A DNA stretch of 62,267 nucleotides, counting the filler, from Sphacelaria rigidula (lineage: Eukaryota), in the NCBI GenBank assembly GCA_964200075.2. It is 11 parts of 11 records of this genome, joined end to end, with 100 filler letters (N's around TTAATTAATTAA, not from the genome) between each part and the next. Parts side by side here need not be neighbours in the genome. Positions count along the whole stretch, not along the records: positions 22,681 to 28,250 come from CAXNAA020026244.1; 10 more parts are not named here. One strand, written 5' to 3'. Positions 1 to 62,267 of the stretch are shown here, piece after piece (within the stretch, counting starts at the first letter, position 1; each line of letters opens with the position of its first letter). The notes beneath the pieces are model-generated. The model saw nothing but the letters and a program-made list of their open reading frames with translations, was not told the origin of the DNA and made no database searches. The position numbers were made by a program, and so were the translations under genes.

Positions 1-16
1 TTTTGGATGAGATAAA

Positions 17-75
17 GGGCTCCTAACAATTCTTACCTCAGAAAATATTTGTGTACCCCTACCGTAGCATCACTC
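17..75. mobile_element. Right terminus of a GAG...CTC TIR DNA-transposon/MITE family
   Basis: gtacccctaccgtagcatcactc closely matches the reverse complement of gagcaatgctacggtaggggtgcac at 28181. The subterminal motif gggctcctaac is shared. Related ends occur at about 10174/10875, 45410-45431 and 50345/50601. Confidence 0.6.
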
Positions 76-2959
76 AAACCAATGACCAGATAATTGCTAT
101 GAACAGTCGACCCCACCAATTGGCGCCAATTGACCAACGATATATAAGTTTGACCGCGGGGCTGAACCGTAGGTATACTTCCCAGAAAAAGTGTATTGCG
201 GGACGAAGGATACGCGCAAGTAATCGGTTGGTGTCGATTAGTTCCTCGTTGGCGGAAATTGCAGGTTATTGCGCGCCCACCGTCCCTTGCTCAACTATTG
301 TCATTTTTCATCAAGGCCCTACCGGATTGTTGAGTGCTCATCCGATGCACCCGCCATACATATGCGGGGGAAATGAATGTCGTTTGATGAACATACCCGT
401 ATCTACATTTGCCATAAGATCCCCTACTGGGATGCGTAAAATTGTATTAAAATCAAGATTGACCTCTGAGCAACAGAATCGGGCCGGGCCGGGCTAAAAC
501 GCCTCCGACGACAACACGTCTCAGAACAACCGTATTTCACATGACCGGCACCTGCCGCCACCCCCACACGGTGCAGACATCGCCCAACTTCCCCTTGTTC
601 ATCGCGGCGCGCACAGTGGCCAGCGCATAATCTACTGCGTTGCTATTCCAACTCAAGCGATGCACATATCGGCGGTTTACCTCATCAATAAATATTTCGA
701 TCACTCTCCTGGTGAAAGCTCGAGCGCCTATCCAAGCTGGGCGGCGTGCGTCCCCATATCTCGGTGCGCTGCACCGTCTCTGAACAAGAGCCCCAGCCAG
801 AAACGTTCCTCCGTGGGATACACCAGAAATTTTTCTTATGTCTACTACGGAGAATGACTCCGTGAAAATACCACTAGAGGCAGCATCCGGTCGTGTCGAT
901 ATTGAGACGAACTTCCTGCGATCGTCCTTCACCACATCTGTTTTCGTCTCCCACTATTTCGGGCAATTTCGGCCTTGGGTCACGTATGCTTCCATCGGCT
1001 TCTCTAGTCCAGCTACGACGTATGCTCGGGAGACGAATAGCCCATTGGTTGACGTTCCTGGCGACTTCTCTCTCCACCATTTAACCCGGACCATTATCCG
1101 AGTGTGCCCACGTTGGGCCGTGAATCCATCGTACCACTTTGTTTGATGAGCACACCATGCGCAGCCTATGTCTTGGCATCCTATGTGGAAGGTGCCTGGT
1201 GCGAGATGAAAACGCAGCCAATATCGCGACCAGAGTTCGTTCGAGGGTCGACACGGATCAAAGCCGTCGGCCCATAATGCAGGCATTTCTTCATACGCTC
1301 AAACATGCTGTCGACATCTACCTCCCTCTCCGCAATGGGGTCGCCGTTGGACGTACGTCGCGATGACTCAGTTGGCGATGGTGTGATACCTTCGCGCAAA
1401 AGGGGGGTATTCCTCGGATCTACCGTCACGGCAGCTGCTGCACCTGTACGAGCAGAATATAGGGTAGCGAAGCGGAGCTTTGCAGCTATCACAGCATGTT
1501 GCGGGGAAAGGAGCAATCTCTCCCTAAATACTGGAAGCGCTGCCGTCTACAAGTAGCAGCTTTGGTGATATTAGTAAGTGGGGTGTGAGTACGGAAATAA
1601 GCTTGTGCCGCTGTTTCACCGGAGAGTTGCACGTCTAATTTCATTCCAGAGGGAGGTGAATGGGAAGCCTTCCTGCAGAGGCCCGACACCTTTTCTTGAG
1701 TCCAAAAACAATCAATTCGTGCCCTTGTAGCCACACTGTAGTGCGTGGTTTCCGGGGGAGCGGCGAGTTCAACATTGGCGCATGCTTCTGCATCAGAAGC
1801 CAACCCGAACCCCCGATAGCAGGAACAACACCAAACCCGCATGAACACTAGGGCGAGAAAGTCGCTTTTTGTTATACTTCCTCTGTCTCATTAGTCTGGG
1901 AACTTATGGGAATTTGATCGTTTGGGTGTTCAAACGTTGACGGCCATCCTATGGTTGGGTTCGTTAGAAAGGTGAAGCGCAGACGGAGCTGGTAAAGAAA
2001 AAAAAAAAGAGAAAAAAAAGGTGTTTTTATTACTAAAGTTGTGTCGAAATATACCCGATTTTGGCCCTTTTTGATCCATTTATACCCCCATCATTAACCG
2101 ATTTTGGACGTTTTCAGGTCGAGCACTAGCAATTACATGCTCATAAAATGTTGGATGGAGTGTGCGTAGGAAAACATCACGGGAATGTCCAAAATAAATG
2201 GTGGTTCCGCGATTTTCACACTTTTCTGTGCTATTTTTGTCGAGTTTTCGCGTTCCCGGATCTCTCATGCTTTCCTGGGAAAACGAACGAAAAATGGCCG
2301 TTTTTGGACCGGCCTACTTTTGCTCGGCCGCGCGGCTCCATGGGTCAAGCACGCACGTTATGGCAAGAATATTTTTTCAGCTCAAAAACGCCGACAAATG
2401 CAATAAAAATATCGAATATCAGATGTCACACCGTTAAGGGGTCGCACAAACATAAGTTCCCAGACTTGTGGGACAGAGGAAGTAGCACCGGACACAATAC
2501 ACAGTGTGGCTGCATTTGCACGAATCACTTCTGGGCTCAGATGAAGGCGTCCGGTCGCTTTGTAAATTGGACCCACAAGCACAGTCCTATTTCCCTCAAC
2601 TCGGTCTCTCCCGCACTCGGCGCATGAGACATCTTGGTGAACCGACACCGGCACCACGAAGTGTGAATTACAACCCTGTCCGTGAATATACTTGCTACTA
2701 CACACGACCCGCTAAGACTGACGCATTTGAGCAAAGTTCGGCACATGACTCTCACATGGGGGATCAGCTACAAGTTCGTCCGAGCGACGTACGCGGGCCA
2801 ACCCGATCAATAGTGATTCGGTGTGTCACGAACTTGTAGATCACGCACGATTTGTCTTGCGCTCGGCGCATACACGTATCCAACATTTGTGTACTACTTC
2901 CTCTGCCGTGTTCACCAGCGGCAGAAGTTGTAACCCCGCTTTAGTCCTGCGGACGTTTA

Positions 2960-4680
2960 TTCAACTTTCCGACGCACTATTACCGCCTTTATCAGCTCTT
3001 GCCTCGTTCGCCATGGCAATTTGTCCACCACCGACGGCTCGTGCCCCCCTTGTCTTTTGCTCGAACTCGGTCCTTTCGGTGGTCATTGCCTCGCGCAGCT
3101 GGAACGAGAACTCCCGGGGTAACTTCTGGACCAGGTCGAAAAAGCCATCGATGATCCATAGATCGTTCACAACTTCTTTTTTTCGCGAACGTCTTCTCCA
3201 CCCCTTCTTCGCTGTCACAGATATTCTCACCGTGGCAAGCCCTATTGTAGTGCGAGTCCACGTGCAATGGTGTCCCGAGATAGCCAGCGACGGGAAACCT
3301 GGCCGTCGCTGATCCAACCGAATATGAACCGGCAGTTGAACTGTTTGCCCCAGTTATCTGTGATGACGGTGGCATGAGTCATCGTCGCCGCATCCATTTT
3401 CGCACGCAAGACGGGAGTTCTTTCTTCTTCCAGCAAGAGGGTAAACGCGTACTGCACCCACGTTGTATCCTGATCCCCATCGTCACTCCTCTCCACGGAG
3501 GAGTATGTCCACACCTCACCATTCAGCGGGAAGAAGATGAGCGCGGGAAAAGTGCCCTCGACTGGTTATTCCAGTGCTGCGGTTGCACCTCGTCCTGTTG
3601 GTAATGGGTGTACGTGGAGGAGAATATGAGTTCGGGTACACCATGCAAGCGCACGCAGCCTGTATGTGTCCGGCGTGAACCTTTACATCCTTCGCTATTG
3701 TCTCTTTCTGCTTCGTGTCTGGCAGTTGCTACGCCGAACGGTAACCGTTCGTTTCCTGACGCGACGTCCTTCGTCGAAGTCACTTTAATGGTTGAGGTGC
3801 TCACCTCTGTGACTACGGGCCTGTGGTCGGTAAAACGGCCACCAATATTCGTTGCCATTATCGGGGTAGGGCATGATACGCCAAGAAGCGTGGACGACAC
3901 GACGCGTGATATTGCGACAGTATCCCCACCTCTCATGGACGCCTACAACCATCAACGCATTTACGTACTCCAGCTCGGCAATCATCTGGTTATACGCGGC
4001 TCTCTGCGTCTGGTACTGACGACGATGATAAAAGAGTGGGCGAGAATTTCGTGCTCATCGAAGAGCTGGGTCACCGTTCGTCCGTGAGAGACGACAGTAC
4101 GAAGGGTGGAAGCCAAGCATGAATTATCAGAGGGTGTTGAGATCACCACGGTGGATGGGATGCGTCAGCAGTTAGAAAATAGATGCTCGTCTCTCGATTC
4201 TTCAAGTGTATCGGCACGTTAAGTACTTTCACCGCACTACCGATTGAACTCTCAATCTACCGGGGTAAGAAGGTGGAGGGGGGAGGAAACATTCCTGTTG
4301 TGCAGAACATACGAAGTTCACGTGCGAATGTGGGTATAGGTATGTATACACCCGCTACATCAGTGACAACTATAATCGTGAATGAATCGGCGCACCGGGT
4401 GCCACGCGCATGCACCATCTTCTGATTTGCGTCCGTCGTCACCGCTCATGACAACGTCGCCTTCAATTGGGCCACTTCGCAAAACTCGTCGCCAAAAAGA
4501 CACCTCGCGGCTGCTATGGTTAGAGGAACATATACACGCGTCCGACGGTAGGCGGTTTTTCCAAACATACGCTGCAAGTGAGTAACGACGGTAGCACAGA
4601 GCCTCGATACCCTCCACGACCAAATGTACCCGTTTCCGAAGTATGGGAGTTTATATACGCCACATACGCATGCCAAATAC
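2960..4680 (-). pseudogene. Decayed Sola2-like DDE transposase
   Basis: Collinear motifs across frameshifted ORFs: IFSSTYTHYQQDEVQPQHWNNQSRALFP (3630-3544), SDDGDQDTTWVQ (~3490), ITDNWGKQFNCRF (~3360) and HYNRACHGENICDSEEGVEK (~3250-3190). These match the recalled Sola2 pattern DFxENY..QDEVQS.HW / SDD..HD / SDGC..QYK / HGKG.CDG.GG. Boundaries are approximate. Confidence 0.7.
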
Positions 4681-5299
4681 GCACCTCCCTTTGCCGATTG
4701 GCGCTCCCTCTCCTTGGAGTATACACAAAGTCGCCATCATCGTCGATAGCGCTGCGGGACCGCCGTCTATGCGTTAAATCCCTGCGCACGAAATTCGGCG
4801 CTACTCCCGCGTTGTTGCCATTATGGCAGACATTTCCAGACGCCTCACAGCGACGCTCGTCGTGTTGTCCATTGAATCCTTCGTTCCCAACCTGTACCCT
4901 TTGTGCTTCTTCCCTTGTGTTTCGGCAATCGAAAGCAAGGCTTCTACGCTCCCACCGCGCTCCCTGCACTCACACATCATCCATGTGTTTCTGTGCGCAC
5001 CAAGGTCTTGGCCCTCGTCCGTACTGTATATGGCCACCTTCTCGCACAGAAAGCTTGTAACACAAGCTTTCGATGCTGACGATCTCCCTTGCCGACTCAT
5101 ACCCAATAACGTCCGTGTGCCCAGAACCCTTGCATACGTTACAGCTGCAACGACACGCGATCCGGGAGTCATACCCGCACACTCTCGATTACCCGCCACT
5201 TGTACATCTCTTCTCGCGTACCGATCGCGCTTTACTTCTCTCATTATCCTCATTTACCCCCCGCCCCCCCGAGTGCGCCCCCCCCCCCGCCCCGCCCCC

Positions 5300-5418
5300 C
5301 ACGGCGCTCCGCGCTTGGTGATTGAGTGCGAGCCTACTCCGGCGAAAACCCGGCGTGCTCCGTCTCGGCTTTGTAGGGATGCGAGGTCAATGGTCTTATG
5401 GCATGCATGATCATGAGT
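5300..5418 (+). mobile_element. Family-A retroposon-like repeat, 5'-truncated copy
   Basis: Matches the 3' portion of the full copies at 27821-28093 and 47763-48064. Preceded by a poly-C tract. Confidence 0.85.
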
Positions 5419-5491
5419 TCACCTCCCTGCTTGCCAGCTATTTCTTGCCCTCCTCTCGACTGTCCGCCTCTCGACTGTCCTCCTCTCGATT

Positions 5492-5570
5492 GGTGACGCA
5501 CCCATGAGGCAGTGTAAACGCCGTGGCTGTCTCTGGAAGTGGCGACACCAGAAAATAAAGCAACTCATTG
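5492..5570 (+). mobile_element. Family-A repeat, 5' end (cut by contig end)
   Basis: Begins ggtgacgcacccatgaggcagtgt, the same start as 16860 and the reverse complements at 28093 and 48064. Confidence 0.85.
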
Positions 5571-5670
5571 NNNNNNNNNNNNNNNNNNNNNNNNNNNNNN
5601 NNNNNNNNNNNNNNTTAATTAATTAANNNNNNNNNNNNNNNNNNNNNNNNNNNNNNNNNNNNNNNNNNNN
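5571..5670. other. Artificial contig linker (N44-TTAATTAATTAA-N44); also at 11241, 16911, 22581, 28251, 33921, 39591, 45261, 50930, 56599
   Basis: Identical 100-bp spacer with stops in all six frames. It recurs every 5670/5669 bp and separates contigs of 5570 or 5569 bp, as expected for a length-sorted concatenation. Confidence 0.97.
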
Positions 5671-6285
5671 GTCCCCGACAGGGGCAGTGGTGGGACCACT
5701 GTCCGCATCAGTGTCTACTGAAAGCTGGGCGGCAGCAGGAGTCGGGGCCGTGGCTGCAGTGGCTGCTGCAGAAGGCGCAGTGACCACGGTAGTGGCGGCG
5801 GCGGCGGTAGTGGGAGCGGCGTTGGTGGTCTCCCTCGTAGGCTTAGTAGCAGCGGTAGTGCCCTTGGTGTCCATTGTTGCTGTTGCCAGTTGTCGTCCAA
5901 GATCTCTCAAACGTTGTTGCAGAGAACGAATAAGCACAGCGTCGGAACGGGACGGTGGTTCGCGGTTAGTGCGTTGTCGTCGTTTGTGCGATGAGGTGCA
6001 GTCGGATCCTGCAAGTGAGGATTCCGGGGTCGGTGACATGTCCGAAAATATGTTTTGAACATCGTCAGCATGTACAGTGTTATCATTGCGTACACAACGG
6101 TTGTGTGACAAAGGCTGAGCAGTAGAGATGCCCGGAAGTGCATGATCGGAGTTGTTCGAACGCGAGTTAACGCGCGAAGAACTTGATCTGGGCCGCAAGG
6201 CATCCTCGTGAGTACGATCTAACCAAATCGGATTGAGGGGTTCTGAAATCCACCAAGGTGAGCTCATCGCTCGCCGCATCGCCAA
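5671..6285 (-). CDS. Partial low-complexity ORF, possibly the gag/ORF1 N-terminus of an LTR retrotransposon
   Basis: Open frame of about 205 codons (Ser-rich, a short coiled-coil-like LQQRLRDL stretch, Ala/Thr-rich) running off the contig. An upstream ~54-bp direct repeat (6659-6712, 6801-6854) resembles a retroelement 5' UTR. No diagnostic domain seen. Confidence 0.3.
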
Positions 6286-7295
6286 GGGATGCGGACGGTG
6301 TGTCGTAGCAACTCAAGTACAGGCCTACGATATAACCGGGGTTGGGGGGCTACGATCTGATATCTGACCAGATCGGGGGGATGCTGGGAAGCAGCCTGGG
6401 CAGCGGCATATGAAACGGGCACGTGGGCTGTGTCCGAAGGCGTCTCTTCTACAAGGCAAAATGTTCGAGCCCGAGTAGTATTTCCACAGTACAGCAAAAG
6501 ATTATACTTTCACTGATGAGGGGGGAACATGGTGCGCTAGAAAACCCTGCGCGGTTACGGGGCCATTTCTCCTTCCTCGACAAGAGGCGGGAACCATCTG
6601 ATACTACAAGAAAAAGCACAACCGGGCCGGACTGAGGTGATGTCAAACACCGTGGAGTGGTGACGCAAAACTTGTGGGCTTCCATCCGAGGGCAAATTTT
6701 GTCGCTAAAACCACAGTACTCCCGACGGGAGTCATCTGTAAATACAGGATAAGGTCAATCAGGCCTGACTGAAGTGATGTGAGCTAACCTCGAGGGGAGG
6801 GGTCACGCAAAACTCGTAGGCTCACATCCGAAGGCAAATTTTGTCGCTAAAACCGCAATTCGTCAATTTTCAGGCGAGTCCTGAAAAGAGGCTCAACTCG
6901 TAGTACCGTTGACGGAAAACAAAAACATACACCATGACAAGGAAATCGGTCAGGCGGCGTTGTCCCAGAATGGCGGAAATCAAACACGGTAGACTCGAAT
7001 CAATTGTGCCAACGTCAACAACGCGACGGCCGGTATTACATGCGTGTGCTGTTACAGGGGGAAGCTACAGTCTCCACGACTGACGGTTCAGCTTCCCACA
7101 CCTTAGAACCATGCTGCGCGGTGAGGTACCGCAGCACACAAAAGGGCGCCCGGGGGGGAGAGGGGGGGTTTGCGCATCTACCAATATTTGGAGTGCTCGC
7201 CGAGGTACAGGGGGACGCTTTAATTCGGCAAAAGGCAAATCAACCATATGCTACTACAGCATGAGCCATCAAAACCAACTATCAACCACCACTGA

Positions 7296-8241
7296 TGTAA
7301 TAGATCGGCGGGCACACAGTTTGCACATGGCACAGTGGCACGTGCGATACTTGTTTGGAGGCAGAGTGGACACACTGTAGTGAGATAGCGTTACGGTTGG
7401 CTACATGCACAAGGCGGAAGATGAACGCAGTTCCGGCCAAATCGACGCGTGGTCGGGAAACCAACACAGTGCGTCACAATGGCACTCACGCGGATAGAAA
7501 CAAGCGGGAACATGATCAAGGGCAGCTACAGCAAATCGCTCAGCAGCTACAAGCAGTGTACCAACGGAGGGGCAGATTCGTAACATTAATACGTGAAGCG
7601 GGGGCAAAGCACAGCAGTCTTCACTACAGATGTACAATGCAACCGAGCCCAGAGTGGGCTGAGGCCCACGACAGTCAGAATAGACCAGGGGCGCCCAAAT
7701 AAGTACAAGTAAATAAAATACGCAAAATAATAAAAACGAGTTACTCACTACAGCTGCAGAAAGACACAACGCCAAGCAACACGGAGACTTCCCAACCAAG
7801 CAGAACAAGGTCCGTTTATCGACGCCAATTGTCATGAAGAGGTGTAGCTGATGCAGTGGCTGGGGTCTCTCAGTATGAGTGCCACGAGATACCATGGTGC
7901 CAACCAACCAAGCTCCCACGTGGGCAAACTCACACAGACCTAGCTATCCATCCTTGACTTATCACAATGTAGATTCATTCATGTTCAGACTCTTGATGAG
8001 GAACTCACGTGTTTGCCCAGCATCATGTATTATCTACAAGCCTCTCTTACTCAGTACAGCCGCAGGGCAGCCATAGGAGCAGAGCGTAGTGATGGCCCAG
8101 GGAAGACTACGGCAAGGGCAGCAACTGATCAAGATGGGGCGAGGCGGCCTGCGGCCGCTGATAAACAGCCCTAACTAATGACAGTAGCAAACGCGATAAC
8201 AACGCGTCACGGATTCCAGGGTCTACGAGCAGACCCGCACA
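7296..8241 (-). mobile_element. Possible LTR
   Basis: On the minus strand it starts TGTGCGG, ends TATTACA and is followed by TCAG-TGGTGGTTGATAG (PBS-like TGG). No second LTR is present to confirm it. Confidence 0.2.
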
Positions 8242-8949
8242 GAGTATATCTTGCAACGCCTCTGAGCTTCATCACAACTTGCAGTAAGCCCCCAGCAAGT
8301 CGGCGGTGGTGACATGATAGACGTACCCAATACATAACAAAACTCAAAACCGACCCTGACAACCGTTATAAGCAGAATAAAAGGATGACAGAAGTATATA
8401 GTGTACGTAGACGCACAACAAAAAGTAACAGACGGAATAATAAAATGTCGTGAATACCTAAGAGAATGCCTCTGGTATACCGACCGTGCAGAACACGACA
8501 TTGGAAAACCGCACGGCGACAACAGGAGTCGCGCGCGCAAGTCATGCAAAATCGCCGCAGATGACATTGTTCACAAAATTCCCCGAAGTAGTGAAAATTG
8601 CGTCTGACATAAATCATATCGGGTGTTGCTTATGTTATCGATGGCCGAACTGTGCCCACTGGTGTGTATCTGTACCTGCTTTGCTGCCCTCAATTCCAGA
8701 GGCTTTTGCTTCTTTTTTTTTCAAATTATTTTAATTGTATCGCCCCTGCTCTTTACTTTTCTCTTCTCTTCCTTTTTTTCTGGTTTTAGGTCGGCCATTA
8801 ACTTCTGTGCTTTGCTTTTGTTGACTTTTTTTCTTGTCGTCAATGCTTGATTGATTGATTGGTTGGTTGACAGATTCTTGCACTTGAATATTAGTTTTTT
8901 TTACCAATCACTCTAACATGTCGTTCTGGTTGACTTTCTGTTTTATCTG

Positions 8950-9067
8950 TTCCTTCTTTTCTTCAGCGAGTGTTTCAGTCTTTTTTTTATTGGGTACGTC
9001 TATCATGAGACCACGGCTAAATCCCTGGGGGGGCAGTCGAAGTGCGACAATCAATCAATGATTCAAA
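8950..9067 (+). mobile_element. 3' end of a non-LTR retrotransposon/SINE with (AATC)n tail; also 23311-23390 (+), 48719-48838 (+), 49956-50020 (-)
   Basis: Four copies share gaccrcggmtrratcc..ggggg..tgcgacaatc followed by a degenerate AATC microsatellite tail. Confidence 0.7.
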
Positions 9068-10173
9068 TAGAGCAACTTCATGCTGGAATATCACGGGAAT
9101 TAAACACGCCACACCACCGTCGTGCGCGCTTGTTACAGGGAGTGGCGCAGGTATTCACGTCGGACAGGTCTAAAGATTTACCCGATGTCCATGGGACGAA
9201 GGGCGCCGCAGGATGGCAAGGCATGACATTTGACGGGAGGAAGTGCGGCCGCAGGGACGGGGCAGATGAAGTTATGCTGTAGTAACGCCCGTCACCCCGT
9301 GATTCTGCCGTGCAAATCCCAACGTCCGGACCCGGCGGTGAGTGTACTTGGCGGCCGTGGTGAATGCGACACGACCCACCCGTCATGTGTGATGCCAAGC
9401 TAATTGTTGGGTGATGAGGTGGTGGCAATTGCGACGAGAAAGACAATTTGTGTGGAAGTGTGGAAGCGCCCAAAGTTGCTGGCCGTGCGGTGCGCCGGCA
9501 TTCATCCGGGGCCGGGGCGGGTAGAGGCGAGGGTTTTCATGTTGCGCGGTGCCGTGCAGGGGCATCATTTGATTGTTCTGACGGTGCTGCACGGTAACAC
9601 TCATTTCAGGTTGTATTAGTCACCGAGCGGTGCGAAGCATGAATTTGTTTAGGTGCGTTTTCACGGCACACGGCGGCTGGAATATCATCGCGAGGGACGG
9701 GGATGCACGCAAAACCTGTCGAGATTTGCGATATGTATGCTCGTGCGGTGTGCACGACTTGCTACTGCGAAGCGATCGCGCGCACCGACGACCCCCTATT
9801 TTTGTCTCCTTTGCGTTTCAGTTGTTTTGATACCACTTTCATTCGTTTTTTTCTGTTTTTGTATCGCGTCTGTGTGTTTTGTTTGTACCACGATTGTTTT
9901 TGTTCATATTTTAAGCCCTATGTTTGGAACCTTTGCCTATTACCACGGGAAGCGTACGCGTAGTATGCCAGGTACAAAGCGGTGCGGTGATGTCGGAACG
10001 GTTTTGACTCTGTAGACAACAACTACAATGACTACGACGACAAGTTGGGCGCACGGACCGTGCTTTACAGACAATCCACATCCCAATGAGTGCACAAACA
10101 CCCATCGAAATGCTGATCGCCACAAATATTGGGTGGTCATCATGATAGCGCGAGAGGGCAAGGTCCCCCCCGG

Positions 10174-10875
10174 AAGCAATGCTACGGCAGGAGTCCACTT
10201 TTGACGCAAAATCTTGTCTGGTTCAGGGGCTCCAAACGACTTTAGATGCACAATAAACACGGGGTCTCACAAATTGGGGATGGATCATTTATTGGGGATG
10301 AGAAACCCGGAGGATTAAAATCTTCGTATCCGCACCAAATAATCGAAATATGGTTCCATTTCTTCACCTACTGATAGCTATTGACAACTGCTACACGCCA
10401 TAGAAATTTGGATTTCGATCACGGGAATTCTGGGGTCCTGGGTGAAAAAACAGTTTTGTCGAATTCCGAGTGTCCGATCGGACGCCAAAATGGTTCCGAA
10501 AGTTTATTTCACCTAGGACCCCAACATTTCGGTGATCGAAATCCAAATTTCTATGGCGTGTAGCAGTTGTCAATAGGTATCCGTAGGTGAAAAAATGGAA
10601 TCACATTTCGAATATTTGGTGCGGATACGAAGATTTTAATCCTCCGGATTTCTCATCCCCAACAAATGATCCATCCTCAATTTGTAAGATCCCGTGTTAA
10701 TAGTGTGGGTGAAAGCATCCTCGTTTGCAAGTTCAGTCGGGATATTCTTCGTACTTTCAAATTACAAACTGGCGCACTCTCACATATTTCATCAGTCGTG
10801 TTTTGGGTTAGATGAAGGCAAAAAAACAAATTTTGACCCAGACAAAGAAAGTACGCCCCTACTGTAGTATCACCC
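10174..10875. mobile_element. GAG...CTC-family TIR element interrupted by a foldback MITE
   Basis: Left end gcaatgctacggcaggagtccacttt and right end aaagtacgcccctactgtagtatcaccc are imperfect inverted repeats. The left ~70 bp match 28181-28250. Confidence 0.6.
10256..10698. mobile_element. Foldback MITE (~440 bp, ~195-bp inverted arms)
   Basis: AACACGGG...CCCGTGTT termini with arms complementary nearly throughout. Flanked by AATA/AATA (or TAA/TAA if the element is 1 bp shorter per side). Second copy at 45914-46269. Confidence 0.92.
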
Positions 10876-11340
10876 CAGGCCTTCGCAGCTGGTGCCTCGC
10901 GTACGTGCACTTGAGCTGCGATGAGAAGCGATCCCGAACTGGCCACGAAAATCCGCACGTACCTGGGCTGTATCTCATTCTATCACATGAGGCCAAGGAT
11001 ATTAAAGATCTCTGTATCCCAGCACCGTCGGAATGTGCGGTGAAAAGACTCATGCGCCGTGTTTGCTTCAAATGACCTATGACAGTCGATCGCGCTGCAC
11101 GGTGCTGTGTTACAGGGTGGACGATGACCCTGAATAGAAGGCTATAGGGTGATGCGATTGCGGGTCTGCCGAACCATTCTTCAGCCCAATGACGATTTAT
11201 AAAACATAAAGACGCTACCTCCCGCAAGCGCACACGAGGTNNNNNNNNNNNNNNNNNNNNNNNNNNNNNNNNNNNNNNNNNNNNTTAATTAATTAANNNN
11301 NNNNNNNNNNNNNNNNNNNNNNNNNNNNNNNNNNNNNNNN

Positions 11341-11407
11341 GTCCCGGCTTTGTAGGGATGCGAGGTCAATGGTCTGATGACTACGGCATGCATGATCATG
11401 AGTGCAC
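11341..11407 (+). mobile_element. Family-A repeat, 3' end
   Basis: Ends gcatgcatgatcatgagtgc followed by acccccc. Confidence 0.85.
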
Positions 11408-11464
11408 CCCCCCTATTTCGGGATGAGTCCGTGGTCTCAAGGGATCAGCACATCTCTCCCCCGG

Positions 11465-11715
11465 TACACGCCTTGCATTTTGGTCTCGCAGGTTGGGTCA
11501 TGACTATCAGCACTCCCACACCGCATCAACTCACGCCAGACAACCTCAGTCGACTACTTTGTTTACTCACGTTCGCACTCTTCCCACGTGGGAAGAGTGC
11601 GAACGTGAGTAAACAAAAGTCAGACATTATGAAGACAAAACCCAACGCATCGGGAATCGAACCCTGGTTTTCTCCACCCTGATGACGACAGTCGGACAAT
11701 TACACCACCGGGGCG
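11465..11715 (-). mobile_element. tRNA-derived SINE (family C); diverged relatives at ~25960-26150 and ~36970-37185
   Basis: Minus-strand head cgccccggtggtgtaattg (A-box-like) then ggttcgattccc (B box). The 3' motif acgccttgcatttyggtctcgc is shared with 36974. Confidence 0.65.
11558..11617. repeat. Perfect 60-bp palindrome (no loop)
   Basis: tttgtttactcacgttcgcactcttcccac is immediately followed by its exact reverse complement. Confidence 0.97.
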
Positions 11716-12584
11716 TGGAATATAGGCGATTAACACGAATTACCTGCATTCCCCAGATTTGTTTTACATCGAGCACCACAAAATATTGGTCATCGGAATC
11801 CGTTCTCGTATAGCGCGTAGTAGTTGTCGATAGCTACCAGTGGATGAAGGAGTGCAACCAAATACCGAAGAATTGGTGTGGATGCGGAGATTTTCATTCC
11901 CCGGGTTATCGTCAATGAAAATCTCCATCCTCAATTTTGATGATCGGCTGCTCCCGGTTCGCATGAACCAGATTTGTTGTGTTGATCTCAATTGTCAGCA
12001 GAAGACGTATGGATCCCGTACTGTGCCCGTATGTGCAGCGTATTGTATTTTACAGTGACTTGCAGTTGTTTTCATGTTACGCCGTCGGTAGGATAAATAT
12101 GTTGGCTTGATTAATCAGGATTATCGCAAAAATGGGAACGAAGCAACTAGTTAACTGTTTGGGCATTCGTCATGCCCGTGCCGACTGATCTCATGACTGC
12201 AACTCCTACATGAGTATGTGTGTTGGTGTGCAATATCCTGTCCGTATGAGTTTTTCCTCGTTTTCGCCACGCCCTCTCGGTCGGTTTATTTCGGATTGGC
12301 TCCGCCCTGCTGATATTTCCGTGTTACTCGTCGGCTGTGACGCTGATAGTGTCTACCTTTCCACACAGCGATGTTTTTCGGCGATGGCAGCATCGTCGTC
12401 ACGGATGCCAAAGCTGTGTGTGATGAGCAGACAGCATTGCTGATTCCTCAACAATAGCGCAACGGGGAGCACATTTGACCAGTGAACGATGTCTTGCATT
12501 TGCTGTCAGCAATCCTATTGTTTAAGGGTAATTCGCCGCGTGTCTACCTTGTCCCTGTTTGCATAAATCCTTTCTTTCGCTCAG

Positions 12585-12656
12585 GCGCCATCCCCTCAGA
12601 GCTGGGCCGTCTAGGCCGTCTCCAAAAGCTGAACCTGACGAGGAACGAACTGTCCG
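12585..12656 (+). CDS. Single 72-nt leucine-rich-repeat exon (ROCO/LRR-type)
   Basis: Acceptor tttctttcgctcag; encodes (G)AIPSELGRLGRLQKLNLTRNELS(G), one 24-aa LRR in phase 1-1. Donor is GCAAGT (GC type). Confidence 0.85.
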
Positions 12657-12782
12657 GCAAGTGGGGTTTGAGAAAAAGACCAGCAGTAGGAAATGATTGA
12701 AGCGTTCCTCTTGGTTCGTGACGTGATAACCTTCATAGTGGTATATTTCCCACTTGATTTTCCCCACATGAGTAATTTTTCC

Positions 12783-12985
12783 GGGTTTTCGGTTCCGACG
12801 ACTCATCACGATTTCTGTTTGATCCCCAAACTGTGGGAACCGAGAGACGAGTACCCGACACACATCTAGAAAACAATTATGCCCATTTTTGAACGAGTTA
12901 CAGGCTCATCGATTGCTGGGGACCCCACTCAGTCCCCGTTACTTTCTCTTCGATATTTTCGCTCGACAAGTAGATCCGGGTCGTT
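12783..12985 (+). repeat. Dispersed ~210-bp repeat (family D); also 16075-16293 and 59815-60033
   Basis: Three diverged copies share gggaaccgag..acccgac..ttttgaac..ggctc..atattttcgctc. Confidence 0.75.
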
Positions 12986-13230
12986 ATGTGCGAACACTCC
13001 TATGGTTCAGTATTTACCTTTTTGATACTCAGTGCGCTACTTCTGCCATGACATTGAAATGCATTTACCGCTTTGTCTCCTCAGGCCCGTGTATTGGTAC
13101 TTGCCGAAGATCTTAAGATCTCAGGTTTGTTGAGAGGAAGGCTAATTGAGCTGGATCTGCAGGGTCTGATCAGGTTTTGATTACAAGGATATGAATTTGA
13201 GCCCGTTTCATGTGACAGTCGTGATCCCCC

Positions 13231-13271
13231 TCAATGGTCACACGACTAAGGCAAGCAACAAATGAGTACGC
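13231..13271 (+). mobile_element. Family-A subfamily-B 3' fragment; also 48291-48357 (-), 49746-49811 (-), 50082-50150 (-), 50853-50922 (+)
   Basis: Shared terminus tcaatggtca.acgactaaggcaagcaacaaatgagtacg, followed by C-rich runs. Confidence 0.8.
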
Positions 13272-14882
13272 CCTTCCCCCCCCACCCCCCCCTCCCTTGA
13301 GGCACTCATGCGCCATCACTAGAACCATCTACCTCTTGGTGAGAAAGCGTGTAGGTAAGAACGAATGAAGAGCGTTGACACCTTGAACGAGGACCAATGA
13401 TGTAGAGGATAAGCTTCCCGTGCAGTCGGGAGACATCACCTCCTGCGTGAACCAGGATACTGGGATAAAGGTGTTATTCCGAACTGTCAGATACAGCTAC
13501 TGTTGTTCAATCGGTGTTGTCCCTTTTGTCATCAGTTCTAGCGGAGTGTGTTGCCCATATACGCCAGTATAGCCCCTTGACAATAGGCGCCGACGGTAGG
13601 AAGCCAAGAGACCGTGTTCTTTTTATCACATGCGGTCAGTAAAAACCCCGTAATGAATGGGGTTTTACTCCGTATTGGTTCGACAGCACATCGTTGAGAA
13701 GTGTGTCCTGAGCACGACCTACTTCGTTTCCCGACGCCTACCGACTCTCAAGCTTTCGAATGAATACGACAAGTTGTCAGCGAAAACCCCAAATTGAGCA
13801 AATGTAAACTTGAAATCTGCATTACTGTATGAGTTCCCGACGTGAACGTTAATTTTCCTCTTCCTTGCTGCCGACGATACACCTTTCAGACGCGGCAGCC
13901 GTGGCGTAAGAGGTGAAATTGTTCAACTTCTGTCGAGATGTTTGTGCTGGTGAGACGCGACGATACGAGTCGTCTCTGAGGCATGCCCGTGCGTCGTTTA
14001 GGCCATAGCAAGATGGTGGTGCGGACGTTTTGGTTTATCTGTGAAGTAGACAAGGCGTCGCGATCATGACGTATTATTGTGGAGGTTTCCAAATGATCCC
14101 ATGTGGCGTTCATGTGACGGGAAGAGATTCTTGTTTGTCTTATCCAGCAGTGACCACCGCTTGTCACATTTAACTTCCGCTGCTAGGCTACTGCAAGTTG
14201 AGTGTATGTTAACAAAACTACCACCAGTAGCAGCGTTGAACGGTTGTCGAATGACTTATGTGGATGTTGGGGTTTTGGCGTGATTGACCGCATCTCATGG
14301 GAAGTAAGTTTTTCGCTGGGCTTTGGGTTCCGAAAATCTTGACACCATTCTTTTTTTCAAAACAAGAAAATCCTTATCACGCCTGGACACGTGCATCACC
14401 GCACTGAGAGCAGTCGAGGTCAGCTGTCGTGTCTGATCAGGGCTTCCGTGCACGGCCACTCGACGAAAATGTAACCCGTCGTGGAAAATGTGTGGTATTC
14501 GGTGATATTATCGCAGGTCCATGTCGTTTTCACATTGTTCTCATTTCAAATCTGGTTTCCGTGTAGTGAGTGCTCCCGAAACGTCCCAGCCCGCAAATCA
14601 GACGAGTGGTCGGTACCGTTCTGCCTGCTATTCCCTGTTTCAGGGCCATGAATGATGTGGGATGCCGTAGAACTGCGAAATATCGCATGATGATCTACTT
14701 ATACCGGTAATGCTCCTGCTCTTGTATCGGTTTCTTGTCCCTCACAAATGTTGAGTAAACGATGGCGTAAACGGACTCTGCTTGTTTTTTTGTGTACGGG
14801 GCATATGAAACAGAAAACGCACAGTTTCCGTTGGGCTGTACAGTAACAATACTGTGTTCAATTCCCAGTCAGCAGGTTACAT

Positions 14883-15253
14883 CATGTTCGTGAGATTAGG
14901 AACGGATTTATTTTCGGCACGGGAGGTTTTTCGTGACATACATGCATCAAGACTGTCGAATCCTCCGAAACGGTCGTCTATTCCCTGAGAGCCCGTAATC
15001 TGACGAGAGTTTTGATGCGATCAGATTTGAGATCCGTGACACCTTCCATGAGTGTGCTTCCTTATTTTTTGTTTTGTGGACACATCTTCCCTCATACCTC
15101 TGCACGGACGGCGTCGATTGTTTTTTTGCACCAAAATTCCCGTCAAATCACGGGCTTTCAGGGGGTGATGGCCGTTTTGGACAATTCGACCGTCTTGGTG
15201 TAACCCCCCCCCTCGCCTCCGAAACAAAATTCGTTCCTAATCTTACAAACATG
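14883..15253. mobile_element. Degenerate MITE with ~40-bp TIRs
   Basis: catgttcgtgagattaggaacggattt is inverted relative to aaattcgttcctaatcttacaaacatg. Confidence 0.6.
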
Positions 15254-15519
15254 TTATCAGGTACGCGTACACATGCCTTTCACTTATGACCCAAATAACG
15301 GGATCAGCCTCCGTAGGGGACAGCCGACACCCCAGTACTCGGTATTACCGGCAATCGATGCTCCAGGTTCTCTGGGATACTCGGAATGGTTGGCAGTCAA
15401 TACTCGAGGAAGTCGAGAGTAATGGGTACGGAGAATAATTCAGAGTACGTAAACAATCGCGCCCTATCAAGTAGGCGGTGAAACGATATCGTCCCAGACC
15501 CTCACCCCCTTAGCCCTGC

Positions 15520-16025
15520 GTAGACCATGTGTGTACATAGGTGAAGTGTAAGAAAGACGCGGGGCCAACAACGTGCTGTTTTTTTCCCTAGATATACCGA
15601 AGGCCTGTGCCACAGTACGTATGGGGGAATGGGCTGAGGAATATCGATATATATATGCGAGAAAGCGGATCAGTGGGAAAATGTAGACAATGGTGAAAAA
15701 TATGACGAAATGTGCGACAAGTGCTATCGTGCTAGATGAGGAAATATCGAAATATGTTGATATTTTAAAAGGAGTTGTACAAGACTGTACGTCATCACCG
15801 ACCTTATTTAAGGTATTTGTTAGATAGCATGAGAATGACAGTAGAAGCATTAGAGGTAGGGTGCAGGGTGATGGAAGATATGGTGTCGGAATTGATGTTT
15901 GCGGGTGTTTCCATGGAGATATCCGAAATAACACAAGCATTGCAGAAACAGATTAGGGAGACGCTAGAATACACTGAGATATGAAGAGTAACAACGGACA
16001 CAAAAGGGTGCGCGATAGTTGTGTA
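15520..16025 (+). pseudogene. Non-LTR (LINE) reverse transcriptase fragment, decayed
   Basis: Frameshifted translation gives LDIPKACATV..GVVQDCTSSPTLFKVFV..SELMFAGVSMEISEITQALQKQI. These correspond to the RT motifs DxxKAYD, GVxQGCxLSP and FADD (mutated). Internal stops present. Confidence 0.88.
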
Positions 16026-16859
16026 GTAGTCAAAGTTCAACCAAAACACTTTCGGTTGAAAGCAATATTTTCAGTTTTTTCGGTTACCCAGACTCACCAC
16101 GGTTTCTATTTAATCCCACACTTGGGGAACCGAGGACTTGAGTACCCGACGTAAGGTTTTGCAAGAAAGTATGGTCTACGACCCATTTTGAACTAGATAC
16201 AGGCTCGCTGGTCTTCGCGGGTTCTGCGAGTGTAGAGCGCCCGGTTCTCGCTCGTGAAATATATTTTCGCTCCACCGAACCGATTTGTATCGTCATAACG
16301 TATAATTGTATGGGATCAGTTTGCCTATTTTCTTGGTATGCATTGCGCTGTATTCGACAAACCTTGCACGGTTAGGACGAGTACTCACGACTACGAATCA
16401 CCAAATCCACTATTTCTTCGGCCTGATTGCCCAAAAGGGAGAAAAAAGTTGACCGCTGGTCCAAGGGATATCCACGCAACTTTTGCGCCATTCCACGTGG
16501 TGTCTGGGCTGCGTGTACCTGGGTTGCACGCTGAAAACAAAGTCTGGGGATTGATTCGTACAATTCGAATCAATTATACTAAAACCAAGTGATTTCCAGA
16601 CGAATAATCATTTGTCCGACCCTTGAAACCTTATTTTTCGGCCACATGCAGCCAACAGTACTTCATCGATAATCGGGCTTTTATTCCGTATCGTTTCGAG
16701 AGCATAAAATTGGAAGATGTGTCCTCAGCACGACCTCCTGCTTCTTTTTGCAAGGCCTCCCAACTCTCCAATTCTCGAGTAAAGGTGACGAACGGTCTGT
16801 GAATAAACACGATTGAGACTGATACCGCGATAACCCCCCCCCCCCCGCCCCCCAGAAAT

Positions 16860-16910
16860 GGTGACGCACCCATGAGGCAGTGTATAAGCCGTGGCTGTCT
16901 CTGGAACTGG
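16860..16910 (+). mobile_element. Family-A repeat, 5' end
   Basis: Starts ggtgacgcacccatgaggcagtgta, a few bp downstream of a poly-C tract. Confidence 0.85.
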
Positions 16911-17937
16911 NNNNNNNNNNNNNNNNNNNNNNNNNNNNNNNNNNNNNNNNNNNNTTAATTAATTAANNNNNNNNNNNNNNNNNNNNNNNNNNNNNNNNNN
17001 NNNNNNNNNNCGACTAAGATTGGTCGGTAGGGACGAACACGAAGACAGTATCGCTGCTCATGCAATCCAAAACAGTGTTCGCGATTCGTGAACGCAACGC
17101 AACAGAACGGACAGGAAAAGCTTCGACACCTGAGAGGGCTTGAAGGCTTTTGCTGTGAGACAGTAGGGAAACAAGATATTTTCCATGGCTTACTCCTCAG
17201 GCTGATTGTGGAAGGGTCTTCAAATTGAAGCCAACGCCAAGTGAACACTCCACTATAGCCGCGCTTCTTTCCATTCACCTGGGTTACCAGGATCGGGTGC
17301 AGGAAGGTTGACATGAGAGGCGAGCTTCACACGCTCATTAATTAAGCAGATTCGGGCCCGGTACATCTTCAGTATGCCGACTTGTGTACACCAAACGGTC
17401 AGATCTCTGTCAATTTCCCCCACAATTGCATCTGGGCAAACTGACTATGTACGCAGGACCATACCCATGTTATCACACGATAATTGAGTGACTGAGCTGT
17501 ATTGAAACGCACTGAAATTCAGTACCGCTGCTTCTGTATAGCTTTACGACAAATACCGTAGTGCATCCAGACAGGCAGTCAGGTTTTGGTGACGCTACAT
17601 CAGCCGTTCACCAACGCCGGCCATGCTTGAAGGGCCGTACTTCGAAACCTGACATGTTGACCGCGATGCGGCTTCACAACGCCGCCGCGTACCGTTACTC
17701 GTCATGTACAGGCAGTTTCACAGTGCTACCGCGCGTCTGGTAAAAATGATGTAAAGAAGGTGGTGGTTAAAACTAACGATGCGCGGAAGATCGAAACGTA
17801 CGGTCTATCAAACCCTAAACCTTATCACGACCTACCTTAGCGAGTCTTTATCAAGTTATGAATTACGCCTGCCAACAGACTGAGCAGACAATTGTCATTA
17901 ACAGAAAGTTGCGAAGTTTGAATGGACGAAACACGGC

Positions 17938-20900
17938 ACCCCCCGGTCAGGGGGGGCAGGTCATTGATATTCGGGAGGTTTACTGTTATGAAAAGCGGAT
18001 GTAAATCCCTCGCATTTCTCCCTGCTGGATAGTTCGAGAGCTGGGGGATATCTGCTCCGATACTAAATAAAAACCAGACCCAACCGTGTAGTTTAGTTAT
18101 CTCCACAACGTTTGAAGAAAACCCAGCAAACAATCATCGGTTATGGTCCGCTATATATATGAGGGTTGAGGGGTGAACATTTCCGTTCTAAAACGGTCGA
18201 CAGTCGAACGTGAAGCTCCTGTCGCGCGACCAGTGGGTAGTGCAACTAGCCCTTGCTGGTGCACGTTGTACTAGTGTGTAGCAATTATGACAGTATCTAC
18301 TAGAATGTACACACCTTTTCGATTACCCGCTCCATATTATCGAAAGGAAATAAGACGGTGGATCAAGGATGATCCACCATCAGTCATCAATAACTCAAGG
18401 AATGGGACCATTTACCCATGTTCACCCTGGCTGGGGGGATTAACTCAACACTACCACGATTGGGTAGCTACGGAGAGTGCTGCGAGACAAGATACCTGCA
18501 CGAGGCCACCAGATGGACAGTACACCATCTCCCGTTGTGTGTCCACTCTGCACCTATCGACAATCAAATTCCAACGCGGTTTGTCTGTCCGTGCATGCTA
18601 TGACTACCATCAGACAAGGCTGCGTTTGTCTTGGCAGGGCTTCTGGTCTTGAGGGTCTACGGGTTCCACACATTCCTTGTGCCGACATATATCGAGAAGA
18701 AACCGACCAGGCGGTTGGCTGGTACTGAACAACTAAAGTAATAATTGTAGACATTACGATGCTAGCATTGAAGCCAGACAACGTGTGAATGAATTAGGGA
18801 ACGCGCCTGAGTCCGGAGTATGCGTGCGTTATACAATAGGCTCACCTACAAGCAGGCAGGAAATCACTACATAGAGGGAAACATGATGTTACATGAAGCT
18901 AGGGGGGGTATCACGCGGTGGCAGGTCAAATATTTCGCAAACAGGAATGAAACCGTTGAAGCGGTGTGATCTCCCTTACGCCTTGAAATAAAAACTTGCC
19001 CTCACGGGTGAGTGCACAGGATCGAAGTGTGAAAGCCGATCGTGCAAGGAGCTGTGAGATGAGACAGCTTCATGCTTGCTTTATAGCCGTGACAGGTCAA
19101 ATCTTGTCGTGTAGACCTGAATGAGTACAGTCACGGTGGATGCTAGGATTGCATGACTCTCCAGACTGCTTTACTAAATCTTTCCATGCAACAGCTGCTG
19201 TGTGCTTCCTGCTGTATGATGCAGCTGAAAAGAGCAACACGACACTATGCCGTCTTCACCCATCAAGCTTGTGCTTGCTTACTGTATTTCCCACACGGGA
19301 GGTTTCATTACGTTTGCACACCAGAAACGGGATGGTGTATACAGACGAGGTTGATGGTAAATATCAGTTGAACTCTTACTAATTCGAGAATAATCTATCC
19401 TCGTGCGCCGCTGGACGGACTAACGTTAGACTTGTTCACAACTGACGCTGCTGCTGCTGCACGCTATGATTTTTGGAGTTTCATACAGCTGACTGAAATG
19501 GAACCACGGTACAATAATATATATGCTGCTCCACACATACTCAAACTCGACAAGACCCGCTGAATGAAAAATTGCTTGTGTCTCCACACATTGAGTTGTG
19601 ATAACACCCTTGCGTTTTACGACATACTACCGTTTTATTTATTGTGATGCTGTTACAATATGGCTGTATGAGATGACGGTACTGACTGATTACGGCCTGC
19701 ACCATCTCCTCGATGAAATCGTTCACTTTGTACTCAGTCTAACAGTGCATGAGTAATGTGCTTTCACTGTGGGAACAAAACTGTTCCGAATTACCATCGA
19801 ATATCAAATGTCGGACTATGCATGCGGAAGAACCTCTGCCGTGTACTATCTATTCGAGACTATATACTGTGGGGACACATGAGGTAGTAATGGCCGTGTT
19901 GCTTGAGTGAAACTACTCAACGCGATATCAACCAGCAGATGGGAGTTAACGAACCGCATGCGGAAAAGATGCACAGGAGCTATCGAGATGTTGTCGGCTA
20001 CGAGTAGTAACGAGTACATCATATACTTTTGGGAACGCGAACCACTTGCTAGAGTATCTCATGCATTGCCAAGGATGCAACGGTGAAAGAATGTCATTTT
20101 TACTCTCTATATACTTCGCAAATGCACGAAACTGCTCGTGTGACCGTAATGCAATACTGGTTGTGCATACATGCTACAAGGCACGATACCATGTGAGCCG
20201 ATTTGTCGTGAACGGAAATTGCAAAGCTTGAATCAACATGGGGTATTTACCCTACCCCGGTCGGGGGGGGCGGGGGCAGATCATTGATGCGATAATGTAT
20301 GTTATTTTCATGGAAGTTGCATGTAACTTCAACGTGGTTCCCCCTGATTGATAGTTTTGCTCTTGCTGGACGGCTACAAAGGGTGTGGGCGAGCCATACA
20401 TGCTTGAGAACTTCGGGACTATGTGATGTCTGCTCCGATTTTGAAGAAATTAGACCCAACTATGTACTTTGACTTTACTTCACGACTTTCAATACATGGG
20501 TGATCGTTTCCACGTGCACCCAATAACCGCACCTCATACATGACCGAGTATGCAACTGATAGAGAATGATATTGTTACGCTGCCGTCCGCTAATGCACGA
20601 AGATCTGTTTGTATAACCGTAATGTCAAACTCGTTGTGCATACATGCTACCAGGCACGGTACTATGTAAGCCGATTAGCCGTGAACAGAAATTGCGAGGC
20701 TTGAATGAACGAAACATAAGAGTTCTGTGAAGTTGTTTCGATTCTAAGAGATCAAACCCAACCATGTACTTATAGTTCTATTTCGACTGTGAATACGTGG
20801 GTGGTTGTTTACAGGTCCACTGCTGAACATACCATTATTTGATCAAAATTTCCCGCAGCGGTGGATCACAGGACTGCATGAAGCCTGCAACAGTTGCTCG

Positions 20901-21360
20901 TCAACAATTGTTGTTGGTGCCCGCCTGCCAAATTTCATGTAGCTACTCATAAGTGTGATAATGAACTCAGATCCACAACGATTGAGCGGCTATGAGGGAA
21001 GCTGCAAGCTAATGTGTTTGCATGCGGCCACCAGACGGATGCTCCGTCAGTTCCCGTTGACCGTCTATACTCGTGCACGCTCCGACAACCAATTCGAAGA
21101 TGACCGTCAACTTGTGCACGCTCTGACACTCCATCCGAAGATGACCGTCTACGTGCGTGCTCCGACGATCAATTCGAAGATGACCGTCTACCTGTGCGCG
21201 CTATGATCGTCCCGGAGGCAGGGCTACACTCTTCTGGTCCTGAGAGTCCATGGGTTCCACACATTCCTTTGCCGGATTTACACTAGAAATAATCTGATGG
21301 AAGTCGTTGGCTTGTAATGAACGACTCGTGTGTTTATCGTGGAGACTATGCAAGTTGCCA
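17938..21360 (+). repeat. Old segmental duplication (17938-18780 vs ~20255-21360) with a further internal duplication (20121-20234 vs 20592-20706)
   Basis: Collinear shared anchors: ccccggtc.ggggg, tctgctccgat..agacccaac, ggccaccaga, cttctggtc.tgag.gtc.a.gggttccacacattcctt. Confidence 0.65.
21057..21202 (+). repeat. Short minisatellite, ~40-bp unit, ~3.5 copies
   Basis: Repeated cgaagatgaccgtc.ac..gtgc.cgctc.gac. Confidence 0.8.
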
Positions 21361-21514
21361 ACATACAAGCCGGACATCGAATGGATGGACGAGAAAGTTG
21401 TATGAACCATATATATATATATATGCTTGCACCATGCGGCGAACAAGCAAGATTTGATTGCATACAGGAAAATGGGCGAGGACGAATGCTCAAGATGCCA
21501 AGACCATGATTGTC

Positions 21515-22357
21515 GAACGGTTGACAGGGGGCCAGGAGTGTCCCTTGTGCGTGCGAACAGGTTGACAGAGATCCAGGATTTCCCATGTGTTTTCGAGCAG
21601 GTTGACAGGGAGCCAGGATTTCCCATATGTTTTCGAACAGGTTGACAGGGGAGCCAGGAGTTTCCCATGTGTTTTCGAGCAGGCTGACAGGGGGCCAGGA
21701 GTGTCCCTTGTGCGTGCGAGTAGGTTGACAGGGAGCCAGGAGTTTCCCATATGTTTTTGAACAGGTTGACAGGGGAGCCAGGAGTTTCCCATGTGTTTTC
21801 GAGCAGGCTGACAGGGGGCCAGGAGCGCTTTGTGCGTGCAAACAGGTTGACAGAGATCCAGGATTCCCCATGTGTTTTCGAGCAGGTTGACAGGGAGCCA
21901 GGAGTTTCCCATGTGTTTTCGAACGGGTTGACAGGGGGCCAGGAGTGTCCCTTGAGCGTGCGAGCAGGTTGACAGAGATCCAGGATTTCCCATGTGTTTT
22001 CGAACAGGTTGACAGGGGGCCAGGAGTGTCCCTTGTGCGTGCGAACAGGTTGACAGGGGGGCAGGAGTTTCCCATGTGTTTTCGAACAGGTTGACAGGGA
22101 GCCAGGAGTTTCCCATGTGTTTTCGAACAGGTTGACAGGGGGGCAGGAGTTTCCCATGTGTTTCCGAGCAGGTTGACAGGGATTCAGGACTTCTCATGCG
22201 TTTTCGAGCAGGCTGACAGAGAGCCAGGATTTCTCGTGTGTTTTCGAACAGGTTGACAGGGGAGCCAGGAGTTTCCCATGTGTTCTCGAACAGGTTGACA
22301 GAGGGGCAGGAGTTTCCCATGTGGTTTCGAACAGGTTGACAGGGGGCCAGGGGATTC
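21515..22357 (+). repeat. Minisatellite, 39-42-bp unit, ~21 copies
   Basis: Consensus gaacaggttgacagggrgccaggagtttcccatgtgttttc with interspersed variant units (ggagtgtcccttgtgcgtgc; gagatccagga). Confidence 0.97.
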
Positions 22358-23815
22358 CGATGCGTCTTAGAACAGCGCGAACGCCATTATATCCGAAGCG
22401 AGTAGGAACGATGCACAACAGCTGTGGGTACAAGCTGGAGTTTGGCCCCACAGTGCGACGTAATCGCTAGCAAAGCAAGGCCACGACCCAAGGTGGGAGA
22501 GTATGTGGCTTGCTGATCCTGTGTTCGGCTCGTGACTCAAACCGTATGTTTTTCTCATACAAGGGCAGTCGTCGACCGTANNNNNNNNNNNNNNNNNNNN
22601 NNNNNNNNNNNNNNNNNNNNNNNNTTAATTAATTAANNNNNNNNNNNNNNNNNNNNNNNNNNNNNNNNNNNNNNNNNNNNCCTCCAAACAAAGAGGGTAC
22701 CCAGGTTTGTCGCTAATGCACCATAGTATAGCCTACTGTGACGTTTGCCCAATATTTTTTACACTGGTTTTCCATCTAGAGCTCAGTAGTAAAATGCAGT
22801 ACTCAGGGAATCAGCCGTGTGTTGAACGGTTTGACTGGGTGACATGTCTACTATGTCTTGACTGTTATGACCTGATGGCCGATGCCCTCAGCGGGTAGTA
22901 TTTTCCGCTCATTTTTTTTCGTAAGCATTTGTGGGAGGAGTCGGATTTAATTTCAACGTTTGTTGCTGTGTGTGCGTGCGTTTTTCTTCAGTGTTACACG
23001 CGTCAGACAGCTCAAGCCACCTTACCCACAGTTGACTCATTTTCGTGTACCTCAAGCGGTTGTTACTCTCAATGGCCGGGTTATACCACAAAAGTGAGGC
23101 CATACATGAGTTGTCCCGCGTGTAATTTTTGCCGCCGAGTTTTTTTGTGTACATATCAGAACGTATTTTCCGAGTTTCTTTTCTCTATCTTGCGTGCATT
23201 CGTGTGCGTGTCTAAAACAAAACGCGCGTGCTCCTAGGCTCCCTTAGCTTATACCTTGTGTACTGTGGCGTCTAAAACCCTGAGCTTGAGCTCATATATG
23301 TGAATATATTCATGTGACCACGGATGGATCCCTCGGGGGGTTAGTTGAAGTGCGACAATCAAAGAATGAAACAATCAAAATGAATCAAAATAAGATGTAT
23401 GATATCTTGTGCCTGCGAGTGGGTTAGTAACACATGATATGACGTTAGTGTGCGGCAATCAAGCGACCAATCAAAACCAAACCGAGACGTGATATGTGTA
23501 TGGTTTTGAACATGCTAGCGTGAAAAAAACAGTCGGCTGACATCGATCGTTTAAAGTTGTCGTCTGCCACTCTTACATTGAGAGTGGTGTCGTCTCTGTT
23601 GGGTACCCTGACCGTCCGGTGACCTTCGTTTTAGCACTGCCCAAGCCGGGAAGAAAGACTCTTGTAGTCGAGGCCCCAAAAGCAACGCACAGAGCGCCGA
23701 AAGCGTGGCGTTCTTTTCCTGAGAGGCACCACCTTCCCCCTTGTACTATGCTTGTCGTTGCTCGCCTTCCCGCTCCGCGCTGGCCCCTCATGTGAACCCT
23801 TTGGGTTAATACAAC

Positions 23816-23957
23816 ATGCCGCATGCGGATGTAACCTCGACTCCAGCTGGCAGCAGCCCCCCAGAGGGCTACGAGGTGGTGTGCGATGGAGACGTGTGCG
23901 AAATGAAGCCCAAGGCAACAACTTCGTTACCGCTGGATGATGACTCTGCAGCGACAG
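23816..23957 (+). CDS. Unknown acidic protein with CDGDVC motif, probable first coding exon
   Basis: ATG start, encodes MPHADVTSTPAGSSPPEGYEVVCDGDVCEMKPKATTSLPLDDDSAAT(G). Donor AG|gtcggt is phase 1 and compatible with the exon at 25064. Confidence 0.6.
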
Positions 23958-24671
23958 GTCGGTGCACCATTAGACATTTATACGACGAGAATAAGGCGCT
24001 ATCAGACATGATGTGACAATATGCTACAGTAGCGGTATACCCGTGGTTTATATGGTGTGCGTTCATCGTGGGACAGATATCCATTTCTACCTTGTTCAGT
24101 TTTTATTGATATGTGTATATACAGTACTTGTGGATCCAGGTGAAATCCCTGCTGGGTGCTTGTGGATGGGACGATCACCGCTATGCCAGCATGATCCGAT
24201 AAGGACACATACGTGTGTGTGTGTGTGTTCACGCATTTTTTTTGTATTTTTATTTCAATCTCCTCTCGTCTCGTCCGCCCCTTTCTCTTGGAATGAGTCC
24301 TTTCATGAGATGAGTTCGTTGTCTTACGGGGTGAGTTCACGTATTTCTCTATACTATAGCCACCTTGCTATTTGTTACTGAGCACTGTGATCGGTGAGTA
24401 TCGCTCCCGTGTCCTGTAACTTCCATTCAATTAATTTCGCCAACCTTCAAAGGGTGTGGTGGGTACGGTATTTCCTACATTTAGCTATTTTGAAAAATCG
24501 TACTCCAAACACGCAGAATTTTTGGGTAGAGTTTGGAAATATTACCACCGCAACACATAATTCGCAACAAACCTTTGCAACCTTCGCTCTCACAGTTTCG
24601 GACTACGTGCAACATCACAGAAGCACAGTACTTGCCCACGGGCATGGCATGAAGCCATGTTCACGAGACAC

Positions 24672-25026
24672 TGTGTGTGTTGTCGTCCCATGTATTTTGG
24701 ACACCGGTCTACACCTTTCGGTATATGTGGGCACACCAGTCGAGGTGACACAGGAGGAAGGCCAACACAGGAGTATTTTCAAGTTTGTTTGATTTAATTG
24801 TCCACCTTCCTTCTGCGGTGCTTGCCTTTATTTTTCGTCGCAAGAGGGGTTCAGCAATCCCTTTCCCTCATCGACCATTGAGTCGAATTTTGTGTGCCCA
24901 CGACATAGTTGCTCTCCACTGTTGAGTATTGCGTGAGAAAAAATCCCAGATCGCTCCGAGATTCGAACCCACGACCCAACCGTCAGACGGTTTTCGAGGT
25001 TACCAACTGAGCCACCGGGGCGACCG
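24672..25026 (-). mobile_element. tRNA-derived SINE (family B), intronic
   Basis: Head cgccccggtggctcagttgg (A box) then gggttcgaatc (B box), with a CA-rich tail. Full copy at 30340-30699, partial at 43550-43670. Confidence 0.88.
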
Positions 25027-25063
25027 TTCATAGTATCCGCATCTCGTCTCCGTCCTTGGGTAG

Positions 25064-25254
25064 GTCCCGAGGTGGATTCAGCCCAAGGCGTCGTGGACGA
25101 TGATGGACAACACCGGCCTACTACCAGCCCGAGTGCGATCGAGGAGGAAGCTGGTGATGCTGCCGTGGCGGATGGTGGTGAGGACAGTGCTGCAGACTTG
25201 GAGGAGGTACAAGAGGAGAGTCCCTTGCCGCTTGACCCTGACGTTGAGCAACTG
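25064..25254 (+). CDS. Unknown acidic protein, exon 2 (may lead into a UBA-like domain)
   Basis: Pyrimidine tract and tag acceptor; encodes (G)PEVDSAQGVVDDDG...EESPLPLDPDVEQL with donor gtgagc. In frame with exon 1. The UBA link is inferred only from DPDVEQL. Confidence 0.65.
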
Positions 25255-27820
25255 GTGAGCTGCGTGCGATGGGTTTGCCATGGCTGTGTCGACTGTGAGT
25301 TATTGTGTGTCGTCAGTCACCGTGACGAAATGATGGTAATCGGTGCAACGCGGATATTGGGTCTCTGTAACGTATAGTTCATTCGTCGTAGTTTTGCTCC
25401 GATGAGTACTGTAGGGACGAAAGTGCCTGGGGTAGAGTCGACACCGACACGGGGTATCCGAATTCTACGTAGCCTGGCCTGGTGTCCTCAGGATATGATT
25501 CTAAGTGATATCCCCAGGTACATACTCTCGAATTGTCAGCGTTCTCGGCCTTCGATACCCTAGGGACCCTTCGATATTCAGTACTGCAAGCATCCCCCGG
25601 AGAGTCAGGGCCCCTAGGGTACGGTACCCCCCTGTAGAGTTATCTTTGAAAAGCTGCGATTTAGTTGTCGAGATCCTGTTCGGTGTCCGGTTGTCGTATT
25701 AACCCACTATAGATGGGCACGAACTGAACAAATAGAGAAAAAAACACGTTTTTATGCATCCACCAACTAAAAATTAGAAAAATTGAAGAGGAATGTCCTT
25801 TACATGTTTTTTGAAGCCATGTCCACCGCGTGTTGTCATGTTTTTTTTTTTTTGTCGCCATACCTCCAACCCTTTCCGTTTCTCGGAACGAGCCCGTAGT
25901 CTCAAAGGATCAACCCTTATATCTCTCCCGGCGGACGCCTGAAAAGTCGTATCTGCGGATTGATTAGATGATTACTATCAGTACCTCCGTATCCCGTCGA
26001 TTCTCGCCGAATTTTCATTTGCTAATCACGTTCTCATACTTTCAACAAGGTAAACCAGATTCTGCTGGAAAATGGCAGATCTTTCGGGATTCGAATCCCC
26101 AACCTTCCGCCCTTGGTGGCTATTGTCACTTTCCAGTTAGATCACCGGTTCGCGGCGGTACATGTACCGTTTCATGCCCCGGTACCCAAAGGTGTTTGCA
26201 CTAAGTAGGCATGGAATGAAATGAAGAGAGCGTGCACGAACTAGACATTGAATTACACAAGGTGTACATGAAGTAGGCATGGGAACGACCGAAAATGACG
26301 CAACGTATCATGTGGATGGGTAACCGGCTACCCAACGAATCACCCTGCGGCAATGAATACGGCCAATAACACCCCCCACCGAACACACGGAAAAGGAAGT
26401 TTTGCCCCAAATTACTCCCGACAACACGAAATTGGCAAACATACACCGCGAAACACCGGCTAATTCCGTCCACAACTATCGATTGTAGAACTAAATGAAG
26501 AGAAGATGAAAAGAGATGTGCGAAAATATACCGAATAAATGATATTTTAAATCAAACGTTCACTACCGAACTTTCGCTGTAGGGATGAAGAAAAAAAATG
26601 CTTCTTCTCGTCAAACGCTGCTTCAGCGACTCCACCGAGAATCGTGTCGTTAGAAACGCCTCCTCGACATGTTTCGGGAAACGGATTTACCGTGTGGCAG
26701 CGTGTGGTCTTATTCCGGAAGGAAAAAGTAATTTATTTCCCCCAATCATTGGATTGCCCCTCTTTATGAGACCCGCGGTCGAAGGATGAAAAATTTCCAG
26801 TTAACCACGTATAAAAAGCATTAATTCCCCTGTGGTCTGTGTGGAGGGTACGTCACTGCGGTATCAGCTGCTGATGGTACTGTCCCACGCATAAAAAAAC
26901 ACCATCAACGTAAAAAATTGGATGGGAACAAAAGCCGAGCAATGATGTCCCTGTAATAAAGGTAAATAGGAACCGCCAGGAGGGAGAAAGGACATGTAAA
27001 TCTATTGATAGACCTGCATGAACGAGAAGCGCGGAGGTACCCATAACGGTTGCGCTTATAATCGTCCGTATGGAGTCTACAGTGCGGTGAGTTCCGTTCT
27101 GGCGAAATTTTGGGGGTCACTGTGGTCAGCCATCGCCGGCCATTGATGTGCGATATTACTGGAGATGTTTTGCACATGTGAAAGATATGTGACGTGGCGA
27201 CAATTGATGTGATGAGGTCGATGGTGGCTGTTCCATGGATGATGACGAGACCGATCACGAGGCAATGCATGATGACGACCGCAGCAGTAGTTGATGGATT
27301 GATTGGTTGTCGCAGTTTGACGGGTTCTCCGGGAATCCAGCCTTGACCACAAGGTGGACGTACGCGAGGTGAGCAGAACGGAAAGCCTCGCTGACGAAAA
27401 CTCGGAAACGGGAAATTGAAGAAACATGAGATGAGCGCTGTATGTGTGTGTTTTGACGTGGACTTGAAAGTTATCGTGCCGCGTGGCAATGACGGCAAAT
27501 TGTGATGGCGAGGATGATGACGATAATCAAATCAGGTGTCGATGGGGTGGGATGCTGAAGAGTCGACCCTGGCTTTACAAGAGACCAACGGCGATGTTTT
27601 GGCTGCCGCCGAGGCTCTGGCAGAAAAAGAAGAGGCGGATCTTGAAAGGTGAGGTACACATCGCGAGAGGCATGTTCCGAAAAATACACACAAACGGAGA
27701 CAACGCCCAAAACACCCTGCCGAAAAAACATTATACAAATACCTCGAAGGCGCCATATTGGAGTGTTTCCGCAAAAGGGCAACGCGGAGAGGTGGGAGGG
27801 GGAGGGGGGGGAGGAGAGAA

Positions 27821-28093
27821 GTACTCATGATGTTGCATGCCGTAGTCACGAGGCAATTGACCTCGAACCCTACAAAGCCGGAAGGGAGCACGCCGAGTTT
27901 TTGCCGGGCCACACTCGCCATCACCAAGCACGAAGCGCCGTGATGTGTTCGGCGAGTCGCATCAGGAGTGACCTGCGTCCTGCGAAGATTGTTCGGCCCG
28001 AAGCATACTAATCATCTCGCATATGAATGACAGCCTCGAATGAGCCACTTCCAGAAACAGCCACGGGTTACACTGCCTCATGGGTATTTCACC
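27821..28093 (-). mobile_element. Family-A repeat, near full length
   Basis: Aligns end to end with 47763-48064 apart from a small internal deletion. G-runs on both flanks. Confidence 0.9.
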
Positions 28094-28180
28094 GTGGGGG
28101 AGCACGTTGGTGGGGTTGGGGTTCAAAAAGTCCGGTCCACTAAGCAACTTTTACGGAGGAATTTCTCCCCATTTATACGT

Positions 28181-28250
28181 GAGCAATGCTACGGTAGGGG
28201 TGCACTTTTTTCGCGAAATTTTGTCTGGTTCACGGGCTCCTAACGATTCT
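28181..28250 (+). mobile_element. Left terminus of the GAG...CTC TIR family
   Basis: gagcaatgctacggtaggggtgcacttt; matches 10174-10240 and is inverse to 51-75. Confidence 0.65.
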
Positions 28251-29540
28251 NNNNNNNNNNNNNNNNNNNNNNNNNNNNNNNNNNNNNNNNNNNNTTAATT
28301 AATTAANNNNNNNNNNNNNNNNNNNNNNNNNNNNNNNNNNNNNNNNNNNNTCGGGCCTCGTGCACGACTCATAATTTTCTGCGGGAAACTTTCAAACACA
28401 CATGGTTGACTCCGTGAGCTTCTCCGATGCTCCGCGGAGAGACCCCCCCCCCTCGAACCCCCGCCCCCCCTCCCCCCCCGAGCTCTGGAAACCCCCGGAT
28501 GTCTCGGAACTGTCAGCCTGTATAACTATTCCGAGGCGACGCTCGTTGTCCAAGGGTTAACGGCGTTGGGCTACAAATATTCATGGTTGACATTACGTGA
28601 TTTGAGTGTACAAAACGAGAATCGGATGTTTAGTAGGGCTGACAGTCCCGTGTGTTCCTCGCGTGCGCAGAATGTGTTTTCGTTGAAATCGGCGCCGATT
28701 CAGGGTCTACCAAGGCCGCACTTTGAGTAGGAGGGTTCTCGGTATGCGTCGGGTTGCGGTTAGGGCTAGGGGTAGCGATATTTGTGAATGATGGCAACCA
28801 TAGACATTTGCAGCCCAATGGCGGTAAAACTCTACTGGTGGAAGGTGCAGTGTCGGTGAATTTCTCCGTCAAATATGAAACTACCCCCGTTGTACAAAAG
28901 TACCTGTGCACGCGCACAAATTTGCGACCTGAACAACATTTATTGGATGCTGCCGTACCGCTGAGCTTCCAAATGGTCACGATGGGAAACCTTGGGTCAT
29001 ACGATGGGCAGCGTTGGATCAGCTACTGTACTCCTAAATCTCTCCACTTGGTGCTGCATCAATCGTAACTGCTGCTATTCACGAAATCACACATCCTCGA
29101 GAGTACCGTCAATACATAGCTACACTTTGAAGGGCGGGGAAATGTGACCAATAGGCCTGGCCTTGGCAGCGACACGGATCGTGAGAACACGCAGAGCACT
29201 CCGCGTGATGCATGGGTGAAATATGAAGAACGTGCGGCGGAACGCTCGGCATAAAGGTGGAGATCGGCCAGGACGGCCCCAACACCGGCTGAAGAAGAAT
29301 ACCTGTATAACATTATAATGGCCGAAAGTACTGACGGTGCGGATGCTGTGATGTAGCCAGTTCATGCAAACGACGCGCTGTGGAGCCAGTCAGACCCGTT
29401 TTGCGGCCTGGACAACAGTCGAGCCACTTGCGCTTGCGGGACGTTTGGATACACGAAGATAACCAGGAGGATAGCGACGAACGGCGAAAGGGTACACAGA
29501 GGACTATCCATTCACGACGCACGCGCTCGATCCCACTGAC

Positions 29541-29759
29541 CTTATCAGCAAAGAAGAACAGCTCGAAGAATCCCACGGGCGGGACAGCAGGGTCTTTCTT
29601 CTCACTGTCGCCTTCTGCTGCTGGTTCTCGGTTGGCATTGTCTCCCCCAAGAAGTGGCTCCAGCAAGCCATCTTCAACATCACCTGGTGGTTTGACTTTT
29701 AAAACATCTTCATCATTTCGGGAAGAGGAAGCTTCGGCATCTGCCGTAGCCCCCGGCAT
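29541..29759 (-). CDS. ABC transporter subfamily B (MDR/P-glycoprotein-like), first coding exon
   Basis: ATG at 29759; 73 codons ending KKDPAVPPVGFFELFFFADK, like the ABCB elbow motif VxFxxLFxFAD. Donor AAG|gtcagt, phase 0. Downstream exons not found in the contig. Confidence 0.8.
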
Positions 29760-30339
29760 TGTCCTGCCAATGCAGCACCGCACCGACTCGGGTGTTGATC
29801 TGGCTACAACCGATGCGCGGTGCACAAATGATATCCAAAGCACATTCGCCAAGCGTTCCGACCCGTCGTTGAACGGGACAATTCGGAATGAAAAACAGGA
29901 ACAATAGCAGAGGGCAAACCGAGAAACATCGTTTGTTTTTACTATGATTATAGGCTAAGTTTCATGACAGTCGCCAATCTCAATCTAAAGAAAGAAATAA
30001 TTCCAACTGAGCTGCCGCACCATCTTTCCCCGTTGCCCCAAACTTCAATCTCAATTTCCATGACTGACCTATTTGCTTGCATCGACCCTTCGACACTTGA
30101 CGTCACATTAGCCAAAATTGTTCACATTCGTACCCGTTTCACGAACCGCAGATACGGCTACGCTCCGATCTTTCACCTACGCAGACGTGATGTACTATAA
30201 TTCAATCTTCTATTTTTTTGCTCGTTTTCTGTTTTTTGTCCCGCATTTCTTTGCTTTCCTCTTTGCTTTTTTTTTTTGCCTTTTTTGCTTTTCTGCGTTT
30301 GTTTTTTCTGTATCTTTTTTGTTCTTCTGCCCCTATTTT

Positions 30340-30699
30340 CGCCGCGGTGGCTCAGTTGGTAACCTCGAATCCTCCTGACGGTTGGATCGTGAGTTCGATT
30401 ATCGGAGAGGTCTGGGATTTTTCTCACACAATACCCGAGAGTGGAGAGCGATGATCTCGTGGGTACACAGGATTCGACTTGATGGTCGACGAGGGAAAGG
30501 TACTGCTGAACCCCTCTCGCGATAAAAAAAGAAAAGGCAAGCACCGCAGAAGGAAGGTGGAGTACTGAACACTAAAAACAAACAAAAAAGAAAAACTCCT
30601 ACGTTGACCTTCCTCCTGTGTGACCCCGGCTGTTGCGCCCACATACACCGAAAGGTGTATCGACCGGCGCCGAGAATAGAAAGGAGGACAACACAAACA
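30340..30699 (+). mobile_element. tRNA-derived SINE (family B)
   Basis: A box tggctcagttgg and B box gagttcgatt; collinear with the reverse complement of 24672-25026. Confidence 0.88.
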
Positions 30700-30880
30700 T
30701 TTTGTAAGTCGAAAGTTAAGTTAGGCTAGTAATACGGTGGGCGACCACGCGGGGCGACCTGACTTGACTTGACTTTCGAACATAGCTCTCCGTGTGGTCC
30801 CCGTCTCTCACCGTAGTACTAGCCTATACAGCTCAACTTTTGACGTGAAACGTGAAACATGAAACATGAACGTATAACAA

Positions 30881-31185
30881 CAACGTTTTCATGAGATTGA
30901 GAGTAGTAGAGGATACGGTTGAGAGTGAAAAGTGGTCAATTAGTGGATGAACCGTTTCAGTTCCGAAATGCCCCTCCACGAGGTCCGATATTCGTCCTGT
31001 CCCTGTAGTAGCTTTCCACTGAGGCTCTTGATATCCCTGAGTAGGATATCGACGTGAAGCTGTAAGCACACGGCCGTGATGGGGGCAAAGAAAAGCGCAT
31101 ACAGAATGAAAAATTGGCCGAGTTAAAGCGAGTGATCAAAGCCACTCTCAATCCGCGCTATACTCTCAACCTCACAAAAACGTTG
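30881..31185. mobile_element. Degenerate MITE (~305 bp)
   Basis: TIRs caacgttttcatgagattgagagta and tactctcaacctcacaaaaacgttg. Confidence 0.6.
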
Positions 31186-31502
31186 GTTAACGTGTGTAAT
31201 CCTGGACCACTCGGAAGCGAACACCTCGACAGCGTGTTCTTTAGAGCGATTTCACCACGAGGGGATGGAGTCAGCGCTGACTGCTTCGTCTAGAGGCGGA
31301 TTTTCCTTTTTCGCGACGACGAACCCGAGTTCGATTCTCGATATGCACACTGTTTCCCGTAGCCGAGGAAAGATACTTCTCATGAGCGTGGTAACACGTT
31401 AGAGGGACTGGATCTTGTCATCACTATGTTCTCAGCTGCAGCGTTGGCGAGGGGAAATCGGGATGCTCGCGTCGAGGAGTTTTCGAGTGTAAAAACGTCC
31501 CT

Positions 31503-31579
31503 TCTGTTCGTTAGAGGGATTTCACCACTAGACAAAAAGTGACTTTTTGTCTAGTGGTGAAATCTCTCTAACGAACAGA
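31503..31579. repeat. Near-perfect 77-bp palindrome
   Basis: 38-bp arms, a 1-nt centre (31541) and a single G-T mismatch. Confidence 0.95.
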
Positions 31580-32844
31580 GCGGTCTGCGTCCATGCTGTC
31601 GCGTCTACTCCGAAGGCAGAACAGTTGTTGTCCGTGACACGATGTCGCAGGCATTTCGCGAGTTGGCTTGCGTTCCACCTCCCTCGGACCATCTTTCTTA
31701 TTCCTCCGCGCATATTGGGGAGGCGTTCGTCGTACGTGCACGCGATGCGGCCGATGTAGAGTAGGATTCACCTCTCATTATGGTAGCCTCGATGAAATCG
31801 TAGCCTGTTCTTTCGAAAACTTTGTGATATGACAGTATGTGGTACAGTATGCTCGTTGAGGCACCTACCTTAGCAGGACCCACATCCATGCTGCTAATCT
31901 ACGATCGCGGGTCAAAAAACAAAAAAGTCAGGGTGTCATAAAGAAACAAGTAAAATGGACAGAACCCCCGCGTGCGCCAACAATAGGTTTGGTGCACTGT
32001 GAGCATGCTGTCCCTGAGGCCAGTGGGCACCTTGGAAGCGCAGTGCGAAAATTCCCAGCCGCCTCTACCCCTCCCACATCCGGTGAGTACTGCAAGATGT
32101 CCAATTGATCGGTAGTGTTCCCAAACAAGCATTGGCCTGGTCGACGGAGTATAGCACCCCCTTGCGGTGTCGCCTAGGTCTTCGATGTTTTTAGAAACTA
32201 CTGTCCCGCCGCCACGCCATATGCCGCCGCCGTCAAAAGCCATACATATCATTGGAAATATATTGTCCGAGATCTTTCGCGAGTTTTGGTGTGTTTCTCC
32301 GACAAATTAGAGTATGTGGGCACTTCAGGGTCTATGTAACGACTGAATCGTATGCGAGAAGCCTTACATGTACGCGTGGGTTTTAGGGGGGGCTTGGGGG
32401 GGTGGGGGGGAAGGGATATACCCGTTGCCCATGGTAGGACGTCGAGATGCCGGCCTGTCAACGAACGTATCTACTCGTCCTCGTTGATCTTGGCTGTAAT
32501 TTGATAACGTCAGGATATAGCGATACCGTTTCCGATGTTGGTGCAAAGAGTACGTCGCGTCGGTCTATACGAGTAATAGTGGACTTACTTCTCCGAAAGT
32601 CAATGCTGGTACGGTATGATTCCAGGTCTTGAGGCTTCTGGCTCGGTCCGTATTACATGTGCTGTCTGTACCGCCCGTACTTTATCATAGCTTTCAAAGG
32701 TGCTTGCAGTAGGGTGCAGTGCTGTGGGTTTTTGGCGTATTTGCAGTATCAAGTAACTCAGGGTGCCTGGGGATCGACTGTCGAATATACCCTATATTCC
32801 GGCCATTATCCCTTTTGGGATTTGGCCTCCAGAACGACCGATGA

Positions 32845-33671
32845 GGGCCTGTCTCAGCATTTTTTTTTTCGATCGAAATAATGGGGCGGTGGAATTGATC
32901 TGAGCGATATTTTCTCGTTTTGATGCAGTTGGGTGCAGATGTACAGATGGATTTCCAAGCTTACGATAAAAAAATACAGTGAAATTTGTGAAACGGCACA
33001 TTGTCACTCGTGTACAGTGAAGACAGTCTGTACTGTCTGCACTGCTTGCAAGCAGGGTGTCTCGAGTGCGTGTGTGCGTGTTTCGTGCAGGAGGATATAA
33101 AGGAGAAGCGGGCAACATGCAATGCAGATAGCCCAGGACTATCAATTCTCTCCGCTTACAATGCGACGTGAAAAGGACTTCAGCAACGTGCAGCTTCGTA
33201 ATGCCTGCACTATTCATGAGCGTGCACGCAACTCGGTTGCCCACCGTACCACGCAGTTCCGTCCCTAATGCCTACCATGAGAGTAGATGCGCAAGTTTTC
33301 GCCAACAGAAATAAACAAATCACGCCCGACTACTGCAGTGTATCTTTCCCTGTGTTTCACTCGTGCTCTGTGTTGCAGGGTTGTGGTGGTAGCTGAGAAT
33401 GAGTTGAATGGAGTTTGCATGGTCCTGTGACTAGGTGTTATTTGGCGTGGTGGTCTGTAAGATAGGAGTCAAGTGCCGCTTCGTGCCTTTCGACCGCATG
33501 TTTTCGATCGAAAACGATAGTTTTTTACCTCTTTGCATTCTTCTCCGCGCGCCGCTAATTATAATTTTGAGTTGAAGCCATCAAGGAACATAAATGCGGT
33601 GGACCTATGAAATCGGCAAAAAAAATCGACCGCACTTTTTCGATCAAAAAAACAAGTGCCCAGACACGCCC
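32845..33671. mobile_element. Non-autonomous PIF/Harbinger-type element
   Basis: Imperfect ~45-bp TIRs (gggcctgtct...agacacgccc) with a 3-bp TGA duplication at 32842-44 and 33672-74. GGGC termini with a 3-bp TNA TSD fit PIF/Harbinger. Confidence 0.75.
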
Positions 33672-34020
33672 TGAGGCTGGTTAGGAATGACGTGTCCTGC
33701 ATATGTATGGAACAGTGGCTTCATGTTGCTAGAAACCAACGCATGTATGTAACCGCAGGGTTAGATGAAGACCGAAGGTTTCATCCAATTTTTTTTCATC
33801 TGCAGGTACAAACTGTCTGTACCATAATTCGGGTGTTGTGCGCATCAGGTAATGTACAGATGTATCAAGCAGTATTTGTCGCGATGGAGAGCTTTCAACA
33901 GGATGTGGCAACCGCCGCCCNNNNNNNNNNNNNNNNNNNNNNNNNNNNNNNNNNNNNNNNNNNNTTAATTAATTAANNNNNNNNNNNNNNNNNNNNNNNN
34001 NNNNNNNNNNNNNNNNNNNN

Positions 34021-34231
34021 GGACGGAGCACGCCGGGTGTTCGCCGGACCAGGCTCGCACTCAATCATCAATCATCAAGCGCCGTGGTGTGTTCGTCCGG
34101 TCGCGTGAAGGGTGAGCTGCATCCTGCCAAGATTGTTCGGCTCGAGGCCTACTGATTGTCTTGCATTTGGATGACAGCCTACAATGAGTTGCTTTTTGTT
34201 TGGTATCGCCACTTGCACAGACAGCCACGGC
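34021..34231 (-). mobile_element. Family-A repeat, partial
   Basis: Matches 47830-48035; the truncated 5' end is fused directly to a long G-run. Confidence 0.85.
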
Positions 34232-34354
34232 GGGGGGGGGGGGGGGGGGGGGGGTTAAAACTAAAAACACCCAAAAAAACACAACCAACCCTCTTGTGGC
34301 GTCTTCCCNNNNNNNNNNTTGTGGGGTTTGGTGGGGTGGCGCTGGCCGGGGGGG

Positions 34355-34389
<35 letters not shown>

Positions 34390-35662
34390 CGTTAACTGAA
34401 GACTCCCAAAGCAGCAACTACCATCCTTCGGTGGCGTTCTCCAACATTCCGTTTTGAATACGATTCGTCATTCATAAGCACACCACACTTCAAGTGTATC
34501 CCTGCAGTTTCCCTGACGCTAATTTTTACATTCACGTAAAAAGACAGAATAGGCGCAAAAATGAAAAGTCTGGTTCATGCCAGTTAACTGCCCAATATAT
34601 TTATCGGCTTGAGCGCACAAGTCTTGAGGATCAGAGATTGTGAAAAAAAAAGGCCGTACGGAACCACTTGGCCTCAACCGCAAGCTCGGACTTTGTTGCG
34701 AGGTGAGCGAATCCAACGAAGGGGAGGTCGAGAAGAGTATACTTAATTGCGGGGTATTTTCAAAGTCATACTTACACAAATTGGGGGCAGGGCTATAGGG
34801 ATCATTTCCAGTGATCTTTCGACCTTTTTTTTCACGACCACTGACACTCTACCCTAATTTGAGTACCCCAAGTACTTCTTTCCAAATACCCGGTAATTGG
34901 GTATACTCTACTCGACCTGCCCTTAAATCCAAGTGTCGCGCTACAATTTTGACCCGAAAACGCTATAAACTGTACTGTGCGTCAATATTCAGCACCTCCT
35001 GTACGTGGGGGAACTGACGCGCTCTCAGGTTAGCCGAATCAGGCACTCCTCTCTAGAGGCACTACATTCGCATCCATCTCATTTTCCTTTTTTGCTGGAT
35101 CAAGTCTTACCCTATCGTCGTTTGTGTTCCTTTTTTCATTCATGCCCAATATTCCTCCATGAACATATTTTGTACCGTACTCCTCCTTCGTGCCGTTGCC
35201 CATCGGAAGTTGACAACCAAGTAAGTAGCTACTCGGCCTTTGACGGCCAGAAGTGGGGGTCTCCCGGGGGTCTTCCAGTTAATCTTCAAGTGTAGATGAC
35301 TATATTCAACAGATGAACAACCCACCCTGGCGGTGAACGGGTTCAACCCTCTTCGCGTCTACAACACACATTCAACAAGAGTGTGTTGTGACGACGACTT
35401 TTTCACGACCCGAACCGCAAACTTTTCACCTCGACCGGTGATCCCGTGTTAACCCTGGGAATGTCCTCTTCCAATCCCTAGTCCGGGTTATCTTCATACT
35501 GATCACTCTGAGTGCGGCCACACTGCGCCAAACCCACACATTCTGTACAATCTATGCCGAGGTAGAAATTGCTGTCTATACCCATTCACGTCCTCCGTCT
35601 TGGGTAATTTAGGCCGTACCCTTTGTTCACGGGTACTGTTTATAGCATGTGAAGTAGGTTAA

Positions 35663-35758
35663 CCCTTAATTCGAGGTTAGTCTTCCTGGATCATACAGAC
35701 TTTTTCCAAATGAAATTGATGCCGATTCAACAGATGACCTACTCTCGCTGTCCAAGGG
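35663..35758. mobile_element. piggyBac-type MITE
   Basis: TTAA|CCCTT...AAGGG|TTGA. Internal tgatgccgattca is shared with 61830-61947, and a relative lies near 56980-57080. Confidence 0.6.
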
Positions 35759-38626
35759 TTGAGTCGTGATAAGAAAGCTTTATAGCTTTTTTCCCCTCAA
35801 CCGCAACCGCCTTACTTCATTTGGAGTCAGGTCAGTGTTTTTTTTACAAGATTCTTCCATCCAAGAATATTGATCCCAAAAAATTGGCATCAGACATGAC
35901 GCAGGATAACGGACACACAAAGATCTCGATGTCCGGGGTTCGGGCTGGCGGATGGCGGCATATTGCCCGACATCAAGGGCCCCCGGGAAAAATGGTACTG
36001 GAAGTTGATTTGGACCCCGTCTTTATCTCATTGCTTTTGTGCCCGCCCCCTCATCCGGGGAGGGGACAGAAACCACAGCGGCCAAACTTGTTACCAATAG
36101 CATTTATACGTACCACATGAAAGCGAAGAACACTTGATTTATTAACTTGTCTTTGAATATTGCGCGGTTGCGTAGTGCTGAAGAAACGAACAGCGTAGGT
36201 AACTACGGCCTGTACAAGAGCATGGGGAGGGCGCTCTGCCGTCGACGGTGGGTCTGGACGCCAACGATTGATCGCGGGGCTGAGTAGCCATTTTTGAACA
36301 ATTGAACATTGAGTGCAATGGTGCCGCTTCCTCTCAAGATACTGTTTGTGGAGATTCATTTTGAAGACGGTCCAGATAATGTAACACCTGTCATCGATGG
36401 TGTAGACAAAAGTAGAGAACGATAGGCATGAAACAACAGAACTTTCCTTGCTGTTCACATCTTCAATAGTTAGCGCACTTCAGGGCGGTACAATCAGGGG
36501 AGTACGGTCACATGCAGCCTCGCAAGGACATGATGGGCGGGGAGTGCATCGACATATTCTTCTTTAAACCATCTTGTATGGCAACCGATCCGTGTTTGTA
36601 CAAGTATGAGGAATTCAGCCCATCTACAGGCAATTTTCTCCCGTGGATTGATTTTTCGGACCCCAGTTCGTTGGGCAATGTTTTTCGGCTAGCTCTGAGG
36701 AAGCCGGATCAATTCTCCGTTTCTCTGGACGTTGACTTTCAGTTTTATCACCTTTCTGCTCAGATAGGTAGACTCCCGCGTCTCCCTCAAATCGGGGTCA
36801 ATCTACGGGAAAATATCGTTCATAAACGGGCTGATATACTCAAAATGGTACAAATAAGTATTGGTTGCCATACAAAATGGTCTTCATGTAGACGCACTTT
36901 TTAAGTTCCCCCTTCCTTCTTCCTCGGGAGGAGTTCATGGTTTCCAAGGATCAACCCATCTCTTCCACAGTAAACGCCTTGCATTTCGGTCTCGCGGATT
37001 GGATAGCACTACCGCACATTCTCGATTCTCATCAAACTCAGTCACGAAGCAACTTTTGCTAGTCACGTCTTGAACGCTTCAAACGAGGAAAATCAGGTAG
37101 TGTTGAATAGATCACCCAAACCGTGCGTTCCCTCTACCCCAACAATATATCAATCACCAGCGTCAGTTATACCATTAGACCACAAACTAATCATGTCCGT
37201 GTACTTTCATGAAGACAAGATATCATAAAAGAGGGTTTGCGCATGCTATTACGCTACATCCATGGGGAGGAAAAGGGCAGCGTGGTGATGTGTTACACTG
37301 CAGTACAGTACAGTTAGTAAGACAGAATTATCGGTCACATGATAAACTGGCCAGACGAATGGATCGTACGTGGATGCGGCCAAGGCTGTCAAAACGAACC
37401 GGTTTCACACGACACACACCCAACGCTTCAATACCACGATATTTGGTGTAGGGGCTGCAACACGCGCGCACAGTGCGTACAATGGGTAGAGCCCTGCGGG
37501 AATTCAAACGTGGAGAAAAGTATCCGAGGCTCGAAGCACTCGGTCACTCATCTCAAATGCGAGATCATGTAAGGTGCCTCCCGGTCATGTATACTACTAA
37601 CTGTAACTGTGGCCCATGGCATACTCGACTTATGTACCACAACAGTGTAGGTATGCATGTGCCGTGGTGTTGGTGCCGTGACGCGCGGTACGATTTTCGA
37701 GGCAGACAGGCGGAAAGATGTGCACGAAGAATGCATACATTCCACGGTACACACACTGACACCCTCAGCAGGTCTTTCAACGTGTATGTTGACGTTGTGC
37801 ATGGCAGGCTTCATTTTGCCACGCCATGACTTCACGCGCAAAAACGCAACTGGGCCCTACACACCGACCATCTGCAGGCTGTCGTGTTTACTACAGTCGT
37901 GTATACTGGAACTGCTTGTGTTTCACGGACTGTCGCTGTTGAACGACAGAAGCACTCGCGCCTGCATTCGTTTCTACTGTAGGGCATGGATGTGTAGCGT
38001 ATTAATCAGGGAGAACAACAGGGCATGGAAGCTGCACCATCAGGCATGTACACTCGAGAACACCACAAGCACGTTGTACTGACTGTGCTGTTTTGTTGTG
38101 GGGTACATCGCTCGCGACTACAATACAATGACTCTGCTGTTCATGTTTGTTTCTTCCATGATACAAAAAAAAAAGTGTGAGTGTGTGTGAGTGCTTGCCA
38201 ATGCAGATGGATGTGCCGTGTGAAGAACACAAACCCGCAAGACACCCTACAGCTGCTCATCGGAAGAGAATAAGTGCACCCGTACAATACCATACAATGC
38301 CATAGTCGGCATGCGGCGGCTTCTCCTAGGGGCGCAAAAAACATACACATATCACCCTGTTGAATAAGTACCCACGTGATGGATGTGGGATTCATGTGTT
38401 GATCAATTGCGATTGCATTCACACGTTCGTAAGTCAGGGTACTCACTAATAAGCTGGATGAGCATCAACACAACATAGAAGAACTCACTCCCCCGCATAC
38501 GTACACACAAGTCAGAGAGGGGATACACATAATTCCGCCTTTTGAATCCACACATGCACCCACACACGCACACGCACCAACACAATACTCATGAATCACA
38601 CGCATACACCACACACAAATACACAC

Positions 38627-38860
38627 CTTCTCGTCCTCCCCGAGCTTCATGCTAACATCGCTCAGGCGCGCACCGGCACTCCGAGATAACGAGCTAACCC
38701 TGGTTGTGGTGGCAGTGCTCAGCCACCTTGATCCCAAACCCCATGGTGTTGATGATCTCGCAACGGAGGAGGTACCTACGAAAGCCGGCTGCCCTGAAGT
38801 CCACGCGTTGGCGGAGGCCCCGGCCACGGCCGTGGCCGCGAGCACGCAAGTCTTCATCAT
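38627..38860 (-). CDS. Plastid-targeted protein, first exon (signal + transit peptide); possibly phosphoribulokinase
   Basis: Encodes MMKTCVLAATAVAGASA (signal-like), a Ser/Thr/Arg-rich transit-like region and ...SMKLGEDEK. Donor AAG|gtgtgt, phase 0, 78 codons. PRK is only a guess from LGEDEK; the diagnostic next exon is not in the contig. Confidence 0.75.
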
Positions 38861-39702
38861 TATAAACTCACGAAGACGCGGAAGAGATAACAAACAGTTC
38901 GAGCCAGAGAGCGATTAGGGCGTGTGGGGTACAATACACACGCAGCAGGCTGGGGAGCTTTCTTTTGCGCATGATCGCCAGCACGAGTCGTAACGCTTCC
39001 ACAGGTACGCAGGTGTGGGCGGGGATGGGGAATGAAAAATCCCCATCCCCGGTTTTCGATTTGGTGTGGATTCGAGTTTCGACGCAACATCTCACACAAT
39101 TATTTTCTGTCTTTCCCACTGTAAGAATCGGCAAAACATCCTCGAATGTCAAATCACATCTAGATGTCAAAGCTTCGTGCCAGCGTTGTGCAATTATGAA
39201 TACTCAATAGCTACGAGCCTTCTGGGTCCTGCTTCGCATGAGCAGCTGTGCGCCCAAACCCTGCCCAAGCTGGTGTAAAACGCTGTTTTTTCAACACTTG
39301 AAAAAGCTTTTGTATTCAAACCCGCGATCGATATCAAAGCTTCCCGTGATCACGCATACAAACAGTATTCCCCTCCTGGAGGGAAGGGTGAGATTTTTTT
39401 GTTGATAGAACAACAGAGGAAAGCAATCAATCAAATAAAAATAAAATGACGAGAATAACAGCGACAAAACATAAAGTGGAAGGAAGCGCAACGCCACATC
39501 ATCATATTGATAACTTTTATTGCTACTAACAGCCGATTTTCGAAAATGGGGTTGAAAAAAAAAATGAGGTTCAACTCAAAAGCCGTGCTTNNNNNNNNNN
39601 NNNNNNNNNNNNNNNNNNNNNNNNNNNNNNNNNNTTAATTAATTAANNNNNNNNNNNNNNNNNNNNNNNNNNNNNNNNNNNNNNNNNNNNCCCCCCCCCC
39701 CC

Positions 39703-39705
<3 letters not shown>

Positions 39706-39757
<52 letters not shown>
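39706..39757. repeat. (CA)n microsatellite
   Basis: About 26 CA units. Confidence 0.95.
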
Positions 39758-39759
<2 letters not shown>

Positions 39760-40132
39760 ACAAACTTGGCTGGTGTAGCTCGTGCTCCCGGTCTAAGTTA
39801 AAAAAAAAACAAGTCGGACGAGCTACCTGAGTACTCTTCCTAGTGTATTGATCCAGATCATAAGATAGCTCATTTCGCCCCTTTTTCCAAATTCGCTCCC
39901 TACCGCACGGGACGCCAAGCACGCGTAGTACAAACTTAGCGTAGTGGCTTCTCGGGCCCCGCTGTCACGTTTTTTGTGTTTTTTGTTTTTGGGTATAGCT
40001 CATGAGCGGTCCCGACGTGTGGAAGATTCGGTATGAGTATCCTCAGCGCAAGGTGCATGTCGCGCGACCGCTTATCGTTCGCTTCTCCGTCATCTGTGCA
40101 TCTATGGTGTCGTCTTTTACCACTTTTGACAG

Positions 40133-40215
40133 ATAACTGGGATGATCACGAAGGATAACACTGGGATTGGCTTCACGGTTGTTATCATGTCATCGATCTC
40201 CATGTGGCTCATCTG
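40133..40215 (+). CDS. VHA-e: V-type H+-ATPase V0 subunit e, internal exon
   Basis: Acceptor ttttgacag; encodes ITGMITKDNTGIGFTVVIMSSISMWLI(W); donor gtgagt, phase 2. Joins in frame to 42686. Not in the ORF track. First exon not found in the contig. Confidence 0.9.
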
Positions 40216-41526
40216 GTGAGTGACGTTGAGTTGTTGGGGGAAGCAGAATTGCCCAGGTCGTTTTGACGAGAAAATCTTTTGCTGGCCCCAGGTCCAGCGT
40301 AGTCTGGGTTTTGGGCATCAGGTTGACTATAGTGTTTGGGAACACGAAGGAGAGAACAGAACGAAAGAGTGTTGCCTGTCTTCACACCTTTGATGTAGAA
40401 CATGTAGCCGTTTCCCACAATTCATGGGTAAGGTGTTCTGCCAACATTTGAAAATGATTTTTTCTTTTTCAAGTATGAAGGAATACGTGCGTGTGTACGG
40501 GGAAGTTGAAATTGTTCTGAACTATAATTGCGGAATGATTGGAGCTCATAAATCTGGGGATGTTACTCCAAACCGTCAGCTCACCTGACAACGTTTCGGA
40601 CGAACTCGTCGTCCGCCCTGATCCTGTCGTGTCCGAGGGCTGAAAACAGAACAGGGAGGGGTGCCGTGTGTCATTTTCAACAGTTTACGCTAGCGTTCGC
40701 AGCGGAGATATCTCAATGTTCGTGCCGAACCACCTGGCTGCAGACGTGGTGAAAAATATAGTCTAGCGAATCTCCGTGTACACCTGCCACCCGGATTCCT
40801 AACTCGTTCATCAGTACTTATTGAAGGAACAACAGCCTACCACCGGTCGGCCATGGCCCGAAGCTACGGTAGTTGAGTGCTGTGGTGCGGACGGCTTTTA
40901 TTGGGGGTTCTTGGTCAAGTGTATTTCGCATGTTTTGTTTCGTGTGTGTGTTTGTATTGCTGCAGATTGATATTGTGTCGAAACGTGCCGTCTTCTTGGA
41001 CCCGAAAACAAAGCAAAAAAAAAAACATCAAGGAAACAGAAGATATTGAACAGAAGAAAATAACTGAGCTGGTCGGAGGTGTGGCAAAATAAATTCATAG
41101 ATTTGCCAACATTGTAAGAGACCTCGAAAGACGTACTGTATTAGTAGGTGAAGCAGGAAGCGTATCTCTGGAGAATATATGGGTGCGAAGCGAGAGTCAA
41201 AACCACGTCCCCAGGTATCCACAGAAGAAAAAACACCACTCGAATTAGGTAAAAAGCCGGTAATGCTCTTGCGCGCATACTAGGTGGTGGGGGTATCTGT
41301 AACGTTTCGGCGACCTTTGATGGACACAAGAGGAGCTCTGGAGGTGGGATACACAGCAAGAAATTTCCTTTGCATGGTGTGCGTTGGTCGCATTCACGTG
41401 CGTGGCGGTTCAGTTTGTCGCGTACTTTTTTCTAACCCCTTCCTATACACCCTGTCACCGCTCGGAAACGGACGATGGGCGTCCACGATGTCGAGTATAT
41501 TCCTAGGGCGTAGCGGTTCTCCATGA

Positions 41527-41657
41527 CCTGGTGTTGAATGAAGGCGTTCCGCCAGTTGGCTCGCCCTCCTGTTCCCCCCAACCATTCCTCCGCGCATGAG
41601 CAATGGTCGGAGGAAACAGGAGGGTAAGCCAACTGGCGGAGCGCCTCCAACACCAGG
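41527..41657. ncRNA. Intronic imperfect hairpin, candidate miRNA precursor
   Basis: About 60-bp arms with scattered mismatches, a bulge and a ~7-nt loop, inside the V-ATPase e intron. The hairpin is certain; the function is inferred. Confidence 0.4.
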
Positions 41658-42685
41658 CCACTGAGTACTGCTCCGTCTCCGGGATAGATGCGACATTATG
41701 GACGCGATTAGTCCGAGATGTTCGTGAGTGGTGCCGAGGCGTGGAGGAAGAAGCTGAGGAGTACGTGCCAAACTGGACCACCACGCGCGTGAACGCGACC
41801 AGCGCGCGCCATGTAATGAGCTATTTGTTTTGTCACCACTAGGGTTCCCTCTTTGTCATTTGAAGGTTTGCCGACATGTCACAATGACCAATCACGTGGT
41901 ACGCTCGCTCGTGCGTTGACGATCTTTCCTTGATTTCATCGTTGTTTTTCTCTGTGGGTACCTGGGGATGTTCTGACTCTCGCTTGACATCCGTATTTTG
42001 TCCTGAGGTATACTCGGTTTACTTCCTACCAAGTACCTCTCCCGAGTTCCTTTACTTCATTGCGAGATCTGATCGGTGTGTTTTAATTTGTTTCACCGCA
42101 CCCCCGACCTGCTCGGGGCACAAACCATATTTCAACTGTTTTGGCAGTGACGATGTAATAGTGTAGACTTCGAGGTGCTGTTTTTTTTTAACGGCATACG
42201 GTTGAGTTTTTGCAGCTTTCACGCAAAACTATGAGCCTGAGGCGTATTTTCGGATCCCATATAAAAATGTGCCCCAGTGCAGCACGAGACTCCTTTTATA
42301 TGTAGTTGAGGCACGTAAGTACCAATTTTCGCTGTGCGCAAAGTTGAACACACTTGATTCGTTGCGTCACCTTATCGGACAATACTTTTCCGACCACACC
42401 GGGATGACATTTCTGGTGCTCGCGTGACGCATGCTGGTGGATTTTTCCATGGCCTCCCACCGTAGAAATGGTTGCTCAGGCTTTTCTGTTCCTATCTTTC
42501 CTTCCTTGTCACGGCTGACATGATGAGTGAGGCGTTTGACCGGGGGACGGAAGGGGAAGGGAGAGATCCTAACGGGTTAATACAAATCGTATGATGGCCA
42601 CAAAGCTGCATTTGTGTTGCATGTTTCACAATGCGTTTGCGTGCTTTTTGTCGCGCCTACTCCCCTCGTGATCCGTCCCCCACAG

Positions 42686-42749
42686 GCTTATGGCATGGTT
42701 CCACCAATGGCATCCGTTGATCATACCGGAGTTCCCCTCACTTGAATAA
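42686..42749 (+). CDS. VHA-e: V-type H+-ATPase V0 subunit e, last exon
   Basis: Acceptor ccccacag; encodes (W)LMAWFHQWHPLIIPEFPSLE*, matching the subunit-e C-terminal W..W...Q.xPLI.P signature. Confidence 0.92.
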
Positions 42750-43549
42750 ACGGCTCTCGGCCGGGAGAGCGCTCATGGCCCTTGAGAGTTTGGGTAGGAG
42801 GGTCGGAGAGGGAGAGCGCCACCAGCATGAGAGCTGTTTCATTTCAACTTGCGCGTGACTTGAGAGGGGCAGCCGGGACATTCACTGTAGACGTTCGACG
42901 GTTTGGCGGCTCGGCAATTTGTCCGTCCGCCCGCATAGCACGAGTCTAGATATATACTTTTTGTCTTCTTCTTCGTTCCCGTCGATTGTCAAGCATGTGT
43001 GATCCAAGTAAGTCTAGTTTTTTTTTCATGTGTTCCCCTGCTTGTTGCTATCTTTTCGGTGTTGTTGACATCTTGTGTGAGCACCACGGGGCCCGGCGAG
43101 GAGGCAATCTATGGTTTCTTGGGGGCAGATGGTGCTGGTCGGTGGAGCAAGTGACACCCCTCGGGGTTGGGCGGATTTGGCGGGAAAAAGGGGACTCGCT
43201 TTCTCAGTGGAAGCAGTGTGTGTATTTTCAATGTTGGTTCTCCTGTACATTGTAGTTTTATACATCGTGAACTTTCGAGAATCCTGACCACTCATCGGTA
43301 CGCGGTATTTTCCCCGCTAGGCAAGTGCTGGGAACATGATTTTTTTTCGCATTACTTTGCCCCACCGCAATGTGGCTGATTTGTCCAAATTCTAGACCCC
43401 AAGTTTGCTCAAGTCGGGGCGGACCCGCGGGTACTCAGCACCCCTACCAACAAATTCCATTCCGCGATGTATCGGAGCTCAGTCGTTGCTGGAATCGGTC
43501 GAATCGCACAGAAAAGAGTTCGAGAAGAACGCCGTGGGTGTTTTTTACA

Positions 43550-43670
43550 TGTGTGTGTTGTCTCATCTATTCTGGGCGCCAGTCTACACCTTTCGTTATA
43601 TGTGGGCGCGCCAGCCGGGGTCACACAGGAGGAAGGTCAACACAGGAGCTTTTTCTTTTTTATTTGTTTT
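43550..43670 (-). mobile_element. SINE family B, 3' fragment
   Basis: Matches 24672-24790; breaks off at the start of the CACACT element. Confidence 0.8.
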
Positions 43671-43671
43671 T

Positions 43672-45260
43672 CACACTCTGGACAAAGGACACAATAATAG
43701 TGCATTGCTTCAGCAATAGACACGGAGAAAAATCTATCGATATATATTATCAAACACGATGTATGGTGGAACACATATGCTGATATGTATTGCAAGGCAC
43801 AAAATATGTTGTAATAGTCGGTCGATAGCCTTTGACAATTACGATAGATGAAGATCACTCGCCATCGATGGACATGGTGTACCGCAATAGATTCTTGGTA
43901 TATATCGATAGCCATTGCTGTAATCAATAGGTTTGGTGAGCAATCCATCGATAGTCATTGCCGTCGTCCATAGATTTGGTGAGCCTTCTATCGGTAGCCT
44001 CTGCCGCCATCAATGCATTTTTTGGTATTCACCAATGTGGGCATTGTCGTCAACAGTCGATTGCTCTCGGGAGCACCTATCGACAGCCAATGACGCCAAC
44101 GATAGGTTTTGAAAAATAGAATGCTCACTGCGGTGGTTTCATGATATCAACTGCAATACCCCTTGCACATGAACACGCAACGACCTGAGGCGATAGCTGG
44201 CCATGGCTTCTGTAGAATAGGGTGAAATCATACATCGAAAAATGTGCGTACATAGCGCTAGTGGTCGACGCCATTCAGCTACCTTCGTGGTAGGCAATAG
44301 ATATTGGTGGCCGCGATTCAGATTGCATCGTGACCAGCGGTGGACATTTGTGGCTGCGATTCAGATTATATTGTAATCCTGAGTAGACATTGGTGGGCGC
44401 AATTGGTATCCTATTGTGACCAACATGTATTGGTGGCTGCGTGGTAGATCCTATTGTGATTGGCAATAAACAATGTTGGCCACAATTCAGAGCCTATTGC
44501 AACAAATGAAATGTATCGATAGACAACTGGGCCCCTCCATTGTCACGGCAATGATAAATCATGTCCCTCGTCCCGAATCTTTTGTCGCCTACAAGAGCTA
44601 TCGATAGCCTTTGATGCCAGTAGATTATGACTGACAATGAACATTGACAGTCAAATTTTCGGGGCTATTGCAGCGCCAACGTTCTATTACATAGTCTCTT
44701 GTCCAGGGTTTAAGCACATCTCACCCACACACAAAAATACTGTAAGCGCCCATGTCCATCAGAGGGACAACCATAAGTACCAACACCACACCAACAACAA
44801 AAGTTGTAAACTTAAACTTTTGTCTACACATGTTACGGATTCCTACAAAATACAAGATTTCCAAAATTGTAGAAACGTGATGTCATATGTTCACAAGTAG
44901 TATCATTATATACCCACTGCATGTCCACCTGTGGCTTCTCTACCGTACGAGTACCTTAGTATGTTACGATGTGGGGGTGGCAATAGACGTTAGAGAAAAT
45001 CTGTCGGTAGGCATTATATACCACAGTTGATTCTGGTATGTATCTATCGATACTTATTGCCGCCATGCACAGATTTATACGCTACCTATCAATAGCTATT
45101 GTCGTCATCAATACATTTAGTATACAATCTGTCAATAGTCATCATCATCAATAGAGTTGGCACGAGGTCTATCGATAGCCATTGCCATCATCAATAGATT
45201 TGGAAACCAATCGATCGATGCATTTGGTCGGCCGCAATAGATTTCGGTGTAGAGCCATAG
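43672..45260 (+). mobile_element. End of a DNA transposon with CACACTCT terminus and ATCGATAG-rich subterminal repeats (CACTA/CMC-like)
   Basis: The first ~400 bp match the reverse complement of 45432-45907, with a sharp shared boundary at CACACTCT. Many degenerate atcgatag.cattg units. Confidence 0.7.
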
Positions 45261-45431
45261 NNNNNNNNNNNNNNNNNNNNNNNNNNNNNNNNNNNNNNNN
45301 NNNNTTAATTAATTAANNNNNNNNNNNNNNNNNNNNNNNNNNNNNNNNNNNNNNNNNNNNAACGACGATCTGACTCGAAATTTCGAGCAACAAATGGCCC
45401 AAAATACCCCCCCCCTATCGTAGGATGACTC

Positions 45432-45907
45432 AATCAATTGTTAACGGCAATGGCCATATTGATAGATACCCAAAAATGCATTGTTGGCGGTAGAGGCTAC
45501 CGATAGACGGCCAACAAAATCTAGTGATGGCGGCAATAGGTAGATAGACGGCACACCCAATGTATTGATGGCGGCAATGACTATCGATGGATGGCTCACC
45601 AAACCTAGTGATAATGGCAATGACTATCGATAGATATCTCACCAAAGATATTCATTACGGCAATGGCTATCGATATATACAATCCAGGATCTTGCGGTAC
45701 ACGATGCTCATCGATGGCGAGTGATCTTCATCTCTTGTAATTGCCATAGGTTATCGATCGACTATTGCAACATCTATTGTCCCTTGCAATACATATCAAT
45801 AGATGTGTTTCACCATATATCGTGTTCGATAATACATATCGATAGATTTTTCCCCGTGTCTATTGCTAAGGCAATGGACTATTATTGTGTCCATTGTATA
45901 GAGTGTG
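45432..45907 (-). mobile_element. Second copy of the CACACTCT-terminus element end
   Basis: Reverse-complement match to 43672-44070. Confidence 0.75.
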
Positions 45908-45913
45908 AAGTCT

Positions 45914-46269
45914 TCGAAATATGGTTCCATTTCTTCACCTACTGATAGCTATTGACAACTGCTACACGCCATAGGAATTTGGATTACGATCACCGAAATG
46001 TTGGGTCCTGGGTGAAAAACCAATTTCGGAACCATTTTGGCGTCCGTTCGGACACCCGAAATTCCCCAGAATTGGTTTTTCACCTGGGACCCCAACATTT
46101 CGGGGATCGAAATCCAAACTTGTACGGCGTGTAGCAGTTTTCAATAGCTATCAGTGGGTGAAGAAATGGAACCATATTTCGAAGATTTGGTGTGGATACG
46201 AAGATGTTAATCCTCTGGGTTTTTCATCCCCAATAAATGATTCATCCCCAATATGTAAGATCCCGTGTT
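45914..46269. mobile_element. Foldback MITE, second copy (left arm truncated)
   Basis: Collinear with 10343-10698; ends cccgtgtt. Confidence 0.9.
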
Positions 46270-46560
46270 TCTCGTCGAATTTTATGTATTTGATCACTTC
46301 TACGACGCCACATAGGTATTCCTTGACTAAGGATCCTACCCCTCCCCGCTCCCATGTTTTTGGGGTTCTGTCCCTTCCACGTTTTCCCTATCCATGCGCA
46401 CTGTACAGCTTTGCACCCTATTTCCGCCTTTCGTTTCTCCTATGACTGTAGAATTCCCGCTATATCTATGTCACGCTTACTGACATACTCGGCTATTTCC
46501 ATTTTTTTGCTCTCGTCCGTGACGAATCCACACACATTCCGCCATCCTGTTATCACCTTC
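46270..46560 (-). pseudogene. LINE ORF2 apurinic-like endonuclease N-terminus, decayed
   Basis: Translation GWRNVCGFVTDESKKMEIAEYVSKRDIDIAGILQS*EK...AWIGKT...GAGRVGSLVKEYL matches the APE motifs WNVxG, DIxxIQE and GGVGxLV. One stop; ends at the foldback MITE. Purine-rich upstream sequence to ~47070 is probably the same element. Confidence 0.8.
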
Positions 46561-47178
46561 CTTTTCGAATCATTTTCCAGTCTCCTTTTGTCTATTCTTG
46601 TCTCCCCGTCGTTTGTACTTTTGTTTTCCTCTGCTCTTCCCCCTGCCCTTTCCCATACGGGCAGTTATTCGTGCCTGCTTCCCCTTTCCTCCGTTGAACC
46701 GAGGGCTAACTCTTAGATTCGTTGTTCCCTGGGCTATGCATACTCTCCAATGTCACCCTTCTAAGCCGTGTTGACGCCTGATTTGTCTCCATCCGATCCC
46801 ACTCCTTGCTGGCTCTCCACTGTAGCGCGACTCGGAGGTGCTCTCCCTGCCTTTCTACTTCTCTGATTGCTAAACAGTATAGTTCTACTTCATCGCATTT
46901 CCTTTTCCAACTCTACTCCTGTCATATCGCCACGGACTCCAAATACCAGCAGTACCAGCACTTGACCCGTCCACTCTTTACTTCTCCGTCCACCCTTCCT
47001 TACCGTCTCTATCTCTCTCTCCCTCTCTCTCTCGATTTCTTTCGAGAGTATTTCCAGCTTGTTTATTTCGAATATTGAGGTGGGGTGCATTCAATGTACT
47101 GGGATATCCCAATCCTAGTGCTTGTTGGGGGTCTGGCGTCCTTCAGGTCTTCTGCTGGCTCACGGACACTAAATATTA

Positions 47179-47757
47179 CCTCCAACATGGGCTCGTAGCG
47201 TTAAGCCAAGTTCAATATCTTTGACACGAGTACCACGTTTGTGCCAGGCGACCTGCATGGTAAACCATCCAGGCGTCCCACGATCGTATCTTGTATCCTC
47301 TTGCTCCACTGCTGTACTGGTTCATTTCCTCCAAGGAGGTCATTTTCACCGTGCAAGGAAGGTCCAAGGACCGCTTGCATAACACAAAGTCTTACTCACA
47401 CATCCGGATATCCCGTACACCATCACCTCTTCCCACTGCATATACGGTTTCACGATGGGTCGCTAGTGGAGTAGCGACCCATAGTGAACCGTACGTGGAG
47501 TGGGAGGAGGTGATGATGTACGGGACATCCCAATGCGTGAGTAAGACTTTGTGTTATACGAGCCATTCTTGAATCGTCCTTACTCGGTGAAAATGACCTC
47601 TCTGGAGGAAAGTAACCAATACAGCAGTGGGGCAAGGAGATAGATAATACGATTGTAGGACGCCTGGATGGTTTACCATGCAGATCGTGGCAAAAACGTG
47701 GGGTACTCTTGTCAAGGGTGTTGAACTTGGCTTAAGGCTCGAGCCCGTGTTGGGAGG
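47179..47757. mobile_element. Long foldback element (~580 bp, ~285-bp arms, few-nt loop)
   Basis: Arms complementary along their full length with moderate divergence; centre atgggtcgcta-gtggag-tagcgacccat. Confidence 0.9.
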
Positions 47758-47762
47758 GGGCT

Positions 47763-48064
47763 GTGCTCATGATCTGGCATGCCGTAGTCATACGACCATT
47801 GACCTCGCATCCCTACAGAGCCGGGACGGGGCACACCGGGTTTTTGCCGGACCAGGCTCGCAGTCAATCACCAAGCGAGAAGCGCCGTGATGTGTTCGGC
47901 GAGTCGCATGAAGGGTGATATGCAGCCTACCAAGATTGTTCGGCCCGAAGCGTGCTGATAATCTTACATACGGATGACAGTCTCGAATGAGGTGCTTCAT
48001 TTTCTGGTCTCAACACTTGCAGGGATAGCCACGGGTTGACACACAGCCTCATGGGTGTGTCACC
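47763..48064 (-). mobile_element. Family-A repeat, full length (~300 bp)
   Basis: Runs from ggtgacacacccatgagg to atcatgagcac on the minus strand, with the 3' end next to a C-rich run. Confidence 0.9.
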
Positions 48065-50344
48065 CTTTTAACACTGCGTATATACAATAGTACGAGCATT
48101 CCCTTTGCGTGGAGTTGAGGTTCTCCACCCCGCACAATATGATCTAACTCGACCACCATCGTGGTTAACGCGAAAAAAACGCAAGCGACAGAAAAAAACG
48201 GTAGCCCGGTTGCCTTTCTTACGCAGTGAGTGGCGTGCTTTATAGTGCCTTTGCCATCCGACGCCAACCCCCGAAAGGGTGGGTGGGGGGCGTACTCATT
48301 TGTTGCTTGCCCCGGTCGTGTGACCATTGATCACGCATCCCTCTCGAGGCGGAGCGGGGGTGGAGGTCTCCAAACAATCGTACCCTGCACTGAATCGATG
48401 GAGGTGTCTCTAGGCATACCCTATGCTAGGTTGTTCCAGGGTTTAACTTGTCCTCGACAGCATCCATGGATGAGAAGGTTCATACCCAAACTAGTGCGGT
48501 CGCAGCAGCTGGGCCGCAATCTTCCCCCACGACCTTTCGCTTTTTACGACTGGGTTTGAGTTTGAGTCTGCGCAAGACCTTTTTCACCGAAGCCATAGGG
48601 CAGAGGCCGGCCATTTTGTTTTCCCTTCTTTTTTTTTCTTCAATTTCTTCTCTTGTGTTTCATTTCATTTTTCCAAGTCTCCGCTGTTGTTCTGTTCCAC
48701 CTCTTCTGTTCCTTCTTTTTTCTTCAGCGAGTGCTTCAATTTTTGTTTTGTCTCGGGTGCGTCTGTCACGTGACCGCGGCTGGATCCTTGGGGGGTCAAT
48801 GAAAAGTGCGACATTCAACCAATCAAATCAAATCAAACAAGCTGCTGAATGCGGAGGTCGTCTTCAAAAGCGCGACAAAAACAGGGCTGCGGGACGAGAG
48901 AAAAGGTCGCCATGCCCTGTTTGTTATCGCGCCCTGCAACAACACACCGTTTTCGCAGAGCAGTGGAAAACGGCCAGCATCACGCCTTGTTCCTTGTTGT
49001 GCTTCGCATCTACAGAAAATCTCACACCACCATTCCCGTCTCCAGAGTACTTGTGTTCTCTCTGGAATCGCGCTCCTCTGTACCGGTAAACACTTATCAA
49101 GCAAGACTCCGGTCTCCATTTCGAAGGCTGGAATAGTCAACCACAAGACGTTTTTTTCTCATTCCCAGGATGTCCATTAGTCAATCTAGGATCGAGACGT
49201 TGCATCTGGCGCCCCCAGGGCATTCGGACCCGGAGCTTCCTCTCTCAAAACAATCAGCATTCTCGGATGGTCGATCGTCAGTGTTTTCACAACCGGTGAG
49301 TAGTACTCTGTATGCACAAGAATCGAAAGTGTGTAAAACGAGCTGCAAAACCAAAACGTGTGGCGACAAACGGGTGTAGTAAACACGCTGACGAGACACC
49401 CGGTCAGCCGAACCCGGGTGATTAACTCGCATGTGTGTTGAGATAAGCTGACGAGGACTCCGAACCACGTCCTCGTCGTTTAGGTGGTCCTTGCAGGACG
49501 ATTCTTGTCTTTCTTTTTGAGTGGTACGATGATGCCACTAACAATACGTAGTATGTTCAAGCTTTACACAAGGCCTGGCGTTAGTTCCTTGTTACTGAGG
49601 GGGGGGGGGGGGGGGGGGGGGGCGCCTCGTTTTTTGTCGCGTTTTGTGTTGTCCCCAGGGACCCCCCCCCCCTCTCCCCGGCGCAACCGTTTTNNNNNNN
49701 NNNGTGTTCTGGTGGGTGGGGGGATGGAGGTGGTGCGCTAGGAGACGCACTCGTTTGTTGCTTGCCTTAGTGTTTTGACCATGGACCACGCCTCCCTTTC
49801 CAGACGGAACACTTTCTCGTTACGGGGTGGTAAAAGTGTCAAATGAACATCATAGAGTCACCGAAGCAATCGGACGAAGAATGTACGCCTCTCGCACGGC
49901 AGCACCGCCCGTCGTTTTGGGGCAATGTTGATATATTAGTGGATTGGTTATTTTTAATGATTGTCGCACATTCATTGATCTCCCCCAGGGGATCCAGCCG
50001 CGGTCACATAATAAGACGTACGCATCAAGATACAAATGACGGAAAATCTCGAAGAAGATATCATTATGAAGGGCGGGGGGGGCATACTCATTTGTTGCTT
50101 GCCTTAGTCGTTTGACCATTGACCGCGCATCCCTTTCGAGACGGAGCACGGAGCATATGGGAGGGGGGGGGATCAAGGCAGATAGAACAAATGGAGTATG
50201 AAGTGAAGCTCAACAAAAAACAGCGGCAAAAAGAGCGAGAACACAAGGGAAAAAAATAAAGGGGATCGAAAAGAGCGACAAAAAATTGTCCAGTGAAAGC
50301 ACTCCAGGTGGACAAGCCGCGCGCAAAGAACCAAAAATGCTCAG

Positions 50345-50601
50345 GAGTCGTACCACGGTTTGGAGTTTCAAAGTTGAACCCAGATGCTTTCTCGCTGAGG
50401 AGCTCCTAAACTTAGGAGTTGCACGAGAGATCGGGTCAGGATATTCCCGTTGTAAAAATCCGCTCGGGATATTCCTAGCTCATCGGAATGTTAATTCGTG
50501 GCGTGCCGACATATTCACAAGTAGTTTTTTCGAATGACACGAAGAGCCATTAGCAGTTCAAACCGGGGTTTTTTCTATGCACCCCTACCGTGGCACTACT
50601 C
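50345..50601. mobile_element. Degenerate GAG...CTC TIR MITE
   Basis: Ends gagtcgtaccacggt and accgtggcactactc; internal gagctcctaa. Confidence 0.5.
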
Positions 50602-50686
50602 CCAACAGGAGGTCGGGTACAAAACATTTAGTGTGGCGAGTCATGTATTTGCGCCAATAGCCCCCCCATCCCCCCACCAGGAGATA

Positions 50687-50721
50687 ATGGTCTGATTACT
50701 ACTGCATGCATGATCATGAGT
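50687..50721 (+). mobile_element. 35-bp 3'-terminal family-A insertion with an 11-bp target-site duplication
   Basis: accaggagata at 50676-50686 and 50722-50732 flank atggtctgattactactgcatgcatgatcatgagt. Confidence 0.8.
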
Positions 50722-51031
50722 ACCAGGAGATAGATGGTGGCCACAGACGGCGAAACAGGACGAGGATAAGATATGCAACAGGTTTTTGTGTAATGTATGG
50801 AAAAACTTAATGAGCACCGGAGTGTTGGAGGTGTCTCTACTAGGAGTAGGAACGGTGCTCCGTCTCGAAAGGCATGCGTGGTCAATGGTCAAATGACTAA
50901 GGCAAGCAAAAAATGAGTACGCCCACCCCNNNNNNNNNNNNNNNNNNNNNNNNNNNNNNNNNNNNNNNNNNNNTTAATTAATTAANNNNNNNNNNNNNNN
51001 NNNNNNNNNNNNNNNNNNNNNNNNNNNNNTG

Positions 51032-51163
51032 CCTGCGCGAGTGACGGAACTTGACGACTTGGATGTATCCATCGTCGCGGGAGCCGAAGACGAGAGAGAT
51101 GTAAATCCGTCAGGGGCGGACACCTCAGGGGCCGGGGCAGGGGTAGAAGAAGCTAAGACATAG
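51032..51163 (+). CDS. Possible C-terminal end of an unknown protein (5'-partial)
   Basis: Open from the contig start: PARVTELDDLDVSIVAGAEDERDVNPSGADTSGAGAGVEEAKT*. Composition is coding-like; no other support. Confidence 0.3.
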   Translation, partial: PARVTELDDLDVSIVAGAEDERDVNPSGADTSGAGAGVEEAKT

Positions 51164-51549
51164 AGTCCTTGACAGATGTCCGTTGGTGGTTATTTTACTG
51201 AATGGTTTTGTGGTGGACGGAGCCACGGTTGTCTCGTCCAGGTAGGTCTCTGCGCCCCCATTTCTCTTGCAGAGCATTGATCGATTTGAAAAGGGTACGT
51301 ATTCCCCTTGATACCCTTCTCCCTACAGTCGTGTGCTTGCGCTAGGTGTCAAATTGTGTTATTTTTTCGTCAAAATGATGCATTAGGGGCCTTATTGATC
51401 GATGTCTCGCGCCTCACTCGTCCATCGCTTCAGTGATGATTGATGATTGGTCGTTTGGTTTCCCAGAAAAGACGCCAGTAAGGGTGTCATTGCTCGTGAC
51501 CATGAAATAGATGACTCAAGCAGACGAGTAACACCACGTGAAAAAGTGA

Positions 51550-52057
51550 ATGACTCGAGCGCGAGCACTCGAGTCATTGCTCGTTGTGGAAAAACGATTA
51601 TAGGGCGAGCACTCGAGTCATCGCTCGTTGTGAAAAAATGAATAGGGCGAGCACTCGAGTCATTGCTCGTTGTGGAAAAAACGAATAGGGCGAGCACTCG
51701 AGTCATAGCTCGTTGTGCAAAAAATGAATGGGGCGAGCACTCGAGTCATTGCTCGTTGTGAAAAAAACGAATAGGGCGAGTACTCGAGTTATCGCTCGTT
51801 GTGCAAAAAACCAGTAGTGCGAGCACCTGAGTCCCTGCTGCTTGTGAACAAATAAAGAGGGTGAGCACTCGAGTCATTGCTCCTTGTGGGAAAAACGAAT
51901 AGGGCGAGCACTCGAGTCATCGCTTGTTTGTTGTAGAAAAAAGTAATGACTCGAGCGCACGAGTCATGCTCGTCGTAGAAAGTAATAACTCGAGCGCACG
52001 AGTCATGCTCGTTGTAAAAAAGAGTAATAACTCGAGCGCGCGAGTCATGCTCGTTGT
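51550..52057 (+). repeat. Minisatellite of ~43-bp hairpin-forming units (~9 copies plus 3 variants)
   Basis: Unit aatagggcgagcactcgagtcattgctcgttgtgaaaaaa with an internal cgagca...tgctcg stem. Confidence 0.93.
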
Positions 52058-53067
52058 GTTTTCGAAAAACATAAACGAGTGATGGCTCGTCCGACGTATG
52101 AAGAATTACCATCCGTTCAAACTCATCCATTTTTTCAGTACATGTGTGCTTTTTCTTGCCTCCACCACTGGCATGTGCTTACAGCTACACGTCGATATCC
52201 AACTACAGAGAGCATTCGGGACCCTGTGGAGGGGCGTTTGTGAACAGAAACGATTCATTCTCTGCATTCAACGCGACTCCACTCCCAACATGCATCAATA
52301 ATGACAGACGAGATTCACGAGCTAGCGACTGTTTTTCCCTCATGTTTTACATCTTCGCATCAGGAAGGGCCAAGTGGATTGCATTTCCGGCCCCCACCCA
52401 CCCCGCCTCTCAACGAGAGGGGGTACCCTCTGCCGACACCACCTTGTGCACAGGATTCCACTTCTGTACGGGATTGTTTCCATCTGTTTCTTGTTTGGCA
52501 TTTCAGGGTTGACACCTTCCCCGCCATACTCAGAATGCATCATGAAAAAGTGGATACGAGGGTGTAGAAAAAAATTGAATGCCCACGCTCCAGAATATTT
52601 TGTACTCGAGTAGCCGCCATTTCGAGGCCTGTTGTTGCTGTGCATCACTCACATCTCGACACGGGTGGAGTTATCGCATCACGAGTCTCTCACCAACAAA
52701 CCATCAAAAATGATCGAAAAACAAAACGGTGAGAAGGCGAAAAACATTACATCGTGTTTCATCGGAATGCAAGAGCATGTAACATCGCATTCATTCTTGT
52801 GTTCGAGGCTTTCGTCGGAGGCGTGGGTCGTCCCTCACCCCGTGTATCGAATAAAAACAAGTCCCATATGATTCAGCAACACATGTCAGCTGCTTTCGGG
52901 TACAGTAGTTGAAGATTCTTCATTGACCGGTCGCCAACGCACACAAGCAACAGTAACGATGTCTAACCGCATGATTTGACATTATGAACGCACGATCGAG
53001 TGCTCAATGTACAACAGTTGTAATCTACCAACGCATGCTGTCATGCGCATGCATGTGGACAACCAAT

Positions 53068-53562
53068 ATGGCGAGCGGAAACACGACAAAATTCGCTCGC
53101 ATGGTGTCCGGACCAGGTCATCATAATCGGACAGAAACCGGACGAACTTGAAGACCCATCCGAGACCTCGACTGGCTTACTGTTTCTGCTAGCTCGAGTG
53201 CTGTGATCAGGTATATCCATGTGCATGTGAAAAAGCAAGATGGCGGGCGGAAACACGACAAAATTCGCTGGCATGGTATCCGGACCAGATCATCATAATC
53301 GGACAGAAACCGGACGAACTTGAAGACCAATCCGAGACCTCGACTGGCTTACTGTTTCTGCTAGCTCGAGTGCTGTGATCAGGTATATCCATATGCATGT
53401 GAAAAAGCAAGATGGCGGGCGGAAACACGACAAAATTCGCTGGCATGGTATCCGAACCAGGTCATCAAAATCGGACATTAACCGGACGGACTTGAAAATC
53501 CATCTTGGACGTCGACGGGCTTACTGTTTCTGCTAGCTCGAGTGCTGTGATCAGGCATATCC
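53068..53562 (+). repeat. Tandem repeat, 172-bp unit, ~2.9 copies
   Basis: Units start near 53068, 53240 and 53412; the first two are nearly identical. Confidence 0.95.
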
Positions 53563-54139
53563 AACAACCGATTATTTTCCAACAAGCAAAACAAGCACCA
53601 GGATTGGGAAGATGAACGTAACCAAAAATATGGTGCAATTGACCTCTAACGGCGGAAAGAGCTAAAACTAGCAGTACGGGCAAAACCACCGACGTCTACT
53701 GTATTATGAGGACACCACGAGTACTGACGAAATAACATAGAACTTCGAAGAAATCGCAGCAAACCTTGGAACCAATTCGGCAGGGTACCGAAAAAATACT
53801 GTACCTTCTCTAAAATCGATACGAGCTGGTAGTTGAGGAACCATTTCTGCACAAGCCTGAAGATGCCAACGCCGTGCCTCATCATGGCAATTCTCACGAA
53901 CAGCTTCCCCATCTTTGTTCACCATGAGAACGGCATCTCGATACGATTTGATCGCCGCCACTCCCGGCCTCTCACACCACCACCTCTCCTCTTCTCGACC
54001 TCCCAGCAACGGAGGACAACGGCATGGAAAACCAACTACGTAACCGACCACACGCAGCTAACTCGAACAAACGATCATAGCAAGAAGAGTCACTTTTTGA
54101 GCCTCCACCCTGACGAGCCTCGACACGCACGGGGATACA

Positions 54140-54217
54140 TTAGTAGCCCTGACCCATAAGTCCCGGCACGGCACCGGGGATCCAGTGCTCCGAAGCGCAT
54201 GCGGCAACGGCGATCAT
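54140..54217 (-). CDS. Light-harvesting complex (chlorophyll a/c-fucoxanthin binding, LHC) protein, last exon
   Basis: Acceptor cccgcacag; encodes MIAVAACASEHWIPGAVPGLMGQGY*, continuing ELKNGRLA-M. Confidence 0.93.
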   Translation of the reverse strand: MIAVAACASEHWIPGAVPGLMGQGY

Positions 54218-54605
54218 CTGTGCGGGCCCATAAAAACGCAAGCGCGCACAGTTTGTACCTTTTGTGAGCATTTATTCGAGTAGGTTGCACAGATTTGCCA
54301 AGCACATGCGGCAGAATATACCGACATGTGGATCGTCGCTCAATACTCCCCGAATGATATATGCATGACGGTAGCATTATGCGACGTCGGCGCTTGGCGG
54401 TCGCACTCATTCTCGGAGCCAAACTAATTTCGTGCCTCACACAAAATTTGGTACATGCATCAGGAGCCGACACAGTTCGACTGTTATTTTTCTCGACGAA
54501 ATCGGGGGGAATAGCTGCACGACCGCAAATATGCAACTGGAGACGGCTCTTTGTTTTCGCCAACCACAAGAGTCACCATCTACAGTGAAGTTAAGGAGAG
54601 CTTAC

Positions 54606-54663
54606 CGCCAGCCGGCCGTTCTTCAGCTCCTGCAGCCGGAGTTCGTTCAGCTTCTTCTCGTCT
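54606..54663 (-). CDS. LHC protein exon (helix 3 start)
   Basis: Acceptor atcgcag; encodes (P)DEKKLNELRLQELKNGRLA with donor gtaagc. Canonical chlorophyll-binding motif ExxNGRLAM. Confidence 0.95.
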
Positions 54664-55815
54664 CTGCGATAAACCCAACACAATAAATGAAGCAAGAGGT
54701 GAGCAGCAGTTTCTTCCTGTTCATTTGTTTTTTTTCGTATCGCACTCGTGCGACTCTTCCCTGGGCTGAATTATATTTCATTTTTTCTCTCCGTTATACC
54801 TCATTTTGAGGTAGTCTTGACTATGAGAACGGAAGGCGTTCACATCAGAAGCCCAGTTGTTATGACATGGAACAAAGTATCGACCAGTTGGGGTGTCTAC
54901 CAATCACATTTACAGAGCGAAGAGTACTGCGCAGATATCGGGACCGCTTTTGGTACGAAGACGACAAACAAAAATCACAAATTGCACGGTCAACCAACAG
55001 AACTCTCGGGACACTGCGTTGCCGACGTCAGTCTTGGAACACGAGAAACCGACGACCAACAGCACAATAACAGGATCATGTATGGTCATTTTGCATAGAC
55101 GAGAAGTGTCTTGGATTGAGTATAAAATTATTGCAACTGCTGCCGGCCGTCAATAGTTGCGATAGGCCTATACTTTATCCAGTAAATATTTTGTCAACAG
55201 TATTCCATCTACTGACTATATTTTGTCCAGGGTGCGATACTTTCGTACTTGCAACTAATTTTCGACAGCCGATAGATGCTGTCCCGTTCATCTAGTGTCG
55301 GACACGCACGAATCACTGCACGAGCATTGGAGTGATTGATCCCACACTTGTCTTTAATATTGTAGCCAAGATGCCGTCAAAGTGCGACGGGGGGGGGGGG
55401 ACCTCTGACACTGTCGCTTCAGAGGTATCTCAACACGTCCTCGACATATCACTCGTCACACTGCGGTCAATGCGCATGACACGCGTCAAATGCAACGCAC
55501 TCATACTTTGAGGAGTCCCACCAGTGTATTGTGGTACTACAGACCGCATCGCTCCAAGATTTCAGGGTTGCAAACTGCTGATTCGAGGATGCCCGTATGT
55601 ATATCCTGGATGGAAATTCATCTCCCTTTCCTTTTCACATATATCGCCCGATATGCCCGTGATTAAAATCTCACGTCATGATCAAAGAACAACTCAAAGC
55701 TTCACAACCGCGCATCATCTTCAACGCGGTGACGAGACACCGAAAGCACGTCAAGTCTCAAACCTCAGATGAGACTCGAATTGCAATAGTGTAGCATTGT
55801 TGATGAAAAACTCAC

Positions 55816-55922
55816 GGTTTCTTCAAGTAAAGCCCAAGGTCCCCCGCCTCGCGGTCCCCTCCACCGCTCCAAAAGTCGCCGCAGTAAGTCGCACCCTCAG
55901 CGACCGCGTAGAACAACATCAG
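55816..55922 (-). CDS. LHC protein exon (helix 2)
   Basis: Acceptor gtaacag; encodes LMLFYAVAEGATYCGDFWSGGGDREAGDLGLYLKK(P); donor gtgagt. Phases 0 and 2 match the neighbouring exons. Confidence 0.92.
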
Positions 55923-56364
55923 CTGTTACGACCATCATCCACAGAAAACACGGAGGCATGTCACCACCCACATCACAAACACGAACCGGCAATACAGACG
56001 AATAACAGAACACAACAAGGAAGCGTGGGGCGCAGAATCACAAATTATGAGTGACAAGCAGCTCGCACCCCCCAGTGATGGCTTCGATTCGGGAATCTTC
56101 GAAGTGTTTCACGTTAGAACTTAGGGCTGCAGAAGTATGTGTGTTTCTTGCCTCTCTTGAACAGCGAGAAAAGGCTGTGCCCGACGACTTGATCCTCTGA
56201 CGTCAAGTGCAAAATTAACGCGGGTCTGATATCTTCCATGTTCCGCAACTTCTCCGCCAAAAGTGTACCTACCTACCGCACAAAGCGCTTCAGTAAAATC
56301 AATCCTGCGACAACTGCTGGCGACGGAGATCATGACGATAACTTCTCCCAACCGTTGTCCTCAC

Positions 56365-56468
56365 CTGAGCAAGCCCCCCGGGGTTCTTGGAAGCGAACTC
56401 GTTAAACTGGTCGTACCACGGCACCGCTTCGTAACCGAGTCCCGGGAAGAATATCCCTGCTTGGGCAC
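56365..56468 (-). CDS. LHC protein exon (end of helix 1 and loop); upstream exons off contig
   Basis: Acceptor ctgtacag; encodes AQAGIFFPGLGYEAVPWYDQFNEFASKNPGGLAQ; donor gtgagg. Confidence 0.9.
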
Positions 56469-58051
56469 CTGTACAGACGACACCACATGACGCAACAGGT
56501 ACCGAAGCAAGAGCGCGTGGGGGGGGGGAGGGGGGGGGGGGGGGGTGTCCTTGTTTTCGTTTTCCCATAATAGGCCATGTCCCCCCCCCCCCCCCCAANN
56601 NNNNNNNNNNNNNNNNNNNNNNNNNNNNNNNNNNNNNNNNNNTTAATTAATTAANNNNNNNNNNNNNNNNNNNNNNNNNNNNNNNNNNNNNNNNNNNNAC
56701 CGTTCGTCGTGTGGACTTGGGACTCGTGGATATCTTAAAATCACTCTTCTGTTAAAAAATTTCGCCGCAGTTTCCGTCGTTGTTTTTGAAAGCGCAAGCC
56801 ATCGCGTGTGATATGATTGCTGATATCCCGCCTTTTCGTGCCGAGAAAAGTCGCAAAACGTGGTGGGACCCTGGATTATGTTCCATGATCTCACCCTCGA
56901 TGGCAGCGGACCATTACGTGCACCCCCATAATCACTCTCTTTATCACAGTGCGATCTCTTTTTCTTGTCTCGTGAGCCCTTATACCGCTAAGGTAGTCTA
57001 TCTGGATCATGCACACTTCTTTCAAGTGAAATAGATGCCGATTCAACAGATTATTTACCCGCACTGCCTGATTGACCCCTTGACTGCGAGCGTGGTCCAC
57101 TAGTGAATCGACGTCACCTTCTCTTGAAAAAAGAACGAAAATGGTGCCAATTTACAAATGGACCACAGCTCGCAAAGGTTCTGAACGGGGCCTGAGAACT
57201 GTGCCACCTGCTGTGGGTGAAGTTCGACAATCCCAGCGCTGGTGTACCACCCTCAGCATCCATATTTGGACCCGTTCACTCGCCTCGATGTCATCGGGCA
57301 TGCAGCGATTGGCGCAGCCGGGAAACTGGGCCACTTAGAGGTATGAGCAACAACTGGTTCACTTATTCGCCGTGCCGTACCCCCATCCCTGACTTGCTGT
57401 CCCAATTGTATACTTGTATATCTACAGGACCTGCGAGGTTACCGTAGGCTTGCACCAGGGTAAGCAACGGTCATTTTCTGCGCGTTCAACAGGACAACCC
57501 AACACGTGGAGGATATCCGTGTGTTGTTCACGAACTACGTTGGCGCCTGACTGCACGAGGGTCCACGAAAACCATTCCTGTTGCGCACGCAACATCGCCA
57601 CGGCCTCTCCCGGCACACACCCTGCCCCCACCCCCCACCTATCCCACCTACGGAAACCGCATAGTCCATTGTCACACTAATCTTACTCGGAAGTACTTCT
57701 AGAAATTATTTACAACGTTACCTATATATCTTCACGACACGCGACATAATATCTTCTCTCACACATGTTTTTGGGGCAGGGCGACTGCTAGTCACCACAA
57801 GACATTCCCAAACGTACGGGGGAGCGGTCTCCGCTCCCATACGTCCTCTCCCTCTCTTCATCCATCGATACATCGATCCGGCCGCCTGGCGCCGTGATGA
57901 GGAAATACAAGTCCGCCGGCCCAACACTACCACAGCTGTACAAAGTTAGGGCCCCATCTGTTTCTAACGCACCACCGCAATTGATCAGACCCGCAGGGGC
58001 GGAGTACCAACTTTCAGCGCCCAACACTACGAGATGATACACACAGCAGTG

Positions 58052-58322
58052 CTATACGGTGCTCAGAAACACCGCAACAGCTCTATGGGATTTCCTCGGC
58101 ATAGGGGCACTGTTCGCGGCCTTCTCGAGTGACGTCAGCATCTTCACCGGGGCCTTGGCGCACAGCGCATTGGCTATCTTAGCGCCAATTTTGGAGTCCA
58201 CGATACCGCCAGGGTTGATATGCGTCACAGAAATGAAGTCGGTCTTGGTTGGATCGCTGGGATTGGGGCGCATGATGTTCGTCGCGATCATAATCTCGGC
58301 CCGCACGTACTTCTTGCTCCGC
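58052..58322 (-). CDS. START (StAR-related lipid transfer) domain protein, last exon
   Basis: Acceptor aatcag; encodes RSKKYVRAEIMIATNIMRP...VTHINPGG...STV*. YVRA and HxNPGG are typical of START domains. Phase-2 join with 60562. Confidence 0.9.
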
Positions 58323-60561
58323 CTGATTGGGGTCGTTATCAACAGGAACTTATCTCAGAATTTTTCGACTTTTCCGGGGAAATTCCGACTCGGGCCGCTC
58401 CTCACGGCGAGCAATAAAAAAAATCCTGTTTTGATGCTTCTCTGGTCCTTTTGCGTCGTTTTACACCCTGAAAAAGAGGTAGGCGGAGTTTGACACCTTG
58501 GAATGTCTTGCCCTACTCGTTCAGACCGTCGTAGGACGTCTTGCCGTTTTCCGGTGGCCGCACTTTCCATTTTGCTTCAACATTTACGTTTTTGTTCCAA
58601 GGACTGTCAAGAATCGGCCAAACCTAACGACGATCGCCATTTTTTAATCTGAACTTGATCGTCTCGAGACAGAAATACTTGTGTGGTCAAAATAAATACT
58701 GCGGCCACCGGAAAACGCGAAGATGTCCTGGAACCGTCACAACGAGTAGAGCAACTCATTCCAAGGTGTCAAACTCTACCTGGCTCTCTTTTAGGGTGAA
58801 AAACGACAAACTATGGGTGAAAAAAAGCAGTTTCGCAGGAATACTTTTTTGTTTGCCATAAGGAGCGGCCTCACCGAAAAACAAAAACAAAACACGCCGA
58901 AGAACAACTAAACGATAGATTTTCCGAGTAATATGTTGTCACTTTGTAACTGATCTATCCCTTGACCTGGTAAATATGCCGTCTCATCTTCCGGGCAGGA
59001 AATGCTTTTCCCCGAAAAATTCTGGAGAGTTCGAAAAAAAAACCAGCCTCGTAAATACGACGCTTGTAAGCAAGACATGCCCAAGTGGAATTGAGTGAAT
59101 CTCGGGCGGGGAGGCGTGGAGAACGCGGTACGATCAACGGGGTCAAATAGCGTGTTGAGTGAGGTTTCTCTTCACTGCCACTACAGTAGAGGCTCGTCAC
59201 TGTGCTGTACTCATTCAAGCACGGGAAAAAATCTCGGAGGAACAAGTCGGGGTCTACGAATGCTTTACACGAGGAGATTTCTGGCCGATGAGCTATTAAT
59301 AGCTCCGTAGCGTCGATAGATACGCAGGATCTGGGGCTACTTAGGCGAAAGAGTCGGACATGAAATCACACCGACCCTTTACAACTCAAAGTTATCTTCA
59401 AGACATGTGCCCTCTGTGCGTGAAGCAGCGGAATCAGCACACGGGAAAAAAAATATATATATACTAGCTGTAGTAACGCTAGTTGCCGGTGACATCAAAA
59501 CCCTCGAAACCCGCCCTCTATATACACGCATTTGCCGGATTCGAGTGACTGGAATTCTCTTCCCGTAATACTTTTTTTTTTGCGTTCATGTTGATTCAGA
59601 TTTCTCATAACGCACATCATATAACATAAACGACCAAGTTCCACACAGCCTTCATTTTCGTGAGAAAGTAGGAAATTCTCGTCCGGAACGGGGGGGGGGC
59701 ATTCTACTACGAAGACCTGTACTCAGTACCCAGCCGAATACGATTCGTGGTTCACCAAACAAACATAGTAGTCGATCTTTGAAGTAAACATCTTCGCTTC
59801 GAACCGACTTTTACGGGTTTTCCGGTTATCACAACTCATCAAAAATTCTGTTTGATCTCAAACTTCGGGAATCGAGAGACATAAGGACCCGACACAAGTT
59901 TTGAGAAACTAATATGATTTACGACCAATTTTGAACCAGAGACGGGCTCATCGGTCTTTGAAGGGCCCAAGAGAGCACAGGCCCTGCATGTTACTCTTTG
60001 ATATTTTCGCTCGACCAAACCGGTCCGGATCGCTAAAAAGAACGATGCTGTGCCTTCAGGTTTTCTAATTTCTATATTCATTGCGCTTCAGCCGGAAAAA
60101 CGCGTTTGGGGACCATATGCGATCAATAACACCCCTCTCGATGAACGCGGTTTTACTCCGCGTCGTTCCGACAACAAAAAATTGGAAAAGGTGTCCTTGG
60201 CACGATCTGCTTCATTTTAAACGCCCACCGACTCTCAAATTCTCGAGTGAAGGTGGCGAATCTTCTTTGACAAATCCCGATTGAACGGATACCATATTTA
60301 ACGGTCGACTACTGTAGTGCAACCACATTCGGAGAATTACACAACCGTGTCGTGATCGCCTGAATTTTCGGGGGCGGGGGGGGGGGGGGGGGGCTTGCCT
60401 TGCAGCCGGGGGGCCAACAGGGAGGGGGGGGGCGGGGGGGGGGGAAAGGGGGGAGATCTGGGGGGNNNNNNNNNNTGGTGGCGCCGCGGGGGGTGGGTGG
60501 CGGGGCGGGGTGTGTGTGGGGGGGGGTGGGGGGGGGGGGGGGGGGGGGGGGGGGAGCTTGC

Positions 60562-60752
60562 CTTGCAGCCGGGTGCTCAACAGGGCGGTTAACGACGACC
60601 ATGGTGCCATCCTCCAATGTCCGGTAGTGCACGATGGTGACAAAGTCTCGGGCCTTGAAAGGAACATATCCAGGAGACGCAGCCCAGGCAACCTTGGTGT
60701 CAGCCGATAGCCGCTCTAAATCTTTCACCTCGCGGCAGTTCTCGTTGTACTC
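60562..60752 (-). CDS. START domain protein, internal exon (GC donor)
   Basis: Acceptor ttcccgcag; encodes EYNENCREVKDLERL...PFKARDFVTIVHYRTLEDGTMVVVNRPVEHPAA(R), containing the RDFV motif. Donor AG|gcaagc. Confidence 0.9.
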
Positions 60753-61341
60753 CTGCGGGAAGGCACAGGCGGCGGGGTGATCAAGTCGACAGCGCGACGA
60801 CAGAGGAGATGGAAGTGAAAGTGCTCCATACGTCGTGAATCTCATGAGCTACATGAAATAACTAACCGAAGAGGACTCTACTAATGATATCCCTTGTCCA
60901 AAAACACAAAACACGTGACGGCGGGGTCAGAGAAGTCAAAGCTCGGCGTCGAGCGCTGTAGGGAGAAAATATGGAGGAAAGGGACCAAATGAGCCCGCTC
61001 ATGATCCGGATCAATACACTAGTAATAAGTAATGTTCAGGTAGCTTACGAGGCTTGCCGGCGTGTGCAGTGTTCATCGTTTTACGCACGTGGAATACACG
61101 CGTTGCGGCAGCGATGAGCATAGTCCGAACATAGAAAAGAGTAGTTGTCGTTCACCTGCAGGGGGGACCACTGTAACATAACGTGTACCCTTCCGCTCTC
61201 GTTGTTCTCAGAATTTGGCACAAGGTGGAAACTGACTCTAAAATTTCGGCATGGAAAAGTCGAAACGATCAGAATGGACGTGCAGCAGTGGTGTGAACTC
61301 TTTCACAGCTGACAGCAGCACACCGAAAAAAAAAAACTCAC

Positions 61342-61608
61342 GTGAACTCTTTCGTTGTCGAGAAACAGCTTGTAAACCTCGCGCGCATCGGCATCCAATG
61401 TACCGAAAGCCTTAACGCACGCAAACTTTGCCGCGGCCCCCTCGTCCACGACGTCGACGTTGTCGCCGCCGTTCATACCGGAGGATGGTGGAGGAGGCAT
61501 AAATTTCTTCACGACCGTAATCCCGTGCTTTTCGGTTACGTGATCCCACCCATCCGAATCGATCACTGCCATGACTGCTTGCACCGACGCGTCATTTTCG
61601 AGACGTAA
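61342..61608 (-). CDS. START domain protein, internal exon; upstream exons off contig
   Basis: Acceptor gttccag; 89 codons LRLENDASVQ...GWDHVTEKHGITV...CVKAFGTLDADAREVYKLFLDNERVH; donor gtgagt, phase 0. Confidence 0.9.
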
Positions 61609-61829
61609 CTGGAACGAGTGGTTCGTAGTAGCCGGTCGATTGGAGGCAAGAGTTTGTCGCTGGATTAGGCACGCAGGGGAAAGGCTGATGGGATGAGTTC
61701 ATTACATTCAGTCGGCGCACGAAACACGGTGCATGTCTGACTTACAATGGTCGATTTCTGGCAGTAAAGTAGCGAACAATAGTAAAACTACCTTGAATTA
61801 TGATCATTATTGACGGGACTTTTTTTCAA

Positions 61830-61947
61830 CCCTTTGAGAATCCAGTGCTGATTTTTTGTTCTTGTGAATTGGCATCATTTTCAGTAATTTTCAGGTCAAA
61901 ATGATGCCGATTCACAAAACCAAAAACAGTACTGGGTTCCCAAAGGG
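61830..61947. mobile_element. piggyBac-type foldback MITE (118 bp)
   Basis: TCAA|CCCTTTG...CAAAGGG|TTAA, internally inverted (gaattggcatcatttt / aaaatgatgccgattc). Confidence 0.8.
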
Positions 61948-62150
61948 TTAATCGACATTTTCGGAATAACTTCCGATTTCGAAAAAAAAAAATCTATATC
62001 TTCCCGGTAATATGTAGCCAGTCATTGAACTGTTGTATCCTTGACCTGGTGGAGAAATCTGATGTCGCCTTTTTCGGGGAGATACTTTGTTTTCTCCCGA
62101 AAAAGTCGGAAAAGTCTGCAAAGTGTGCAAAAAAAAAAAAGAGCAGTTAA

Positions 62151-62267
62151 CCCTTTGGAACCCGCTGATAATTCTTGTTTTTGTGAATCGGCATCATTTT
62201 GACTTGAAAATGACTGAAAACGATGTCGATTCACAAAAACAAAAGTCGTCAATGGGTTCCGAAAGGG
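62151..62267. mobile_element. piggyBac-type foldback MITE (117 bp), second copy
   Basis: TTAA|CCCTTTGGAACCC...GGGTTCCGAAAGGG at the contig end. Confidence 0.8.

Follow-up and report, generated by a model that had tools for sequence, protein, structure and literature searches.

A non-autonomous element of Sphacelaria rigidula that shares a head segment and its 3' end with an APE/RT LINE and is probably inserted at C/G runs

The repeat at positions 27821–28093 belongs to a ~560-nt non-autonomous element that has a head segment and its last ~52 nt in common with a single-ORF EN/RT LINE and is very probably mobilised by this LINE through target-primed reverse transcription (TPRT). At the core of the proposed mechanism, base pairing would join the C-run tail of the RNA to a G-run nicked in the target DNA. 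The sequence-only reading had described the repeat as a tailless, ~300-bp retroposon-like family with two subfamilies at C/G runs. The repeat is real, but it is not tailless, not ~300 bp long and not a single family.

The window is the whole stretch analysed (62,267 nt) and consists of 11 concatenated ~5.57-kb contigs of a 244-Mb assembly with 27,214 contigs. The random sample comprised 80 systematically spaced genome stretches (L128–L207; 764,499 bases), the short-element profile has 566 positions and was built on 28 long copies, and the hold-out set consisted of further element ends taken in contig order. Profile search of the window recovered 13 pieces, eight of the short element and five of the second type, which agrees with the ~13 copies originally counted in 5 of 11 contigs. 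The features of the window are as follows.

27821–28095, minus strand: focal copy, a 5'-truncated non-autonomous element, profile positions 264–566 of 566 (nhmmer E 6e-84)
27790–27820, minus strand: C-rich tail/target tract adjoining the 3' end of the focal copy (seen as G-runs in the plus strand; G8 at 27804–27811)
28096–28125, minus strand: C-rich sequence on the 5' side of the focal copy, without a clean TSD
47763–48280, minus strand: longest copy of the non-autonomous element in the window, positions 58–566, starting at the LINE-like head segment (nhmmer E 7.5e-156)
48292–48355, minus strand: LINE 3' end, 64 nt, whose C-tail runs directly into the 47763–48280 copy (tandem array)
46270–47465, minus strand: end of the LINE 5'UTR and N-terminus of its ORF, decayed, matching P0002 residues 1–261 (tblastn; blastn 72% over ~1.2 kb to L101/L110)
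47465–47753, plus strand: inverted duplicate of LINE 5'UTR sequence, adjoining the 46270–47465 piece
5299–5418, plus strand: last 120 nt of the non-autonomous element, flanked by C-runs (profile search)
5486–5570, plus strand: non-autonomous element, start near position 260, cut by the contig end (profile search)
11341–11403, plus strand: 3' end of the non-autonomous element at a contig start, then C7 (profile search)
16856–16910, plus strand: non-autonomous element, start near position 262 after C13, cut by the contig end (profile search)
34021–34231, minus strand: non-autonomous element, positions 294–505, preceded by C23, cut by the contig start (profile search)
50685–50723, plus strand: 39-nt non-autonomous element inserted into a LINE 3' piece, with a 9–10 bp TSD
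50721–50920, plus strand: LINE 3' 200 nt, ORF C-terminus and stop, then G and a C-run (tblastn 70–84% to P0002 residues 1296–1360)
13231–13269, plus strand: LINE 3' end, 39 nt, between C-runs (profile search)
49749–49812, minus strand: LINE 3' end, decayed (profile search)
50085–50151, minus strand: LINE 3' end between C-runs (profile search)
45361–45431, plus strand: empty target, a MITE end with C9 (45407–45415), of a site class filled at 95 or more places genome-wide

At 46270–47753, the LINE 5' piece with its ~290-bp inverted UTR duplicate follows immediately on a short element and a LINE 3' end. When four sequencing runs were compared with 47000–50929, no empty allele appeared among the joints listed. 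The window also holds a decayed RT fragment at 15517–16023 (36–53% to P0002, perhaps from another LINE family) and tandem repeat arrays at 21510–22375, 51541–52058 and 53049–53563.

Sixteen full-length copies of the short element measured 538–584 nt, and the 47763–48280 copy extends ~215 nt beyond the supposed 5' start, so the ~300-bp length was not confirmed. The fixed 3' end, ..ATGAGTAC, was confirmed together with variable 5' truncation: 31 of the 47 short-element profile hits in the random sample ended at position 500 or later of 506, and their starts were scattered. The 21 short-element 3' ends in this sample correspond to an estimated ~6,700 copies genome-wide and the 32 LINE 3' ends to ~10,000; the short element made up 0.9% of the sampled bases. 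Exact 21/22-nt termini were found 2,909 times for the short element and 3,663 times for the LINE across the genome, with 0 for reversed controls. Short-element copies lie ~10% from the column majority. A family member was present within 45 bp at 8 of 63 unbiased ends, on the same strand in six. In contigs of four other public runs, each with a different organism label, both the entire short element and the LINE head are represented at 80% likeness or more, so the element is not confined to this assembly.

Four copies had been thought to share one 5' start. Three of these starts (5486, 16856 and 28095) hold up and fall at a truncation point near position 265 that recurs among copies, but the fourth, 48064, is internal to a longer copy. 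Starts near positions ~5, ~60 and ~265 were preferred (3, 8 and 7 of 31 unbiased starts), and at least two of the eight near ~60 are LINE heads. Separate subfamilies for the three starts were rejected on 13, 19 and 11 copies, a comparison of low power in which the tree was star-like and no column was diagnostic at p<0.003. Since the 3' part common to all start classes does not divide them into clades, the preferred starts probably reflect recurrent stopping or the use of alternative RNA starts. At short-element positions ~52–70, the 8 nt that precede the head core set copies with a start near position 60 apart from full-length ones (A at −2 in 12/18), a hint of a distinct shorter form despite the lack of diagnostic sites in the 3' part.

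The ~330-nt body of the short element matched neither 23 LINE loci nor the P0002 protein, and beyond the tail no protein match to P0002 was better than E 0.17; the element is non-coding. An HNH-like frame was noticed by eye in the body. Among the 30 best hits to the 5' half, chosen for covering it, common upstream sequence was absent except for neighbouring family members. The whole short element folded no better than its shuffles (z −0.55), and a viral contig search returned one chance pattern match without a protein relative.

Upstream of the second-type 3' ends, a walk led from a Cys/His knuckle to an RT and then to an APE endonuclease. The second of the two proposed subfamilies is therefore the 3' end of an autonomous LINE, the kind of RT element that the sequence-only reading had suggested looking for. 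Its description of the family as a non-tRNA SINE or a LINE-like terminus was right in outline, as the pieces include a non-autonomous element as well as genuine LINE termini. L093 and L097 carry APE motifs, RT and a C-terminal Cys/His knuckle, and broken LINE pieces matched Pfam Exo_endo_phos and RVT_1 below the curated cut-offs. A LINE fragment was 63–71% identical to Ectocarpus proteins (four of nine matches so named), which points to a brown algal host. The intact relatives P0002 (1,360 aa) and P0004 (1,328 aa) have both domains and the same C-terminus as the LINE; P0002 matched L1 ORF2p at E 7e-21 and R2 at E 9e-20. Search of PDB sequences with the EN domain gave one weak match, to exonuclease III (E 0.059).

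At the EN/RT catalytic positions of the genomic copies, the most frequent letter is the catalytic residue itself (for example N in 26/33, E in 28/33, D in 19/25 and H in 21/24). No intact LINE ORF was found among the 59 matches listed (34 of 13,414 candidates scored), in which all long ones carry stops; together with the ~10% decay of the short-element copies, this gives no sign of current activity. The LINE is estimated at ~5.6 kb (from L110 and L093), its 5'UTR contains an array of ~60-bp tandem repeats in variable number (L099, L101, L117), and its stop codon lies within the final ATGAGTAC. A second LINE with the exact tail of the short element was considered and dropped, as 2 of 117 sites fitted P0008 better and neither was convincing. 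Among 14 window ORFs searched against Pfam, a START domain alone exceeded the cut-off; this exon (PF01852, E 4e-6; 60480–60848, minus strand) adjoins long G-runs.

The two families are alike at both ends. The last ~52 nt of the short element match the LINE 3' end with 74% mean identity (16 × 30 decayed copies), and a 5-bp stem with a variable 4-nt loop occurs in this common end in 12/16 short-element and 28/30 LINE copies. Head positions ~62–108 match LINE 5' ends with E down to 4e-9; the two best matches are 85–88% identical over 41 nt, and mean identity between decayed copies is 73%. The LINE 5' end was recognised as a fixed head in 13 copies and 30 further hits, one of which is the query locus itself. 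In 30 full-length LINE heads (L229–L258), C occupies 80–97% of positions −5 to −1, often after a non-C spacer, suggesting that the LINE RNA itself begins with C's. At L231:1520–1575, contigs of four other runs jump back 55–56 nt with a short spacer, which places the LINE head core in tandem.

A LINE-derived tail, TSDs and a fixed 5' start would also be expected of a true Pol III SINE that joins an unrecognised small-RNA head to a LINE tail, and a 6-bp terminal helix can form across the first ~135 nt, with a T-run behind it, as in a Pol III unit. This reading is nevertheless unlikely, since the core of the head corresponds to the 5' end of the LINE itself and the expected promoter is missing: with generic box patterns, A boxes matched at six scattered places in 44 heads and B boxes once in 16 copies, none of them conserved. 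Pol III stops at T-runs, and a run of at least four T's within 200 nt in 44/44 heads (at least five in 41) would halt it ahead of the tail. Rfam searches of the window, eight element loci and 10 LINE-head loci, together with ARAGORN, gave nothing on the element or the heads, and no tRNA, 5S, 7SL or other small-RNA head was found. Judged by eye, the LINE and the short element differ in a helix between the 5' end and CTAG in ways that preserve pairing; within 35 heads, none of 26 pairs covaried. Therefore, given the LINE head and tail, the missing A/B boxes, the early T-runs and the lack of Rfam or ARAGORN matches, the short element is a LINE-derived non-autonomous element and not a Pol III SINE. 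The earlier observation of no poly-A, no TIRs and no clear tRNA A/B boxes holds, and tRNA and Rfam matches are absent as well.

Positions ~1–50 are repeated at ~445–480 in 12/16 full copies (72–93% identity), forming a ~46-nt internal direct repeat. Such a repeat could be the remnant of a pseudo-LTR, which would make the element a Penelope-like non-autonomous one of the Chlamys type; the tandem arrays and the (C)n targeting reported for Chlamys (PMC8557442) would fit as well. This is very unlikely, as the repeat is not terminal and both ends of the element are common with an APE+RT LINE, not with a GIY-YIG element. A simple pattern for the hammerhead core and an HDV-like descriptor matched 0/16 full copies and 0/29 LINE heads, a weak result because the descriptor lacked a positive control. 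The Penelope-like suggestion of the sequence-only reading is not supported, as the partner encodes APE and RT. LTR and TIR elements were rejected too: the ends are asymmetric, with fixed 3' ends and scattered starts, and the TSDs of 9–22 bp do not have one fixed length.

The 3' end carries a family-specific base followed by a (C)n tail, so the element is not tailless. Short-element ends mostly have A at +1 (59 A and 2 G of 90), whereas LINE ends mostly have G there (68 G and 6 A of 104; p=2e-28); in the hold-out set the +1 base was A in 27/30 short-element and G in 25/30 LINE ends. C follows at 79–90% over five positions and fades over ~20 nt. At least four C's in +2 to +7 were found at 52/62 unbiased 3' ends against a background of 4.3%, and in the hold-out set 28/30 and 25/30 ends passed the same four-C test. 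Genome-wide, NCCC followed 2,138 of the 2,909 exact short-element termini (73%) and 2,973 of the 3,663 LINE termini (81%), with a background of 1.7%. At LINE ends the chance of a further C was 0.91–0.95 for five steps and then 27/40, a step that was unclear in the hold-out set. On the 5' side, C4 was present within 25 nt in 108/142 elements against 6.9%. The C-rich sense-strand flanks reported earlier are thus far above background on both sides. Short telomere-like TAACCC/GGGTTA repeats were seen within contigs, in the 3' flanks of L024 and L027.

Exact TSDs of at least 10 bp were detected in 15 of 136 testable elements, and shuffled pairs gave a mean of 0.7 and a maximum of 2 (60 shuffles); the hold-out set gave 12/49 against 0.3 by shuffling. 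TSDs of at least 9 bp begin with C in 15/18 cases and end with C in 2/18. Most elements, the focal copy included, have no recoverable TSD (121/136 and 37/49 below the threshold), a loss that is expected at ~10% decay. A few insertions have a TSD and no C-run (L037/L330 and window 50685). A fixed TSD length was considered and rejected, as no negative correlation was found (rho 0.12, n=15 including one spurious row, L367).

The distinction between targeting and making of C/G runs was drawn at a 256-bp MITE (L389:1501–1756) whose terminal repeats contain a G/C run and which ends in a C-run, mostly C9, before fixed sequence. The genome contains 1,569 exact MITE ends, and at 95 of them an element 3' end lies 1–14 nt before the fixed sequence, with ~1 expected by chance (estimated from the sampled density). 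Of 36 filled sites examined, 14 were resolved, 21 were not (18 with less than 100 nt upstream before the contig end) and one was spurious. All 14 resolved sites had a C-run on the 5' side and 5–12 nt of the MITE end duplicated. The inserts were 24–308 nt long and came from both families, with 2–15 C-rich bases on the 3' side; at 3/14 sites the pure C-run was longer on the 3' side than on the 5' side. Comparison of filled with empty paralogous sites thus indicates that the C-run pre-exists, is duplicated and is sometimes lengthened. Other foldback (MITE-like) repeats lie at 10249–10705, 45908–46270, 41163–42010, 58455–58807 and 61828–62267, the first two 85–88% alike.

The proposal that the family targets C/G tracts is therefore supported, and the proposal that it generates them stands in part. 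An existing run is duplicated on insertion and at times lengthened, but of the 72 C/G runs of at least 12 nt in the random sample, 56 lie more than 30 bp from a mapped element end. At least 16/72 lie within 30 bp of one, in zones that make up 1.1% of bases; this is a lower bound, because internal LINE breaks and other families were left out of the map. Runs of A/T of this length number 16 in the same sample, in a genome of 50% GC.

This excess of long C/G runs, and their presence at 23/70 contig termini against 6.6% internally, could point to sequencing or assembly artefacts (poly-G calls) at repeat edges. An artefact is hardly credible: the runs track element orientation on both contig strands (1,081 forward and 1,057 reverse), they form TSDs and exist at empty sites, and C/G-rich loose ends adjoin the element in contigs of other public runs. 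The suggested contribution to contig breaks is real but minor, with the element at 8/70 contig termini against 2.1% of internal windows.

The observed features comprise the anatomy, the shared ends, (C)n after a family-specific base, C-led TSDs, pre-existing C-runs and conserved EN/RT motifs. From them we infer, as the best model, L1-type TPRT with C/G replacing A/T, in six steps whose nick positions and promoter are read from junctions alone. The RNA would be transcribed by Pol II from the LINE-derived head, and the ORF protein would bind the common 3' end at its short stem and variable 4-nt loop. The G-rich strand would be nicked inside the G-run, and at least 3 G of the primer would anneal to the RNA C's beside the terminal A or G. 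The other strand would be nicked 5–12 nt past the run with no evident sequence preference, giving TSDs of roughly 9–22 bp, and synthesis would often stop after 25–70 nt. Each insertion leaves C-runs at its two ends, and these would seed tandem arrays.

The third step has two readings, since a G-run preference of EN and selection at priming are indistinguishable from junctions alone. With the same pair of elements, EN may have little G preference: nicks, or breaks associated with G-quadruplexes or replication, would be widespread, and G-run ends alone would prime through C-tail pairing. We give this variant a little under an even chance. The C count at the 3' junction of one target class varies from 2 to at least 13, so the nick is not fixed; 5' flanks with two C-tracts (88/142) or four (32/142), raw counts taken without a background rate, and the TSDs without a C-run point the same way. 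By contrast, TSDs of 9–22 bp and conserved EN catalytic residues fit staggered nicks made by EN. The other reading, a base-swapped L1 mechanism in which the APE endonuclease itself recognises G-runs (possibly G-quadruplex-prone) and the RNA is bounded by C-runs at both ends, is possible but more doubtful. In this reading, because C occupies 80–97% of the positions just before LINE heads, unit RNAs may be cut out of tandem read-through transcripts within C-tracts. If true, every insertion would supply fresh targets, which would go some way towards explaining why long C/G runs are so numerous.

The system is already known as annotation in Ectocarpus (RTEX-1/2/N1), and what is new is junction-level evidence on site choice. 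In PMC12477816, RTEX-N1_Ec32 is a ~600-bp family, the most abundant in Ectocarpus, with 6,116 copies and 2.48 Mb; 'Sower' occupies ~2.5 Mb there (PMC3145265), and by equal genome share the two are probably the same. Like RTEX-N1_Ec32, the present element is a ~600-bp non-autonomous one with thousands of copies (est. ~6,700, ~0.9% of sampled DNA), a ~60-bp 3' end common with a LINE, weak homology to the 5' end of that LINE, copies in tandem and a C-rich TSD. Every listed trait of RTEX-N1_Ec32 is found here, a likeness established on traits. The present element differs in length (538–584 nt, against 604–607) and is older (~10% from the majority). The available parts of PMC12477816 contain no junction analysis and leave the origin of the RTEX-N1 head open; in Sphacelaria a LINE origin is clear for part of the head.

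In the supplement of that paper, RTEX-1/2 and RTEX-N1 have a (C)n 3' end and a C-rich TSD. The present LINE resembles RTEX-1 and RTEX-2_Ec32 (RTE-X clade, 5.5–5.9 kb) in these traits and in its single EN-RT ORF, but it has no intact copy among the matches listed, and its RTE-X placement is a putative one based on traits. PMC3747384 describes RTE-headed non-autonomous elements (MAR4, RTESINE1, Bov-A2 and RTE1-N1_LA) and RTEX tail repeats in green algae. The short element shares with the former a LINE 5'-end head, a LINE 3' tail and the lack of a tRNA promoter. Unlike them, it carries its LINE-like head ~60 nt from the start, after a duplicated copy of a subterminal 3' segment, and for ~330 nt of its body there is no match to the LINE DNA or to the protein used in the search. 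An insertion bias to (C)n is shared with the Chlamys Penelope-like elements (PMC8557442), which have a GIY-YIG endonuclease and pseudo-LTRs, whereas the partner enzyme here is APE. We found no paper on a C-tail/G-primer LINE mechanism in a search made mostly without subscription literature and Repbase.

In the L1 scheme of PMC7617806, the bottom strand is nicked, the primer anneals to the homopolymer RNA tail and a later top-strand nick sets the TSD length. The junction pattern of TPRT and the frequent 5' truncation are common to human L1/Alu and the elements described here. The difference is a C tail on a G primer instead of an A tail on a T primer; in addition, the LINE here has no 3'UTR, with its stop codon within the last 7 nt, and the 3' sequence common to both elements points to stringent recognition. 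A single multicopy MITE end, invaded independently dozens of times and also present as empty paralogues, forms a natural experiment that separates targeting from making and maps both nicks. A G-run-priming APE LINE would thus be a useful contrast to L1 for the roles of endonuclease and tail-primer pairing in target choice.
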